From an uncultured bacterium (GTDB lineage: Bacteria; Cyanobacteriota; Vampirovibrionia; Gastranaerophilales; Gastranaerophilaceae), in assembly GCA_902796515.1 (NCBI GenBank), contig CADBOZ010000122.1:10924-74923 (forward strand): 64,000 nucleotides of DNA, read 5' to 3'. Below are positions 1 through 64,000 of this stretch, in pieces (the first letter of the stretch is position 1; each line of letters begins with the position of its first letter). A model generated the notes under the pieces. It was not told the origin of the DNA, did not search any database, and saw nothing but the letters and a program-made list of their open reading frames with translations. The translations under genes and the position numbers were made by a program.

Positions 1-1843
1 AAGCAATTTTAACAGAGTTTCTGTTTAACTCTATTCTTAAATACAAATAGTCGTCATCCGCACCGAAATATATATTTTTAATAAGCTTTGTAACGTCCGA
101 AGTCGGACTGTCGGGAATAAAAATATGCCCTGCTTTTTCCCATTCGTTTTTTGCATCTTTAATATCGCAGCATAGTGACGGTGAGATTTTTCCTGCCGGA
201 TTTTTAAGGGATTTTGTTGTTGAAATTGTAAGCGGAATTTTTAAATAATCCGGAATTTCAAGTTCTAAAATTCTGTAAACATTCATTAAATGATTTCTGA
301 ACAAGAAATCAAAAATGTCATCGTTTTTGGACTTGTTTGGCTCTCCGTACCACCAGTACCAATCACTGCTTTCCGATATTAATATTTCCTTATAGGCATT
401 TTTTATTTTTTCTTCACTGACAGTATCTTTATTATTCTTTCGATAATTTTCAAAATCGGCGCAAACGCTTGACAGATATAGCCATGCAACATTTTTAACC
501 GATTCCGATATCCATAAATCAAAATTCCTGTTTATCCAGGAACCCGAGCTTAAATTTTTAATTTTTTCGGGAGAATTTTTATCAATAAAATCACTTACCG
601 TAACTGTTTTCAAAGTTTCATCCGAGCAAATTAAGCCATATAATTCTTTTAAGAAATAATTTCCGTCGTCAGGGTATGTTTCCCAGCAATTTTCTCCGTC
701 AAGAGCAATTGTCAGAATGTGATTTTCTTTCGGCGAATTTTGTAATTTTGTTTGAATGGTTTTAATTTTTTCATATATGTCGGCTGCCGCTTGTTTCGGT
801 TCGTAGTTTCCGCAGGAAAAATTCAATAATCCCGCAAAAAAAGCATCCCTAAAAATAATATTTAACGGATTTTTTGTATCTGTAACATAATTAATATCGA
901 GTCTGAACGGGTCTTCAAGATTTCCGTCAAAATCCCTTATAAACTCTTTACCTAATGTTTTCGATAAAATTCCTTCGTCTAAAACAGTCCATTTTAAGCC
1001 TTGTTTTGCTATAAAGTCAGTCGTATCTTCGGACACACACTGTTCGGGCAGCCATAACCCTTTGGGTTTAATGCCGAAAATTTCTTCGTATTTTTCAATT
1101 GCAAGATTAATCTGTTCTTTAGCGTCTTCCATTCTTGAAAAATCATCCGGTAAATTGTTTAAATTTTTGATTTCCTTATCCTTAAAATTAATAAGTAAAG
1201 GTAAAATCGGGTGATAATAAGGACTTATCGATACTTCTATTTTGTTTTCAAGCTGATATTTTTTATATTCTTTTAAAATTCTCTTTATTATATCAAGCTG
1301 AATTTCATATATTTTGAGCCTGTCTTCAAATGTGTAATTTTTTTCTTTTTCATATAAATTTTTTAACTCCGGATAGTCCTCTATAAAGGTTTCATCTATC
1401 CATAGAAGCGTAAAATTTGCCATGATATCGGAATATTCCTGCAAATTAAAAATATCGGGAACAAATTTTGTTGCCTGTGTTCTTCTGTTATACAACTCGG
1501 AAAAATACGGTCTTTTTAGCACCATATTTTTATAGTTCAAATCAAAATAGTTATTTAAAATAAATAATTTATCGTCATTTGTAAGTTCTTCTTTATCTTT
1601 CAGAAGGAGTTTTAAGTGTAAATCTTTTGCGCCCGCAGCGTATTTTTGAAGAGAGCCCAATAAAACAGGAGAAAAATCAAAGTTGAGTTTTAAATTTTTG
1701 AATAAATCAACTTTTTTAAGCATATCAAGGTAATCCTTTGAAGCGTGAAGTCTTACCCACGGCAAAAGAAAATCTCCGTTCGGATTTGATTGGTAGTTCG
1801 GCTGATGAAAATGCCAGATAAATGCTATACTTAAATTCTTCAT
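1..1843 (-). CDS. glycoside hydrolase family 57 protein (alpha-glucan active); partial, C-terminus lies beyond the window start
   Basis: Not in the ORF track because it runs off the edge. Hand translation of the reverse strand from the ATG at about 1843 gives MKNLSIAFIWHFHQPNYQSNPNGDFLLPWVRLHASKDYLDM... Further on it gives ...GLWLPEQCVSEDT..., ...TIALDGENCWETYPDDG... and ...SESSDWYWWYGEPN... These match the conserved GH57 blocks (HQP, WxPE nucleophile region, DGEN region, SDW-WWYG). Confidence 0.8.
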   Translation of the reverse strand, partial: MKNLSIAFIWHFHQPNYQSNPNGDFLLPWVRLHASKDYLDMLKKVDLFKNLKLNFDFSPVLLGSLQKYAAGAKDLHLKLLLKDKEELTNDDKLFILNNYFDLNYKNMVLKRPYFSELYNRRTQATKFVPDIFNLQEYSDIMANFTLLWIDETFIEDYPELKNLYEKEKNYTFEDRLKIYEIQLDIIKRILKEYKKYQLENKIEVSISPYYHPILPLLINFKDKEIKNLNNLPDDFSRMEDAKEQINLAIEKYEEIFGIKPKGLWLPEQCVSEDTTDFIAKQGLKWTVLDEGILSKTLGKEFIRDFDGNLEDPFRLDINYVTDTKNPLNIIFRDAFFAGLLNFSCGNYEPKQAAADIYEKIKTIQTKLQNSPKENHILTIALDGENCWETYPDDGNYFLKELYGLICSDETLKTVTVSDFIDKNSPEKIKNLSSGSWINRNFDLWISESVKNVAWLYLSSVCADFENYRKNNKDTVSEEKIKNAYKEILISESSDWYWWYGEPNKSKNDDIFDFLFRNHLMNVYRILELEIPDYLKIPLTISTTKSLKNPAGKISPSLCCDIKDAKNEWEKAGHIFIPDSPTSDVTKLIKNIYFGADDDYLYLRIELNRNSVKIA

Positions 1844-2040
1844 ATCCGATTATAGCATGTTTTTGTATTTGAACGCTCTATGTCTTTTTTGATTTTAAAA
1901 AATCAACCTCGGGATTTATTTTTTTGTCTAAATTACATCTTTTGATTGATGAGTTTGAATATAAATTTAGACTATATTATTGATGTGGAGGTTTATAATT
2001 TAACTTCCTCGATGATGGTAAGAGGTAGGTATTCAATAAG

Positions 2041-2799
2041 ATGACACAGGGCATAGTTTCAAGCCTTAATATTACATTAGCACGCATGAGTTCAATTGAA
2101 AGCAACTTCAGTGCGTTAGAAGGAATGTCCGAAAAAATTAATTCTTCGGGCATATTGAATACCAATGCGGTTTTAAAGGGAGAAGGCGTTAGTCCGGTTC
2201 AGGATAACAGAGATTTTAAAACGATACTTGATGAAAAAATGGCAAAAGCAAACAGAATTGAAAATATTGCCGAAAATGAGCCAAAAGAAATCAATCCTGC
2301 TAAAAAGAGTTTTGAAGAAATAATTGAACAGGAAAAAGACAGACTATCTCCGCTTCAAAAGGCTGCATTAAACCTGAAGTCAAAAATTGATTTGAAATCC
2401 CAGAGTACAAATGTTGATGAAATTATACAGGTATTTGCGGATAAATATAATGTTGACAGCGATTTTATTAAAGCAATAATTCAACAGGAATCAGGATTTA
2501 ATGCTAATGCCAAGAGCAAAAAAGGTGCTATGGGTTTAATGCAGCTTATGCCCGCAACCGCAAAATCTCTCGGGGTTGTTGATGCTTTTAATCCGACGGA
2601 AAATATAGAAGGCGGAGTGAAGTATTTTAAGGGTCTTTTGGACAGATTTGATAACGATGAAAGATTGGCGCTTGCGGCATACAATGCAGGCCCTAACGCA
2701 GTTAAAAGATATGGCGGTATACCTCCGTACAAGGAAACACAAAATTATGTAAATTCAATAATGTCTGCGTATAACAAAATTAAAGGAGCTTCTTTATGA
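2041..2799 (+). CDS. SLT-domain lytic transglycosylase at the head of the flg operon (flagellar-associated peptidoglycan hydrolase candidate)
   Basis: 252 aa. SLT signature ...IIQQESGFNANAKSKKGAMGLMQLMPATAKSLGV...LALAAYNAGPNAVKRYGGIPPYKETQNYV. Its stop overlaps the flgF start (ATGA). No hydrophobic N-terminal signal peptide is visible. Confidence 0.8.
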   Translation: MTQGIVSSLNITLARMSSIESNFSALEGMSEKINSSGILNTNAVLKGEGVSPVQDNRDFKTILDEKMAKANRIENIAENEPKEINPAKKSFEEIIEQEKDRLSPLQKAALNLKSKIDLKSQSTNVDEIIQVFADKYNVDSDFIKAIIQQESGFNANAKSKKGAMGLMQLMPATAKSLGVVDAFNPTENIEGGVKYFKGLLDRFDNDERLALAAYNAGPNAVKRYGGIPPYKETQNYVNSIMSAYNKIKGASL

Positions 2800-3656
2800 T
2801 TACAAGGGGAATAAGTTCATTAGCAAAAGGTATGCAGGCAATGATTGATTTGGAAGATATTACGGCGCACAATCTTGCCAATGTTACCACATCCGGCTTT
2901 AAAAGAACAAATGTGACTTTTCAGGATATTATGCAGGGGAATGTTTTAACTAAAAATCAAAACGGAACATACAAGGATGTGGGAAGCTTGAGTATTGGGG
3001 CAAGAGCGGACAGAACTTATATAGATTTTTCTCAGGGCGGACTTCAAGAGTCCGGAAATAAGCTTGATGTTGCATTTCAGGGCGATGGCTTCTTTAAAAT
3101 AAGATTTCAGGATGTAAGAGATGATGCGCCGTATGATGAAAAAAATTATTACTATCAAAGAACGGGACATTTTGCACTTACCGATGAAAATTATTTGATA
3201 AATAAAGAGGGTGATTATGTTATGGATACGAGAAACAGACGTATCAGAATAACCCGTGACCCTGATACCGATGATATCAACGAAATGAACAGACTTGAAA
3301 TTGCAAAAGACTTAATCATAGGTGAAAACGGTCAAATAAGTCTGTGTAATGCAAATTTTACCGCCAATTTGCAAAAAATTCAAATATGCGACTTTCAGGA
3401 TAAAACAAAAATTTCAAGCATCGGGCAGGGAAAATACTTACCGATATTTGGTGAAGATGCAGGATTATATACCAAAGGTGACGGAACTTATTCTCTCCAG
3501 CAGGGAATGGTTGAAATGTCGAATGCCAACACGATAAAAGAAATGCTAAATTCAATAAACGTTTCAAGAGGATATGAAACAATGAGTACAATGCTTAAAC
3601 GTGAAAGCGACACAGTCCAGCAAGCAATCAGTTTAGGAAATATTTCAAACAGATAG
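2796..3656 (+). CDS. flgF: flagellar basal-body rod protein FlgF
   Basis: 286 aa. N-terminal rod motif DITAHNLANVTTSGFKR and C-terminal MVEMSNANTIKEMLNSINVSRGYE. Sits directly upstream of flgG. Confidence 0.8.
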   Translation: MITRGISSLAKGMQAMIDLEDITAHNLANVTTSGFKRTNVTFQDIMQGNVLTKNQNGTYKDVGSLSIGARADRTYIDFSQGGLQESGNKLDVAFQGDGFFKIRFQDVRDDAPYDEKNYYYQRTGHFALTDENYLINKEGDYVMDTRNRRIRITRDPDTDDINEMNRLEIAKDLIIGENGQISLCNANFTANLQKIQICDFQDKTKISSIGQGKYLPIFGEDAGLYTKGDGTYSLQQGMVEMSNANTIKEMLNSINVSRGYETMSTMLKRESDTVQQAISLGNISNR

Positions 3657-3671
3657 GAGATTTACCGTAAA

Positions 3672-4457
3672 ATGTTAAGAGCACTTACAACAGCAGCAAC
3701 AGGGATGATAGCTCAACAAAATAACTTGGATGTTATTTCTCATAACATTGCCAACTTATCTACATACGGATACAAGAAAGTAAGAGCGGAATTTCAGGAT
3801 TTATTAAGTCAGATATACAGAACACCCGGTGCTCAAATGGGGCAGGGTACATATCAGCCGGTTGGTATTGAAATAGGGCTCGGTGTTAAAACATCCGCCA
3901 CTACAAGAATTTTTACCGTAGGAACACTTCAATCTACGGACAGACAGCTTGATATGGCGATAGCGGGCGACGGATTTTTCCAAATTACACTTGACGACGG
4001 TTCAATTGCATATACCCGCGACGGTGCATGGCAAATGGATGCAAACGGACAAATTGTAACATCAGACGGTTATCAACTTCAACCGCCCATAACAATTCCC
4101 GTTAATGCAAAAGAAATAACCGTTTCGCAAGCAGGGATTGTGTCTTGTACAACGGGAACAAACTCGGAGCAAACACAACTGGGTCAAATTCAGCTTGTTA
4201 AATTCCAAAACCCGTCAGGACTTCTTGCCATAGGTCATAACTTATACAGAGAAACTCAAGCCTCGGGAACTCCGCTTCAGGGAACTGCCGGAGAAGAAGG
4301 CTACGGCACTATTGAACAATGTTTTATTGAAGGTTCAAATGTACAAACGGTAGAAGAATTAATAGGTCTTATTAAAACGGAACGTGCTTATGAATCAAAT
4401 TCAAAAGTAATTACCGCAGGTTCGGATATATTAAAGCAAACCAATCAGATAATCTAG
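3672..4457 (+). CDS. flgG: flagellar distal rod protein FlgG
   Basis: 261 aa. MLRALTTAATGMIAQQNNLDVISHNIANLSTYGYKK..., ...GFFQI...DGSIAYTRDG..., C-terminal GSNVQTVEELIGLIKTERAYESNSKVI. Canonical FlgG. Confidence 0.93.
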   Translation: MLRALTTAATGMIAQQNNLDVISHNIANLSTYGYKKVRAEFQDLLSQIYRTPGAQMGQGTYQPVGIEIGLGVKTSATTRIFTVGTLQSTDRQLDMAIAGDGFFQITLDDGSIAYTRDGAWQMDANGQIVTSDGYQLQPPITIPVNAKEITVSQAGIVSCTTGTNSEQTQLGQIQLVKFQNPSGLLAIGHNLYRETQASGTPLQGTAGEEGYGTIEQCFIEGSNVQTVEELIGLIKTERAYESNSKVITAGSDILKQTNQII

Positions 4458-4464
4458 GGATATA

Positions 4465-5193
4465 ATGAGTAAAAAATTTACCAAAATTTTAATATCAGGA
4501 ATTATTTTATTAAGCACAAATGCTTTTGGAGGTGCTTATGGTGCTGTGCTTGATAATGCAAAGCTTAATAAAATAATTTACGAAAAAGTTTACCTGCAAA
4601 CTCAAAATAATCTTAAAGATTATTCAAACGATTTTAAAATATCAATTACCGGCGTACCCAGAGAAAACTATTCAACAAGCGGTAATTTTATTCCGAAGGT
4701 TGAGGTTGTTTCTCAAAATAATAATTTTCAGCCGAATTCCTATAAAAGAGTATTTATTAAAGATGCGGGAAATAATGTAATAAAGGCATTTCCGATAAAT
4801 GTTCAAACGCTTGTATATAAAAATGTTCTTGTTGCAAAAAATCCTATTTCATACGGAAAGGAAATAATTTCGGCGGATGTTACGATTGAAAGAAAAGAAA
4901 TTTCAAATTGCCTTGATAATGTAGTTACCGAATATAAATCCGGACTTGTAAGCGCAAGAAATTTTCAAAAAGGCAACGTAATTAAAACAAATTATCTTAA
5001 AGAAAAAACTGCGGTAACCAAAAATTCAATTGTTGAAATAATATTTATTTCAAAAAGCCTCAGAATAACTCTTCAGGGAAAAGCATTAAAAGACGGAGCA
5101 ATAGGGGATTTAATTCCCGTTCGCTCGGATAAATATAACAAAATTTACACGGGGAAAGTAAACTCACAAAACGAAATTATCGTAAGGATATAG
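4465..5193 (+). CDS. flgA: flagellar P-ring assembly chaperone FlgA
   Basis: 242 aa with a signal peptide. C-terminal SAF/FlgA-like block LQGKALKDGAIGDLIPVRSDKYNKIYTGKV. Lies between flgG and flgH. Confidence 0.7.
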   Translation: MSKKFTKILISGIILLSTNAFGGAYGAVLDNAKLNKIIYEKVYLQTQNNLKDYSNDFKISITGVPRENYSTSGNFIPKVEVVSQNNNFQPNSYKRVFIKDAGNNVIKAFPINVQTLVYKNVLVAKNPISYGKEIISADVTIERKEISNCLDNVVTEYKSGLVSARNFQKGNVIKTNYLKEKTAVTKNSIVEIIFISKSLRITLQGKALKDGAIGDLIPVRSDKYNKIYTGKVNSQNEIIVRI

Positions 5194-5195
5194 CT

Positions 5196-5801
5196 ATGAA
5201 AAAAATTATACTGTCTTTAATATTTGTTTCGGCACTTTGTGCGAATGCGGAAAGTCTGTTTTCGCTGAATGCTTCGCAAAGCGCTTTAATCGAGCCGAGA
5301 ACAATGTATGCAACGGTAAGAGCAAGGGGTGTCGGTGATTTAGTGTCAATAGTACTGACAGAAGCACCGAGATTATCCGATGTCGGAACTTATTCCGCTT
5401 CAAAATCAAGCACTCTTGCCGAAAACTTCTCTAAGGCGATTAATACAATTTTTAAAACTAAATTAAAAGGCGCCCTGAACGGTACAAACGGCGACCTTGA
5501 TGTTGCAGGCTCCACTCAAATGGTAAGAAATATGGCGGTGTCCGATACGATTGTTGCTCAGGTTGTTCAGGTTATGCCGAACGGCAATTTGCTTGTACAG
5601 GGCAAAAAAAGTTTAGTTAATCAAAATGAAAGAGTTGACTTGATAGTATCCGGAATAGTTGACCCGAAATGGATAAATCAAGCGGGAGAAATAAACTCAA
5701 ACCATGTTGCCAACCTGCAATTTGCAATGAACGGTGTCGGAACGGTATCGAGAGGTCAAAACGAAGGTATCTTGAACAGGGCAATAAGAAGCGTATTTTA
5801 A
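5196..5801 (+). CDS. flgH: flagellar L-ring protein FlgH
   Basis: 201 aa with a signal peptide. SLFS...ARGVGDLVSIVLTE...LLVQGKKSLVNQNERVDLIVSGIVDP is typical of FlgH. Confidence 0.85.
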   Translation: MKKIILSLIFVSALCANAESLFSLNASQSALIEPRTMYATVRARGVGDLVSIVLTEAPRLSDVGTYSASKSSTLAENFSKAINTIFKTKLKGALNGTNGDLDVAGSTQMVRNMAVSDTIVAQVVQVMPNGNLLVQGKKSLVNQNERVDLIVSGIVDPKWINQAGEINSNHVANLQFAMNGVGTVSRGQNEGILNRAIRSVF

Positions 5802-5813
5802 TTAGTTAACGGG

Positions 5814-6935
5814 ATGACGATAATGAAAAAAATTATAACGGCTGTATTTTTAATATTAATGATGACGGTTTATCCTATGCTTGAAACGGCGGCTATATCC
5901 GAACAAACATTGAGAATAAAAGATATAACGCATGTAAAAGGGATAAGAGAAAATCAGGTAACAGGTTACGGGCTTGTTGTCGGACTTCAAAATACCGGTG
6001 ATAATTCACGTCATACTCAAATGACAAACCAGCAGATGCTTCAATACTTTGGTATGGTAATTGACCAGTCAAACTATATTCAAAAAGGTGCTTCTGCGGC
6101 TGTTATTGTTACTGCTACAATTCCTCCTTTTGCAAAGGAAGGAGATAAAATAGATGTCACCGTTTCAGCTATGGCGGATGCCAAAAGTTTGTCCGGCGGT
6201 GTTTTAATACAAACACAGCTAAGAGCACCAAACGGCGAAGTTGTTGCGGTAGCTCAGGGCCCTGTTACCGTTGGCGGAATAAGTGCTTCATCGGGTGGCT
6301 CAAGCTCCTCAAAGGGCGTTACAACGACAGCCAGAGTGCCTAACGGCGGAATTATCGAAAGAGATATCTTATCAAATATCGGTGACGAAACGGGTTTAAC
6401 GCTTATTCTTGATAAAGCCGATTATACTATGGCAAGCAGGATTTCAAAAACGATATCATCTTTTGTTGCTCCTGCACATGCGCTGGACGGCGGTTCGGTT
6501 CGTGTAACAATCCCTCAAAAATATCAAAACGACAGGGTGACATTCCTTTCTTTAATTGAAAACCAAATCGTAGGTGCGGTGTCCGAAAAAGCAAAAGTAG
6601 TGGTTAATGAACGGACGGGAACTATTGTTATAGGCGGAAATACAAGATTAATGCCCGCAGCTGTTGCTCATGGCGGAATAACCGTTACGATTAGAGCAGA
6701 AAATGAGATATCTCAGCCTTTGCCCTTCAGTCAGGGACAAACGGGTGTAATTCAAAATGCACAAATTGAAATAACGGAAAAACAGGGTTCTTTAATTCAA
6801 ATGGAGCCGAATTCAAGCCTGTCCGACCTTGTAAGTGCATTAAACAATATAGGGGTTAAGCCTATGGATTTAATTGCGATATTGCAGGCATTATCTACCG
6901 CAGGAAGTCTGCAAGCCGAATTGGAGGTAATTTAA
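5814..6935 (+). CDS. flgI: flagellar P-ring protein FlgI
   Basis: 373 aa with a signal peptide. RIKDITHVKGIRENQVTGYGLVVGLQNTGD..., C-terminal DLIAILQALSTAGSLQAELEVI. The true start may be the MKKII a few codons downstream. Confidence 0.93.
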   Translation: MTIMKKIITAVFLILMMTVYPMLETAAISEQTLRIKDITHVKGIRENQVTGYGLVVGLQNTGDNSRHTQMTNQQMLQYFGMVIDQSNYIQKGASAAVIVTATIPPFAKEGDKIDVTVSAMADAKSLSGGVLIQTQLRAPNGEVVAVAQGPVTVGGISASSGGSSSSKGVTTTARVPNGGIIERDILSNIGDETGLTLILDKADYTMASRISKTISSFVAPAHALDGGSVRVTIPQKYQNDRVTFLSLIENQIVGAVSEKAKVVVNERTGTIVIGGNTRLMPAAVAHGGITVTIRAENEISQPLPFSQGQTGVIQNAQIEITEKQGSLIQMEPNSSLSDLVSALNNIGVKPMDLIAILQALSTAGSLQAELEVI

Positions 6936-6936
6936 A

Positions 6937-7266
6937 ATGTATGTGGAAAATATAGGTTCCGCTTATTTGCAAAACAGCTCGGATTTATCCGAAATTGAAG
7001 CCATAAAAAGAGGAACAAAATCTCAAAAGGAACAATTAAAGAAAGTTTCAAGAGAATTTGAATCAATATTTATAGCTAAAATGTTGAACGAGATGGATAA
7101 AACCGTAGATAAAGAAGGTTCAATGTTTAAGGAATCTAAATATTTAGATAATCTGAAATCATTTATGTATAATGATATAGCAAGAAATATTGCAAACAAT
7201 CCTCAAACGAGTATCGGTATTGCAACTCAGATGTATACACAATTGGAAAAGACGGTAAAAGATTAG
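6937..7266 (+). CDS. flgJ: FlgJ rod-binding domain protein (no muramidase domain)
   Basis: 109 aa. Rod-binding motif REFESIFIAKMLNEMDKT. Sits immediately after flgI, the canonical flgJ slot. Confidence 0.7.
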   Translation: MYVENIGSAYLQNSSDLSEIEAIKRGTKSQKEQLKKVSREFESIFIAKMLNEMDKTVDKEGSMFKESKYLDNLKSFMYNDIARNIANNPQTSIGIATQMYTQLEKTVKD

Positions 7267-7267
7267 T

Positions 7268-7582
7268 ATGAATATAAGTGATAATGTCGGAAACAGCACT
7301 AATGTTTCAAATTTGATTGCTTCTTCAATTTCAAAATTAAATTTGAATTCGGTTAAAAAACCTGATTTGAGTGTAAATAAAGATAAATTTGTTGATACTC
7401 CCGCAAAAAAAGAAATTGCCGATGAAGAAAACGTGATTATTACCGAAGAAAAGCCAAAAGTAAAAATTGATGTTGATGATATACAAAAATATGCTAAAAT
7501 GGTAGGCGAGAGTGTTTCGACAGAAGATATAAACTATGGCATAATGTACGGAAGAAGCGTTATAGCTGATTACATAGCCTAA
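7268..7582 (+). CDS. hypothetical flagellar-operon protein (occupies the slot where flgM often lies)
   Basis: 104 aa, Ser/Asn-rich N-terminus. I do not see the canonical FlgM C-terminal helix motif, so the call rests on position only. Confidence 0.3.
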   Translation: MNISDNVGNSTNVSNLIASSISKLNLNSVKKPDLSVNKDKFVDTPAKKEIADEENVIITEEKPKVKIDVDDIQKYAKMVGESVSTEDINYGIMYGRSVIADYIA

Positions 7583-7594
7583 AAAGGATTTAAA

Positions 7595-7990
7595 ATGAAC
7601 TACAAGGAAGTTTTAGAAGCGTACAGCGAACTGAAAGAAAATTTAATCAGTAAACGTGAAGCTATTGTAAAAAAGAAAATGGACGAATTAAGCAAGCTTG
7701 ATGAAGCCACTATAATCTGCATAGATAAAATTAAAAAATTCAACCTTGATAACAGTCAAAACGATTTTACCGATGAAGAAAAAAATGAACTTAAAAAACT
7801 CGGTCTTGAAATCAAAAAAATTGAAGAAGATAACGAAATATTAATTAAACATTCATTGAATGTTATAAATAACATATTATCTGGTATATTAAATATAGCA
7901 CAATCTGAAAAAAATTCTTATGATGCAAAAGGTAAAGGTTGTGTAACTAACGAGAGTTTAGACATCTCTTCAATCACGGAAGAAGCTTAG
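7595..7990 (+). CDS. FlgN-like flagellar export chaperone (tentative)
   Basis: 131 aa, helical and charged. Lies directly upstream of flgK-flgL, the FlgN clients. Call rests on position and composition only. Confidence 0.4.
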   Translation: MNYKEVLEAYSELKENLISKREAIVKKKMDELSKLDEATIICIDKIKKFNLDNSQNDFTDEEKNELKKLGLEIKKIEEDNEILIKHSLNVINNILSGILNIAQSEKNSYDAKGKGCVTNESLDISSITEEA

Positions 7991-8006
7991 TAAAAGGATT
8001 TATCTC

Positions 8007-9554
8007 ATGTCACTTAATCAAAGCATGAATATTACACTCGGTTCTCTGAGAAATAACCAGTACGCGTTAACGGTTGTTGCTCAGAATATTTCCAATATTC
8101 ATACCGAGGGATATGTAAGACAAAGAATTAATTTTGAGACAAATCCTTATACAACGGATTGCGAAAATGTAATTTCCACAATTAAGGGTATGAACGGTGC
8201 AAGTGTCAGCTCTTTAACGGATTTTGCCGACGATAATTTATTTAAAGATTTAATCGGTAAAAATGCGGATGCCGAATATTATAATAATCTGGCTGACGGA
8301 TTGGGTGATTTGAGTGATATTTCCGATGATTTAGGCGAGAACGGTCTGAATGCTGTTTTGAGCGATTTTTTTGCCGCAAGTGCAAACTTGGAAAAATATC
8401 CCGCTGATATTTCCATAAGACAACAGTTTGTTATTGCGGCGGAAAATGTTGCGGACAGATTTAATCAGTTGTCAACAAGGTATTCTTCTTTTAAAGATGA
8501 CAAGCTGAATAAAATCGAGTACAATACCGAAACATTAAATAATTTATTTAACAAACTTGCTCTTGCAAATAAAAATTATCTTGATACAAACGGAAGTCCT
8601 TCCGCTGAGAGCGATATAAATAATATTTTAAAAGAGCTTTCAAATTATGCAAATGTTGATATTCAAAGAAATCAAAACGGAACGGTAGACCTGTATCTTG
8701 GCGGTAATGCCGTTGTGTCCGGTTCAAAACTTAATTATACATTGAAAGCCGACATTGACAGGACTTCTGATAATGCCGTTAATTTTAAACTGGTTTCAAC
8801 GGAAGACGGTTTTGTAATAGATAAAGGTGTAACGGAAGCTTTTACAAGCGGCGCAATGAAAGCCGATCTTGAACTTGTAAACGGTACGGGCGGACGTTTT
8901 TCAAATGTTAATGATTTAACTTCCTCTCTTAATAAAGCGGCAGAAGCATTTGCAAATGCGATGAATGATATTCAAACGTATGACGGCGGAGATGTGTTCG
9001 CTGCTTCCATTACCACCGATGCTGCGACGGGTGATTTAATTCTTGAAAAGTCAACACATAAATTGTTTGAAACAAGCGACGGCTCTTCCGCGTTTGATGC
9101 TTCAAATATTAAAATAAATGATGAAGTTTATAAAAATCCTTATCTTGTTGCAGCGGCAAGGATTGACCTTAATAAATATAAAGATGAAGAAGGAGCAATC
9201 GATCCAAACTGGGTAAAAGCAATAGGTAATTCGGATAATGCCGTTGAATTTACCGGACTTCAGAATAAAAAGATATGTACTATCGGTGATTCACCCGTTA
9301 GTAATGCAACTCTATCCGACTTTTTATTATATAATTCTTCAAAAAATGCAAAAGAAGCCGGAGATGCAGACGGGAATGCCGATACTTTTCAAACTATAGC
9401 GGACAGTGCGGCTGAAAATTATTCAAATTTAGTCGGCGTAAATCTTGACGAAGAGCTTGCAAATATGATTAAATATCAAAGGTCATATGAAGCTTCGGCA
9501 AAATTATTTTCAGTAATTGACAGTATAATGGTTACTATTATTAATATGGTGTAA
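8007..9554 (+). CDS. flgK: flagellar hook-associated protein 1, FlgK
   Basis: 515 aa. N-terminus MSLNQSMNITLGSLRNNQYALTVVAQNISNIHTEGY and C-terminus EELANMIKYQRSYEASAKLFSVIDSIM. Confidence 0.9.
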   Translation: MSLNQSMNITLGSLRNNQYALTVVAQNISNIHTEGYVRQRINFETNPYTTDCENVISTIKGMNGASVSSLTDFADDNLFKDLIGKNADAEYYNNLADGLGDLSDISDDLGENGLNAVLSDFFAASANLEKYPADISIRQQFVIAAENVADRFNQLSTRYSSFKDDKLNKIEYNTETLNNLFNKLALANKNYLDTNGSPSAESDINNILKELSNYANVDIQRNQNGTVDLYLGGNAVVSGSKLNYTLKADIDRTSDNAVNFKLVSTEDGFVIDKGVTEAFTSGAMKADLELVNGTGGRFSNVNDLTSSLNKAAEAFANAMNDIQTYDGGDVFAASITTDAATGDLILEKSTHKLFETSDGSSAFDASNIKINDEVYKNPYLVAAARIDLNKYKDEEGAIDPNWVKAIGNSDNAVEFTGLQNKKICTIGDSPVSNATLSDFLLYNSSKNAKEAGDADGNADTFQTIADSAAENYSNLVGVNLDEELANMIKYQRSYEASAKLFSVIDSIMVTIINMV

Positions 9555-9566
9555 AGAGGGTAGAAA

Positions 9567-10481
9567 ATGAGAGTTTCAACCGAAACAATAAACAATATGT
9601 CGCTTAATTCAATGCAAAATTCTTACGGAGATTATGCAAACATAATAAGTAAAATTGCATCAAGAAAGAATTTTACAAAATTATCCGAAAACGTTGCGGA
9701 TGGCGTCAATGTTGTAAAATTAAAGAAAAATATTGCAGACCTTGAAAAGTATCAAGGAAATATTCAACATGCGATAAATGAAATGAACCTTGCATATGAA
9801 CAGCTCGGAAGTGTTTCGGATGAATTATCCTCAATAAACGGTCTTGTTATAAGTGCTGCGGACGGTTCAACAACTCCTGACTCGGCTAAGGCCATTGCTG
9901 CGGAAATCAAACAAAGAGTTACCGTAATTAAAGACCTTATGAATACGAAGTATATGGATACATATATTTTTGCCGGTTCTTATGTTCAGGAAATGCCTTA
10001 TCAAACCGATAAAGAAACCGGAGATATTATATACAAAGGCTCAAGCGAGGAAGCAGGGGACAGAAATATTACAATTTCCGAAAACACCCCGTTCCGTTAT
10101 AACTTTTCGGGTGAAGAAATATTCGGAAAGCAAGACGGTGTCAATGATTTCTTTTCACAGATGAAAGATTTGGATAATCTTTTAAACGCGGATGAGCTTG
10201 ACAGCGACAGCATTAGAGCAAAGCTGGATACACTCGGCTCGGCGATTAAAAAAATATCGCTGAAAAACGGTACCGTATCGGCACATGTTACAAAATTAAC
10301 CGCAACTCAGGAAATTAACGAGGATACTATTCTTAACCTCACGGAAAAAAGGTCAAATCTTGAAGATTTGGATATCTTAAAAGCCTCAAGTGACCTTGCA
10401 AATGCCAATACAGCAATGCAAGCAAGCTATATTCTCGGCGGAAGAGTCTTATCAAGTGTTTCTTTGCTTGATTATATTTAA
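9567..10481 (+). CDS. flgL: flagellar hook-associated protein 3, FlgL
   Basis: 304 aa. Flagellin-like N-terminus MRVSTETINNMSLNSMQNS and C-terminus DLANANTAMQASYILGGRVLSSVSLLDYI. Follows flgK. Confidence 0.8.
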   Translation: MRVSTETINNMSLNSMQNSYGDYANIISKIASRKNFTKLSENVADGVNVVKLKKNIADLEKYQGNIQHAINEMNLAYEQLGSVSDELSSINGLVISAADGSTTPDSAKAIAAEIKQRVTVIKDLMNTKYMDTYIFAGSYVQEMPYQTDKETGDIIYKGSSEEAGDRNITISENTPFRYNFSGEEIFGKQDGVNDFFSQMKDLDNLLNADELDSDSIRAKLDTLGSAIKKISLKNGTVSAHVTKLTATQEINEDTILNLTEKRSNLEDLDILKASSDLANANTAMQASYILGGRVLSSVSLLDYI

Positions 10482-10523
10482 ACCAAGCAAAGAAAAACAA
10501 AATATAAATAAACTTACCATTAT

Positions 10524-10550
10524 CCCTTATCCTAATAAGGGCTTTTTTTA
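10524..10550 (+). terminator. rho-independent terminator after flgL
   Basis: cccttat-ccta-ataaggg hairpin followed by a T run (cttttttta). Coordinates hand counted. Confidence 0.6.
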
Positions 10551-10584
10551 TATTATAACCTGTTTTTTATTTTAGACAAGTTTA

Positions 10585-12771
10585 TTAATACATTTCACCC
10601 ATGCCGAATGTAAAGAATCCGTGTTTTCTGTGAACTCCTGCCGTGTTTGTAAGAGGAAGACCGTAATCAAGATTGATAGGCCCTAATCCCGGTATAAATA
10701 CTCTTAAGCCCACACCTGCCGTGATTGCATATCCCGGTTTATCGTATACTTTTGAACCTATGGAGTCATTGAATAACTTACCTGCATCAACAAATGCTGC
10801 AAGTCTTAAATTGTTCAGGAATGAATTAGATGTAAGCCTGTCGATAAACGGAATAGGAACTCTCATTTCGGCACTTGCCATCATATAACCGTTTCCGACA
10901 CCAACTTCCGAAATATTAAAGCCTCTGATAGTATACGGGCCGCCAAGAGAGAAGTTAGCAAATTCCGGAACTTTGCCGTGAATTTTTCCGCCTGCTTTTG
11001 CGGTTAAAACAATAGAAGATTTCTTTCCTATCGGTGAGAAGCTTCTAATCATACCGTGAAGTTTACCGAAGGTAGTTCCCGAAAGAGCAAGATTTTCTTC
11101 AAAAGTCGCCCTTGCGATAACGCCGTGACGTGCATTAATTGCGCTATCCCTTGTATCGTATACAAGACTCGGAGTTAATCTTATATAAAAGCCTCCGTCA
11201 AGTTCCTCTTTTCTTTTTGCAAAATTCATATGACGAAGTGCATATTTTTGACGAATTTTTACGCCGTCGCCTTCTTTAAGGTCAACATATTCGGCGCCAA
11301 AACCGATTGAACCCGAAAGATTTTTATAGGTGATAAATTTTCTTCCTATGTTAACTTCGCCGCCAAATCTTCTTTCTATTGCAAGGGGAACCTGATAGCT
11401 TCCGTAATATCTTGCAAAACCTCTAAGGGACAACGATTGATTTTCTCTTTTGAACATAGGTTCAAGGAAGCTGATTTCACCCTGAAAGTTAGCTTTATCA
11501 ACAACAGAGCTGTCATTCATTAAGACACCTGTTCCTGCAAGTAAGTTCAAGCTTAATTTTTGACCCAATCCTCTGAAGTTGTTTTCACTGAAACCTACGG
11601 AGCCGAAAAATCCTGATGCCGAATCAATACCAACCCCTAATGAAATTTTTCCCGTTCTTTGTTCTTCAAGTGCAATATATACATCATAAAGACCGGTTGT
11701 TTCATCCTGCTTCAGTTCCCTTTGTACGTCTTTAAATGCTTGTGTTCCCATTAATCTTAAGATATCGGAACGCATAATGTTTTCATTATATACGCTTCCG
11801 GGTTGAAGAAAAATATTTCTTTTAACAATAAAATCTTTTGTTTTATTGTTTCCGTCAACAATAATATCCCCGATTATACCTTCATCTATTTTAAAATTAA
11901 TGTATCCGTCGGGATCATCCTGTACTTTTTTGACTCTTGCGAGGATATAACCTTTTGAAGAGTATAATTCCTGAATTTCATCAATTGCCGAATTTATATT
12001 AAGTATATTTTGAGGAAGCCCTTTATAACGATTTAATATTTCCATTATATCGGATGACGGAATGCTGTTGTTTCCGACAATGCCAAATCCGGTTATGGGC
12101 GGATTTTCCTCAACAATAATTCTGAGTTTAATATTGCTGTCGTCAATTCTTATAGGAAGCGCTCTTAAATTTTGAGTAAAGAAGCCCGTATTATATAAGG
12201 CTCTTAAATCGCCTGAAACATTGGAACGAACATATCTGTTTCCTTCTTTGGAGCTTAATTGTTCTTTTATATAATTTACATCAAGAAGATTGTTTCCGAA
12301 AATTTCAATTTCTTTAATATAAACCAAATCGTCGTCATTGATGTATGTTTGGTCATCTTTTTCAATAACGGTATTTTCTTCCTGAATATTTTCTTCCTGA
12401 ATTAATTCGGGTTCCTGTACGTTTTTATTTTTCTTTTTAAATTTAAAGAACTTTCTTTCGCCCTTTTGTTTGTTATTAACTTTTTTGTCCGCAGGGTTAT
12501 TTTCGGCAGGAGCTTCTTCCCTTGTTGACATTCCGTACATGTTTATATTTTCATCCTCAAAAGTTGAAAATGCGGAGTCATCAAGCGGAACTTCTTTTAA
12601 TTCAAGACTCTTCGGATTTTTATTCTTTTTCTTGTGAAATACGTTAGTAACATTTTTAATTCTTTTAAACTCTTTAATATCCACTCCGCTTTCGGCAGCA
12701 TAAACATCCTGTCCGATTAACAGAGATAGAAACATAATTAAAGATAGTATTTTTATATAATTCTTTTTCAT
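10585..12771 (-). CDS. bamA: Omp85/BamA-family outer-membrane protein assembly factor (three POTRA domains plus a low-complexity N-terminal extension)
   Basis: 728 aa with a signal peptide. About 130 aa Lys/Glu/Asn-rich region, then three repeats of about 75 aa beginning VYIKEIEIFGNN / ITGFGIVGNN / IIGDIIVDGNN. The barrel region runs from GKISLGVGIDSASGFFG and ends ...GFFTFGMGEMY. Confidence 0.85.
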   Translation of the reverse strand: MKKNYIKILSLIMFLSLLIGQDVYAAESGVDIKEFKRIKNVTNVFHKKKNKNPKSLELKEVPLDDSAFSTFEDENINMYGMSTREEAPAENNPADKKVNNKQKGERKFFKFKKKNKNVQEPELIQEENIQEENTVIEKDDQTYINDDDLVYIKEIEIFGNNLLDVNYIKEQLSSKEGNRYVRSNVSGDLRALYNTGFFTQNLRALPIRIDDSNIKLRIIVEENPPITGFGIVGNNSIPSSDIMEILNRYKGLPQNILNINSAIDEIQELYSSKGYILARVKKVQDDPDGYINFKIDEGIIGDIIVDGNNKTKDFIVKRNIFLQPGSVYNENIMRSDILRLMGTQAFKDVQRELKQDETTGLYDVYIALEEQRTGKISLGVGIDSASGFFGSVGFSENNFRGLGQKLSLNLLAGTGVLMNDSSVVDKANFQGEISFLEPMFKRENQSLSLRGFARYYGSYQVPLAIERRFGGEVNIGRKFITYKNLSGSIGFGAEYVDLKEGDGVKIRQKYALRHMNFAKRKEELDGGFYIRLTPSLVYDTRDSAINARHGVIARATFEENLALSGTTFGKLHGMIRSFSPIGKKSSIVLTAKAGGKIHGKVPEFANFSLGGPYTIRGFNISEVGVGNGYMMASAEMRVPIPFIDRLTSNSFLNNLRLAAFVDAGKLFNDSIGSKVYDKPGYAITAGVGLRVFIPGLGPINLDYGLPLTNTAGVHRKHGFFTFGMGEMY

Positions 12772-12950
12772 TTATTCCAATTAAAAGATAACCATTTATA
12801 AAATATTATATACTAAAAAACAGAAAACAAAAATAATTAACAAAATAAATAGTATATTTGAAGTTTTATAAAATAAATGTTACAAATTTAAATAGAAGGA
12901 TGTCATAATATTGTTGTTTATACTACTATTTTATTGTCGGTAAACTAATT

Positions 12951-13616
12951 ATGAAAAAAAAGATTAAACCTGAACACAGACAACTAATTGAATCTATCAT
13001 CAGAGAAAATAAAAAATTTAAAGGTTATGAGGAACTCATTGACATATTTTTTGATGCAATCTACAAAAAATCCTATTTGTTGATTGATGCGATAAAGGAT
13101 GTTCCCCGTCTTAAACGTCATTTAAGTTTTATATGCGACAGCTGCATGGATGCCGTTATCAAGGAAAAGAAAAAATTTGACGATACAATGGTTTATAAAC
13201 AAATTGAACAAAATTCAAGACTTAAAGATGATATTGTAAGTCTAAAACAGGAAACGCCTTTTACGGATGTTGATGAAGCCTTAAGAGAATACGATACATA
13301 CGCTCATAATCCCAACATTGTAAATTTAAAGGAAGAAATTCAAAGAAGCGAAAGATATTCCGCAACGGATATGCTTATTGACCCTCTGGATTTTTGTCCG
13401 CAAAAAAGAGTTTCCGAGCATACCGTTGAAAAACTTATAAGAATAGTAAAAGACATAGATGAGCAATACCCCGGAAAAAAATACTATGAAATTTTTTCTT
13501 TAAGATATATGAAAAATCTTAATCAGACGGATATTGCAAAAGAAATGAAGATTTCTCAGGTTGAACTTTCAAAAAGATTTGTTGAGTTGATTAAATTAAC
13601 AAGAGAAAGTTTATAG
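12951..13616 (+). CDS. sigma-70-family-like protein; only region 4 (HTH) is recognisable
   Basis: 221 aa. The C-terminus YYEIFSLRYMKNLNQTDIAKEMKISQVELSKRFVELIKLTRE resembles sigma region 4.2. No clear region 2 motif. Confidence 0.4.
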   Translation: MKKKIKPEHRQLIESIIRENKKFKGYEELIDIFFDAIYKKSYLLIDAIKDVPRLKRHLSFICDSCMDAVIKEKKKFDDTMVYKQIEQNSRLKDDIVSLKQETPFTDVDEALREYDTYAHNPNIVNLKEEIQRSERYSATDMLIDPLDFCPQKRVSEHTVEKLIRIVKDIDEQYPGKKYYEIFSLRYMKNLNQTDIAKEMKISQVELSKRFVELIKLTRESL

Positions 13617-13617
13617 T

Positions 13618-14688
13618 TTAAATAGGTTTTTTTGTATCGTAATCAAAGAACATTAAATCCTTAGGATTTATTGAAAAAGCCATTGTGCTTGTTGTTTGTA
13701 TATTTGCCGGAGCTACGCAGCAGCATTCTTTATTACCTATATTAAAATATATATTTTTGTATGAACCCAAATTTTCTTCAAAAGTCACCTTTGCACTGAA
13801 TTTTATTAAATTAAACGGAAATTGCGGATTTCCGTCAGGAATTATGTTTTCCGGACGAACCCCGATAAGGACTTTATTGACATTTTTAACAAACGGCATA
13901 ACCGAATTTACGCCGACGGATATATTCCCGAAAACTATTATTTCATTTTTAACATCGGCTTCCATAATATTCATGGGGTTTGTTCCCATAAATGTTGCAA
14001 CAAATACATTGGCGGGATGATTATATATGTTGTACGGCGTGTCTGTTTGTTGGATTTCACCGTTATTTAAAACAACTATCCTGTCCCCCATGGTTAACGC
14101 TTCTGTTTGATCATGGGTTACATATATAAATGTTGTTTTAAGTTTTTGATGAAGCTTTTTTATTTCGGAGCGCATTTCGCTTCTGAGCTTTGCATCAAGG
14201 TTTGATAACGGTTCATCCATTAAAAATACCTTCGGCTCTCTGACTATTGCTCTTGCAAGAGCCACTCTTTGCCTTTGTCCTCCCGAAAGCTCTTTGGGTT
14301 TGGATTTAAGATATTCTTCAAGTTTTAATATTTCGCAAACTCTTTTTATTCTTCTTTTAATTTCGCATTTTGCAACTTTTCTTACTTTTAGACCGAGTGC
14401 AATATTTTTTTCAACCGAAAGATGAGGATAAAGCGCATAGTTTTGAAAAACCATTGCTATATCTCTGTCTTTGGGATGAACATCATTAACAAGAGTATCT
14501 TCTATGTAAATATCACCCGATGTTTGATGTTCAAGTCCCGCAACCATCCTTAAAAGTGTGGATTTACCGCATCCCGATGCTCCTACAAGAACAACAAATT
14601 CTCCGTCTTGTATTTCAAGATTTATGTTTTTTAAAATCTCTCTTTCTCCAAAAGACTTTGAAATGTCTTTTAAAGTAACTTGCGCCAT
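13618..14688 (-). CDS. ABC transporter ATP-binding protein, MalK/UgpC/MsmX-like (sugar-type), with no permease gene nearby
   Basis: 356 aa. Walker [10 protein letters not shown], signature LSGGQRQR, Walker [10 protein letters not shown], and a C-terminal TOBE-like domain. Confidence 0.9.
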
Positions 14689-14699
14689 ATCTTATCCTT

Positions 14700-15836
14700 T
14701 TAATCCATCTTCTTCAAAGGTAGCACAAAAGTAAACATTGTGCCAAAGTTTTGTTTTGAATACACCCATATTTCTCCGCCAAAATCCGTTATATAAATTT
14801 TAAGCAGATTTATGGTAGCTTTTAAGCCTATCGGTCGTTTGTTTTTTCCTCTGTAATACGTGTCAAAAATATGTTTGAGTTCTTCTTCGTCAAATGTTAT
14901 ATCCGAAATTTTCGCTTCAAAAAGAACATACTTATTTTCATCATAGGAGTCTTTAGCGGCAAAATCTCTGGTTTTAAGAAAATCTACCGGCGGATGTCCG
15001 ATGTTCAAAGAACATTTTCCCAGTTTTGCAAACCTTGAGAAAATATCCATAATACACCTTAAAATGTATTCAACTACTTCGCCGTCAAGATAACAATCCC
15101 TTTGAGTAAGGTTTGAATAATCAAGTGAAAAAAGAATTTTTTTATCCGTAAAATCTTTTTTATAAATTCTGTCTATTGATTTTATCAGTGCTATTAAATC
15201 AAATCCCTTATTGTCATAAACTATTTTTCTTGATTCAAGTTTAAACAATGCAAAGAGCTTTTCAAGGTCGTAATTCAAATCTTGCGAGTTGGAATTTATT
15301 AAGTTTAAATATTTTTGCTGTTTTTCGGAAAGTGCTCCTCCGATGCCGTCAAGAAGCGCTCTTGAAAAACCTATAATTGAAACAATATTTGACAGAACAC
15401 TGCCGGAGGATTCTATTAAAAATTCATTTTTCTCGTCAATTATTGTTTGCGCGGCAGCGTATTTTTGAGCAATCGAATTTTGTTCCTTTTTCTCCGTTGT
15501 AACGTTTCTGACGCATACATATACTTTGCCGGTATCGGCATTTCTGCTTGCCGTAATATCAAGAAGGGTCGTATGTATATCTTCATCTTCAAGTATGGCT
15601 TTTACCGATACGGAGGAACTATTGTTTACAATTTTATTTAAAGTCGCCGTTCCGTTTTCTACAAAATCGGAAAAATAGCGCCCTAAAATGTTAAATCTGG
15701 TGGTGTTATAAATCTCAAGAATTCTGTTATTAACATCAATAATCTTGCCGTCCTGCTCAAGTGTAAAGATACCATCGGGCAGAAGATTGAAGTTATTATC
15801 TTCTTTCTGGCTCTTAAAATATTCTAGTAGTTTCAT
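14700..15836 (-). CDS. PAS-domain histidine-kinase-like protein with degenerate H-box, N-box and G1 motifs (probable pseudokinase)
   Basis: 378 aa. PAS-like N-terminus LPDGIFTLEQDGKIIDVNNRILEIY... The DHp-like region NEFLIESSGSVLSNIVSIIGFSRAL has no His at the phospho-acceptor position. The C-terminal HATPase remnant is IFDTYYRG...GGEIWVYSKQNFGTMFTFVLP. Confidence 0.6.
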   Translation of the reverse strand: MKLLEYFKSQKEDNNFNLLPDGIFTLEQDGKIIDVNNRILEIYNTTRFNILGRYFSDFVENGTATLNKIVNNSSSVSVKAILEDEDIHTTLLDITASRNADTGKVYVCVRNVTTEKKEQNSIAQKYAAAQTIIDEKNEFLIESSGSVLSNIVSIIGFSRALLDGIGGALSEKQQKYLNLINSNSQDLNYDLEKLFALFKLESRKIVYDNKGFDLIALIKSIDRIYKKDFTDKKILFSLDYSNLTQRDCYLDGEVVEYILRCIMDIFSRFAKLGKCSLNIGHPPVDFLKTRDFAAKDSYDENKYVLFEAKISDITFDEEELKHIFDTYYRGKNKRPIGLKATINLLKIYITDFGGEIWVYSKQNFGTMFTFVLPLKKMD

Positions 15837-15982
15837 TTGATTGTCATATATTAAATATACTCTTCCCGTCTATATATTATCATGGATTTCTTTTAAACAA
15901 AAGTTATAGAAACCTTATTCTTTGTAATAGTTAACAATTGCCTAAAAACCCCTTAAACTATAAGAAAGGATGATATTCGCAG

Positions 15983-16312
15983 ATGTTTTTTTCTAAAATA
16001 ACAGGTAAAAAAGAAATTATTTTTACTATAAATTCTTCAACTGTCACAGACGATACGGTTGACAGAATTTTTGACGCCGATGCCGTTTTGAAAAAAATAG
16101 GAATAAATATGCAGCATGTTAGCTGTATTAAATCAAAAAAATTTATCAAATGCCTGATTGAAAATAAATTCAGACTTTATAATCTGCAAAACGATGTCCT
16201 TGTTTATCTTGCCATTGTGCTAAAAGACGGATTTTTAAAATCCCACATGTCATGTGAAGATTTACTGGAAAACAAACGTGAACTTGTGAAACGTCATTTT
16301 CTTGTTGCGTAA
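15983..16312 (+). CDS. hypothetical protein (about 110 aa; faintly STAS-like)
   Basis: ORF track only, with no confident motif. Divergent from the HK-like gene. Confidence 0.3.
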   Translation: MFFSKITGKKEIIFTINSSTVTDDTVDRIFDADAVLKKIGINMQHVSCIKSKKFIKCLIENKFRLYNLQNDVLVYLAIVLKDGFLKSHMSCEDLLENKRELVKRHFLVA

Positions 16313-16357
16313 TTTGAATTTTTTGCTTCAAAATATTTTATTTTGTAAAATTTAATT

Positions 16358-18436
16358 ATGTTTTTGTGCTCGGTATTATTGAATTTCATAAGCTCATTTA
16401 TGATTGCATCCTTTGGAAGAAGTTTGCTGATTATGTTTGTTGCGTATTTCGGGCTTATTATTTTAAATGTCGAAATTTTATCGCTATTCGGAGCAATAAC
16501 AAAAAATAATATTTTTATATTTTCGATTTTGAATTTTATTTTAACTTTTGCTTTTTGGAGATATAAAAAATTTCCTCTTTTAAAAATAAATGTCGAATTT
16601 AAGAAAATTAAAAACGCAATGCTGCTTGATAAATCCTTGATTGTTCTCGGTTTCGGATTTTTGTTTATGATGCTTATGACACTGCTTTTTGCTTTTGTTA
16701 TGCCCCCTCTTGAACCGGACAGTCAAACGTACCACTTTATAAGAGCTGTTGAGTTTTTTGAATACGGTAAACTGACTCATTTTGAAACAGGTGATATAAG
16801 AGCGCTGGTTATGCCGATAAATTCGGAAATTGTTTATACGTGGATGTATGCGCTTAAAAATAACTTTCACGGGTACGGACTGGTTTCATATGCTGCGTTT
16901 GTCGGCGGGATGTTTGCTGTTTTTGATATATTCCTGAAGTTTAAAGTTCCGTACAGAAAAATTTTATGGACGGTCTTTATTTTTTCTTCATTTCCTGCGG
17001 TTATTGTTCAGGTATGCACCCAGCAAACGGATATTATTGTCGGAAGTCTGTTTGTTGTTTCGGCAGCCCTGTTTTTAAAAAGAGATAAATTTTCTATATA
17101 TTTTTCATCACTGGCATTTAGTATTGCACTAGGTGTAAAAAGCACGGCCGTAATGGCAACAACAGCATTTTTTATACTTCTTGCGTTTTTTGAATATTTT
17201 CTTTTTAAAGATAAAAAATTTAAAAACCTCGGATATTTTATACTGTTTTCATTTTTCAATTTTATAATTTTTTCAAGCTATAATTATGTTTTAAATTTTA
17301 TTCATTTCCATAACCCCGTATCTAATTATCTTGGCTATATCTCGCATAAATTCTGGGGAGGATATAAAGGTTTTATTGCTAATTTAATACATTATTTCTT
17401 TCAAGCCTTTGATTTTACGGGATTTAAGTGGGGTTTTTATCTGAATGATAAGATAATGAATGCCAAAAACATTATATTTGAAATGTTAAATATTCCGCCG
17501 TCGCTCGGATGCAATATTGCCATGCAAAAAGTAAATATACTTGCGGATGAACAACTTGTAGGTTTTGGAATACTCGGATTTATATTGTATTTGCCGGCTG
17601 TTATTTATTCCGTAATACGGGGATTTTTTACAAAAAATAAAAAAAGACTTCTATATCTTGTTTTTGGGCTAATGTTCTTTATTAATATAATATTTTTATC
17701 CCTCAGCGTGGGATATATGGTCTATTCAATAAGATTTATACTGACTTTTGTATTTATAAGTTTGTTTTGTATTGCTTCTTTGTATCCGAAAAAATCCTTA
17801 TTTAAGCCGGTTATAATATTTTTTGCAATATTTTATATGCTGTTTCTTTCGACAAATATTGCAAGAATGCCGGCAAAATACGTATTAAGAGGATTAAAAA
17901 GAGCAAACTATAATATTGAAAAATTTGAAGACGATTGTTTCAGAGGAAAGATTACAAATACTCTCCAGCTTGCGGTTGAAATTTATGATGATATTTTGAA
18001 AAATTTTAGTGATAAAAAAAGAATAGCGGTTTTTAAAACCACAAGCTCTTCTCTTTTGTATTTAAAAAGTCTTTCAAGAAAAGGATATAAGGTGGATTTT
18101 CTTGTTGCGGCAAATCTTGATAAATATGATTTAAGCAAATACGACTTAATAGTATTTGAAAATGAAATTCAGGATGATAATATATTTAATCCCGAAGATG
18201 TTGAAATAAATTATGACATAAAAGATACCATAGTTAAATTTCATTCAACCGACAAAGTGCAATGTACTTATCAGGCAAAAGAAAATAATGCCGACTTGTC
18301 GCTTACAAGGTCTTGCCTCGGGTATGATTATGTAAAAAGAAGTAAAATCTTTAAAGAAGCCCTAACGACGGAATTTGTTCCCGATGAAAAAAGTGCTATG
18401 GCAACAATTAACTTGCATTATTTTGTAAAAATCTGA
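16358..18436 (+). CDS. large polytopic membrane protein, GT-C-fold-like (putative glycosyltransferase); paralog of 55680..57605
   Basis: 692 aa. At least 12 hydrophobic segments followed by a soluble C-terminal domain of about 170 aa. The first-loop acidic motif PPLEPDSQTYHF is conserved in the paralog (LPLEPDSRFYYF). Confidence 0.5.
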   Translation: MFLCSVLLNFISSFMIASFGRSLLIMFVAYFGLIILNVEILSLFGAITKNNIFIFSILNFILTFAFWRYKKFPLLKINVEFKKIKNAMLLDKSLIVLGFGFLFMMLMTLLFAFVMPPLEPDSQTYHFIRAVEFFEYGKLTHFETGDIRALVMPINSEIVYTWMYALKNNFHGYGLVSYAAFVGGMFAVFDIFLKFKVPYRKILWTVFIFSSFPAVIVQVCTQQTDIIVGSLFVVSAALFLKRDKFSIYFSSLAFSIALGVKSTAVMATTAFFILLAFFEYFLFKDKKFKNLGYFILFSFFNFIIFSSYNYVLNFIHFHNPVSNYLGYISHKFWGGYKGFIANLIHYFFQAFDFTGFKWGFYLNDKIMNAKNIIFEMLNIPPSLGCNIAMQKVNILADEQLVGFGILGFILYLPAVIYSVIRGFFTKNKKRLLYLVFGLMFFINIIFLSLSVGYMVYSIRFILTFVFISLFCIASLYPKKSLFKPVIIFFAIFYMLFLSTNIARMPAKYVLRGLKRANYNIEKFEDDCFRGKITNTLQLAVEIYDDILKNFSDKKRIAVFKTTSSSLLYLKSLSRKGYKVDFLVAANLDKYDLSKYDLIVFENEIQDDNIFNPEDVEINYDIKDTIVKFHSTDKVQCTYQAKENNADLSLTRSCLGYDYVKRSKIFKEALTTEFVPDEKSAMATINLHYFVKI

Positions 18437-18466
18437 TAGTATAATAACAGTTAAGCGAGGTTATTT

Positions 18467-19162
18467 ATGTATAAAAAAATATTTTCCGTTTCATTGGCTT
18501 CATTGATGTTGTTTTCGGGTTCAACATTTGCATTTAATATTGAAGACGGAAGCGTTGAGCATTTAAAGTCCGATAAGAGTTCAAAAATTAATCTCGTAAA
18601 AGTCACACCTGCGGGAAATGTAATTCAAAAAGAAAATCATGTTATTGTGAATTTTGCCCAAAATTTTAATTCAAAATACTATAAAACGGGTGATTATGTT
18701 CAATTTAATTTTGATGAAAGCTTGCAAACCGAAGAAGGAACACTTGTTATTCCCTGCGGTTCAACTTTGATTGCTAAAATAACGGAAATTTGTCCGCCGA
18801 AATGGTTTTCAAGAAATGCAAAAGTTTATATGGAGTTTACTCACATTTTACTCCCTGACGGCACTAATTTACCCGTTAGTTTGCAAATGGCAAATAAAGA
18901 GTATTTTCAGGAAGGTGCCAAAGAAACGGCGGGAAAAATCGCAGGATATACACTATCTATCGGTGCAGTAGGTTCGGGACTCGGCGCTGCAATAGGTGTT
19001 GCGGCAGGACATACCATAACAGGGCTTATTATCGGGGGTTCTATAGGCGGCGGTGTCGGACTTGTAACAGGTGTAGTATCACCGGGGCTTCATTATAAAG
19101 CAAGAAAAGGCGAAAAAGTTATTTTAAAATTGAATGATAAATTAAATGTTCCGGCTCAATAA
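18467..19162 (+). CDS. exported protein with a C-terminal glycine-zipper segment
   Basis: 231 aa with a signal peptide. C-terminus GAVGSGLGAAIGVAAGHTITGLIIGGSIGGGVGLVTGVV. Confidence 0.5.
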   Translation: MYKKIFSVSLASLMLFSGSTFAFNIEDGSVEHLKSDKSSKINLVKVTPAGNVIQKENHVIVNFAQNFNSKYYKTGDYVQFNFDESLQTEEGTLVIPCGSTLIAKITEICPPKWFSRNAKVYMEFTHILLPDGTNLPVSLQMANKEYFQEGAKETAGKIAGYTLSIGAVGSGLGAAIGVAAGHTITGLIIGGSIGGGVGLVTGVVSPGLHYKARKGEKVILKLNDKLNVPAQ

Positions 19163-19193
19163 AGTTTTCAAATTATAATCACATGTTGAATTT

Positions 19194-19508
19194 GTGAAAA
19201 TATGTGCTATAATTATAGTAGAAGGTGAGATTGTGTCATTCGATTTTAATCCGAATATAAATTTAACTAACGTACAAGCATCCTCCAAACCGACTGAAGG
19301 CGGCGGCGGTAACACCGGTTATTTCAGGCGCGGAAAGAAAAAAGAGGATGATGACTTGCTTCAATTTGCAAAAGAAACTCCCGCAGACAGTTTTGAAAAA
19401 GTTGAGTTGGAACAGGATGATAGCGAAGACACATTTTTTGATTTAATTGCTAATTTTTTTGATTTTGTTATTAACTTTATAAAAAAACTTTTTAAAAATA
19501 ATAAATAA
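19194..19508 (+). CDS. hypothetical small acidic protein
   Basis: ORF track, 104 aa. A better start may be the GTG after the AAGGTGAG RBS (VSFDFNPNINLT...). The C-terminus is an amphipathic helix. Confidence 0.35.
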   Translation: MKICAIIIVEGEIVSFDFNPNINLTNVQASSKPTEGGGGNTGYFRRGKKKEDDDLLQFAKETPADSFEKVELEQDDSEDTFFDLIANFFDFVINFIKKLFKNNK

Positions 19509-19551
19509 AAACTTTCAAAATTCATAATTTTGATATAATATTTGTTGTGTG

Positions 19552-19574
19552 GTGAATTGAATTCACGGTTTTTT
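19552..19574 (+). terminator. weak rho-independent terminator
   Basis: gtgaat-tga-attcac hairpin followed by ggtttttt. Confidence 0.4.
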
Positions 19575-19578
19575 ATGT

Positions 19579-19602
19579 AAAAAAAAGCCTCTTGTAAGAG
19601 GC
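19579..19602 (-). terminator. rho-independent terminator downstream of the 19634..20863 gene
   Basis: On the minus strand, a gcctct-taca-agaggc hairpin followed by a T8 run (plus strand aaaaaaaagcctcttgtaagaggc). Confidence 0.55.
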
Positions 19603-19633
19603 ATTATTGGTTGAGTATTATATTTAAACTTTT

Positions 19634-20863
19634 TTATATTTTTTGGCTGCTCTTCGTTATTGATTTTTTAAGTCCGATAGCCAAATCTTCTCTTCCTGAT
19701 TGTTCGTATATTTTAGAAACGCTTTCAAGAAATTTCAGCGAGCCTGAATTATCTTTAGTATTTTGTTTTGGCATATAGTTTATTTTTGGTGCGGGTTTCT
19801 GGATGTAAGGTGATACATTCAAAGGTTTTTCCTGTTTTTTCGGACGCGGAGGAATAAAACTTTGCATACTGCCTTTGTTATATGAATTTATGGTATCCAT
19901 TTTAATTACCTGTTGGTCAAGATACGGGTTTTTTTCATTTTTTTTGTATTGGTTCAGAGCAATTGTTTTCTTAAGTGCATCTGTATCCATTGCCTTTGTT
20001 TTAATCGGGTTGTTGTTGTATTTGTTCTTTAAATATTCCTGATATTTATTATGCGCACGCTCCAATTCCGCCTGAGCATTTTTAATCATAGTATTTCTGT
20101 TTGCTATATCGTTGAAATTAATTTCTTTGTGCTGGATTTTTGAAGCAGAATTAGTGTAAATATTGTCTTCAAGACTTCCCTTCTTGTTATTTAAGCCAAT
20201 TAACGGTTCTTGATCCTGTGAAATTTTTGATGTTATTGTTCTTATTGTAATGAACACAAACACAAAAATAGAAGCAACTATTAATATAATTCCCATTGCG
20301 CTTTCTTTAGCTCCCGAAAGAGTTTCCGCAATTAAATGGGTGAAATTAAACGAGTTGTCGTTCCAGTCCTGAATTTCTTCCTGACTTTCAAGGTCGTCGC
20401 TTTCATATCCGGATGTTGACTTGTATTCATTTATCGGGCGATTTATAACAATTTTTTTGGATTGTTTATTTGTATCAAAAAGTGAATTTACAAACACAAG
20501 CTCGGTGTTTTCCACATTTTGACCTTTTACATATATTCTTACTTTGTTTTTATCCATTTGTCTTACTACAACGTTGTCTATGTTTGTTACGTCGTCGTAT
20601 ACGGTTCCCGCATTATCCGCAAGTATTGAGTTCTTTAAGTCAAAATATATGCTTCCGTCCTCATCCATTTCCGCTTTATAATCGACGGTTTTTGTCGAAT
20701 CTATATTTAATTCATATGCATTGGGATTGGTTTTTGATTTTGAAATCACAACCGATGATATAACATTTTCTTCCGCAACAGCGGGCAGCATTGTTATTAT
20801 GGCAAAAATAATAACAACCAATAAATTGAACAATTTTTTTGATAAATTAAATTTAATACTCAT
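19634..20863 (-). CDS. single-pass membrane protein with an N-terminal exported beta-rich domain (AMIN-like?) and a Lys/Asn-rich C-terminal region
   Basis: 409 aa. Signal/anchor LLVVIIFAIITMLPAVA and a mid-protein TM segment MGIILIVASIFVFVFITI. No enzymatic motif. Confidence 0.4.
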   Translation of the reverse strand: MSIKFNLSKKLFNLLVVIIFAIITMLPAVAEENVISSVVISKSKTNPNAYELNIDSTKTVDYKAEMDEDGSIYFDLKNSILADNAGTVYDDVTNIDNVVVRQMDKNKVRIYVKGQNVENTELVFVNSLFDTNKQSKKIVINRPINEYKSTSGYESDDLESQEEIQDWNDNSFNFTHLIAETLSGAKESAMGIILIVASIFVFVFITIRTITSKISQDQEPLIGLNNKKGSLEDNIYTNSASKIQHKEINFNDIANRNTMIKNAQAELERAHNKYQEYLKNKYNNNPIKTKAMDTDALKKTIALNQYKKNEKNPYLDQQVIKMDTINSYNKGSMQSFIPPRPKKQEKPLNVSPYIQKPAPKINYMPKQNTKDNSGSLKFLESVSKIYEQSGREDLAIGLKKSITKSSQKI

Positions 20864-20968
20864 TTATAAAATACTCTCCCATCAAATCGAGTTTATAATT
20901 ATAATTTATAATGTTCGATTTGAACGGGCATTAATCATAGGGATAATTTAGAGCTTAATTTTCTAGAT

Positions 20969-21442
20969 CTAAAGATTGATTTTTTTAATTACGTTGCTCA
21001 TTTCAATTGCCGCTTTAGCACATTCGGAACCTTTGTTTCCGGCTTTTGTTCCGGCTCTTTCAATTGCCTGCTCGATTGTATCGGTTGTGAGCACGCCAAA
21101 TAAAACGGGAATACCGGAATTTAGCGAAACGGAAGCAATTCCTTTTGAAAGTTCAGCGCAAACATAATCATAATGTGATGTAGAGCCTTTAATAATTGCT
21201 CCGAGCGCAACAATTGCATTATATTTTTTTGATTCCGCAGTATATTTTGCTATCAGAGGAATTTCAAAAGCACCGGGAGTCCAAACCACATCAATATTTT
21301 CTTCCTTTACACCGGAACGTTTAAATGTATCAACAGCACCTTCTAAGAGTTTTGAGCCGATAAAATCGTTAAATCTTGATATGACAATACAATATTTATC
21401 GTTTTCCGATGCGGTGAGTTTACCTTCAAAAGTATTTACCAT
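20969..21442 (-). CDS. ribH: 6,7-dimethyl-8-ribityllumazine synthase
   Basis: 157 aa. ...[29 protein letters not shown]...[15 protein letters not shown]...[16 protein letters not shown]... Confidence 0.93.
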
Positions 21443-21507
21443 GGTTTTCTCCTTTTAGAATTAAGATATCATAAAAAAATAAAATAAAAAATATTTTTTT
21501 TCATGTG

Positions 21508-21536
21508 TTGACAGAGTCGGTTTTACATGGTAAAAT
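21508..21536 (+). promoter_or_regulatory. near-consensus sigma-70 promoter (TTGACA, about 17 bp spacer ending TGg, then TAAAAT)
   Basis: gTTGACAgagtcggttttacaTGgTAAAATgg read directly. Lies about 170 nt upstream of the 21709 CDS. Confidence 0.6.
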
Positions 21537-21708
21537 GGAAAAAATTTGAGAAATCGGTAAACACATTTTGTGTTAGACAGAGAACAAAACGAGAGTATTA
21601 AGTTTTAAGCGTAGGTTTGATTTTTTTTTGACCAAATCAGGGCGAGTACGTAAATTAAATATTGTCTGAGGCATAAGCTAAAGGACTTGATTATCTTGTG
21701 AAGAAAGT

Positions 21709-22089
21709 GTGAAGATTATGAATGTAACAAAAGTTCAAACTGCACAACCGAATAATAATGTATACAAGCACACTGCCGTGGCTTCAGTTGCGGGTGCACT
21801 TGCAGGTGCCGGTGCCAGATATATTGTGCCGACACAAAAAGAACTTTCTTCAATTATAAATAAAGACGCGGTCGACACCTTTACAAGTTCTGCTGCAACT
21901 TCGCTTCGCGGTTCAAACCGTTCTATATTAAAGTATGCGGGAGTTGGTGCACTTGTAGCTGCAGGCTTGACTCTGCTTTCAAAGATTTTCCCCGCTAAAA
22001 AAAATATAGATAATTCTGATTATTCAAAAATGGGCGCTTTATTGGATGCTCCGGACTATGCTGTTGAAATAATGTGGTACGGCGAATAG
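21709..22089 (+). CDS. hypothetical small membrane protein
   Basis: 126 aa with two Ala/Gly-rich hydrophobic segments (VASVAGALAGAGA; YAGVGALVAAGLTLL). The start may be the ATG at 21718. Confidence 0.45.
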   Translation: MKIMNVTKVQTAQPNNNVYKHTAVASVAGALAGAGARYIVPTQKELSSIINKDAVDTFTSSAATSLRGSNRSILKYAGVGALVAAGLTLLSKIFPAKKNIDNSDYSKMGALLDAPDYAVEIMWYGE

Positions 22090-22104
22090 TTTTAAAATCC
22101 AAAA

Positions 22105-23412
22105 TTACATTTTAGCCAGATTAATCAGCTCATTTTTTGTTACTTCAAAATCGGAAGCATCGTCCATTGCCTGAATTAAATATGCTTCAATTTTATCGTG
22201 CATGGTTATGGCTTTATCGACACTCGGGTCGGTTCCCTTCGCATACGCTCCGATATTGATTAAATCTTCGTTTTTAGCATAGTTAGCCATAAGATTTCTG
22301 ATTTTTCCCGCGGCATTTTTATGTTCGCTGTCCACAATATTGTTCATAACACGTGATATACTTGCCAGTACATCAATCGCGGGATAGTGGTTTTTATGTG
22401 CAAGCGCTCTTGAAAGTACTATATGACCGTCTAAAATGCTTCTTGCGGCATCGGCTATCGGTTCGTTCATATCGTCGCCTTCAACAAGAACAGTGTACAG
22501 TCCTGTTATTGTGCCGTATTTGTTTGCACCCGCTCTTTCAAGAAACTTAGGAAGAAGTGCAAAAACGGAAGGAGTGTAGCCTCTGGTAGCGGGAGGTTCT
22601 CCTACTGCAAGCCCTACTTCTCTTTGTGCCAGTGCAATACGTGTGACGCTATCCAGCATGAAAAGAACATTCTTGCCTTTATCTCTAAAGTATTCGGCTA
22701 TAGCACAGGCTACAAACGATGCTTTTATTTTTACAAGTGCGGGCTGCTCCGAAGTTGCGCAAACTACAACGGATTTTTTCATTCCGCTTTCCTGCATTGT
22801 GTTTTCTATAAATTCTCTTACTTCTCTTCCGCGTTCACCGATTAGGGCAATGACATTAATCTCGGCTTCCGTGTTTTTAGCTATCATTGCAAGAGTTGTT
22901 GACTTTCCGACGCCCGAACCGGCAAAAATACCGACCCTCTGCCCTTTTCCTATGGTATTTAATCCGTCTATTGCTCTTAAACCAAGGCTTAAAGGTTCAT
23001 CTATCGGGTGTCTTTCCATCGGATTAATAATTTTTGCATTGGTAGGATAATATTCATCTGCGGTTATATCACCCTTTCCGTCGATAGGGTTGCCGAGCCC
23101 GTCTAACACTCTTCCTAACAGCATATCCGAAACCTTGACCTTCATAGAGGTTCCGGTGTTAACAACTTTTGCTCCCGCGCACAATCCTTCCATTGACCCG
23201 AGAGGCATTAAAAGTACTCTGTCTTCTCTAAAGCCGACTACTTCCGCGTAAATTATTTCTTTTGAATTTTCCTGAATAATGTGGCATAAATCACCTATTG
23301 AAGAAATCGGGCCGTCGGAAACTATTGTTAAACCGATAATTTCAATAATTTTTCCGATTTTCTTAATGGTGTTTGAATTTTGTATTACTTCATTCAGCTG
23401 CTTCAGGTTCAT
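22105..23412 (-). CDS. fliI: flagellar export ATPase FliI
   Basis: 435 aa. Walker A GSGVGKST, plus ...RVSLLMRR-like/F1-ATPase-beta-like blocks (LLMPLGSMEGL, FMLDSVTRIALAQREV). Confidence 0.93.
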   Translation of the reverse strand: MNLKQLNEVIQNSNTIKKIGKIIEIIGLTIVSDGPISSIGDLCHIIQENSKEIIYAEVVGFREDRVLLMPLGSMEGLCAGAKVVNTGTSMKVKVSDMLLGRVLDGLGNPIDGKGDITADEYYPTNAKIINPMERHPIDEPLSLGLRAIDGLNTIGKGQRVGIFAGSGVGKSTTLAMIAKNTEAEINVIALIGERGREVREFIENTMQESGMKKSVVVCATSEQPALVKIKASFVACAIAEYFRDKGKNVLFMLDSVTRIALAQREVGLAVGEPPATRGYTPSVFALLPKFLERAGANKYGTITGLYTVLVEGDDMNEPIADAARSILDGHIVLSRALAHKNHYPAIDVLASISRVMNNIVDSEHKNAAGKIRNLMANYAKNEDLINIGAYAKGTDPSVDKAITMHDKIEAYLIQAMDDASDFEVTKNELINLAKM

Positions 23413-24343
23413 TTTTAGTCTTATCCGTATCTTTATCCTGAATTTTATCTAAGTCATCCAGTTTTCCGTTTTGAGTATTTTCAAATATATCTCTTATTAT
23501 AACATCCATTTGAGCATTAATCGAGGCATCAAATCGCTCCGAAGGATTTTCTATGATAATTGTATCTTCGTCAAATTTGGGATTATAAATTATGTTAAAA
23601 CCCTTGTATTGCTTAAAATTTTCAAATTTTAATTCAGTTTCTTCGCCAAGAGTATTCGTATTTAGGCCGTAAAGAAGTTTTGCATATTTTTCACTTACGA
23701 TGATGTTTATGTCTTCCTTTTTTTCAAGCAGTGAAATTGTGTTTGTGATTATTTTATCTATACTTTCGGCTGAAACTTCTTTTAAAAGAATTTTCTTTGA
23801 AATATTGGTTATAATATCTATAATATCTTTGGATGCGGATTTTAGGATTTTATTTTTTATATCTGATTGAGTGCTGCAAAAATTTTCAAAATCTTTGATT
23901 TTTTCCTCAAATTCCTCTTTAATTTTTTGTAAACCGTCATCATAACCGGCTTTATATCCTTCTTTAGCGGAGGATGTTATTTGTTTTTCAAGCTCGGCTT
24001 TAGAATTTTCAAGAAGCTCAAGTGACTGTTTGTTGGCATTTTCAACTATTTCTTCGGCTTCCGTCTTTGCTTTTGCGCTTATTTCGTTTTTGATTTCTTC
24101 GGCTTTTGCATTTGCTTCGTTTATAATTCGTTCTTTTTCCTGATTTGCTTTCTGAAGTATTTCTTCCGCTTCGCTTTTTGCTTTTTTTATTTCTTCTTTT
24201 TGCTCATCGAAATTATTTTCAATTTCAAATTCCTTGTCGGGATTTTCGGGTAATTTAAAATTATTTTCTTCATTTTCGTCACTAATCTCAACAAGGAAGT
24301 CATTGCTCTTAAATTTAATTTTTTCGGGATTTATTTTACTCAA
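23390..24343 (-). CDS. fliH: flagellar assembly protein FliH (long coiled-coil N-terminal region)
   Basis: 317 aa. Lies between fliG and fliI and overlaps both. Has an ATP-synthase-b-like Lys/Glu/Ala coiled coil followed by a C-terminal globular domain. Confidence 0.7.
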   Translation of the reverse strand: MSKINPEKIKFKSNDFLVEISDENEENNFKLPENPDKEFEIENNFDEQKEEIKKAKSEAEEILQKANQEKERIINEANAKAEEIKNEISAKAKTEAEEIVENANKQSLELLENSKAELEKQITSSAKEGYKAGYDDGLQKIKEEFEEKIKDFENFCSTQSDIKNKILKSASKDIIDIITNISKKILLKEVSAESIDKIITNTISLLEKKEDINIIVSEKYAKLLYGLNTNTLGEETELKFENFKQYKGFNIIYNPKFDEDTIIIENPSERFDASINAQMDVIIRDIFENTQNGKLDDLDKIQDKDTDKTKNEPEAAE

Positions 24344-25358
24344 TTAACTCATCCTCTTGACTGTCACGGTATATTGTTATTTCACCTACGGCTTCAAGTG
24401 CTTTAATTACACCTACTATCTTAGATTGCGCCTTTTGAACTTCTTTTGTTCTGACAGGTCCCATATATTCTATTTCTTCAAGCAGCATTCCCTGAGCACG
24501 TTCCGAAAGGTTTTTAAGAATTTTATCTTTAACTTCATCTTTTGCACCTTTAAGTGACGTTGCAAGATCCCTTGTATCTACTTCTCTTAATACTCTTTGG
24601 ATTGAAGAGTCGTCAAGCTGAATTATATCTTCGAATACAAACATTAAGCTTCTTACGTCTTCCGCTAATTCCGGTATTTCTACTTCCATTGTTTCTATAA
24701 CGTTCTTTTCCGTTGATCTGTCCGTGCTGTTTAAGATGCTTGCAAGTGCTTTTGTGCCGCCTGCTTTTGAAAAATCCGAAGCAACGACATTTGAAAATTT
24801 GGATTCCACAATTTTTTCGACTTCGGATATAATTTCGGGATTTGTTGTTTCCATCTGTGCAATTTTAAGCGCAACTTTGTATTGAATATTAGGTGCAAGA
24901 TAATTTAATACCTTTGCCGATTGTTCCGGTTTTAAATATGCAAGTATCAGTGCTATTAATTGCGGATTTTCATTCTGGAATGAAGTTGCAAGCTGGGCGG
25001 GGTCGGCTTCGTTAAAAAATTGGAACGGATTTGAATTTAAAATTGTAACCAACCTGTTTAAAATATCATTTGCTTCATTTGCGCCGTAAGCTTTTTCTAA
25101 AAGTTCTTTTGCATATGTCATACCGCCTGCGGCAAGCATTGTAGAGGCTTGAAATACCGCATGAAATTCATCAACAATAGCTTCAATCACTTCTTGAGGC
25201 AATTTACTCATTCCTGCGATTTCTATTGTTATTTGTTCAAGGGCTGCGGTATCTTCAATATTTTTCATAATCTCGGAAGCGGTGCTTGGCCCCAGAGTTA
25301 TAAGTAATGCAGCAACCTTTTGTGTAGGTGTCATTTGTTCGGTACGAATATTTGCCAT
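24336..25358 (-). CDS. fliG: flagellar motor switch protein FliG
   Basis: 340 aa. ...KVAALLITLGPSTASEIMK..., MFVFEDI, ...LKNLSERAQGMLLEEIEYMGPVR... Confidence 0.93.
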   Translation of the reverse strand: MANIRTEQMTPTQKVAALLITLGPSTASEIMKNIEDTAALEQITIEIAGMSKLPQEVIEAIVDEFHAVFQASTMLAAGGMTYAKELLEKAYGANEANDILNRLVTILNSNPFQFFNEADPAQLATSFQNENPQLIALILAYLKPEQSAKVLNYLAPNIQYKVALKIAQMETTNPEIISEVEKIVESKFSNVVASDFSKAGGTKALASILNSTDRSTEKNVIETMEVEIPELAEDVRSLMFVFEDIIQLDDSSIQRVLREVDTRDLATSLKGAKDEVKDKILKNLSERAQGMLLEEIEYMGPVRTKEVQKAQSKIVGVIKALEAVGEITIYRDSQEDELIE

Positions 25359-25367
25359 TTATCAGTT

Positions 25368-27140
25368 TTATTCCTTTATATATGAAGTTAGTATTCTTGC
25401 GGCTTCTTCAGGATTGCCGAGAATTGTGTTTATAATTTCACTTTTCTTTTTGTCAACAACGGATGTAAATTGTATATCCTGTTGATAAAAATCATCATGA
25501 TTTGTCTGATTTTGTTGAAGAGCAATATACGGGTCAAAGGTCGGAAGAGCTTCCTGTTCTTCTTCTTCGCTTTCTTTTCTTTCCTCTTCGGGTTTAAGAG
25601 CTTTAAAGATGCTTCCGAAATTATTAAGTGCCATAATTCCGAGGAACAGCACGAGAAGTACCGGAGAAACATTTTTAAATATAAATGCCAGAACATCCAT
25701 AATGAATTCCTGCTGACGTTCTTTATCCTGTCTTACGGCTTCTTCTTTGTCTATGCCCGTGAACTTCAAGCTTGATACATTAACTACATCACCTCTTGAA
25801 AAATCCATACCCGCTGCCGCTTGAACAAGATTTTTAATTTCAGCTTTTTCTTCCTCGGTTAAAATCTTATTAACCGCAACGGCAACGCTCATTCTTACAA
25901 CGGAACCGGGTGCATATACAACCTGTTTTACTTCTTTTGTAACGGCGTAAGTTGTAGCCTGTTTTTCTTTTTCATAGCTTAATTTACGAACATCGTTATC
26001 ATTTTTCGGATATTTATCTTTATCTATATAGTTTGTTGTTTTGGCAGGTGTTTCGTTTAATGTCATTGCCGTAACATTTTGAGGTTCAACAATTCCCTGC
26101 TGCTGAACCGTTTCTTCGTCGGAATTTTGTTGTTCGGCAAGAGTGTTCATTTCATTTTGCGCATTTGTTTGTGCCTGTGTAACTTCGGGCTGTTTTCCGC
26201 CTGTTGTTGATGATGCATTGGACGGCAAGTCTTTCGGATTTGAATAAACTTCTTTTTCTCCCTGCTTTGTTAAAACAACGCCCGCATCCGAATCTTTATT
26301 CGGGGTATAGCTTTCAATAGTGGAGCGTGTTTGATTGAAATCCATAACCGTTGAAACCTGAACCGAAACATTATCTTTTCCCATTATTGTTTCAAGTGTG
26401 TCTTTTATTTTTTTTGCGGCTTCTTTTTCAAAATTGGTTCTGTAGGTTTGCATATCGGTTGAATTTTTAGAAACATCATCCGATAAAACATTTCCGAATT
26501 GATCCGTTATAAATACCCTGTCGTTGGTAAGACGCGGGATTGAATATGCTACAAGATTTTTAATTGCAAGAATTTGGTTTGCTTTTAACTTGACTCCGGC
26601 ATCCAAAATCAATACAACACTTGCCGAAGGTTCTTCATCTTCATCCGAGAAAATTGACCTTTCGGGTTCGGCAAGCTGTACTCTTGCTTTCGAAATTCCC
26701 TGAATTTTTTCAATCGAGCGCGTAAGTTCACCCTGAAAAATTCTTTGTTTGGTCAGTTTGTTTTTAAAATCTGTAGAGCCCATTTGCAGTTCATCAAGAA
26801 GTTCAAAACCGCCGGATGTATCTTTAATTAAGTCATTTTCGGCAACAAACATTCTCAAAGTTTCTTTATCTTGATTTTTAACAAGAATTCCGGTCTTGTC
26901 TTCCGTTAATTTATACGCATAACCGCTTTTTTTCAAACTTTCCGTTATTGCCGCCACATCCTGTTTTGATAAATCCGAATACAAAACAGTCCAATTCGGT
27001 TCGGTTGCCTTAAAAATAAAGAATACGCCGACAACAATCATTGCAACAACGAGAGCTGCAATTGAGAACTTCTGGTTTATATCAAGCTTATTCCAGAGGT
27101 TTTTAATATCTTCTATTATTAATTTTATATGTTCATTCAC
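25368..27140 (-). CDS. fliF: flagellar MS-ring protein FliF
   Basis: 590 aa. N-terminal TM, then ...LYSDLSKQDVAAITESLKKSGYAYKL..., ARVQLAEPERSIF and a second TM near the C-terminus. Has a Gln/Thr/Asn-rich insert mid-protein. Confidence 0.9.
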   Translation of the reverse strand: MNEHIKLIIEDIKNLWNKLDINQKFSIAALVVAMIVVGVFFIFKATEPNWTVLYSDLSKQDVAAITESLKKSGYAYKLTEDKTGILVKNQDKETLRMFVAENDLIKDTSGGFELLDELQMGSTDFKNKLTKQRIFQGELTRSIEKIQGISKARVQLAEPERSIFSDEDEEPSASVVLILDAGVKLKANQILAIKNLVAYSIPRLTNDRVFITDQFGNVLSDDVSKNSTDMQTYRTNFEKEAAKKIKDTLETIMGKDNVSVQVSTVMDFNQTRSTIESYTPNKDSDAGVVLTKQGEKEVYSNPKDLPSNASSTTGGKQPEVTQAQTNAQNEMNTLAEQQNSDEETVQQQGIVEPQNVTAMTLNETPAKTTNYIDKDKYPKNDNDVRKLSYEKEKQATTYAVTKEVKQVVYAPGSVVRMSVAVAVNKILTEEEKAEIKNLVQAAAGMDFSRGDVVNVSSLKFTGIDKEEAVRQDKERQQEFIMDVLAFIFKNVSPVLLVLFLGIMALNNFGSIFKALKPEEERKESEEEEQEALPTFDPYIALQQNQTNHDDFYQQDIQFTSVVDKKKSEIINTILGNPEEAARILTSYIKE

Positions 27141-27355
27141 TGTTTTTTTCCGTAAATTTTACTAATTACTATCCGGTGTATAATCCTTCCCAATAATATA
27201 ATATATCACTTGTTGCTAATTTCAATATTGTTAAGAGTTTGTAAAATAATGTTGCGGGATTAATTTCATATAAAATTAATTGTATAGTAAAATAAATATA
27301 TAAAGTTTGAAATTTAACAAGGGCTTAATATTTACACAATATAAGGAATTAAATT

Positions 27356-27628
27356 ATGGAAAATAACACTGAAAAAGTTTCGGTAAAAGTTTGCATGGGT
27401 ACAACCTGCTTTGTTATGGGCGGTGGTAATTTGCAAGAGTTAAATGAAATTATTCCGAAGAAATACGGAGATAAAGTGGAGATATTACCCGTGAATTGCC
27501 TCGGATTATGTTCGATTAACTGGGAATATTCAAAAGCTCCTTATGTTAAAGTGGATGATGAAGTTGTTAATGAAGCAACGGTTGAAAGAGTTATTGAAGC
27601 AATAGATAAAAGACTGGGTATTAACTGA
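27356..27628 (+). CDS. thioredoxin-like [2Fe-2S] ferredoxin (NuoE/HndA-type domain)
   Basis: 90 aa. Cys pattern CMGTTC...(29 aa)...CLGLC, i.e. Cx4C-x29-Cx3C. Its stop overlaps the hydrogenase start (TGATG). Confidence 0.65.
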   Translation: MENNTEKVSVKVCMGTTCFVMGGGNLQELNEIIPKKYGDKVEILPVNCLGLCSINWEYSKAPYVKVDDEVVNEATVERVIEAIDKRLGIN

Positions 27629-29157
27629 TGAATAATTCGGGACAAACAATACATATAAAGAAGGAAATTCTGGTTAGAATAATAAAAGCGTATCTTTCAG
27701 GTAATTTTGAAGAACAAACAAGACTTATACCGTACGATATGCGCCCTAAAGGAATGGAAGTTCCATACAGGTGCTGCGTTTATAAAGAAAGAGCAATTAT
27801 AAAAGACAGAGTAATTGCAGGGCTCGGTTTCCCGATAGAAGAGGATGACGAAACGGTTTCGCTTGCAAAATATGCCAAGCGTGCACTTGAAAGAAATGAA
27901 ATAAGTGATAAAAATTTAACGGTTTTACAAGCCGCTTGCAAAGGGTGTGCGACAAACAGGATATATGTTACGGACTTATGTCAGGGATGTGTTGCCCGCC
28001 CGTGCGAAACATCGTGTAAATTTGGTGCAGTTTCAATAATTAACGGACGTTCCGTTATTGATGAAACAAAATGTAAAAAATGTCAAATGTGTGTAAATGC
28101 TTGTCCGTATAAGGCAATTGTGAAGATTACCGTTCCATGTGAAGACGGATGTCCTGTTAATGCAATTAAAAAAGATGAAACGGGATTTGCAAGCATTGAT
28201 TACACGAAATGTATTAATTGCGGAAAATGTACCGCAGCTTGTCCTTTTGGCGCAGTGCATGAAAGAAGTCAAATAATTGATATTTTAAAATCAATAAGTT
28301 CGGATAAAAAAGTTATTGCTATGATTGCGCCATCTATTGTAGGGCAATTTCCGGGTTCGATATACCAGCTTAAAAGCGCAATGATTGAAGCGGGATTTGA
28401 TGATGTCTATGAAGTAGCGCTCGGTGCGGACATAACGGCAAATAATGAAGCAAAAGAGTTTACGGAAAGAATGCATGGCGTTAATGATTGGGTCGGCGAC
28501 TGGGTGAACGAAGGCGGATACGGACAACAAGAGTCTTCATCGGAAACAAAAAAACAGAACTTTATGACAACAAGCTGCTGTGCGGGATATAATCAATTGA
28601 TTAAAAAACACCTGCCGGAAATTAAGCCATATGTATCCGATACTAAAACTCCTCTTTACTATACGGCAGAGATTGTTAAAAAAGAAAATAAAGATGCAAT
28701 TACGGTCTTTGTAAGTCCTTGTGTTGCAAAAAGAGCGGAAGGATTTGAAAATGACAATGTAGATTTTGTTATGAATTACGAAGAGCTCGGCGCATTATTT
28801 ATTGCAAAAAAAATAGAAATTTTAAATTGCAAGGAAGCAAAATTTATAAAAGAAAGCTCCGCTCAGGGAAGATGCTTTGGATATACAGGCGGTGTTGCAA
28901 ATTCGGTAAAAGCCTCTTTAAAAGATGATTCCGTAATAAAACAGTGTGTTATTAACGGAATTAATAAAGAAAGCATTAAACTTCTCAAAAAGTATGCAAC
29001 ATCAGGTGTTTGTGAAGATGAATGCAATTTAATAGAAGTGATGTGCTGCGAAGGAGGCTGTATAGGCGGGAATGCCACGCTAAACAACCAGAAAACAGTT
29101 AAAAAACAAATTGATAATCTTGCTTCATCAAGCGAAGATATTAAAAAAATACAATAA
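27628..29157 (+). CDS. [FeFe]-hydrogenase catalytic subunit, group-B-like monomeric type
   Basis: 509 aa. Several 4Fe-4S Cys clusters (CKKCQMCVNACP, CINCGKCTAACP). H-cluster motifs FMTTSCCAGY (L1 variant), FVSPCVAKRAE (L2) and EVMCCEGGCIGG (L3). Confidence 0.85.
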   Translation: MNNSGQTIHIKKEILVRIIKAYLSGNFEEQTRLIPYDMRPKGMEVPYRCCVYKERAIIKDRVIAGLGFPIEEDDETVSLAKYAKRALERNEISDKNLTVLQAACKGCATNRIYVTDLCQGCVARPCETSCKFGAVSIINGRSVIDETKCKKCQMCVNACPYKAIVKITVPCEDGCPVNAIKKDETGFASIDYTKCINCGKCTAACPFGAVHERSQIIDILKSISSDKKVIAMIAPSIVGQFPGSIYQLKSAMIEAGFDDVYEVALGADITANNEAKEFTERMHGVNDWVGDWVNEGGYGQQESSSETKKQNFMTTSCCAGYNQLIKKHLPEIKPYVSDTKTPLYYTAEIVKKENKDAITVFVSPCVAKRAEGFENDNVDFVMNYEELGALFIAKKIEILNCKEAKFIKESSAQGRCFGYTGGVANSVKASLKDDSVIKQCVINGINKESIKLLKKYATSGVCEDECNLIEVMCCEGGCIGGNATLNNQKTVKKQIDNLASSSEDIKKIQ

Positions 29158-29183
29158 ATAAGATTTTATATTAAAATAATCTT

Positions 29184-29522
29184 ATGCTGAAATTTTTTAC
29201 ACCGATTATTTTATTAACAATTTCAAATGTTTTTATGACATTTGCATGGTACGGGCATTTACGCCACAAAAGCTCTGCTCTTTGGGTTGTAATTCTTGTA
29301 TCGTGGGGAATAGCTTTTTTTGAATATTGTTTTCAGGTTCCCGCCAATCGTTTCGGGCATGAAGTATATAATGTTGTGCAATTAAAAACAATTCAGGAAG
29401 TTATAACCCTTATAATATTCAGTCTTTTCAGTATATTTTATTTAAAAGAACAATTCAGATGGAATTATCTCGTAGGTTTTATTTTTATTGTTCTTGCGGT
29501 ATTTTTTATTTTTAAAAAATAA
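29184..29522 (+). CDS. DMT-superfamily small membrane protein (DUF486 type)
   Basis: 112 aa. ...NVFMTFAWYGHLRHK...SWGIAFFEYCFQVPANR...LKTIQEVITL... is typical of the family. Confidence 0.8.
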   Translation: MLKFFTPIILLTISNVFMTFAWYGHLRHKSSALWVVILVSWGIAFFEYCFQVPANRFGHEVYNVVQLKTIQEVITLIIFSLFSIFYLKEQFRWNYLVGFIFIVLAVFFIFKK

Positions 29523-29537
29523 ATTTAAGGGATTTAT

Positions 29538-30785
29538 ATGTCGCTTCATCAAAAACATTATTACAGATTTATTTTAATAACGCTCGGGACTATACTTTAT
29601 TTTTTGGCAAATATCCAGCGTGTTGCAATTCCGGGGGCGATATTTGATTTGCTTCAGGGAAATTTCCTTGTGAGTGCATCAAAAATTACGCTTCTTGGGT
29701 CAATTTTCTGCTATGTATATGCTTTTTGTCAGCTTATAGTCGGACTTATGGTTGATAAATTCGGCGGCTTCAGGGTTATTGCCATAGGAAGTGTTGTTTT
29801 TTCAATAGGTGCGATTTTATTTCCTCTTTCGGATAATATAAATATCCTTTATTTGAGCAGAGGACTTGTAGGCTTCGGTGCGGCAACATTTTATTTAAGC
29901 TCAATCAGAGAAGTAAAAAAATTTGCAAAAGATAAAAATTTTTCTCTTGCAATATCTTATATTTTGTTTATCGGATATTGCGGAGGGATATTTGCAAATG
30001 CGCCGTTTGTTGCCGTTGTTAATCAAGCGGGATGGCAAAATTCCCTGTTCTTAATAGGCTGCTTTACCGCAGTTGTTACTTTAATATATTTAACTTTGCT
30101 TCTAATCTTTAAACCCGTGCATATTGAAAAAAAGTCACATCTCAGTTTTTCACCGTTTATTGAAGTTTTAAAGAATAAGAAAAATATAAATCTTTATATT
30201 TTCGGCAGCATAAATTACGGACTATACTACGTTTTGCAAAGTATTATAGGTAAAAAATTTCTGCAGGATTTTTGCAACTTCGGAGTAAATAAAGCAGCCG
30301 TAATATTGTCTATAATGGCTGTAATATCCGCATTTGCAGGGACAATTGTTGCTTATATTTCAAAATGTATAGGAAACAAACGAGCTCCTATTTTTAAAAT
30401 TGTCGGAATTTTATCCGTTTTATCCGTTTTATCCGTTTTCGGACTTTTGTTTTTTGATATTCATTCCAAAATAATTGCTTTAATATTCTGTATACCGTCT
30501 TTTATAGGAAGTATTTCTCCTCTTTTGATTTTAACTTTACATTGTTTAAACAGGTATGAAGTATCTGCAACCGCGGTAAGTATACAAAACTTCGGATTTT
30601 TTATGATGGTTGGTATTTTAGGGATGATATCGGGGCTGCTAATGAATGTATTTGAGCCTCAAAATATAAACGGTATTCTTATATATTCAAACAAATCTTA
30701 CGCTCTTGTATACGGGTTGTTTTTAATACTAAGCGTAATTCAGGCAATTTGCGCGTTTAGAATAAAAGATGAAAAATTAATCTAA
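29538..30785 (+). CDS. MFS transporter
   Basis: 415 aa with about 12 TM segments. MFS-like loop MVDKFGGFRV. Confidence 0.8.
   Translation: MSLHQKHYYRFILITLGTILYFLANIQRVAIPGAIFDLLQGNFLVSASKITLLGSIFCYVYAFCQLIVGLMVDKFGGFRVIAIGSVVFSIGAILFPLSDNINILYLSRGLVGFGAATFYLSSIREVKKFAKDKNFSLAISYILFIGYCGGIFANAPFVAVVNQAGWQNSLFLIGCFTAVVTLIYLTLLLIFKPVHIEKKSHLSFSPFIEVLKNKKNINLYIFGSINYGLYYVLQSIIGKKFLQDFCNFGVNKAAVILSIMAVISAFAGTIVAYISKCIGNKRAPIFKIVGILSVLSVLSVFGLLFFDIHSKIIALIFCIPSFIGSISPLLILTLHCLNRYEVSATAVSIQNFGFFMMVGILGMISGLLMNVFEPQNINGILIYSNKSYALVYGLFLILSVIQAICAFRIKDEKLI
30411..30437 (+). repeat. 3 x 9-nt perfect tandem repeat (ttatccgtt) inside the MFS CDS
   Basis: The DNA reads ttatccgtt three times and encodes LSV-LSV-LSV (track: ILSVLSVLSVFGL). 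Confidence 0.8.
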
Positions 30786-31457
30786 AAAATCATTAATTCT
30801 TTCAGGTGCAAGATACATAGGTGTTCCTTGCTTTTGAATGTATGTTTGTGTTTTTTTATATTCTTCCATTTTGCTTTCAATATAGCTTTGAACTTCCGTA
30901 TCATAGGCCTTGAAGCCCATTTTATAATAAAAAGGAATAGGTGAGCCTACAGCCTCGTTTATAACCATGGCATTCAAAATAACTCTTCCCTCATATCCTT
31001 TTTCGAAGCTTCTTTTAACGGCTTCTTTAAGCATAAAGCTTCCGGCACCTTTACCTTTTGAAAAAAGAAGAGATATCTCAATTGCTCCTTTATTGTTTGA
31101 ATAAAATTCATTATCGCAATCTTCGGTTTTGCATTTTGTTTCGATTGTTTTCATAGTGGCTTTTATATCGTCATCCGTTCCTTTTAATATATAAAACCCT
31201 TCATCAAAAGTTGTGAGTTTGTATTTTTCTCCTTGTATATCAACAATTTCTTCTTTAAAGCTCGGTACTTCATATGCGGAAGCGCATAAATCAAGAGTGC
31301 TATCGAAAATCGCTTTTTCTTCTTTTTGTTTTATATCTTTATAGCCTGCCTTAAAATTAACATTATTTAAGGCGGGAGAATAATAATTAAAAAGATTTAT
31401 TTTTCCGATATTCATACTTCTTTTAAAAAACAAAAATACAAAATTTTGCCATTGCAA
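30777..31457 (-). CDS. GNAT-like (acetyltransferase-fold) protein with a non-hydrophobic N-terminal leader; tandem paralog 1
   Basis: 226 aa in the track, which uses a TTG start. The likelier start is the internal MNIGKINLF... about 14 codons in. GNAT-like motif A SKGKGAGSFMLKEAV and a C-terminal SPIPFYYKMGF. Confidence 0.55.
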   Translation of the reverse strand: MQWQNFVFLFFKRSMNIGKINLFNYYSPALNNVNFKAGYKDIKQKEEKAIFDSTLDLCASAYEVPSFKEEIVDIQGEKYKLTTFDEGFYILKGTDDDIKATMKTIETKCKTEDCDNEFYSNNKGAIEISLLFSKGKGAGSFMLKEAVKRSFEKGYEGRVILNAMVINEAVGSPIPFYYKMGFKAYDTEVQSYIESKMEEYKKTQTYIQKQGTPMYLAPERINDFLD

Positions 31458-31459
31458 AA

Positions 31460-32107
31460 TTAATTAAGGTATTCCTTGATTTTTTCAGGGTCAAGATACA
31501 TAAATACACCTTCAATATCTATATCTTTTCCTGTTTTTTCATATCTTTGAATTTCTTTATCAATCCTTGATTGCTCTTCGGGGTAAAATGCTCTAAAACC
31601 TAACTTATTATAAAAAGGAATGGGTGAACCCGCTTTTTCAAATATATTGCAGGCAAATATTATAACTCTTCCTTCATAACCGAGTTCAAAGCTTTTTTTA
31701 ACCGCCTGCCTAATCATTTCTTTGCCTGCGCCGTTGCCTTTTGAATAAAGTCCTTTAATCTGAACGGCACCGTTATTATCGGAATAAAAATCGGATAAAC
31801 ATCCTTTGGTTTTAGATTCTTGTATGCCAAGACTCATTGTGGCTTTTATATCGCCAATGCCTGATTTTAAGACATAAAAACCGTTATCATACGAAACAAG
31901 AGTCAGTTTATTCCCGTTAACATTAACCGCTTCTTTTTTACAACTTGTTGCCAATGTGCTATTGTGATTTATGTGTAATCTTAAAATTTTATCAAATAAA
32001 ATTTTATCTTCATCGGATTTAATATCCTTATATCCCAAAAAAGCCGGTTTTTGAATTTTCGGACGGGAATAAGAATATGTTACGGGATTAATTCTTGTGA
32101 TTTGCAT
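31460..32107 (-). CDS. GNAT-like protein with a non-hydrophobic N-terminal leader; tandem paralog 2
   Basis: 215 aa. SKGNGAGKEMIRQAV and SPIPFYNKLGF. Clearly homologous along its length to 30777..31457. Confidence 0.55.
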   Translation of the reverse strand: MQITRINPVTYSYSRPKIQKPAFLGYKDIKSDEDKILFDKILRLHINHNSTLATSCKKEAVNVNGNKLTLVSYDNGFYVLKSGIGDIKATMSLGIQESKTKGCLSDFYSDNNGAVQIKGLYSKGNGAGKEMIRQAVKKSFELGYEGRVIIFACNIFEKAGSPIPFYNKLGFRAFYPEEQSRIDKEIQRYEKTGKDIDIEGVFMYLDPEKIKEYLN

Positions 32108-32141
32108 ACATTTATATAAAACATGTAAAGTTTAAAAGTTG

Positions 32142-33923
32142 CTAAGGTGAAAGAATAACCATTTCGCAGTTTTTACAGTCAAATTTAAGCGGATATTTGA
32201 CATTTTTTTCATCAACAAGATATAGTTCTTCGTTTGTGCCGCAATCCAAAAAAGCTCTTTTCAGACAATGTTTTGTCCTCATAAGTTCTAAATTTTTTTT
32301 ATCTTTTAATTTTTCAAAACTGTCCTGACATACTTTGCATCCGCATAATTCATAAAATTCGCGGGCTTTTTTATTGTGAACATTCAGCCTGTAGTCACCT
32401 TTATCTTTTGGAAATTTTGCTATATTAAGAGGCGGCTGCTTTTTAACTTTATATCTTGATAAAATCAGTTCTTTTAATTTTTCCGAAATTTCTCTTCTTA
32501 TTTCATTTACCTTTGAAACAGGAAGGAAGGGGATATCTTCGGTTTTAAATTCGATATCCGACACTAAAAACGGCGTATCTGTCGTTTTTGAGAGTGACTT
32601 AATAAAATTATCCTTCATTTTATCTTTGTCTTTAGCGGTTTCCTGACTTACAAATTCTATAAAAGTTTTATTGTTGTCTTCGTCAAAAACCGTTATTTTA
32701 TCTTTATATACAATAAATTTTATTTCAAGCTTTCTTTGAAATACGGTATTTTTAAGCGTTTTATTAAATTCCGTATCAAGATTTCTGTATACACCATCCC
32801 CTTTTTTTAAGTTGAGTTTTTTGTTCGGATATATTTTAATCCCGTCTTTAAGCTTATCGGTTTTATTTACAAGACAACCCGAAATTGAATTATCCGAGAT
32901 AAAAATAAGACCGTCCTGCGGATTAACGGAAGAATTTGTTTTAACCGTAAAATTGTTTTCATTTATTGAAGTTATTTTTCCCAGAAATTCACCTGTTGAC
33001 TTTGGAGTTAAAAAATTATAAATATTATCTTTTTTATTGAATAAGTAATCGTCGCAAAAACCTCTGTTAAAAGTTTTTTCCAATTTCGGGGTAAAATCAG
33101 CCAAAATCTTTCCCTTTGATATTCTGGGGTATTTTTCAAGAAGTTTGTGATAAAAATAAACATTATTTTTTATAAAATTTTCATCCTTTAATCTTCCTTC
33201 GATTTTAAAGCTTGTAACCCCCGCTTTTATAAGTTTATCAAGATGAGAAGACAAGTTATTATCCTTTAAAGATAAAAGATATTTATTTTTTGCAAGATAT
33301 TCCCCTTTTTTATTAATTAAAGAATATTGTTTTCTGCAAGCTTGAGCACATTGACCTCTGTTTGCGCTTCTTTGTCCGATATAAGAAGATAAATAACATT
33401 GTCCCGAGTAGCATACACAAAGCGCGCCGGCTATAAAATGTTCAAGTTCAATATTTGTATTTTTTCTTATTTTTTCAATATCCGTAAGCGTCAGTTCTCT
33501 TGCAAGAATTACTCTTTTTAATCCTATTTCTTCAAAGAACTTAACTTTTTCCAAATCCCTTATGTCGCATTGAGTACTTGCATGAAGTACTATGGGCGGA
33601 AGCTTGTTTTCTGCGGCTAAATTTAAAATGCCGAAATCCTGAATTATAACGGCATCAACTTTTATTTTATACAATTGCTTTATTATTTTTTCGGCTTCAA
33701 TAAGCTCATCATCGTCCAATATAGTGTTTAAAGTAACATATACCTTGACATTAAAAAGATGAGCATAATCCGTAACTTTTTTAATGTCTTCGATTGAATT
33801 GGATGCACTATGCCTTGCGCCGAAAAGATTAGCGCCTATGTATACGGCATCGGCACCTGAATTTATTGCATCAATTGCCGTTGTATAATTCTTTGCGGGA
33901 GCTAAAAGTTCGAGTTTTTGCAT
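32142..33923 (-). CDS. peptidase U32 family protein (long form with a Cys-rich C-terminal extension)
   Basis: 593 aa. LELLAPAKNYTTAIDAINSGADAVYIG, and the U32 signature EHFIAGALCVCYSGQCYLSS. Confidence 0.85.
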   Translation of the reverse strand: MQKLELLAPAKNYTTAIDAINSGADAVYIGANLFGARHSASNSIEDIKKVTDYAHLFNVKVYVTLNTILDDDELIEAEKIIKQLYKIKVDAVIIQDFGILNLAAENKLPPIVLHASTQCDIRDLEKVKFFEEIGLKRVILARELTLTDIEKIRKNTNIELEHFIAGALCVCYSGQCYLSSYIGQRSANRGQCAQACRKQYSLINKKGEYLAKNKYLLSLKDNNLSSHLDKLIKAGVTSFKIEGRLKDENFIKNNVYFYHKLLEKYPRISKGKILADFTPKLEKTFNRGFCDDYLFNKKDNIYNFLTPKSTGEFLGKITSINENNFTVKTNSSVNPQDGLIFISDNSISGCLVNKTDKLKDGIKIYPNKKLNLKKGDGVYRNLDTEFNKTLKNTVFQRKLEIKFIVYKDKITVFDEDNNKTFIEFVSQETAKDKDKMKDNFIKSLSKTTDTPFLVSDIEFKTEDIPFLPVSKVNEIRREISEKLKELILSRYKVKKQPPLNIAKFPKDKGDYRLNVHNKKAREFYELCGCKVCQDSFEKLKDKKNLELMRTKHCLKRAFLDCGTNEELYLVDEKNVKYPLKFDCKNCEMVILSP

Positions 33924-33926
33924 GAT

Positions 33927-34526
33927 TTACTTATTTATTCTTTCTCTTCTTGTGATTTTAAAGAGTTTTTCGCTTACGAGTTTTTCTCCAATCCAGTGTG
34001 CAATGAGTTTTCCGTTTTCGTCATATACAAACTGCTCGTCATTATCCGCTGAAATTGAAACATTGATAAGGTTTCCGTACCTTGAATAACCTATTGTTTT
34101 CATATAGTTTTCATTGTGTTCAACAATGTCAAATCTCAGCAAATTGCCGAAAATATTGTAATAATATGTTGTATCGTCTTCTGTTACGTAAGTTACGGCA
34201 TAAGACAGAAGTGTTTCTTTAAAAAAGAACGGACAAAGGACTCTTGAGTCTATTTCATACTCTTTATTTTTAATAGATGCAATATTTTCTTTTCTGTTCG
34301 GGTCTTTAAGGTAATCTTTGTAGAAAGATTTTTCTATTTTTCTCGGTAAATCCCTGAAAGCTTCTATTCTTGCGCTTGCTTCATTATATTTTATTCCCGC
34401 TTTTATAACTTCTTCCTCTTCTTCCGCAAAAGCAAAAGAGAATACGGACAGCGTAAAAATAAGTAATATTGCCCTAATCATCATTTTTTTCATAAAATTC
34501 CTCAGCTTTCCTGAACATTTCGTCAA
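33927..34526 (-). CDS. hypothetical exported protein
   Basis: 199 aa in the track. The likely start is MKKMMIRAILLIF (signal peptide). No recognised motif. Confidence 0.4.
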   Translation of the reverse strand: MTKCSGKLRNFMKKMMIRAILLIFTLSVFSFAFAEEEEEVIKAGIKYNEASARIEAFRDLPRKIEKSFYKDYLKDPNRKENIASIKNKEYEIDSRVLCPFFFKETLLSYAVTYVTEDDTTYYYNIFGNLLRFDIVEHNENYMKTIGYSRYGNLINVSISADNDEQFVYDENGKLIAHWIGEKLVSEKLFKITRRERINK

Positions 34527-35370
34527 TATTTTTTACGGGTATAATTTCTTTGTTGCTTCTAAAATATGTCAGTTGTCTTTTTGCAAAGTTTCTCGTATGT
34601 TGTTTTATTTTTTCAATAATTTCATTTTCGTCTTTATAAAGTTTTGAGTCAAAAAATTCTTTATAACCTATTGTAGCGTATAAAATTTTGTTATTCGGAT
34701 ATTTTTCTTTATTCTTGCGCCATTCTTCCTTCAAACCCAGACTTATCATTTTATCTACCCTTTTATTAATTCTTTCATAAAGAATATTTCTTTCAATGTC
34801 GGGCATAATATACAAAACATTGTATTTGGGATTTTCTTTTCTTTTATATTCGCTTACCGGCATATTAAGCTGAACGCACATTTCAATTGAGCGAATAACC
34901 TTATCTTTGTTATTCGGATGTATTAAAGAAGCTCTTTTGGAATCGAGCCTGTTTAATCTTTCCCAGAGGGTAATGTTGTCGAGTTTTGATAATTCTTCCC
35001 TTAATTCTTTATTTATTCTGCATTCAGGCAGAGCCTCTTTATTTATAAGGCTTTTTATATAAAACCATGTTCCGCCCGATATAATTACGTTTTTATTTTT
35101 TGATAATATGTCATTAATTGATTTTGTGGCTTCAAAAACGAAATCACCTGCGGAAAATTCTTTTTCTACCGTCAATATATCAATTAAATGATGCTTAATC
35201 CCGCATTGTTCTTCAACAGACGGTTTTGCGCTTACTATATCCAAATCTTTATAAACAATTCTTGAATCGGCACAGATAATTTCAGCGTTAAACTTCTTCG
35301 CCAGTTGTATCGCTGATGTTGTCTTCCCCGATGCTGTCGCTCCTGTCAGGATTAGAATTTTTTTGTTCAT
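34474..35370 (-). CDS. miaA: tRNA dimethylallyltransferase
   Basis: 298 aa. P-loop LTGATASGKTT, then ...IICADSRIVYKDLDIVSAKP....HHLIDI... Confidence 0.9.
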   Translation of the reverse strand: MNKKILILTGATASGKTTSAIQLAKKFNAEIICADSRIVYKDLDIVSAKPSVEEQCGIKHHLIDILTVEKEFSAGDFVFEATKSINDILSKNKNVIISGGTWFYIKSLINKEALPECRINKELREELSKLDNITLWERLNRLDSKRASLIHPNNKDKVIRSIEMCVQLNMPVSEYKRKENPKYNVLYIMPDIERNILYERINKRVDKMISLGLKEEWRKNKEKYPNNKILYATIGYKEFFDSKLYKDENEIIEKIKQHTRNFAKRQLTYFRSNKEIIPVKNIDEMFRKAEEFYEKNDD

Positions 35371-36148
35371 AACAGTTAAATATTATCATAATAACGTAAG
35401 ATACGAAATATATATGAATAAATAAATTAATAACGCTCAAAATAGGATTGAATGAAGTTAAAGTTTTTAATATTCCCATAAGCATAAAAGTAAGGCAAAA
35501 TATTGCATAGAGTCCTATTGATAAACCGAAGTTTTTAAATGTAAATTTAAAACATTCAAGAAATGCCGTAAACGGTTTTATAAAGATGTTTTTTGCCTCG
35601 GTTTTAACAAAAGTTACGGGTAAAAACATAAACATGAAATTAAATACGGAATATAAAACAATAAAAGTAATTTGCCATCCGTATATAATAAACATCTTAT
35701 CCGACGAAAGATTGTTTATGTAATCAAGATATGCATTGCTGTCACCCGATAAAGTTGAAATATCTTTTATTAAAAACGAAGGATCGCCGAATACTTTTAA
35801 AGAAAATTCTTTTGCGATATATGAAACAAGAAAAATTGCAATTGAATATACAATTATTGTTATAATTGACGGTACAATATTTTTTCCCGCACCTTCAAAA
35901 AATATTCCCGCTAAAGACTTCTTTTCTTTTTTTCCCGCTTCATCAAACAGTTGAAGCCATCCCCCAAAAAATACCGCAAATAAAAGAAATATACAAACAA
36001 GTATCAAAAGTCCGTATATTTTTGACTGCATTAAAAAAATGTAAGGAGTAAATAAACTCAACAAAATTAAAAACAAAACCAGAAACAAAGTTATTGCCGG
36101 CGAATTGTTCACATCTTTAAAGGATTTTTTTATCAGCTGCGATATCAT
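35288..36148 (-). CDS. hypothetical polytopic membrane protein
   Basis: 286 aa with about 6 hydrophobic segments. Its 3' end overlaps the miaA start by about 80 nt. Confidence 0.5.
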   Translation of the reverse strand: MISQLIKKSFKDVNNSPAITLFLVLFLILLSLFTPYIFLMQSKIYGLLILVCIFLLFAVFFGGWLQLFDEAGKKEKKSLAGIFFEGAGKNIVPSIITIIVYSIAIFLVSYIAKEFSLKVFGDPSFLIKDISTLSGDSNAYLDYINNLSSDKMFIIYGWQITFIVLYSVFNFMFMFLPVTFVKTEAKNIFIKPFTAFLECFKFTFKNFGLSIGLYAIFCLTFMLMGILKTLTSFNPILSVINLFIHIYFVSYVIMIIFNCYEQKNSNPDRSDSIGEDNISDTTGEEV

Positions 36149-36244
36149 TATTACCTCTTATAAATAATCAATTAAAATTTACAAATTCTTTTAAATAATC
36201 TATTATTAAATATAGTACGAGCAACCAAAAATACAAGGTAAAAA

Positions 36245-36919
36245 ATGTTAAATTTTTCAAAAAAACATAATTATCCGGGAGTGTTGATTTGTGTTGAAGG
36301 AATAGACGGTTCGGGAAAATCGACACAAATTGAACTTTTATACAGCTGGCTGAAATCAAAAAATGCGGATGTGATTTTAACCCAGTGGAACAGCTCCGAA
36401 CTTATCGCAAACACTACCAAAAAGGCAAAAAAGAAGAATTTATTATCGGGAAGAACATTTTCTCTTCTTCATGCCGTTGATTTTGCAGACAGACTGGAGC
36501 GAACAATAAAACCCGCCCTAAAAGCCGGATTTATTGTACTTGCCGACAGATATGTATATACGGCTTTTGCAAGGGACGTTGCAAGGGAAGTAGACCCGAA
36601 GTGGGTCAGAAATTTGTATGGTTTTGCAATAAAACCCGATTTGGCTTTTTATTTTGATGTATCTCCGAGGGACAGTCTGGAAAGAATTTGCTCAAACAGG
36701 CAGCCGGGGTATTATGAAGCCGGAATGGACATGAAATTATCCAACAATCCGTATAAGAGTTATGTTATATTTCAAAACAGAATAGCGGAACAATACAGAA
36801 ACATGCTTGACGAGTTTGAGTTAATTAAAATTGATGCAAAAGAGTCAATTCATAAAAAGCAGGAGCTTATAAGAGCGAAGGTTTTGGAAGTTTTGGAAAA
36901 AAATAAAATTAAGGTTTAA
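36245..36919 (+). CDS. thymidylate-kinase-like P-loop kinase, tandem copy 1
   Basis: 224 aa. P-loop VEGIDGSGKSTQ and a DRY box LADRYVYTAFARD. Confidence 0.7.
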   Translation: MLNFSKKHNYPGVLICVEGIDGSGKSTQIELLYSWLKSKNADVILTQWNSSELIANTTKKAKKKNLLSGRTFSLLHAVDFADRLERTIKPALKAGFIVLADRYVYTAFARDVAREVDPKWVRNLYGFAIKPDLAFYFDVSPRDSLERICSNRQPGYYEAGMDMKLSNNPYKSYVIFQNRIAEQYRNMLDEFELIKIDAKESIHKKQELIRAKVLEVLEKNKIKV

Positions 36920-36920
36920 T

Positions 36921-37622
36921 ATGAAGGCAAAAGAAAAAGTCAAAAAGACAAAAGAAGTAACAAAAGCACACGGATATAATGGTATGCTTGTTGTAATCGA
37001 AGGAACGGACGGTTCGGGCAAGTCAACTCAGGTTAATTTGTTATCTCAATTTATTAAAGATAAAAGTTACGGCTGTACGGTATCGGAATGGAAAACTTCA
37101 AGGCTTATTTCGGGTGTGATTAATGAAGCAAAAGAAAAAAATATGCTAAACACTACGACATATTCACTTCTTTATGCCGCCGATTATACGGACAGACTTG
37201 AAAACGAGATAATTCCCGCCCTGAAAGCAGGCTTTGTTGTTTTGATGGACAGATATATCTATACGGCATACGTAAGAGATTCCGTAAGGGGTCATGATAT
37301 AAAATGGGTAAAAAACCTATACAGCTTTGCGCCGAAGCCGGATTTGGTTTTTTACTTAAATGTGCCGACGGAAATTTTGATTAAAAGACTTATAGCTAAA
37401 AACGGCGTACTTGATTATTTTGAGTCCGGAAGAGATATAGGACTTTCGACAGATACATACAGCAGTTTTGAAATTTATCAAAAAAGGTGTCTTGAAGAAT
37501 ATAAAAAATTAAAAAAAGAATTTAATTTTATAGAACTCGACGGAACTAAATCTCAGGAGGAGCTTCATAAAGAAATCAGAGCAAAAGTTCAGGAGCTGCT
37601 TGATAGCGGATTTGTAAGTTAA
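36921..37622 (+). CDS. thymidylate-kinase-like P-loop kinase, tandem copy 2
   Basis: 233 aa. IEGTDGSGKSTQ and LMDRYIYTAYVRD. Alignable to copy 1 over its whole length. Confidence 0.7.
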   Translation: MKAKEKVKKTKEVTKAHGYNGMLVVIEGTDGSGKSTQVNLLSQFIKDKSYGCTVSEWKTSRLISGVINEAKEKNMLNTTTYSLLYAADYTDRLENEIIPALKAGFVVLMDRYIYTAYVRDSVRGHDIKWVKNLYSFAPKPDLVFYLNVPTEILIKRLIAKNGVLDYFESGRDIGLSTDTYSSFEIYQKRCLEEYKKLKKEFNFIELDGTKSQEELHKEIRAKVQELLDSGFVS

Positions 37623-37678
37623 ACCGCTGTTTAAAAAACATCGGTTATGATACAATTATTAAGTATCAAGGGGTTTTT

Positions 37679-40309
37679 ATGGAAGATAAAAAGACACTTA
37701 TATTAATAGACGGGCATGCGCTGGCATTCAGAATGTTTTTTGCACTTGAAAGAACAGGCATGCAAACAACCGACCATATTCCGACATGGGCTGTTTACGG
37801 TTTCTTTAAAGCAATATTTGATTTGCTTGCGGACAAGAAATTGCTTATAAAACCCGATTCTATAGCGGTTGCGTTTGATGTGTCAAAAGCGACATTCAGG
37901 CTTGAAAAGTATTCGGAATACAAGGCAAACAGACTAACTATGCCCGATACCTTAAGAAGCCAGCTTGATACAATTCAGGAAGGGTTAAAAGCTCTTGATA
38001 TTCCGATTTATACAAGTATGGGATATGAAGGAGATGATGTTATAGGAACGATATGCTCAAAGGCAAAGGCAAAAGGGCATAAAACGTACATTTTAACGGG
38101 CGATAAGGATAGCTTCCAGCTTGTTGATGATGAAGGGCTTGTAACGATTTTAATTCCTCAAAAAGGCGAGATAAATAAATACAATAAAGAAAAAGTATTT
38201 GAAAATCTGGGCGTGTACCCCTGTCAGGTTGTTGACTATAAAGCTCTTTGCGGAGATACATCGGATAACATTCCCGGAATCAAAGGAATAGGGCCAAAAA
38301 GCGCATCGGGTTTATTAAATGAATATCAGACCCTTGATAATATTTATGAAAATATTGATAAAATAACAAAAAAATCCTTAAAAGAAAAACTTATTGAAGG
38401 AAAAGAAAGCGCTTATTTATCGCAATTTTTGGCAACAATTAAAAAAGATCTTGATATAGATTTTGATTTTAATTCCGCCTGCCTTACAATTCCGGATAAA
38501 GAAAAAGTGAAAGCGTTTTTCCAAAAAGTTCAATTCTATTCTTTTGTTAAAAATATTGATAAATTGCTTTTGCCTTTTAACGAGGTAAAAAAAGAGGCGG
38601 TATGCACTTCTTTCGAGGATGGTAAAAATTCTCAAATGTCCCTTTTTGGTTTTGTTGAAGAAAAAAAAGAAGAAAAATTTGAAAAAAAAGAAATAAAAAA
38701 ACTTGATATAAACAGTTCTAAAGACTTTATCCGAAATATTAAAGACGGAGATAAAATAGCATTTCTTGTTGACTTTATGGAAAACGATTTGTGCTATATT
38801 GCAAAAGACACTACGGTTGCAAAAGCAAGAATAATTGATGTTAAAAATATTCTGGAAAATGAAAACATTAAAAAATGTACTTACGATTGTAAAAATATAA
38901 GAACAGAGATAAAAGGAATAGTGTCCGATGTTCAACTTTCAAGCTATGTAAAGGATTCATCGAGGAAGCATGACCTTATTACGCAAATTAACGAATGCCT
39001 TGAAATTATTCCTGATGAAGAAGACTATTATCTTTTGTGTTCATATATTCTTGATTTGGATGATTATTACAATAAAAATTTAACCGAAAAAGAGCTTGAA
39101 TTGATAAATAAAACAGAACTTCCGTTAAGCTTTGTTTTAAAAGATATGGAGGATACGGGCGTTAAGCTAGATACATCCTGCTTAAAAACAATCGGGGATG
39201 AAATTGACGTTAAAGTAAAGGATTTTGAAGAAAAAATATATAATGAAGCAGGATGCACGTTTAATATAAATTCTCCAAAGCAAGTAGCGGAAGTCCTTTT
39301 TGATAAAATGCAAATTAAACCCAAAAAGAAAGGAAAATCCGGAAATTATTCAACAAGCGCTAAAATACTTGACGAACTTGCGCTTGATTATGAAATAGCA
39401 TCAAATATACTTGAACACAGACAATTAATGAAATTAAAAACGACATATATTGATGCGCTTCCGAAATTAATAAAAGCTGACGGTAAAATTCACACACATT
39501 TTAATCAAATCGTCACAACAACGGGAAGATTATCTTCATCCGACCCTAACTTACAAAATATTCCGATAAGAACGGATTTTTCAAACAGAATAAGAGGGGC
39601 ATTTATTCCGTCCGATGAAAATTCCGTTATAATGAGTGCGGATTATTCACAGGTTGAATTAAGACTTCTGGCACATTATTCGGGGGATGAAGTGCTTATT
39701 AATGCTTTTAAAAATGATATCGATATCCATAAAGTAACGGCATCCAAAATATTTAATGTTCCGATGGAGGATGTTACAAAAGATATGAGAAGAAAAGCAA
39801 AAACAGTGAACTTCGGGATAGTATACGGACAAACAAGATACGGGCTTTCATCAACTTTAAAAATAGACCCGTGGGAAGCGCAAGAGCTTATTAATAAGTA
39901 TTTTGAAACCTATCCGAAAATTTCTCAATATATCAATTCCACATACGAGATGGTGAATGAAAAAGGATATGTTGAAACATTATTCGGCAGAAGAAGATAT
40001 CTTGGTGCGGAATTAAATTCAAGAAACGCAAATATAAGAGAATTTGCGGCACGCGCTGCCATAAATGCACCGCTTCAAGGGACAAGTGCCGATATTATAA
40101 AAATGGCCATGGTGGATTTGCACAAAAAATTAAAGAACTATAAATCAAAAATGATACTTCAAATTCATGATGAACTTGTGCTTGAAGTGCCGGAAAATGA
40201 ACTTGAAGAAGTTAAGAAATTAACCGTCGAAGCAATGGAAATGAATCAACCGTTAAAAGTACCCTTAAAGGTTGAAGTCGGATTTGGCAAAACATGGATG
40301 GAGAAATAA
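37679..40309 (+). CDS. polA: DNA polymerase I
   Basis: 876 aa. 5'-nuclease N-terminus LILIDGHALAFRMFFAL. Polymerase motifs DYSQVELRLLAH, RRKAKTVNFGIVYG and QIHDELVLE. Confidence 0.95.
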   Translation: MEDKKTLILIDGHALAFRMFFALERTGMQTTDHIPTWAVYGFFKAIFDLLADKKLLIKPDSIAVAFDVSKATFRLEKYSEYKANRLTMPDTLRSQLDTIQEGLKALDIPIYTSMGYEGDDVIGTICSKAKAKGHKTYILTGDKDSFQLVDDEGLVTILIPQKGEINKYNKEKVFENLGVYPCQVVDYKALCGDTSDNIPGIKGIGPKSASGLLNEYQTLDNIYENIDKITKKSLKEKLIEGKESAYLSQFLATIKKDLDIDFDFNSACLTIPDKEKVKAFFQKVQFYSFVKNIDKLLLPFNEVKKEAVCTSFEDGKNSQMSLFGFVEEKKEEKFEKKEIKKLDINSSKDFIRNIKDGDKIAFLVDFMENDLCYIAKDTTVAKARIIDVKNILENENIKKCTYDCKNIRTEIKGIVSDVQLSSYVKDSSRKHDLITQINECLEIIPDEEDYYLLCSYILDLDDYYNKNLTEKELELINKTELPLSFVLKDMEDTGVKLDTSCLKTIGDEIDVKVKDFEEKIYNEAGCTFNINSPKQVAEVLFDKMQIKPKKKGKSGNYSTSAKILDELALDYEIASNILEHRQLMKLKTTYIDALPKLIKADGKIHTHFNQIVTTTGRLSSSDPNLQNIPIRTDFSNRIRGAFIPSDENSVIMSADYSQVELRLLAHYSGDEVLINAFKNDIDIHKVTASKIFNVPMEDVTKDMRRKAKTVNFGIVYGQTRYGLSSTLKIDPWEAQELINKYFETYPKISQYINSTYEMVNEKGYVETLFGRRRYLGAELNSRNANIREFAARAAINAPLQGTSADIIKMAMVDLHKKLKNYKSKMILQIHDELVLEVPENELEEVKKLTVEAMEMNQPLKVPLKVEVGFGKTWMEK

Positions 40310-40310
40310 A

Positions 40311-40679
40311 ATGATAAAAAAAATATCTGTAATTGCAATATTGTTATTATCTTCTTTCGCGTTTGCCGATAACGGCGTGCTTCAAAACAGCTATAAAATA
40401 TATCCGAAAGATGCAGACAGCTTATTTATGTATGCTATGAATGCTCTTAGCTCGGACGGCAGATATAATATATCCGAAATACAGACTAAAAACGGTTATA
40501 TTTTATTTACAAATGCTTCAAAATATTATCTTTTAAAGGTTACAAAGAGATATCAAAATCAATCCGAAGTTAAAGTTTTGCCGAGAAACAGCGATTTTTC
40601 ACTCGGATATGAAACGGCACAAAATGTTTTTAGTTTAATTGATAATGAAATTAAAAAACCCATGGAGCTTGTTAAATAA
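40311..40679 (+). CDS. small exported protein of unknown function between polA and priA
   Basis: The track ORF 40272..40679 overlaps polA. The likely start is the ATG at about 40311 (MIKKISVIAILLLSSFAFA signal peptide). Its stop abuts the priA ATG. Confidence 0.5.
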   Translation: MIKKISVIAILLLSSFAFADNGVLQNSYKIYPKDADSLFMYAMNALSSDGRYNISEIQTKNGYILFTNASKYYLLKVTKRYQNQSEVKVLPRNSDFSLGYETAQNVFSLIDNEIKKPMELVK

Positions 40680-42707
40680 ATGGAGAAGTCAAAGTATGCC
40701 GAAGTCCTCGTTGATATAAGCAAATTGGGTACTAAAACATTCAGCTATCTTATCCCCGATGATTTAAAAGACGAAATTAAAATCGGACAAAGCGTAACCG
40801 TTCCTTTCGGAAGAAGAAAAGAGGGTTTAAAAGCCTATGTTGTAGGCTTTACAAATTATCTTGAGGAGGGAATAAAAGCAAAGCCAATAGAAAATATTCT
40901 TGAAACTACGCCTTTGTTTTCTCTTGAATATCTGAAGCTTCTGGAATGGGTTAGCGAGTATTACTTTTGCGATATTCAAACGGTCTTGAATGCGGCATTG
41001 CCCCAAAAATTTTTTGAAAAAAACGTAAAAAATTACAGGAAGCCAAAAAAAGAAAATGCAATTTATAACTTTGAAAAAAAAGAAAATGAAATAAAATTAT
41101 CCGATGAGCAAAATAAAGTATACGGGGAAATCAAGAGAATAAACCCTAAAACAGCTTTGATATATGGAATTACCGGTTCGGGAAAGACGGAAATATATTA
41201 TAAACTTATTGAAGATACCATTGAAAGCGGTAAAAATGTTATTTTTCTGGCACCTGAAATTGCCCTTGTTTCCCAGCTTACAATAAGAACAATCGAAAGA
41301 TTTGGCAAAGAGTCTGTCGCAATTTGGCATAGCTCGATAACCGAAGCTGAAAAATATGAAACATGGAAAAAATTAAAAAATAATGAAATAAGAATTTTAT
41401 TCGGCGCAAGAAGTGCCGTGTTTGCCCCTATAAAAAATGTGGGCTTGATTATTATTGATGAAGAGCACGACGGAAGCTATAAACAAACGATGCCAAATCC
41501 GAGATATAACGCTAAGGATGTGGCAAAAAAGCTTTGTGAATTGTATAACTGCAATCTTGTTTTGGGTTCGGCAACACCTTCAATTGAAAGTTATTATGAG
41601 GCGGTTAATACAAACTCTTTGTTTACTTTAAAAACAAGGTATAATAATGCAAAACTTCCGCATGTTTCGGTTATCGATATGAGGGAAGAAAGAGCGGAAA
41701 AAAACTATTCTCTTTTTTCAAGAACTCTTGTGAATAATGTTAAAGAAACTATCGAAAAAGGCGAGCAGGTAATATTTTTAATAAACAGACGGGGGTTTGC
41801 AAGCTACACTCAATGTATGGAATGCGGAGAGGTTTTAATGTGCGAAAAATGTGCAATTCCTCTTATATATCACAGGAACACCAATTCTTATAAATGTCAT
41901 TATTGTAATTATGAAAGGCAAATTACAAACTGTCCGAAATGCAATTCAACAGCATTGGAACATTTCGGACTCGGGTCTGAAAAAGTTGAAGAAGCCGCAA
42001 GAGTCTTTTTCCCTGATTACAGAATAGAAAGGCTTGATTCCGACAGTTTAAATCAAAAAAACAAACACGTTGAAATTTTAAAAAGATTTCAAAACGGCGA
42101 AACGGATATATTAATCGGTACTCAGATGATTGCAAAAGGTTTGGACAATAAAAATGTTACTCTTGTCGGGGTTATTAATGCGGACTTAAGCTTTAATCTT
42201 CCTGATTACAGGAGTTCCGAGCGCGGTTTTTCAATATTAACTCAGGTTGCCGGTCGCTCAGGACGCGGAGATAAGGAAGGAAAAGTTATTTTTCAAACAT
42301 ATAATTCAAATAATGAATTTTTGAAAAACGCAAAAGAACAGGATTATGAAAACTTTTATGAAACGGAGTCATCTCTTAGAGAAATGTTAAATTATCCTCC
42401 GTTTTCAAGAATGATAAGAGTAATTTTATCTTCCAAAAACGAATACAGGGCTCAAAAGGCAGCTTCCGAAATTGAGTTCAATTTGTCGGGCTATTTAAAA
42501 AAGATGTCCTATGATGAAGCAATAGAGATATTGGGGCCGGTTGAATGCATAATTAAAAAAATAAAAGAAGAATTCAGGTATAATATTATAATCAAAAATC
42601 AACTTAATAGCACAGGACATAAAGCTGTTTTAAGGTTTTTAAAATCCGTCAAACTGCCGCCCGATATAAAAATGGTTGTAGATATAGATCCGAGCGACAT
42701 TCTATAA
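40680..42707 (+). CDS. priA: primosomal replication-restart helicase PriA
   Basis: 675 aa. Walker A GITGSGKTE, DEEHD, and a Cys-rich zinc region CMECGEVLMCEKC...CHYCNY...CPKC. Confidence 0.93.
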   Translation: MEKSKYAEVLVDISKLGTKTFSYLIPDDLKDEIKIGQSVTVPFGRRKEGLKAYVVGFTNYLEEGIKAKPIENILETTPLFSLEYLKLLEWVSEYYFCDIQTVLNAALPQKFFEKNVKNYRKPKKENAIYNFEKKENEIKLSDEQNKVYGEIKRINPKTALIYGITGSGKTEIYYKLIEDTIESGKNVIFLAPEIALVSQLTIRTIERFGKESVAIWHSSITEAEKYETWKKLKNNEIRILFGARSAVFAPIKNVGLIIIDEEHDGSYKQTMPNPRYNAKDVAKKLCELYNCNLVLGSATPSIESYYEAVNTNSLFTLKTRYNNAKLPHVSVIDMREERAEKNYSLFSRTLVNNVKETIEKGEQVIFLINRRGFASYTQCMECGEVLMCEKCAIPLIYHRNTNSYKCHYCNYERQITNCPKCNSTALEHFGLGSEKVEEAARVFFPDYRIERLDSDSLNQKNKHVEILKRFQNGETDILIGTQMIAKGLDNKNVTLVGVINADLSFNLPDYRSSERGFSILTQVAGRSGRGDKEGKVIFQTYNSNNEFLKNAKEQDYENFYETESSLREMLNYPPFSRMIRVILSSKNEYRAQKAASEIEFNLSGYLKKMSYDEAIEILGPVECIIKKIKEEFRYNIIIKNQLNSTGHKAVLRFLKSVKLPPDIKMVVDIDPSDIL

Positions 42708-42712
42708 GAGGT

Positions 42713-43282
42713 TTATTGGCGTTGTTCACCTCCTGCTTGCTGATTGGCATTATCGGCAACTCTCATTTCCTGAAGTCTTTGTTGACCGTTCATAACAACT
42801 TGATATAATTTATTCAAGTCCTGTTCAAGATTGTTTAAAAGCTGTTGTGCATAGCTTTGAGATTCTTCCTTCATCCTTATTGAGTCATTTTTTGCACTTA
42901 ATCTTAATTCCTGAGCTTCGTTAAAGGCTGCCATTTTTATTTGCTGGCATTCGTCAAAAACAGTTTGTCTGAATTTTTCGGCATATTCTTCCATTGCTTT
43001 ATTTAAGCTTGATTCGTTTAAAAGCTTATATCTTTGATTTTCGGCATCCTGAATAATTCTTTCGGCTTTAAGCTGCGCTTCCTGAAGAATTTCATCTTTC
43101 TTTTTTAAGATTATTTTTGCATCATTGATTTCATCGGATATGGCATTAGGAAAAGCATCAACAATTCTGCAAAGTTCTTTTGAACTGATAAGCAATCGTC
43201 CCGGAATTAAAAAACTGGGGCTTTCATCTATGAGAGCAGTTAAATCATCTATTAAATCAAACATTTTTTCTGATTTAGACAT
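42713..43282 (-). CDS. coiled-coil protein of unknown function (ATP-synthase-b-like heptads)
   Basis: 189 aa. A charged helical region KKKDEILQEAQLKAERIIQDAENQ. Lies downstream of coaD in the same orientation. Confidence 0.4.
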   Translation of the reverse strand: MSKSEKMFDLIDDLTALIDESPSFLIPGRLLISSKELCRIVDAFPNAISDEINDAKIILKKKDEILQEAQLKAERIIQDAENQRYKLLNESSLNKAMEEYAEKFRQTVFDECQQIKMAAFNEAQELRLSAKNDSIRMKEESQSYAQQLLNNLEQDLNKLYQVVMNGQQRLQEMRVADNANQQAGGEQRQ

Positions 43283-43299
43283 TTTATTTTAAACCTTTC

Positions 43300-43794
43300 C
43301 TATGCTTTTTTTAAATATTCTACTACGTTTTTCGGAACAAATTTTGAAATATCGGTTTTGTAGTTTGATAATTCCTTTACGATGCTTGAAGAGATAAAAT
43401 TGTGTTCCGGTTTTGTCGATAAAAATACTGTATCAATTTCAGGTGCTATGACTTGGTTTGTTTGACAAAGTTGAACTTCATATTCAAAATCGGTAATTGT
43501 TCTTAATCCTCTGATTAAAAAATTTGCCCCGACATTTTTTGCAAATTCTACGGTAAGACCGTTAAAACTTGCCACCGTAACATTTTTCATGTTTTTTACG
43601 GCTTCTTGAATGAGTTCAACTCTTGTTTGAACAGGTAAAAACGATTTTTTTTCGGAATTATTTAAAACCGCAATTACCACCTCGTCAAACATTTTTCTTG
43701 CGCGTTCAAGAACATCAAGGTGACCGTTTGTTATAGGGTCAAAACTTCCCGGATATAATGCTTTTTTTATTTTTGGCACATTATTATCTATCAT
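43300..43794 (-). CDS. coaD: phosphopantetheine adenylyltransferase
   Basis: 164 aa. ALYPGSFDPITNGHLDVLERA and ISSSIVKE. Confidence 0.93.
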   Translation of the reverse strand: MIDNNVPKIKKALYPGSFDPITNGHLDVLERARKMFDEVVIAVLNNSEKKSFLPVQTRVELIQEAVKNMKNVTVASFNGLTVEFAKNVGANFLIRGLRTITDFEYEVQLCQTNQVIAPEIDTVFLSTKPEHNFISSSIVKELSNYKTDISKFVPKNVVEYLKKA

Positions 43795-43868
43795 AATTCA
43801 TATTATAGTATCAACAAACATTTATATCCAAAAATTAAGACAGCATTTTAAAAAATGTAAATATTTCT

Positions 43869-44456
43869 TTACAATTCCGGAGCTACTTCAAGAGTATCGG
43901 AGTTTCCGTCAATTAATTCAATAAGTTTATCCTGCCAGCCGGCATCTTTCTTTAAGAAATAATCAGCACCGCCGTTTAAACATCTCACTTTATTTTCGGC
44001 TTTATTCGAGGCGGTAATAATGATTATTTTTGTATCAAGGTTGTTCTGGGTAATAATTTTCTTTGTTTCGTTTAAAAGAGTATAGCCTTCTTGTTCGGTT
44101 GAAACAAATAAATCCATAACCACATATTTAAAACTTGAATGAATAAAAGCGTTTAAGCCGTTAAAAATGTCTTTTGCAACTTGAACATTATATCCGAGGT
44201 TTTCCAAAGTAACCCTTATCTGATATGTTACAACCCCTATATCATCAATTACCAGTATATTTCTTGAAGAATTTGTCGATTGACCTTCGCTGCTTTGCTC
44301 TTTATTGCCTTCTGATGTTGTATCATGGTTTTTTATTTTTTTTACGACATTCATAAGACTGTCATCGGATATATCTTCGGGCATTTCCATATTTGCCATT
44401 TTATAGAGTTCTTTTAAAAGACTTTTGTCTATTTCAACTTTGGAGTTTTCTTCCAT
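43869..44456 (-). CDS. CheY-like response regulator receiver with an N-terminal extension of about 65 aa (no output domain)
   Basis: 195 aa. REC residues are present: VIDD, VVMDLF (phospho-acceptor Asp), IITAS and FLKK. Lies directly downstream of fliN. Confidence 0.75.
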   Translation of the reverse strand: MEENSKVEIDKSLLKELYKMANMEMPEDISDDSLMNVVKKIKNHDTTSEGNKEQSSEGQSTNSSRNILVIDDIGVVTYQIRVTLENLGYNVQVAKDIFNGLNAFIHSSFKYVVMDLFVSTEQEGYTLLNETKKIITQNNLDTKIIIITASNKAENKVRCLNGGADYFLKKDAGWQDKLIELIDGNSDTLEVAPEL

Positions 44457-44465
44457 TTTTTACCT

Positions 44466-44792
44466 CTAATCTTTGGTTTTGACATTTTTTTCGCTTATAT
44501 CGGTAATTCTTAAACCGAAATTATCTTCAATAATAACTACTTCACCTCTTGCAACTTCCCTTCCGTTTGCAAGAAGCTTAATCGGCTCTGATGTTGTATT
44601 ATCAAGCTCAATTATAGAGCCTTTTGTTATATCTAAAACTTTTTTTAAACTGGCGTCTGTTTCGCCGAGTATTGCCGATATTTCAAGTTCAACATCAAGA
44701 AGAAGATTATAAGTGCCCGTCCTTTTTGCCATAGGCGGTCTTTCAACATTTTCCAGTTTGCTTATATCAAGGTTTTTAGGCTCTTTAGACAA
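44466..44792 (-). CDS. fliN: flagellar motor switch protein FliN
   Basis: 108 aa. SpoA domain LLDVELEISAILGETDASLKKVLDITKGSIIELD...LLANGREVARGEVVIIEDNFGLRI. Confidence 0.9.
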   Translation of the reverse strand: MSKEPKNLDISKLENVERPPMAKRTGTYNLLLDVELEISAILGETDASLKKVLDITKGSIIELDNTTSEPIKLLANGREVARGEVVIIEDNFGLRITDISEKNVKTKD

Positions 44793-44795
44793 ATT

Positions 44796-45773
44796 TTACT
44801 CCTTTTCCTGATATTGACCTGTTATTTTAACGCATACTTTATTTTTAATACTGCCGGGTGCAACATAGAACTTCTTTTTGTTGTTTACGCATCCGATAAG
44901 CTCTTCATTGAGCTTTTGATCAAGTTTAATAATATCATCTTTTTTTAAAGAAATCACATCATTTATTTCCATATTGGCAGTACCGAGTATGACCCTGAAA
45001 TCCACTTCGGCACCTTTGATTTTTTCCAGTGTTTCATTTTTTCCTATTTCATTTGCCGAAACATTTGCATGCTGATAGATGTATTGCGGTGTTAATTTGG
45101 GAAGCACCGTTTCAAGAACAGGATAAGGGAAACAAATATTCATTAAACCGAAACTTTTTTTGCCGAAGCGAACCTCAAAAGAGATTAACGTTACGATTTC
45201 TCCCGAATTTGTAATAGGTATGGTGTGATATCCGTTAACAAGAGCTATAAATTCGGATTTAACCGGTAAAATTGTACCCCAGGCTTCTTCCAATATTTTT
45301 ATTATTTTTTCCGTGAATTTTGTTGTTAAAAGTTCCTCAATCTGTGTTAATTCTTTTCCGTGTTCGGAGGATATTCCCGCGCCGCCGAGCATTCTGTCAA
45401 GAACAACGGCAAGTACTTCCGGACTCATTCCCATGGAAATTTCGCCCGTCAGAGGATTTAGCTTAAAAATCATATTTTGTACATGCGACGGCATTGAACA
45501 GATATATTCTTCGTATGTAAGCTGGTCAACGGAAATAACATCAATTTCAACTTCCATGCGCAGGTATCCCGTTAAATTTTGTGCAAGATGTCTTACAAAA
45601 TCCCTGTGAATATCCTGAAGAGCTTTTAAGTGTTCTTTTGAAAATTTATCCGGACGTCTGAAGTTATAGAGTTTGCAGCTTTTTTTAAACTCGTCGGAAA
45701 CGCTCGAATCAAGTTCAAGTGCGGTTTCTTCTCCGCTTATATTGGCTTGTGAATTAAGTTCTTGTTCTTCCAT
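44796..45773 (-). CDS. fliM: flagellar motor switch protein FliM
   Basis: 325 aa. ...KLYNFRRPDKFSKEHLKALQDIH..., LDRMLGG, and a C-terminal SpoA-like domain. Confidence 0.9.
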   Translation of the reverse strand: MEEQELNSQANISGEETALELDSSVSDEFKKSCKLYNFRRPDKFSKEHLKALQDIHRDFVRHLAQNLTGYLRMEVEIDVISVDQLTYEEYICSMPSHVQNMIFKLNPLTGEISMGMSPEVLAVVLDRMLGGAGISSEHGKELTQIEELLTTKFTEKIIKILEEAWGTILPVKSEFIALVNGYHTIPITNSGEIVTLISFEVRFGKKSFGLMNICFPYPVLETVLPKLTPQYIYQHANVSANEIGKNETLEKIKGAEVDFRVILGTANMEINDVISLKKDDIIKLDQKLNEELIGCVNNKKKFYVAPGSIKNKVCVKITGQYQEKE

Positions 45774-45867
45774 CTTAAAGTATACTTTCCTTACTACAAT
45801 ATACTATCAGTATTATTCCTTGTCTATCATATTCAAGATGGAATTTATCAGATTGGGGGGTAAAATT

Positions 45868-45937
45868 TAAAAATCTAAAGTTTGTAACAAAATGTAAATA
45901 TATTATCTTAAAATCTAAAGTTTTTATGAAAATGTGA
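45868..45937 (+). repeat. two copies of a direct repeat of about 28 nt, spaced 40 nt apart
   Basis: ttaaaaatctaaagtttgtaacaaaatgt and cttaaaatctaaagtttttatgaaaatgt. The core aaaatctaaagttt is identical in both. Confidence 0.7.
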
Positions 45938-45943
45938 CGATAT
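45916..45943 (+). promoter_or_regulatory. sigma-28/sigma-D-like promoter candidate (TAAAGTTT, about 16 nt from TAAA, then GACGATAT)
   Basis: The second repeat copy reads cTAAAgtttttatgaaaatgtGACGATATtc. It sits about 45 nt upstream of the AAGGAGA RBS and ATG of the 45988 CDS. The spacer is 1 nt longer than the Bacillus-type consensus. Confidence 0.45.
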
Positions 45944-45987
45944 TCATTATGTAAGCAATAAGGCAATGACAATAAGGAGATACGAGA

Positions 45988-46368
45988 ATGGAAAACGTTA
46001 ATCAAATCAGATTTGGCAACAGTTATGCCATCGGAAATTTTGCATCAAAGCAATCACAAAAGAAAGAAGAATCCAAAGACAATACTTTAGAGGAATCTTC
46101 AAAAAATCAAGTTTCGGTTAATCCTGAAGATGTATTAAATGCAATGAACATCGCAGGATCACAAAAAATGTTACAAGTTAATTCTTCTTCAAAGGAAGTT
46201 AATCCGCTTGAACACTTATCAAGTGAAAGAATAGCAGATATTGAAGCCATGATGGATGAATTTGACAACGGAGTTAAAGAGGTTTCCGACTTTTTAGCGG
46301 AAGAATTTCCCGGAATATCGGAAACTGATAAAAATACTCTCGCAGCTGCAGTTTTTGCTCGTGAGTAA
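45988..46368 (+). CDS. hypothetical acidic protein, divergent from fliM
   Basis: 126 aa with a strong RBS (aaggaga). No recognised motif, no signal peptide. Confidence 0.5.
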   Translation: MENVNQIRFGNSYAIGNFASKQSQKKEESKDNTLEESSKNQVSVNPEDVLNAMNIAGSQKMLQVNSSSKEVNPLEHLSSERIADIEAMMDEFDNGVKEVSDFLAEEFPGISETDKNTLAAAVFARE

Positions 46369-46412
46369 TTGATAAGTTTTCCTTATTCTCCTCTATTGTT
46401 TAACTTTTTGAT

Positions 46413-46446
46413 GCCGTTAAAATTATTTAACGGCTTTATTTTTTTA
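46413..46446 (+). terminator. rho-independent terminator
   Basis: gccgttaaa-atta-tttaacggc (9-bp stem) followed by tttattttttt. Confidence 0.75.
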
Positions 46447-46456
46447 TATATTTCCG

Positions 46457-46465
46457 TGATAAAAT
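46457..46465 (+). promoter_or_regulatory. extended -10 element (TGaTAAAAT) for rnpB
   Basis: gTGaTAAAATaattta lies about 7 nt upstream of the predicted 5' end of the RNase P RNA P1 stem. Confidence 0.5.
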
Positions 46466-46472
46466 AATTTAA

Positions 46473-46814
46473 AAAGTCGGCTGATAATCGCGTAGCAAAT
46501 TTGTTATGAGGAAAGTCCGGACAGTCAGATAGCATATTGCTTGGGAAATCCAAGTGCCCGTGAGGGTGAGGACAGTGCCACAGAAATGAAGGTTACTGCG
46601 CAAATCCTTTAGGATTTATGCTCAGCAAAAGTGCAACGGCGGAGTAAGAGCCCACCGCTGATATTGTGAAATATCAGGCAAGGTAAACCCCGATAGACTG
46701 CAAGTTTGACTTTGCAACAGGTGCTATCCCGTTTCTTATTTAAAGAAGTTGCAAGAAAAAACGCATTAGACAGATGATTATTTTAGTTACAGAATCCGGC
46801 TTATAACTGACTTT
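46473..46814 (+). ncRNA. rnpB: RNase P RNA, bacterial type A
   Basis: Universal blocks GAGGAAAGTCCGGAC, AGTGCCACAGAAA, GGTAAACCCC and ACAGAATCCGGCTTATAA. The P1 pairing is aaagtcgg (5') with ctgacttt (3'). Ends are approximate. Confidence 0.9.
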
Positions 46815-46842
46815 CTGCCTTATTTATATAAGGCAGTTTTTA
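46815..46842 (+). terminator. rho-independent terminator after rnpB
   Basis: ctgcctta-tttatat-aaggcag hairpin followed by ttttt. Confidence 0.7.
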
Positions 46843-46914
46843 AGACAGATTTTATTAAAATTATAAAAATCTTTTCGTGATATAATTTGTTTTATTAGAA
46901 AGCAGGGTTAAGTA

Positions 46915-48471
46915 ATGGATAAATTTTATACAACAACGGCAATAGATTATGTAAACGGAGCTCCGCATATCGGTCACGCTTACGAAAAAATACTTACAAA
47001 CGTTATATTCAGACATTTTTCAAAAAGAACCGATGATGCATATATGCTGACAGGTACTGATGAACACGGAATTAAAATTCAAAAAACCTCAGCTCAGACG
47101 GGACAGACTCCTAAAGAATTTTGTGACGGTAATGCTCAAAAATTTATTGATTGTTGGAAATTGCTTGATATTAACTACTCTCAATTTATAAGAACAACCG
47201 ATGAAAACCATAAAAAGACAGTTCAAAAAATATTTAAAAAACTTGTTGAAAAAGGCGATATTTATAAACATTCATACACGGGATTATATTGTGCGGGCTG
47301 CGAAGCGTTTTTATCGGAAAAAGACCTTGATGAAGACGGATGCTGCCCTAATCACAAGAAAAAACCCGAAGTTGTTTCCGAAGAAAACTATTTCTTCAGA
47401 TTGACAAAATATAAAGAACGGATTGAAAAACATATAAAACAAAATCCGGATTTCATAATTCCGTCCTTCAGAGCAAATGAAGTTTTAAATCAGCTTGAAA
47501 ACATCGAAGATATTTCTGTTTCAAGGGCGAAAACAAATGTAAGCTGGGGAATTGATGTATTGGATGATACGGAGCAGGTAATTTACGTTTGGATTGATGC
47601 TTTATCCAACTATATAACCGCTTTAGGATATGATACGGAAAATCCGTCCGATAAATTTAAAAAATACTGGCCTGCCGATGTTCATGTTATCGGAAAAGAC
47701 ATATTAAAATTCCACAGTATTTACTGGCTTGCAATATTAATGGCACTTGAACTTCCTTTACCGAAGCATATTTTAGCTCACGGATGGATAACCATAGACG
47801 AAACAAAAATGTCTAAATCGCTTGGTAATGTTGTTTCTCCGGCTAGCGTAATTGAATCCTTTAATATGGATATACCCGATGCATTGAGATATTATATGGC
47901 AACATCGGCTCCCTGCGGTAAAGACGGAAATTATTCGGATGATGATTTTAAAGAAAAAGTCAATGCACATCTTGCAAATTCTATGGGAAATCTTTTAAAC
48001 AGAACATTATCAATGCTTGTTAAATATTTCGAAGGTGAAATAAAAGAAGAATTTATTGTTAAATCGGATTTATTTACGGAAGCTAAAAAGACAATTGAAG
48101 AAGTTAAACACCACTTTGATTATTATGAAGTTCAGGAAGCCTCTTTAAAAATCGTTGAGCTTGTAGATAAAACAAATAAGTTTGTTACGGATAATGCTCC
48201 ATGGACATTAGCAAAAGAAGGAAAAATGACCGAATGCGGAAAAGTTTTATACACTGTTTTAGAAACAATGTGTACGATTGCTTCTTTGATTGAACCGTAT
48301 TGTCCGAATATTGCGCAAAGAATGGCATCTCAGCTTAAATATGATTTAAATACAAAATATGATGATATTACATTTGATAATATTAAAGCGGGTAAATTGA
48401 TTTCAAAAGAAGAGATTACGCCTGTATTTTTAAGACTCGACAGCGAGCTTGCGGATAAAACCAAAAAATAA
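46915..48471 (+). CDS. metG: methionyl-tRNA synthetase (short form, no C-terminal tRNA-binding appendage)
   Basis: 518 aa. HIGH motif APHIGHAYE, KMSKS motif present, and a Cys knuckle CAGCEAF...CCPNH. Confidence 0.93.
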   Translation: MDKFYTTTAIDYVNGAPHIGHAYEKILTNVIFRHFSKRTDDAYMLTGTDEHGIKIQKTSAQTGQTPKEFCDGNAQKFIDCWKLLDINYSQFIRTTDENHKKTVQKIFKKLVEKGDIYKHSYTGLYCAGCEAFLSEKDLDEDGCCPNHKKKPEVVSEENYFFRLTKYKERIEKHIKQNPDFIIPSFRANEVLNQLENIEDISVSRAKTNVSWGIDVLDDTEQVIYVWIDALSNYITALGYDTENPSDKFKKYWPADVHVIGKDILKFHSIYWLAILMALELPLPKHILAHGWITIDETKMSKSLGNVVSPASVIESFNMDIPDALRYYMATSAPCGKDGNYSDDDFKEKVNAHLANSMGNLLNRTLSMLVKYFEGEIKEEFIVKSDLFTEAKKTIEEVKHHFDYYEVQEASLKIVELVDKTNKFVTDNAPWTLAKEGKMTECGKVLYTVLETMCTIASLIEPYCPNIAQRMASQLKYDLNTKYDDITFDNIKAGKLISKEEITPVFLRLDSELADKTKK

Positions 48472-48481
48472 AAGGTAGTTT

Positions 48482-49366
48482 TTGATGAATAACGTTAATA
48501 AAACAATATTTACAAATGAGTTAAAGCTTGTATTTTTTATTGCTTTAACTTCTGCAATAATTTTGTTTTTCGGATATGTAATTTCCGAAATGTTCGGCTT
48601 CGGACTTGAAGGTATTTTAATTTCATTAATACTTGCAGCCGGAGTTAACTTTTTTTCTTATTTCTTCTCAAAAGACATTGTCCTAAAATCGCAGGGCGCA
48701 ATAAGAATGCGGGAAGAAGAATTTCCGGAATACTATAATAACGTTAAAATGATGTGTGAAAAAAATAATATAATTATGCCTGAGCTGTATTATATTAATA
48801 CATCTTCCCTTAATGCTTTTGCAACGGGAAGAAATCAAAAAAATGCAGCGGTTGTTGTAACTTCGGGATTGTTAAAAACCCTTCCGATGAATGAAATTAT
48901 GGGTGTGGTAGGTCATGAGTTATCTCACATTATCCATAAAGACATAATGATAACAAGCTTTATTTCTACCCTTGTCGGATATATTACGATACTTGCATCG
49001 GTTTTAAGAAATAATGCAATGTACAATTCCGCAAGAAACAGAAATTCCAATTCTACACTCCCTCTTCTTGCAATTACCGCGACTATTATTGCTCCGGTTG
49101 TTGCAACATTAATAAGAATGGCGGTTTCACGTTCAAGAGAATATATGGCTGACGCTACGGGCGGTAAAATATGCGGCAATCCGCAATATTTAGCAAATGC
49201 TTTGTATAGAATAAGTCACGGAGGATGTGCAATGCCGACAGCAAATGAAGCCGTTGCGCCTTTATATATTTCAAACCCTCTCAGAGGCGGATTTTTATCA
49301 AATTTGTTTTCAACTCACCCCAATACGGAAGACAGAATTAAAAGATTGGAAAACATGCAATTTTAA
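48482..49366 (+). CDS. htpX: M48-family zinc metalloprotease HtpX
   Basis: 294 aa with TM segments. HELSHIIHKD, ...EYMADATGG... and STHPNTEDRIKRL. Confidence 0.9.
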   Translation: MMNNVNKTIFTNELKLVFFIALTSAIILFFGYVISEMFGFGLEGILISLILAAGVNFFSYFFSKDIVLKSQGAIRMREEEFPEYYNNVKMMCEKNNIIMPELYYINTSSLNAFATGRNQKNAAVVVTSGLLKTLPMNEIMGVVGHELSHIIHKDIMITSFISTLVGYITILASVLRNNAMYNSARNRNSNSTLPLLAITATIIAPVVATLIRMAVSRSREYMADATGGKICGNPQYLANALYRISHGGCAMPTANEAVAPLYISNPLRGGFLSNLFSTHPNTEDRIKRLENMQF

Positions 49367-49373
49367 ATTGATT

Positions 49374-49919
49374 TTATCTGATAAAAATGAATTCGGTAAT
49401 ATTATCACGATGTGATACTTGACTCATTTGACTGTTATAGCCCAGAATATTACATTCCGAATCGTCATCGAATGATACTTTATCGATATCTCTTGTTTTA
49501 TCTTTATCATTATCAAGCATAATTAACATTTTTTTGGAATTTCTGATATCTATATTATCGCTGCCTTCTTTTGGATTTATTTCGACATTTGAGCAATTAA
49601 CAAATGAATATTTGTCATTTTTTTCTGTACCCGTTATGTCGGTAAGAGTGTTTTTGGAATTAAAACCGTAAAATTCAATCGTTCCGTCGTCGAGTGCCGT
49701 AATGTATGCATTTTCAAGTTGTTTTTGAGCTTCAACTACAGTTCCGTCTTTCAATGATATTTTGTAGGAGTTTGGGCTTGTTTGATAACTTTTGGTATTT
49801 GAAAAGTCAAAAATACTTGCATCAACTCTTATTGAGCCGATTGATAAATATTTCCATTGCTCTTTTATGTTGCTGTCATTTAAAGCGTTGTTCTGAATTT
49901 CCGAAACATTTAAATCCAT
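49374..49919 (-). CDS. hypothetical acidic protein
   Basis: 181 aa, ORF track only. No signal peptide and no recognised motif. Confidence 0.35.
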   Translation of the reverse strand: MDLNVSEIQNNALNDSNIKEQWKYLSIGSIRVDASIFDFSNTKSYQTSPNSYKISLKDGTVVEAQKQLENAYITALDDGTIEFYGFNSKNTLTDITGTEKNDKYSFVNCSNVEINPKEGSDNIDIRNSKKMLIMLDNDKDKTRDIDKVSFDDDSECNILGYNSQMSQVSHRDNITEFIFIR

Positions 49920-50019
49920 AATTTTCCTCGTTTTTTAAGATTTCCTTATATAAATAAAAATATTTTTTTGAGAAAAAATTGATGGATTTTTTATTATTTG
50001 AAATATTTCTTAATATATT

Positions 50020-51342
50020 TTATTTTAATCCTGCCCATAGTACTCCGATAAGGACTGTCGGGATTATAAATTTTAATCCGATATCAAAGAGTACCGCAAA
50101 AAATTTGTTGCTTATAAATTGAGAACCCTTTATCTTTAAAAACCATCCGGCAATTATGCATAAAAATAAGGTATTTAAAGGCATAAGGATGCTGGACGTT
50201 GTAAAATCAAGAAAATCAAATATTGTTTTTCCGAATAAGGTAACACCGTACAGTTTACCGAAGGATAGCGACGCAGGAATTGCAATAGCTGAAATTATTA
50301 TAAACAATATAACGGAAGCTTTAATTCTTGAAATTTTCATACGTTCGGTAAAAGATGCTATTGCGACTTCTAAGATGCTTATTCCGGATGTTAGCGCAGC
50401 GCAGAATAAAAGTATGAAAAATGCCGCAGAAACCACGTTTCCGAACGGAATTTTTGCAAAAATATTGGGTAAAGTTACAAAAACAAGTCCCGCTCCAGAA
50501 TTTGGTTCCAGTCCGAATGAAAAAATAGCGGGAAATATCATAACCCCTGCCATAAGGGCAAACATTGTGTCCGAGAAAATTATGGTATAAGTTGATTTTA
50601 CTATGCTTTTATCTTCTTTTATATAGCTTCCGTATGTTAATAGCGCACCCATACCGATACTTAAAGTAAATAGTGCCTGTCCCAGTGCAGCTAAAAACAT
50701 TTCGGCACTAACTTTAGAAAAATCGGGTTTAAACATATATTCAATGCCGAGGTTTGCATTCGGTAAATTTAAAGAAAATATTATCAGACCGATAAGCAAA
50801 ACCGCAAACAAAGGCATTAACACATTATTTGCAAATTCTATGCCTTTTTTTATTCCTCTGGAAATAAAAAACATACACATAAACAAAAATAAGAGTGTAA
50901 AAATAACGGGAAGTGTTGAACCTTGAATAAAGGATGAAAAATACCCGCTAAAGTCCGATGTTTTGTAGCTTACAAAGCTAATATAAATGTAATTTATAAT
51001 CCATCCGCCCACAACAAAATAAAATGATGAAATAAGCACTCCCGTAAGAGGATTTAAAAAACCTAACGGTTTAAATTTCGGATTGACGGATTCATATGCC
51101 CCTATGCATTCTTTTTTTAAAATTTTTCCTGTTGCAAGCTCTGCCAGAAGCGGAATAAAGCAAATCGTTAAAATTAAAAACAAATATACAATAAGAAAAA
51201 CAGCACCTCCGTACTTACCCATAATGTACGGAAATCTCCATATATTTCCGAGTCCTACGGCAGAACCTATGCTTGCTAAAATAAATGAATATCTGGATGT
51301 CCAGCTTGGTCTTGATGAGTCCAAAATATCTCCTTTATGCAA
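50020..51342 (-). CDS. sodium-dependent transporter, neurotransmitter:sodium symporter (SNF) family
   Basis: 440 aa. WTSRYSFILASIGSAVGLGNIWRFPY is the SNF signature. About 11-12 TM segments. Confidence 0.9.
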   Translation of the reverse strand: MHKGDILDSSRPSWTSRYSFILASIGSAVGLGNIWRFPYIMGKYGGAVFLIVYLFLILTICFIPLLAELATGKILKKECIGAYESVNPKFKPLGFLNPLTGVLISSFYFVVGGWIINYIYISFVSYKTSDFSGYFSSFIQGSTLPVIFTLLFLFMCMFFISRGIKKGIEFANNVLMPLFAVLLIGLIIFSLNLPNANLGIEYMFKPDFSKVSAEMFLAALGQALFTLSIGMGALLTYGSYIKEDKSIVKSTYTIIFSDTMFALMAGVMIFPAIFSFGLEPNSGAGLVFVTLPNIFAKIPFGNVVSAAFFILLFCAALTSGISILEVAIASFTERMKISRIKASVILFIIISAIAIPASLSFGKLYGVTLFGKTIFDFLDFTTSSILMPLNTLFLCIIAGWFLKIKGSQFISNKFFAVLFDIGLKFIIPTVLIGVLWAGLK

Positions 51343-51495
51343 TTCTAAGTACCGGAATTATACTACAAAATTAGTCCTTTAAAACCGTATTAATATATGA
51401 GATAAACTCTTAACATACTTGCAAAAACCTGTTTTTATGGTATATTTAAGTCAGATTTGTGTTGTTAAATTATTAAATAGACAGGGGGCTTCCAA

Positions 51496-54276
51496 ATGAA
51501 AGTGGATTTTCGTTTGCATACGAGTTCTGCCGTAAAAAATTGTGCTGCGGCAAAAAAAGTTCAGGCGCAAGAAACGATACCTAAAACAAGTATGAATAAT
51601 ACCGGAATGCTTTTGAGTTTTACCGCAAATCCTCTGAAAAATACTTCTCAGGTAGCTTCAATTGCTCCCGAATATCAGGGAATATTAAATAGTGTATATA
51701 AACTGGGCGGTCTGGGTAATGTAGCGGGAGAGGCCTCTCTTGCTTTTTCGGATAGCGGAAAAATGGATTTCAGGACTTTTGTTCCTTATTATGCACCCGA
51801 AAATACTTCGGGCGGTATAAAAGTGAAAACACCTTTAATTGAAGAAGGAAAACCTGTCGTGTGGGATGTTCCGAGGGTTGCAAACGGCACACCCATTATG
51901 CAGGACGGAAAACCTGTAATTGATAAAGTGCCCGCATATGAATTTAAGTCAGTGCCTGTGGATTATGTGCTTCAGGAAGGTGAAAATTTTGTTATCCATG
52001 AGCCTGTTAATAAATTTGCCCCATGGAAAACAGGGTATAAAATTCTTGAAGAAACAGGTATAACAGGTAGTGTTGAATCCGTTAACGATGATTTATCGGG
52101 TATGAAAAAAACTTCTTATAAAGTATTTTCTATTCAGGGTACGGGAATAAATAAAGCGGGAAGCCCTCCTGTTTATATAGTTCATACTCCGCAGCTGGCG
52201 AAATTTCCGCGTGCTTACGGCGGAGTTTCCGCTTATGCGGGCGGTTCTTTTGAAGATGCCGACTATGCCGTATTTTCAAAGGCCTCCGTTGATGCCATGC
52301 CGAAATTAAACAAAGAAGAATTCGGAAATTTTAACCCCGCAAATTACTGGCTTCATGACAGACAGGCATTTCCGACTCTTGTTGAAATATCGGAAAAATC
52401 ATCTCAGGGAGATGAATACTGGAGAGGCATTAAGGCGCATTCAAGCTTCCATAATCCCGGAAGAGATTATCAGGGACATTATACAAGCCCGATTGATTTT
52501 ATGAGAATAATAGGTTCAAACGAGGATTTGAAGGAAATACAAAAAAACCCCGATGATTATAAATTTATTCGGGATATGATAAATAAACTCGAAAATGAAA
52601 GAAAACAGAAGAACGGAAAATTTTCACCGGAAGAAATTCTTTCAAAAGAGGAATTGGCAAGACTTAATGAAATATTTGAGCCTTTGTACGGAGATTTTAA
52701 AGATGAAACGGGACAGTATAACTTATGTAAAATACCGATTGACGGCGTAAGAAAAAACCCCTTTAATTTTAGCGCCGGAACTGTTTCGACAACATTCGGA
52801 AAGGAAATGAAAAACCATAATACAAAGGAAATTGCTCCCGGTTTAACAAAAGATTTAGCATCCATTCCGACGGTTGATATTGTAAACGGTTCATCCGCAA
52901 AAAGTATGCGCCTTGATATTACGGGAGATTTCGGAAGAAATAACGGTTTTACGGAAGAAGTTAAAAAAGGTTTCACTCCTTTAACAAAAGAAATTACGGA
53001 ATCACCCGATCTTTTATTTGAAGCAAAGCAGAGTAATAAAAAATGGCTGATTGATACCTTTGCTTCACACGGTCAAAATCAAGACACTCTGGCTTCTCTT
53101 GTGTATAGCAGGGATGCGATTGAAAAAGGCTCTACCGTTCTTGGCGGTCTGAGTGAATATAAAGACAAAGATGTTTTATTTGTAAGCTGGGGAAGACCGG
53201 ATGCTCAAAAAGGATTTCCGACTACGCTTGAAGGAGTTTTGGACTATTTTAAGGATGCTGCCGTACCTCAGGATAAAAAAGAGCATGCAAAATTCTTAAT
53301 AGGTGCAGGCCCCTGGGGGGATGAGGCACGTGATTGGAAAACAATTAAATCCCAGATGAAGCAAATAGAAGAACTTGACGGAGGAAAGTACAAAGGAAAT
53401 GTTTGCTATTTAAACGGATTTTTCACAAATAGAATAGTTGCTTGTGCTGATTATGCAAATATTACAAGCAGATACGAACCATGCGGAATAACTCCTCTTG
53501 AATCGTTTGCGGGAGGAACACCTGTTATTTCAAACAGAACGGGAGGTTCACCCGATTTTATTGCACCTTTTATTAAAGGAAAAGAAATTACAAATGAAAC
53601 GGGATTTTTAACAAAAAATGCGTATCTTGTAAACCCTGAAGTTATAGGCGCAGAACCGACTCTTAAGGGACTTAAACTTGATGCGGCAAGAAGAGCGGCA
53701 CTCGGAAAAGAAAACGCATCTTGTATAGAAGAGGCGGTAACTTTATTGCAGGATAATCCCTCGGGATATAAAAAAATGATGATGAATGCAATAAATGCAA
53801 AAATTGACTGGCACGAAAACGGTTTGTTTAACGGCGGAAAGAGCGCAATAGAAAGATATAAAGAATGCGCATGGGCAATAGGTGGTGATAACAAAGTATT
53901 AGCAGGTCAGGAAAGAAATATAGAGCCGCTTGCAACGCTAAAAGGCAGAATATTTAAGAAAAACCCCGTTGTTGCCGTTGTTGAAACAAAAGTTGAAGAA
54001 GTGACGGAAAAAATAAAAGAAGGTGTTGAAAAAACCGGAACATTCTCATCAGGTTTGAAAAAATACTTTAATTCATTTTTAACCAAAGTTAAAAATCATA
54101 AGGCGCTTGCCGTAAGCGCTGCGGTTGTTGTTGCGGGATTAGGTATATTCAGGTTAATGTCTTCAAAAAATAAACCCGACGTAAGTAAACTAAACCCGAA
54201 ATTTGTAAAACAAACAGCACGCGCTTCAACTCTCGGTAAATTATCTTTTGATAATTTTGCAAAACAAAGAAGATAA
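51496..54276 (+). CDS. glycogen/starch-synthase-like glycosyltransferase (GT5-like), unusually long, with a C-terminal TM anchor
   Basis: 926 aa. N-domain KLGGLGNVAGEASLAF (compare KxGGLxDV). C-domain WGRPDAQKGF...ITSRYEPCGITPLESFAGGTPVISNRTGGSPDFI. C-terminal hydrophobic segment ALAVSAAVVVAGLGIFRLM. Confidence 0.7.
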   Translation: MKVDFRLHTSSAVKNCAAAKKVQAQETIPKTSMNNTGMLLSFTANPLKNTSQVASIAPEYQGILNSVYKLGGLGNVAGEASLAFSDSGKMDFRTFVPYYAPENTSGGIKVKTPLIEEGKPVVWDVPRVANGTPIMQDGKPVIDKVPAYEFKSVPVDYVLQEGENFVIHEPVNKFAPWKTGYKILEETGITGSVESVNDDLSGMKKTSYKVFSIQGTGINKAGSPPVYIVHTPQLAKFPRAYGGVSAYAGGSFEDADYAVFSKASVDAMPKLNKEEFGNFNPANYWLHDRQAFPTLVEISEKSSQGDEYWRGIKAHSSFHNPGRDYQGHYTSPIDFMRIIGSNEDLKEIQKNPDDYKFIRDMINKLENERKQKNGKFSPEEILSKEELARLNEIFEPLYGDFKDETGQYNLCKIPIDGVRKNPFNFSAGTVSTTFGKEMKNHNTKEIAPGLTKDLASIPTVDIVNGSSAKSMRLDITGDFGRNNGFTEEVKKGFTPLTKEITESPDLLFEAKQSNKKWLIDTFASHGQNQDTLASLVYSRDAIEKGSTVLGGLSEYKDKDVLFVSWGRPDAQKGFPTTLEGVLDYFKDAAVPQDKKEHAKFLIGAGPWGDEARDWKTIKSQMKQIEELDGGKYKGNVCYLNGFFTNRIVACADYANITSRYEPCGITPLESFAGGTPVISNRTGGSPDFIAPFIKGKEITNETGFLTKNAYLVNPEVIGAEPTLKGLKLDAARRAALGKENASCIEEAVTLLQDNPSGYKKMMMNAINAKIDWHENGLFNGGKSAIERYKECAWAIGGDNKVLAGQERNIEPLATLKGRIFKKNPVVAVVETKVEEVTEKIKEGVEKTGTFSSGLKKYFNSFLTKVKNHKALAVSAAVVVAGLGIFRLMSSKNKPDVSKLNPKFVKQTARASTLGKLSFDNFAKQRR

Positions 54277-54284
54277 AATTTTTT

Positions 54285-54312
54285 AAAAAAGGAAGCATAT
54301 GCTTCCTTTTTT
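54285..54312. terminator. bidirectional rho-independent terminator between convergent genes
   Basis: aaaaaa-ggaagcat|atgcttcc-tttttt, a perfect palindrome flanked by A and T runs. Confidence 0.75.
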
Positions 54313-54709
54313 ATTTAGAATATATTGAGTATTCTTTTGAATTTTCTTCCCAAACATCTCTTTCAAGAGTAAGAGCATGCGACCAGAATTTTTCAATTTT
54401 ATATGTTTCTCTTTCATTGGGATGCATAATATGAACTACAACCTCGCCGTAATCAAGTAAATTCCACCTGTTTTGTTTCTCGGTTTCTTCTCCTATCGGA
54501 ATTCTTTTAAAAAGTTCTTTTATTTTTTTTCTGATGATTTCAGTCAGACCTCGAACCTGCGTAGTTGAAGTTCCTGTCGCAATGATAAAATAATCCGATA
54601 AAGAGCACACATTTTCTACATTCAAAATCACTATATCTTTTGCCAGATTGTCGTCCAGTATTCTTGCAATTACGGATGCAAATTTTTCGCTCGTAAGATT
54701 ATTTTCCAT
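54311..54709 (-). CDS. rsfS: ribosome silencing factor RsfS
   Basis: 132 aa. ...DIVILNVENVCSLSDYFIIATGTSTTQVRGL...WNLLDYGEVVVHIM... Confidence 0.88.
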   Translation of the reverse strand: MENNLTSEKFASVIARILDDNLAKDIVILNVENVCSLSDYFIIATGTSTTQVRGLTEIIRKKIKELFKRIPIGEETEKQNRWNLLDYGEVVVHIMHPNERETYKIEKFWSHALTLERDVWEENSKEYSIYSK

Positions 54710-54718
54710 ATTTTTTCC

Positions 54719-55633
54719 TTAAATATCACCTGTTGATGAATTTTTCTCGTCTTCCAGAGATTTAATATCAACAACTTCATCTTCCTGATAATTCAAATTA
54801 TTGCTTATATCTATATCAATATTTACTTCGCCGTCTATCATTTCGATATCGGATTTTTGATATTCTTTTAATTTTCCGTCTTCAAGTTTAACATTTACGG
54901 TTTTCTTTAAGAAATTAACCATAAATACTTTTCCTATTCCTTCAGGAGTCATAACGCCGGAGCCTACGGGAGGAAGTGTTTTTGCGGCATCAATGTAGTT
55001 TTTATACTCGTAATTTAAACAACATAATAACCTTCCGCACGCACCCGTAATTTTTCCGGGAGTAATAGGAATTCCCTGATCTTTAGCAAGCTTTGTATTG
55101 ACTTGCTCAAATTTCTTTAAAAATCTGCAGCAGCAGTAATCCTGACCGCAAATTCCCTGACCTTGAATTATTGAAGTTTCATCCCTGACGCCTATATGTC
55201 TTAAATCTATGCGGACTTTTTTAAATTCCTGAGTTAAATCTTTTAAAAGCTCTCTGAAGTCAACTCTTTCGGGTGCCGTATAGTAGAAAGTTATTTTCTT
55301 TCTGTCAAATGTATATCTTGCCTGTGTAAATTTCATAACAAGATTTCTTTTTTGCGCTAAGTCACGACACTTATAAAAAGCTTTAATTTCAAGCATTTTT
55401 TGTTCTTCATACGTTTTCATATCCTCATCTGTCATTATTCTTACAACAGATAAAGGTTCGGGTTGATATTTTTCCCATGTACGCTGAACTTCGGAATTTA
55501 CAAGAAATGCCTGAAAAACTTCCTCTCCTTTATCGGTTTTAACAAGAATGTATTGCCCGTGCTTAATATTTGCATTTTGCACGACCTTAAGAGGATGAAA
55601 AGTATTTTTGATTGTTCTTACTGCAAATTTCAT
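54719..55633 (-). CDS. PSP1-domain protein (YaaT/RicT-like)
   Basis: 304 aa. ...DLRHIGVRDETS...GICGQDYCCCRFL...GACGRLLCCLNYE... Confidence 0.85.
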   Translation of the reverse strand: MKFAVRTIKNTFHPLKVVQNANIKHGQYILVKTDKGEEVFQAFLVNSEVQRTWEKYQPEPLSVVRIMTDEDMKTYEEQKMLEIKAFYKCRDLAQKRNLVMKFTQARYTFDRKKITFYYTAPERVDFRELLKDLTQEFKKVRIDLRHIGVRDETSIIQGQGICGQDYCCCRFLKKFEQVNTKLAKDQGIPITPGKITGACGRLLCCLNYEYKNYIDAAKTLPPVGSGVMTPEGIGKVFMVNFLKKTVNVKLEDGKLKEYQKSDIEMIDGEVNIDIDISNNLNYQEDEVVDIKSLEDEKNSSTGDI

Positions 55634-55679
55634 TGTTTTAATTATACCCGAATATTTCTAAATATTCAAAAATATAATA

Positions 55680-57605
55680 TTATTTTTTATGTTTAATATT
55701 TGCAAAAGTTTTAAACAATCTTGTCTTTTCAGTCGGGACAAAACCTTTTTCAATAAAAAAGTCATCCTTAAAATCATATTTTTTCAATATCGGGATATTT
55801 AATTTTCCTGTTTTTTTAATATAATAGCCAATTGTATAATTTTTATCTTCAATTTTGTCCGTAAAATGTTTCGGATTGTTTGTTATTTCCCTGTTTTCCT
55901 TTATGATAATATAATCAAAATCATCAAGATTATTTTCTGTCATATAATTAAAACTTACAAATTTTAAGTTATAAGCTGTAAGTTTTTTTATTTCATAAAA
56001 TTGTTCGTGGTTTAAAACAAGAACCTTATCTTCTTTTTTGAATTTTTTAATAAATTCACCTGACATCAGGTAATCTTCAATTATTTCTTTATCTGTATAC
56101 GGACATTTTAAGATAATTTCGGATTTCATATTTTTGTCAAAATCAAATAATAGGAAAGTGTAAAGCGGACATCTTGATGACGAAATTGAATAAACGGTAA
56201 AATTATATATACAAAAAGGTAAAACTAAAAATTTAACAAAATTAACTCTCTTAAAATAACTAAAATAAAATGCAGGTACCGTTAAAGCAATAAATTCAAC
56301 AAAGTATCTTATTGAAAATAGTGATTTATCTATAGATACGCAGTGAATAATGAAATTCAGAACAAAAGTTATTCCGAAAACAGAAATCATTTTTATTTTT
56401 TTGTTTGTTGTTTTGAAAAATGCAAATAATGAAACGATGATAATATAAAGTATAAATAATGTTTCGGTAACGGAAAAACCCTTAACTCTTTCATCTCTCA
56501 TTATGAGAAACGGATTATTAATAAAATTTGAAATAAGAGTTTTAAAGTTATCAACTAAATTTAAAACTTTGTGTTCGGCTTGAAAAGTATAAGGGGCAAG
56601 AAAATTATGAAAATCAATATAGTTTAAAATGTAATTATAGCTTGAAAAAATAATAAAATTTAAAGTCAGACATAAAATGAATTTTAGTATATTATTATAA
56701 TTTTTTTTAAAGATTAAATTAAATGAAATAATTACAACAATAAAGGCAACAAAATCCATTATTGCCGTTGTTTTAATGCCTATAGCAATTGCATAGGCAA
56801 GAGAAGAAAAATAAATAAGTGCACAGGAATTTCTATTTGATGCCTTTATATAAAGATAAATGCTTGCAATAATAAAAGAGGCAGTTAGAATATCCGTTTG
56901 AAGGGATGGAATTTGAACAAGTATAAGTGCAAGTGATGAAAATACGAATATTGAAAACAGTGCTTTTCTTGTTGAGATTTTAAATTCTTTGAAAATATTA
57001 AATAATCCCGTAATAAGGAAAATAAAAGAAAAATAAGATAACAATCCGAATGAAAAATCATTATTTTTAAAAATATAAAAATAAGTGTAAATAATTTCAG
57101 AATTGAAAGGCATTATTATATTTCTTATTTCGTCCGTATCAAAATGATTAAATGAACCCTGTCTTATGAATTCAAACACTCTTGAAAAATAATAAAATCT
57201 GCTGTCCGGCTCAAGCGGAAGCGAATATATTGAAAGGAAAAGAAAACTTAAAAGCATAAATAAAAAGAAAAATAAAAACACAATAAGTGTCTTATCAAGC
57301 TTCAGAGAGTTATATATTTTTCTGAAAGTATCTTTCAAGTTTGGGATATACGGTTTTTTTGATAATTTGTACCAAAACAAAAAAGAAACAACAAAATTAA
57401 TAAAAGAAGCAATTATAATCGATTTTGTATTAAAAAGATGAAGAAGCGACAGAATTTCGCAATTTAAAACAATCAAACCAAATATGACAATAAAAAAAAT
57501 GAATAAATCCTCAAAAATTGAACAAATCAAGTAACTTGATATAAAATTTAGTAAAATTGTTAAAAACATGGTTTTGATTTTAACATTATACAATAAGACA
57601 GGCAA
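55680..57605 (-). CDS. large polytopic membrane protein, GT-C-fold-like; paralog of 16358..18436
   Basis: 641 aa. The likely start is the internal MFLTILLNFISSYL. Blocks shared with the paralog: LNxEILSL, PLEPDS, MP(F/I)NSEI(I/V)YT, IIFSSYNY(I/V)LN(Y/F)I. Confidence 0.5.
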   Translation of the reverse strand: MPVLLYNVKIKTMFLTILLNFISSYLICSIFEDLFIFFIVIFGLIVLNCEILSLLHLFNTKSIIIASFINFVVSFLFWYKLSKKPYIPNLKDTFRKIYNSLKLDKTLIVFLFFFLFMLLSFLFLSIYSLPLEPDSRFYYFSRVFEFIRQGSFNHFDTDEIRNIIMPFNSEIIYTYFYIFKNNDFSFGLLSYFSFIFLITGLFNIFKEFKISTRKALFSIFVFSSLALILVQIPSLQTDILTASFIIASIYLYIKASNRNSCALIYFSSLAYAIAIGIKTTAIMDFVAFIVVIISFNLIFKKNYNNILKFILCLTLNFIIFSSYNYILNYIDFHNFLAPYTFQAEHKVLNLVDNFKTLISNFINNPFLIMRDERVKGFSVTETLFILYIIIVSLFAFFKTTNKKIKMISVFGITFVLNFIIHCVSIDKSLFSIRYFVEFIALTVPAFYFSYFKRVNFVKFLVLPFCIYNFTVYSISSSRCPLYTFLLFDFDKNMKSEIILKCPYTDKEIIEDYLMSGEFIKKFKKEDKVLVLNHEQFYEIKKLTAYNLKFVSFNYMTENNLDDFDYIIIKENREITNNPKHFTDKIEDKNYTIGYYIKKTGKLNIPILKKYDFKDDFFIEKGFVPTEKTRLFKTFANIKHKK

Positions 57606-57641
57606 CTTTATTTTTGCATATTTTCCCGATATTTATAAAAA

Positions 57642-58229
57642 TTAGAAAATTAAATTATAGCATTCAAATAAGCTTAGAATATCTTTGTTTTTTATCGCCT
57701 GTTGAATTTTATTGTTAATTTCATTTAATTCTTCTTTGTTCGGTTTTTTAATTGAATCAGGAAGCTTAATTTGACTCGTATTTGAACAATCAACAAAACC
57801 TTTGTTTATGATTAAAAATTCTTTATATGCTTTTAAAATCGGCAAATACTTTTCATCTGGAACATAAGCTTTTCCCAGATAATATTTATAATCTCTGTTT
57901 AAACCTGTTTCAACCAGCTCGATTAAAAATGATATTTCACCCGTATATTCTTCTTCGGTTGTTTCTTCGCCGAGAAGCCTATTTCCTTCAATTTCCAAAT
58001 TATCAAATTGTGAAATATAAGATGCCCAAAGAAGACATCCCAAATAAAAAGCCGCATTTGTTTTTAGTAAATTTTCTATTTTTTTAAATACGGAAGGAAA
58101 ATTAATTTTTTTTAACCTTATATTTTTTGAAGCCGAAAACATATAATACGTATAGCCGACTGCGCCTATTGAATCAATCACAAGCGGAGTATATCCGGGA
58201 TCAAAAAGAATTTTTCTATTATCTTCCAT
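57642..58229 (-). CDS. hypothetical protein
   Basis: 195 aa, ORF track only. Lies upstream of and co-oriented with the GT-C-like paralog. Confidence 0.35.
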   Translation of the reverse strand: MEDNRKILFDPGYTPLVIDSIGAVGYTYYMFSASKNIRLKKINFPSVFKKIENLLKTNAAFYLGCLLWASYISQFDNLEIEGNRLLGEETTEEEYTGEISFLIELVETGLNRDYKYYLGKAYVPDEKYLPILKAYKEFLIINKGFVDCSNTSQIKLPDSIKKPNKEELNEINNKIQQAIKNKDILSLFECYNLIF

Positions 58230-58288
58230 ATAGATTATTTTATCTTAAAAATATTTTTATTGATAATTTTAAGTAGTATACTTTTATT

Positions 58289-59716
58289 ATGTTTACATTT
58301 ATTTTTGGAATTTTAATTTTAGTTTTCGGTTATATTTTTTATTCAAAATATATAGATAATATTTTCAAGCCGGATGATACCGAAACTCCCGCTTATAAAA
58401 TTAATGACGGGGTTGATTTTATCCCTATGTCGAAAATAAAAAATTCTCTGATTCATTTTTTAAATATTGCAGGAATGGGGCCTATAATCGGTGCTGTTCA
58501 GGGGATTTTATTCGGGCCTGTTGCGTTTATCTTAATTCCTGCAGGATGTATTTTAGCGGGCGGAGTTCACGATTATATAGCCGGAATGCTTTCAATCAGA
58601 AATAATGGCGCTCAAGTAACCGGTCTGATTGATAAATACCTCGGAAAAGGGTATTACAGAATTTTTATGGCAATAGTTTCCGTTATGCTCCTTTTGCTTG
58701 CCGCCGTTTTTGTGTATACATCCGGTGATTTGTTTGTGGAAAGATTTTTCAACATAAAAGATTTTACAATAACAAATCCGTATGTATCGGGAACATATAT
58801 TGTAATTCTTTCGTATTTTATATTAGCGGCATTGTTTCCGATTGATAAAATAATCGGGAGATTTTATCCGATACTGGGTTTAATGCTGATAATAGGTACG
58901 GGCTTAATTATTGTCGGTTTTATTTTCAAGGGAGTAAACTTACAAAACTTCAGTTTTTCAAATTATAATTTGCATCCCGATAAGCTTCCGCTTATTCCGA
59001 TGTTTTTTATGACGGTAAGCTGCGGATTGTTGTCAGGTTTTCATTCAACTCAGGCAACAATAATTTCAAGAACAATTTCAAATGAACGTCATTCAAAAAC
59101 GGTATTTTATGGGATGATGTGTCTTGAATCACTTATTGCAATGATTTGGGCTGCAGCCTCAATGGATATATACAGCTATAATCTTGCTCCTGAAAATATT
59201 ATAGGAACGGTTAATGTTGTAAATATTATTGCAAATAAATTTCTGCCTTTAAATTTAGCCTTTCTTGTAACATTGGCTATAATTGTTCTTCCGATTACAT
59301 CGGGCGATACGGCACTTCGCGGTTTAAGAATTACAATAGCCGACAGTTTACATCTTGAACAGAAGAAAATTATTAACAGATTGGTAATAATTGTTCCTAT
59401 TACGATTGTTCTTTTCTTGATTTTATTCTGGGCAAAAAGCAGTGCAGGCAGTTTCTCTTTAATATGGCGTTATTTTACATTTTTCAATCAATTAATTGCA
59501 ATACCCGTTTTACTTTGCGGAACGGTATATCTGTATAAAGAAAATAAAAACTATTTTATAGCCTTAATACCCGCTTTATTTTATGTTTTTATTACAATGT
59601 CCTTTATATTCAGCCAAAAAATCGGCTTTAATCTGCCTTTGAAATATTCTTATTTAATAGCCGTTATAATTACTTTTATTGTATTTTTTATTACAAAAAA
59701 ACTTGCAAAAAGGTAG
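58289..59716 (+). CDS. cstA: carbon starvation protein CstA-family transporter (short form)
   Basis: 475 aa. ...DFIPMSKIKNSLIHFLNIAGMGPIIGAVQGILFGPVAF... Polytopic. Confidence 0.8.
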   Translation: MFTFIFGILILVFGYIFYSKYIDNIFKPDDTETPAYKINDGVDFIPMSKIKNSLIHFLNIAGMGPIIGAVQGILFGPVAFILIPAGCILAGGVHDYIAGMLSIRNNGAQVTGLIDKYLGKGYYRIFMAIVSVMLLLLAAVFVYTSGDLFVERFFNIKDFTITNPYVSGTYIVILSYFILAALFPIDKIIGRFYPILGLMLIIGTGLIIVGFIFKGVNLQNFSFSNYNLHPDKLPLIPMFFMTVSCGLLSGFHSTQATIISRTISNERHSKTVFYGMMCLESLIAMIWAAASMDIYSYNLAPENIIGTVNVVNIIANKFLPLNLAFLVTLAIIVLPITSGDTALRGLRITIADSLHLEQKKIINRLVIIVPITIVLFLILFWAKSSAGSFSLIWRYFTFFNQLIAIPVLLCGTVYLYKENKNYFIALIPALFYVFITMSFIFSQKIGFNLPLKYSYLIAVIITFIVFFITKKLAKR

Positions 59717-59818
59717 ATATTACTAAATGTTAAGTTATATGTATACATTTAACTTATTTATAGTAGAATAAGATAGGATGTTTAATCCCCGTTAGTTATA
59801 AAGTTATAAGGAATAAAA

Positions 59819-61192
59819 ATGTACAATGTAGCTATTATTGGGGGTGGCCCCGCAGGTATTTTTACCGCTTTAGAAATTTCTAAGCTTAAACCTGATTGGA
59901 AAGTTCTTTTAATCGAAAAAGGAAGCAAAATAGAAAAAAGAAAATGCCCGATAAGAGAGGGTGTTAAAAAGTGCTTGTCCTGTAAAACTTGCGGTTTGCT
60001 TTGCGGATGGGGCGGAGCCGGAGCTTTTTCGGACGGAAAATTGACTTTAACTCCCGAAGTTGGCGGACACCTTGTTGATTATATGCCGTATAAGGAAGTT
60101 GAAGATTTAATCGAATATTGTGACAATATTTATTTGACTCACGGTGCAACAAAGACCGTATTCGGAACAAATAAAGAAGATTTTGCCGATATTGAACATG
60201 CTGCAACATTAGCTGAATTAAAGCTTGTTCATTCGCCTGTCAGACACCTTGGAACGGAAAAATCACTTTCTGTTTTAAAATCAATGCAGGACTACCTTTC
60301 GGATAGAATTGAAATAATTAACAATGAGCAGGTTGAAGAATTAATTATAGAAAACAATGTAATTAAAGGTTTTACAACCCGTCAGGGTAAAGAATATCAG
60401 GCGCAATACGTTGTAATAGCACCGGGAAGAGAAGGTGCAGACTGGCTTTCAAAACAATTTATTAAACACAAAATCAATATGATAAATAACGCGGTAGATG
60501 TTGGAGTCAGAGTTGAGCTTCCTGCTGCCGTTATGGAGCCTATAACCTCCAGACTTTACGAATCGAAATTAATATATCACTCACCGACATTCGGAGATGA
60601 GGTAAGAACTTTTTGCATGAATCCTAACGGTGAAGTTGTAAATGAAAATTATAACGGGATTTCAACCGTCAACGGACATTCTTATGCGGACAAAAAGACT
60701 CCGAATACAAACTTTGCGCTTCTTGTATCGAAGAAGTTTACGGAACCCTTCCATGAGCCGATTAAATACGGTCAGCACATTGCTTCATTAGCCAATATGT
60801 TATCGGGCGGAATTCTTGTTCAAAGGTTTGGTGATTTACTTGAAGGAAGACGCTCCACGCCTCAAAGAATAAAAGAATCAATAATTAAACCGACGTTGGA
60901 ATGTGCAACTCCCGGAGATTTAAGCCTTGTTTTACCTTACAGGCAGCTTTTAAGTATTATAGAAATGCTTTACGCTCTTGATAAAATAGCTCCGGGCGTA
61001 GCTTCAAGATATACTTTGCTTTACGGTATTGAAGTTAAATTTTATTCCGCAAGAGTGCTTGTATCAAACGAACTTGAAACAATGGGGGTTAAAAACCTCT
61101 TTACAATAGGTGACGGTGCCGGTGTTACAAGAGGACTTATGCAGGCAAGTGCTTCAGGAGTGCATGTTGCAAGAGTAATAGCAAAAAGATAA
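59819..61192 (+). CDS. FAD-dependent oxidoreductase (COG2509-like uncharacterised dehydrogenase)
   Basis: 457 aa. Dinucleotide fold VAIIGGGPAGIF, a Cys motif CPIREGVKKCLSCKTCGLLCGWGGAGAFSDGK, and a C-terminal GDGAGVTRG. Confidence 0.75.
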   Translation: MYNVAIIGGGPAGIFTALEISKLKPDWKVLLIEKGSKIEKRKCPIREGVKKCLSCKTCGLLCGWGGAGAFSDGKLTLTPEVGGHLVDYMPYKEVEDLIEYCDNIYLTHGATKTVFGTNKEDFADIEHAATLAELKLVHSPVRHLGTEKSLSVLKSMQDYLSDRIEIINNEQVEELIIENNVIKGFTTRQGKEYQAQYVVIAPGREGADWLSKQFIKHKINMINNAVDVGVRVELPAAVMEPITSRLYESKLIYHSPTFGDEVRTFCMNPNGEVVNENYNGISTVNGHSYADKKTPNTNFALLVSKKFTEPFHEPIKYGQHIASLANMLSGGILVQRFGDLLEGRRSTPQRIKESIIKPTLECATPGDLSLVLPYRQLLSIIEMLYALDKIAPGVASRYTLLYGIEVKFYSARVLVSNELETMGVKNLFTIGDGAGVTRGLMQASASGVHVARVIAKR

Positions 61193-61208
61193 AATTAAAA
61201 AGCGACAG

Positions 61209-61244
61209 AAAAATTGCCTGAATTTGATTTCAGGCAATTTTTTT
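61209..61244. terminator. bidirectional rho-independent terminator
   Basis: aaaaa-ttgcctgaa-tttgat-ttcaggcaa-ttttttt between convergent genes. Confidence 0.75.
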
Positions 61245-61252
61245 AAACTTTA

Positions 61253-61495
61253 TTATTCGGCTAATTTATTGTGGAATGTTCTTGATATAACGTCATCCTG
61301 CTGCTCTTTTGTCAGTTTTGTAAAATTAACAGCATATCCTGAAACTCTAACGGTTAATTGCGGATATTTTTCAGGATGTTTTTGAGCATCTATAAGTGTA
61401 TCTCTGTTAAAAACATTAACATTCAAGTGATGCCCGCCTTTTTCAACATATCCGTCCAATAAATTGATTAAATTTTCTTCCTGCTGAGTCGACAT
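61253..61495 (-). CDS. grcA: stand-alone glycyl-radical domain protein (GrcA/YfiD-like, minimal 80-aa form)
   Basis: 80 aa. [64 protein letters not shown] matches the C-terminal glycyl-radical domain of pyruvate formate-lyase (RVSGY). It has its own strong RBS (GGGGAGGG). Confidence 0.85.
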
Positions 61496-61564
61496 AAACT
61501 ACCCTCCCCATGATTTTAATTATTAAACTATTATACCAGAAAACCTCATGACTTAAATAAATAT

Positions 61565-62509
61565 TTATTTTTTAATAATTTTACTTACTTCATGTGCCGT
61601 ACATAATGAATACGCCCTTGCAAGCGGTTGAGAAGAATTTTCAAATTCCCTAAAAATTTCTTTTTCGGATTTATTTTCAATCCTTATTACAAAATCATCA
61701 TCGTCATATTTCCTGAATCTGTTGTTTAAAACTTCATAGTGCGGAACATTTGATACGTTTTCGGGCGAGCTTAAAAATAATGATTCAAAATACACATCCA
61801 AAGTAAGTTTTTCTATCAAATTTGCTTCGGCAAATGCTTTATTTAATAAATCATTTAACGATTTTGCTTTAATATTTTCTTCTTTGACATTTGTATATTT
61901 TTTAATTAAATTGCGTATTGCTCTTAAAGACCCGCCCGTGCAGGTAAAATCAAGTACAATATTTAACTTGCCGTCATCTAAATCTTTTGATTTTATATAA
62001 TCGATTAAATATTTTAATGACGGAATTTTATCGGGACTATCTTTTTCAACATCAAGACTTCTTGCTCCTGTTGCGGGAATAAATAAAATATCATGTCCGA
62101 GAAGTGCGAGCTGTTCGCATAAAGGTGCGGGGGAAGTCCCTATTGAAATTATTCTTGCATTTTTATAATTTTCTTTAATATAATTATGGGCTTTTGAAAC
62201 TATAGTTGCCATAACCTGCGGAGTTATGCTGTCTTTAAGATTTTCATCGCAATATTTTTTTGCTTTTACTAAAGAATACGGGTGTTTTTTAACTATATCT
62301 TCGTATTCTTCTTTTGTTACTTTTCCTTTACGAATTAAAAATTTATTAAAATATTTTTCTTCTTTTTGTTTATGCAGTTTAATATTTTGAAAATGAGAAG
62401 ATATTGAGCCAAAAGAAAAACTGTTTTGGGGATATTCAGGTTTAATTTTCTTCGGGCGGCAAAAATTATTAAAATTAATTTTATTGACTGAAACGGGAGT
62501 AACTTGCAT
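61565..62509 (-). CDS. unknown-function protein, tandem array copy 1 (PRPP-loop-like motif IVLDFTCTGGSL)
   Basis: 314 aa. Blocks shared with the next two genes: KGKVTKEEYEDIVKKHP, RIISIGTSPAP, DDGKLNIVLDFTCTGGSL, SNVPHY, NSSQPLARAYSLCTAHEV. Confidence 0.6.
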   Translation of the reverse strand: MQVTPVSVNKINFNNFCRPKKIKPEYPQNSFSFGSISSHFQNIKLHKQKEEKYFNKFLIRKGKVTKEEYEDIVKKHPYSLVKAKKYCDENLKDSITPQVMATIVSKAHNYIKENYKNARIISIGTSPAPLCEQLALLGHDILFIPATGARSLDVEKDSPDKIPSLKYLIDYIKSKDLDDGKLNIVLDFTCTGGSLRAIRNLIKKYTNVKEENIKAKSLNDLLNKAFAEANLIEKLTLDVYFESLFLSSPENVSNVPHYEVLNNRFRKYDDDDFVIRIENKSEKEIFREFENSSQPLARAYSLCTAHEVSKIIKK

Positions 62510-63466
62510 CTATTGTTCACCTTTTAATTTGTTGATTTCATGCATTGTGCAAAGAGAAAATGCTCTTGCAAGCGGTTGAGAAGAATTTTTAAATTCTTCA
62601 AAAACAGCATCAGGTGTCTTATTATCCGTTCTTATAGTAAAAGTTCTTTTTGGATATTCTTTTTTATTTCTGTCAAAAACGGGAAAATGCGGAACATTCG
62701 AAATGTGTTCGACTTCAGAACATTTTATATCGCATTCTATATTATTTTTGCATTCTTCTTCGTCATAAGATGAATTTCTAAAAACGGCATCCATAATAAT
62801 ATTCAGGTTTGCAGCCCTGAATTTCAAGGATTCTTCAAATTCATCATAATGTTTATCAATAAAATCTATAACATTATCAAGGGTTTTTCCCGAAACAGTA
62901 TAATCAAGAATAAGATTTAGTTTGCCGTCATCTATATTTTTGCTTTTTAAATAGTCAAGAAGAATTCTTAATTGAGGATTGTTATATATTGAGTCTTTAT
63001 TGGGGTTGTATTTTCTGAAGCTTGAAAGCGGAAGATATACCGTATCGCACCCAAGTTGTTCAAGCTGCTCTGTTATGGGAGCGGGAGATGTTCCGATTGA
63101 TATAATTCTGAAATTTCTGTAATTTTTCTTTAAAAATTCATTGATTTTTAAAACAACCACGGCCATATCTTCGGGAGTTGCAATACCGCCGTAGTTTTTA
63201 TTGCAGTATTTTTTTGCTTCAATTAAAGTTGAAGGGTGGTTTTTAACTATATCTTCGTATTCTTCTTTCGTTACTTTTCCTTTATGGGTTAAAAATTCAT
63301 TAAAATATTCTTCTTCTCTTTTTTCAAGAAGTCTTACATTTTGCAATTGGGGAGATATTGAGCCAAAAGAAAATTCCTTTTCGGGTTTTTCGCCTTTAGT
63401 TTTATATACCTTGTTTATAGGCTTGTTATATTTTATTCGGGCAATTTTAATCGGAGAAATTATCAT
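62510..63466 (-). CDS. unknown-function protein, tandem array copy 2
   Basis: 318 aa. KGKVTKEEYEDIVKNHP, RIISIGTSPAP, DDGKLNLILDYTVSGKTL, SNVPHF, NSSQPLARAFSLCTMHEI. Its stop directly abuts the copy 1 start. Confidence 0.6.
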   Translation of the reverse strand: MIISPIKIARIKYNKPINKVYKTKGEKPEKEFSFGSISPQLQNVRLLEKREEEYFNEFLTHKGKVTKEEYEDIVKNHPSTLIEAKKYCNKNYGGIATPEDMAVVVLKINEFLKKNYRNFRIISIGTSPAPITEQLEQLGCDTVYLPLSSFRKYNPNKDSIYNNPQLRILLDYLKSKNIDDGKLNLILDYTVSGKTLDNVIDFIDKHYDEFEESLKFRAANLNIIMDAVFRNSSYDEEECKNNIECDIKCSEVEHISNVPHFPVFDRNKKEYPKRTFTIRTDNKTPDAVFEEFKNSSQPLARAFSLCTMHEINKLKGEQ

Positions 63467-64000
63467 TATTTTTTTCCTTTTGATTTATTAATTTCATGCA
63501 TGGTACAGAGTGCAAAAGCTCTTGCAAGAGGCTTTGAATAATTATCTAATTCTTTAAATATTTCTTCTTCGCTTTTATTTTCTGTTGTTACAACGGATGG
63601 TACAGTAGAATATACTTTTTTTGCGCGTTTCAACACGGGAAAATGAGGAATATTTGATATTTCTTCAATTTTACTTGATTTCATATCTTCAAGAATTTCC
63701 GTTTTTAATTCAATCCAATTTTTTCTTGTTCGATTTGAAATAGCAGGATGAATCAGCAGCTTATTTATTGAAACCGCTTCTATATTTTTATCCGAAATTC
63801 CGCAATATTCCTGAATAAAATTTTGAATTTTCTCGAGTGTATAACCTGAATATGTATAATCCAAAACAATATTATGTTTATCATTATCAATATTTTTAGT
63901 ATTCAGATAATTTGCAAGTATTTTTAAATCCGGCTCATTTTCAAAAGTATGCAGTTTTTTCTCATACGGTCTGAAACCTGAAATCGGAACAAAAACAATA
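63466..64000 (-). CDS. unknown-function protein, tandem array copy 3 (partial; N-terminus beyond the window end)
   Basis: The track lists 63466..63864 from an internal TTG. My hand translation stays open up to nt 64000 (...IVFVPISGFRPYEKKLHTFENEPDLKILANYLNTKNIDNDKHNIVLDYTYSGYTLEK...) and keeps aligning with copies 1 and 2. The C-terminus is NYSKPLARAFALCTMHEI. Confidence 0.6.
   Translation of the reverse strand, partial: IVFVPISGFRPYEKKLHTFENEPDLKILANYLNTKNIDNDKHNIVLDYTYSGYTLEKIQNFIQEYCGISDKNIEAVSINKLLIHPAISNRTRKNWIELKTEILEDMKSSKIEEISNIPHFPVLKRAKKVYSTVPSVVTTENKSEEEIFKELDNYSKPLARAFALCTMHEINKSKGKK

Follow-up and report, generated by a model that had tools for sequence, protein, structure and literature searches.

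A tandem array of four genes from a fast-evolving, unannotated protein family with a putative phosphoribosyltransferase-like core

The stretch of DNA analyzed here (the window, 64,000 nucleotides), which comes from an uncultured bacterium of the rumen or gut, ends in three co-oriented, paralogous genes on the minus strand. The initial annotation described these as packed with gaps of 0–1 nt and as aligning along their whole length; ORFs and alignments agree with this, and the gene coordinates are unchanged. The genes and the features that follow them are:

61253..61495, minus strand: grcA3 (autonomous glycyl-radical cofactor), NCBIfam NF038360 at 163.5 bits (cut-off 158)
61207..61244, no strand assigned: terminator-like hairpin after grcA3, with a 16-bp stem and flanking T-runs on both strands
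61565..62509, minus strand: copy 1 (array position D), 314 aa, the final gene of the array; an ORF matched by the family profile in hmmsearch at E=1e-97
62510..63466, minus strand: copy 2 (position C), 318 aa; an ORF with 44.6% amino acid identity to copy 1
63466..64000, minus strand: copy 3 (position B), the C-terminal 177 codons with a stop at 63466-63468; from translation, the L009 ORF list and the family hmmsearch

The stop codon of copy 2 directly adjoins the ATG of copy 1, and the TAA of copy 3 overlaps the ATG of copy 2 by 1 nt. The copies align end to end, with identities of 41–50% at the amino acid level and 56–61% at the nucleotide level. The blocks said to be shared between them were all found, that is, KGKVTKEEYEDIVK-HP, RIISIGTSPAP, DDGKLN-LD-T-[ST]G, SNVPH[FY] and NSSQPLARA[YF]SLCT-HE.

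Copy 3 is cut by the window edge, and the array had been suggested to continue past position 64,000. This is borne out by contig L009, which matches the window at 99.5% identity across 2.8 kb and contains the full-length copy 3 (318 aa, L009:9045-10001) and, upstream of it, a fourth copy of 319 aa from an ATG or 332 aa from a TTG. The complete array is four head-to-tail genes, three of which lie in the window. The same array is present in three independent assemblies (L009, L010 and L011), and the copy 2 protein is identical in sequence on L009 and L010. A survey of related genomes, proposed with the initial annotation, showed that tandem copy number varies from 1 to 7 across six other lineages, with single-copy lineages among them (L007); therefore, an assembly-duplication artefact is excluded. 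Separately, an apparent truncation of copy 1 to 215 aa in L009 was considered as pseudogenization and rejected, as it is caused by an N-gap in the scaffold.

The grcA3 gene is co-oriented with the array, 69 nt downstream of copy 1, and probably forms the end of the array transcription unit. No terminator-like sites were found between the copies. The equivalent hairpin is present in L009, where another (L009:8007-8042) immediately precedes the first array copy on its upstream side. Promoter-like sites showed no excess over the shuffled expectation. A two-component system lies upstream of the array in two species. The neighboring genes vary between lineages and for this reason the context does not point to a pathway.

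The family to which these proteins belong is large, wholly unannotated and fast-evolving. It comprises 510 clusters at 50% identity (E<=1e-3), and its members are labelled only as "hypothetical protein" by the sources; a look-up of the clusters yielded no names. It had been called unrecognized, and this holds: Pfam and NCBIfam contain no model of the family and give no match above threshold. Searches of PDB sequences with phmmer and with the profile produced only chance-level or EF-hand-like matches, PHROGs gave nothing meaningful, and no description of the family or of its N-terminal tag was found in the literature. Five members are natural fusions of two units (P0016, P0019, P0110, P0119 and P0302).

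The speed of this evolution is seen in a comparison between strains. Here, the paralogs have accumulated 22 nonsynonymous and 13 synonymous changes, while three adjacent genes have 1 and 29, respectively (p=2.4e-7). The corresponding dN/dS is 0.3–0.5 for the paralogs and approximately 0 for the neighboring genes, and the paralogs thus evolve far faster than their neighbors. In addition, copies 1 and 2 share a gene-conversion tract:

62241..62449, minus strand: gene-conversion tract in copy 1, partner 63195-63403 in copy 2
63195..63403, minus strand: gene-conversion tract in copy 2, partner 62241-62449 in copy 1

Within the tract 169 of 209 nt are identical (81%), compared to 59% for the whole gene. 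The near-identity of approximately 80 nt reported initially is its core, in which 73 of 81 positions match (62285-62365 versus +954 nt). Gene conversion, suggested on that basis, is supported by codon usage: at identical residues the same codon is used at 37 of 41 positions within the tract and at 51 of 92 outside (Fisher p=5.7e-5). The other copy pairs show no conversion signal.

The architecture of the protein was modeled with AlphaFold. The model of copy 1 has a pLDDT of 85.4 and a pTM of 0.82, and a second, independent model has a pLDDT of 87.8. Both show the same order of a helix, a beta-alpha-beta unit, an insert and a second beta-alpha-beta unit. The parts of copy 1 are:

62405..62509, minus strand: disordered N-terminal tail, codons 1-35, which opens with the shared tag (MQVTPVSVNKINF...) and closes with FSFGS; from pLDDT <50 at residues 1-35, conservation and PSSM ranking
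62168..62398, minus strand: four-helix N-terminal domain, codons 38-114, containing KGKVTKEEYEDIVKKHP; helices 38-59, 66-75, 78-90 and 97-114
62123..62155, minus strand: RIISIGTSPAP, residues 119-129, strand beta1 and loop, the counterpart of the PPi loop of phosphoribosyltransferases (PRTs); from conservation and alignment to VVGTEARG of Apt
61925..61963, minus strand: NIVLDFTCTGGSL, residues 183-195, a PRPP-loop-like strand-loop-helix that aligns to VLVVDDLLATGGT of Apt
61736..61753, minus strand: SNVPHY, residues 253-258, which holds the near-invariant His257
61586..61639, minus strand: C-terminal helix block NSSQPLARAYSLCTAHEV, residues 291-308, conserved in the close subfamily only

Conservation was scored in a set of 129 members with a mean column identity of 17%, in a 61-sequence set and in 17–18 close members. 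Across the 129 members G124 and D187 are invariant, and S122, T125, S126, P127, G138, P145, G192 and H257 are at least 90% conserved; H257 is invariant in the 61-sequence set. In the C-terminal block, S293, P295, A297, R298 and L302 are invariant in the close members but not in the larger set.

The four-helix domain weakly resembles a degenerate EF-hand pair, as judged from sequence comparison. With the family profile, SCaMC-1 scores weakly over its EF-hand pair (E=0.027), and EF-hand_1 and EF-hand_6 each match three members weakly in Pfam (best E=0.05). An EF-hand has a 12-residue loop with acidic or polar calcium ligands at positions 1, 3, 5 and 12. The loop of copy 1 departs from this, as it reads F-L-I-R-K-G-K-V-T-K-E-E, with F, I and K at positions 1, 3 and 5.

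For the central domain, several weak lines of evidence converge in support of a PRT-like fold. In the 129 members, Pribosyltran is the most recurrent sub-threshold Pfam match (4 members, best E=3.9e-4), PRTase_2 also appears, and the APRT, HGPRT and ComF models of NCBIfam recur below threshold. In NCBIfam and in PADLOC (ShosT), too, the weak matches that recur most often are to PRT models. No PRT model reaches a curated Pfam or NCBIfam threshold in this set (NCBIfam APRT scores 14.3 bits where 188 are required), and PF00156 matches none of the window copies. Further support comes from hhalign, where the family aligns with Escherichia coli Apt at P=0.0011 and a probability of 20% over 100–111 columns, with three motifs in register, while the best of 25 E. 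coli non-PRT controls has a P of 0.038. The homolog search for APRT yielded only relatives that are at least 83% identical, and the Apt profile is no better than a single sequence.

In this alignment, D187 and T191-G192-x-S194 pair with D127 and T131-G132-G-T134 of Apt, and IGTSPA pairs with the PPi loop, VGTEAR, with the Gly-Thr kept. In the model of copy 1, the T191-G192-G193-S194 sequence forms the [ST]-G-x-[ST] 5-phosphate turn between strand 182-187 and the N-terminus of helix 193-205. The PRPP-loop reading offered initially thus picked the right motif, as shown by the alignment with Apt and the strand-loop-helix layout. Of the acidic pair of the canonical PRPP motif, the first position is L, I or V in the family (L186 in copy 1), and only the second, D187, is present. 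The PRPP-binding motif of PROSITE PS00103 spans 13 residues and includes both members of this adjacent pair; a regular expression of this type has zero matches anywhere in the window or the loci. Similarly, IISIGTSPAP does align on the PPi loop of Apt, as expected of a first PRT loop, but the PPi-binding Arg is missing, its position being Ala, Ser or Pro, and the basic residue of PRTs is absent.

Structural comparison leads to a similar picture. With both AlphaFold models, PRTs are the only compact Foldseek matches in the PDB with a probability of approximately 0.9 or more (4trb, 0.96; 6igs, 0.93 and 0.91; 5esw, 0.90), and they superpose at E=0.03–0.2 with TM scores of 0.33–0.44 and an rmsd of 5.5–6.5 A. 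The combined HMM and Foldseek check therefore places PRTs at the top of the compact matches, but profile thresholds are not reached and no PDB structure has E<=1e-3, all being above 0.01. The core is not a canonical PRT and its membership among catalytic PRTs is not established. Significant matches came instead from the BFVD, in which five giant-virus proteins were found: Orpheovirus A0A2I2L5G3, Klosneuvirus A0A1V0SK92, Fadolivirus A0A7D3QVB5, Harvfovirus A0A3G5A1V0 and Faunusvirus A0A3G4ZY21. These match at E=1.2e-7 to 5.9e-4 with a probability of 1.0, up to 291 aligned columns and TM scores of 0.54/0.50, and are the sole significant near-full-length structural relatives of the family, with predicted models on both sides of the comparison. 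When viral contigs were scanned with the family alignment, 12 pattern matches were obtained, none of which was confirmed as a relative.

The absence of a PDB match at E<=1e-3, together with the low TM scores and high rmsd, means that the core could be a convergent Rossmann-like domain. It would then be unrelated to PRTs, a different phosphosugar-binding domain (SIS-like, HAD-like or new) whose likeness to the PRPP loop is coincidental. We regard this as unlikely, although the GTS that follows strand 1 recalls SIS domains too, the SIS enzymes FraB, FrlB and MurQ appear with PLP enzymes among the weak Foldseek matches, and one giant-virus match is annotated as "HAD-like". The Foldseek matches to SIS and PLP enzymes have low probability and an rmsd of 11–20 A. 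Profile similarity at the G-x-G-[ST]-S loop, which would mark an SIS domain, was not found either: hhalign with GmhA, MurQ and MurR gives P=0.05–0.15 and leaves the GTS loop uncovered, in contrast to Apt. Moreover, SIS and HAD models never recur in the weak Pfam and NCBIfam matches of the 129 members, and PRT models do. The SIS-like and HAD-like readings were thus judged less likely.

The initial annotation proposed one catalytic and two degenerate copies, so that copy 1 would be a bona fide PRPP-dependent phosphoribosyltransferase with copies 2 and 3 as non-catalytic partner subunits. Copy 1 does carry TGGS exactly, it alone among the window copies gives a weak NCBIfam match to APRT (E=0.026), and the fused two-unit members suggest that paralogs associate. 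But the family consensus at this loop is h-h-h-D-[YF]-x-x-[ST]-G-x-[ST], and because of this SGKT and SGYT are normal variants; all four copies retain S122, G124, T125, S126, P127, P145, D187, G192 and H257; copy 1 itself is without the first acidic residue and the PPi-loop Arg; and single-copy lineages exist. A division into intact and degenerate copies is not supported, and we consider the wider scheme very improbable. A role as non-catalytic, ligand-sensing regulators in the manner of PurR and PyrR, with the C-terminal helices as an interaction or DNA-binding module, is very improbable. It would fit the loss of catalytic PRT residues with retention of the phosphate-binding turn, a weak Mor-type HTH match at residues 280-314 of copy 1 (E=0.17) and the upstream two-component system. 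The Mor match, however, does not recur in the family, the C-terminal block is unconserved in distant subfamilies, as many as 7 tandem copies and a raised dN/dS are unusual for regulators, and the near-invariant polar residues D187, H257, S122, T125 and S126 are more like those of an active site.

The N-terminal tag has the consensus M-[KRNQ]-I-x-x-[ILV]-[NKS], with Ile as the third residue of 82 of the 129 members, and begins a disordered tail of 35–45 residues (positions 1-35 or 1-46 in the two AlphaFold models). In fused proteins the second unit has no tag. When a PSSM of the tag was run over 164 ORFs, it selected only the PRT-like family and two tandem families of approximately 200-aa, weak-GNAT proteins. 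Tag-bearing proteins of 215 aa were considered as distant family members and are ruled out by hhalign. The tag has no hydrophobic core, contains no recognizable signal and resembles no curated signal. With glycyl-radical genes nearby, a BMC encapsulation peptide was also considered and rejected: the tag lacks a predicted helix, and shell genes were not found.

A further reading is that the proteins are exported, effector-like enzymes in which tag and linker form a secretion signal, for example for the flagellar type III export apparatus, which this genome also encodes, and that the arrays are a diversifying effector arsenal directed at other cells, perhaps at eukaryotes of the rumen or gut. 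This is quite unlikely, but several observations would suit it: the disordered, tagged segment is confined to the beginning of the polypeptide, the tag is also found on the unrelated weak-GNAT families, the family has undergone multi-copy expansion, gene conversion and accelerated change, its sole significant full-length structural relatives belong to amoeba-infecting giant viruses, and the window contains flagellar genes. There is also precedent, since the flagellar T3SS exports non-flagellar proteins through N-terminal sequences, as with Cia of Campylobacter jejuni (PMC2764114). Against this, the tag that would mediate export is unlike any curated signal, the tag PSSM gives no score to the FlgL, FlgK and FlgM proteins encoded in the window, and cells would find little of a nucleotide- or PRPP-type ligand in their surroundings. 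A motif search of the sequences examined found no flagellin gene whose N-terminus could be compared. Export is compatible with the explanation preferred below and does not exclude it. In its most extended and highly speculative form, the tag and disordered linker would be an undescribed, lineage-specific export or targeting signal for diversifying, enzyme-like cargo (PRT-like and GNAT-like) in tandem arrays; the PRT-like cargo would act as an effector on another cell, such as a rumen protist, by modifying a nucleotide or phosphoribosyl metabolite or a target there; and the whole architecture would be common to the giant-virus ORFans.

Our preferred explanation, held with modest confidence, is a four-gene array of an uncharacterized, rapidly diversifying family of tagged, putative phospho-ligand enzymes with a PRT-derived or PRT-like core, which grows by duplication and conversion. 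Each protein consists of four parts: the tagged, disordered tail; the four-helix domain that is similar to an EF-hand pair; a PRT-like alpha/beta core; and a C-terminal helical region with the near-invariant His. The core, probably derived from the type I phosphoribosyltransferase fold or very like it, retains the PPi-loop Gly-Thr, the Pro that follows strand 2, the phosphate-binding [ST]-G-x-[ST] turn and, from the acidic pair of the PRPP motif, the second Asp. We infer that a phosphorylated ribosyl or nucleotide-type ligand binds in a cleft that His257 and the ends of strands 1–3 enclose, and that it would be acted upon enzymatically with a chemistry unlike standard PRPP-dependent base salvage. 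All copies would be equally competent. Dimers are probable, as in PRTs, and heterodimers of neighboring paralogs are possible, as suggested by the natural two-unit fusions. The tag, common to other tandem enzyme-like families of the same genomes, may serve as a shared address that directs the proteins either to export or to a single place of assembly, and tandem duplication and gene conversion would both enlarge and homogenize the array.

If this explanation is correct, a PRT scaffold has been reused with an altered active site, in a new domain architecture and with a shared address tag. Families of this kind have recently yielded new nucleotide- or PRPP-related chemistry (e.g., ShosT) and new effector types. 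The array is also a compact natural case of a family that expands in tandem, undergoes gene conversion and changes rapidly at the protein level beside strongly constrained housekeeping genes. The giant-virus link, if true, would provide the first bacterial relatives for these viral ORFans and a hypothesis for their ligand site.

The closest known system is that of the type I PRTs (PF00156; E. coli Apt; the archaeal-type APRTs NF009211 and NF005592). The order of secondary structure is alike and the loops are in register, with G-T following strand 1, Pro following strand 2, and both Asp and the [ST]-G-x-[ST] turn following strand 3. In contrast to PRTs, the family has a loop and helix in place of the flexible-loop or hood hairpin, it adds the N-terminal tail, the four-helix domain and the C-terminal helical region with its conserved His, and it is approximately 315 aa long versus approximately 180 aa. 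PurR and PyrR use the PRT scaffold for ligand sensing instead of base salvage; their acidic pair is canonical and their functions in nucleic-acid binding are defined, and no such evidence was found for this family.

The giant-virus proteins are themselves uncharacterized ORFans with just 14–17% sequence identity to the family. The Cia proteins offer an analogy for the tag only, as the sequences are unrelated and export of the present family is predicted by analogy. Among PADLOC models, the one matched most often is ShosT (3 of 129 members, best E=1.4e-4), which is the PRTase toxin in the anti-phage toxin-antitoxin system ShosTA (PMC11961720, PMC12961424); the window copies match neither this model nor any other in PADLOC. 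Gene tables for seven lineages place no ShosA/DprA-like or other conserved partner gene beside the arrays. The likeness to ShosT is that of a divergent PRT-fold protein outside nucleotide salvage, but ShosTA has neither the tandem, multi-copy layout nor the N-terminal tag, both of which are features of the family described here.

The right-hand end of the window is occupied by a tandem paralog array on the minus strand, in which neighbouring genes abut or share one base:

61565-62509, minus strand: copy 1, an ORF of 314 aa
62510-63466, minus strand: copy 2, an ORF of 318 aa
window edge to the stop codon at 63466-63468, minus strand: copy 3 (part), an open frame of 177 codons

The paralogs can be aligned end to end, with 41-50% amino-acid and 56-61% nucleotide identity. 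The coordinates, packing, whole-length alignment and every sequence block quoted in the initial annotation were confirmed, and its suggestion that the array may continue past the window edge proved correct. This came from L009, a near-identical contig of the same species (99.5% identity over 2.8 kb), which reaches beyond the edge and provides the full length of copy 3 (318 aa) as well as a fourth copy of 319 or 332 aa that precedes it. The apparent truncation of copy 1 in this contig (a 215-aa ORF, P0280 in public gene calls) is false and is explained by a scaffold N-run (at about 10990-11003, equivalent to window 62456-62468) and a 4-nt gap. Three independent assemblies (L009, L010 and L011) contain this array, and searching with the family HMM revealed head-to-tail arrays in other lineages too, with two copies in L001-4, two in L005/6, one in L007/8, two in L013-15 and seven in L016. 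Because arrays of differing copy number recur in other lineages and in three assemblies, the array is real, assembly duplication is excluded as its source and copy number is variable.

No copy scores above any Pfam or NCBIfam threshold and the sole name given to the family by any source is "hypothetical protein", so that it is indeed unrecognised, as had been noted. A word-indexed search returned 15 relatives, and an exhaustive profile search returned 510 clusters (clustering at 50% identity; E<=1e-3), with E below 1e-30 for 112 of them. The matches all come from metagenomes or MAGs, with one species-representative genome among them, RUG14156, and the samples behind them have names of rumen or gut type. 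An LdpA-type gene adjoins one relative. The G+C content is about 33% and the flagellar gene set is present in full. Together with the sample names, these features would be compatible with gut Melainabacteria (Gastranaerophilales). The flagellar clusters (rod, L-/P-ring, FlgM/N/K/L-like and FliM/N-like genes), recognised mostly by eye, are as follows:

2041-10481, plus strand: flagellar cluster
22105-27041, minus strand: flagellar cluster
44466-45773, minus strand: flagellar cluster

These indicate a flagellated diderm. We take ORFs 5196-5801 and 5814-6935 to be putative L- and P-ring genes, given where they lie in the cluster and that their N-termini resemble signal peptides.

Several other features of the window were recorded. 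A 926-aa starch/glycogen-synthase-like protein (51496-54276, plus strand) has GT5 and GT1 matches. Its N-terminal extension (MKVDFRLHTSS...) is long and unusual and its C-terminal part includes a hydrophobic segment, an architecture that is atypical for glycogen synthase. Two large, paralogous multi-pass membrane proteins are encoded at 16358-18436 (plus) and 55680-57605 (minus), and their N-termini are nearly the same (MFLCSVLLNFISSF... and MFLTILLNFISSYL...); for the latter, the L009 gene table gives a weak match to PMT_2 (glycosyltransferase family 39-like). An adjacent, dTMP-kinase-like pair (36245-36919 and 36921-37622, both plus) carries the thymidylate-kinase-type P-loop EGxDGSGKSTQ in both members, by eye only. 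The sole Rfam family above its gathering score within the window is the class A bacterial RNase P RNA (46473-46818, plus; 189.6 bits).

Copies 1 and 2 share a 209-nt stretch (62241-62449 versus 63195-63403) that is 81% identical, compared to 59% for the whole gene, and in its core 73 of 81 nt are identical. Identical residues are encoded by the same codon at 37 of 41 positions inside the tract versus 51 of 92 in the rest of the gene (Fisher p=5.7e-5), and this remainder includes the IISIGTSPAP block, which is equally conserved. This excess in codon sharing is confined to the pair of copies 1 and 2. It is the hallmark of a gene-conversion tract and favours the conversion suggested in the initial annotation. 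Protein change was followed by comparing the window to the strain represented by L011. Here, the three paralogs differ by 22 nonsynonymous and 13 synonymous changes (dN/dS 0.31-0.51, from small counts), whereas three adjacent genes (grcA3, an FAD-dependent oxidoreductase and cstA) differ by 1 nonsynonymous and 29 synonymous (Fisher p=2.4e-7). The family is under selection, with protein change that is much faster than in its neighbours.

In this species, grcA3 lies 69 nt downstream of the array, and beyond it is a strong, bidirectional terminator-like hairpin:

61253-61495, minus strand: grcA3, encoding GrcA3, an autonomous glycyl-radical cofactor of 80 aa, above the NCBIfam cut-off

A second terminator-like hairpin lies ahead of the first copy. 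As the hairpins flank the array and grcA3, and there are none between copies, the four copies and grcA3 may form one transcription unit. Upstream of the array, in this species and one related species, are a pyruvate-formate-lyase-like gene, a histidine kinase, a LuxR-type response regulator and two repeat-rich proteins. The lyase-like glycyl-radical enzyme upstream of the array is 715 aa long in both L009 and another locus, L001. The repeat-rich genes, beyond the window edge, are located at:

L009, 6174-6494 and 6933-7985: repeat-rich genes
L001, 7212-7589 and 7885-8937: repeat-rich genes

Their products consist of repeats of a motif of roughly 30 aa (..YAKxxNIsxxEAKexLxxKYGdP..) and are kept beside the array in two species. 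The 350-aa protein is very Q/P/G-rich with a weak PatG_C match (E=4e-5), and in L001 its smaller companion begins with a signal peptide like those of lipoproteins. The arrays of other lineages have unrelated neighbours, often polysaccharide-related (MBOAT/AlgX, Acyl_transf_3, Poly_export, Bac_transf, amylase, GH38), on either strand and in no conserved order. The neighbouring genes do not define a pathway.

Confident AlphaFold models were obtained for copy 1 and for P0137, a relative about 20% identical (pLDDT 85.4 and 87.8, respectively; pTM 0.82 each). In copy 1, the predicted layout is:

residues 1-35: disordered tail
residues 38-114: four helices
residues 118-225: core, beta-alpha-beta, insert, beta-alpha-beta
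residues 231-313: mostly helical region

Resemblance of the four-helix domain to an EF-hand pair is weak, and the calcium ligands are missing. Among 129 members with a mean column identity of only 17%, G124 and D187 are invariant and S122, T125, S126, P127, G138, P145, G192 and H257 are at least 90% conserved; these positions map to the C-terminal ends of strands 1-3 and to the SNVPH motif. The metagenomic protein P0153 joins a PLD-like domain (PLDc_2, E=1.4e-10) to the C-terminal module of about 95 residues (SNVPHF...RPQARAYQLC), which suggests that this region is separable, from a single example that is possibly a chimeric gene call. Two complete units are fused in P0016, P0019, P0110, P0119 and P0302. 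Since such fusions exist and phosphoribosyltransferases (PRTs) are dimers, neighbouring paralogs may pair. This leaves the "subunits" of the initial annotation as a possibility, while their degenerate-partner part was not borne out.

The disordered tail opens with a short tag, M-[KRNQ]-I-x-x-[ILV]-[NKS], whose third position is Ile in 82 of 129 members. In the fusions, the second unit lacks this tag. A PSSM trained on family residues 2-13 was used to score 164 ORFs, drawn from the window together with six related loci. Family members were all at the top of the ranking, and interleaved with them were only two families of approximately 200 aa:

window, 31460-32107 and 30777-31415, minus strand: tag-bearing pair, 46% identical, by PSSM
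L016, 15413-16039 and 16042-16605, minus strand: tag-bearing pair, by PSSM
L016, 14741-15370, minus strand: third co-oriented ORF, MNINPISFG tag at an internal Met, outside the PSSM scoring

These proteins of about 200-215 aa are tandem paralogs with tags such as MNIGKINLF..., MQITRINPV... and MNISPISFG.... The L016 set (14741-16659, minus) is encoded on the strand opposite to the seven-copy array and about 1.3 kb downstream of it; a single RNase_T gene separates the two. By hhalign they are unrelated to the PRT-like family, and they have weak GNAT acetyltransferase motif matches. As the PSSM finds the tag on the PRT-like and on unrelated, GNAT-like tandem families, it is a putative address common to at least two tandem families of enzyme-like proteins. 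The tag is without a hydrophobic core and is thus, by inspection, not a Sec or Tat-type signal.

When the copy 1 model was compared to BFVD, the only significant, nearly full-length matches were to uncharacterised giant-virus proteins:

Orpheovirus A0A2I2L5G3: E=1.2e-7, 291 columns, TM 0.54/0.50
Fadolivirus A0A7D3QVB5: E=4.5e-7
Klosneuvirus A0A1V0SK92: E=1.9e-6
Harvfovirus and Faunusvirus proteins: E about 5e-4 to 6e-4

Identity is 14-17% and the viral structures are themselves predicted; viral contigs scanned with the family alignment yielded no sequence-level relatives. The predicted folds show the whole architecture, beyond the core alone, to be present outside this bacterial lineage.

As to the core, the 129 members were scanned singly against three independent libraries, and PRT models were the most recurrent weak matches in all of them: Pribosyltran (4 members, best E=3.9e-4) and PRTase_2 in Pfam, APRT, HGPRT and ComF models in NCBIfam, and ShosT, a PRTase toxin, in PADLOC. 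In hhalign, the family profile aligned to E. coli adenine PRT (Apt) with P=0.0011 over 100-111 columns and three motifs in register: IGTSPA falls on the PPi loop VGTEAR, [FY]-h-P on the F-V-P that follows strand 2, and h-h-L-D-[YF]-x-x-[ST]-G-x-[ST] on V-V-D-D-L-L-A-T-G-G-T. None of 25 control proteins of E. coli, all non-PRT, went below P=0.038. Alignment to Gpt and Upp, which are not among these controls, fell short of significance, but the top local alignment was again the PRPP loop. In the model, that motif comprises strand 182-187, a loop and the N-terminus of helix 193-205, which is the place of a PRPP loop.

The core might instead be a non-homologous, Rossmann-like domain. Foldseek against the PDB gave nothing at E<=1e-3 for either model, and TM to target for the PRT matches is 0.33-0.44. 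Matches with nominally better E-values are PLP enzymes at rmsd 14-20 A, and PRTs alone combine a compact match with a probability of about 0.9 or above (4trb APRT 0.96, 6igs HPRT 0.93/0.91, 5esw 0.90). With the three SIS-domain proteins among the 25 controls, hhalign gave P=0.05-0.15 and the GTS loop was not aligned. The single lines are weak, yet concordant; a derived PRT fold is likely, and the Rossmann-like alternative is unlikely. The placement of the conserved residues is the pattern expected for a ligand or active site, and that the proteins are non-catalytic sensors is very improbable. One catalytic copy plus degenerate copies, as initially proposed, is scarcely more credible: the family as a whole has the consensus [ST]-G-x-[ST], and each conserved position is retained in copies 1 to 4, so copies 2 and 3 are not degenerate. 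Export of the tagged proteins, e.g. by the flagellar type III apparatus, is an attractive idea by analogy to Campylobacter, where there is a precedent (PMC2764114); FlgK, FlgL and FlgM of the window give no score with the tag PSSM. Exported effectors, a reading that overlaps with that of PRT-derived enzymes, are rather doubtful. We lean modestly towards diversifying enzymes, which would use a PRT-derived scaffold with an altered phosphoribosyl- or nucleotide-type ligand site, share the N-terminal address tag and probably assemble as dimers.

The family departs from canonical PRTs at several points. Those enzymes have two adjacent acidic residues, whereas in the family the first of the pair is hydrophobic throughout; their PPi-loop Arg binds pyrophosphate, whereas the family has Ala or Ser there; and their hood/flexible-loop hairpin is replaced by a loop and helix. 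The PROSITE-style PRPP pattern is not matched. The PRT-like reading and PRPP-loop placement of the initial annotation are supported, while catalytic PRT identity was an overreach. Because of these differences, the family is not filed under catalytic PRTs; it is PRT-like in scaffold, with the 5-phosphate turn kept.
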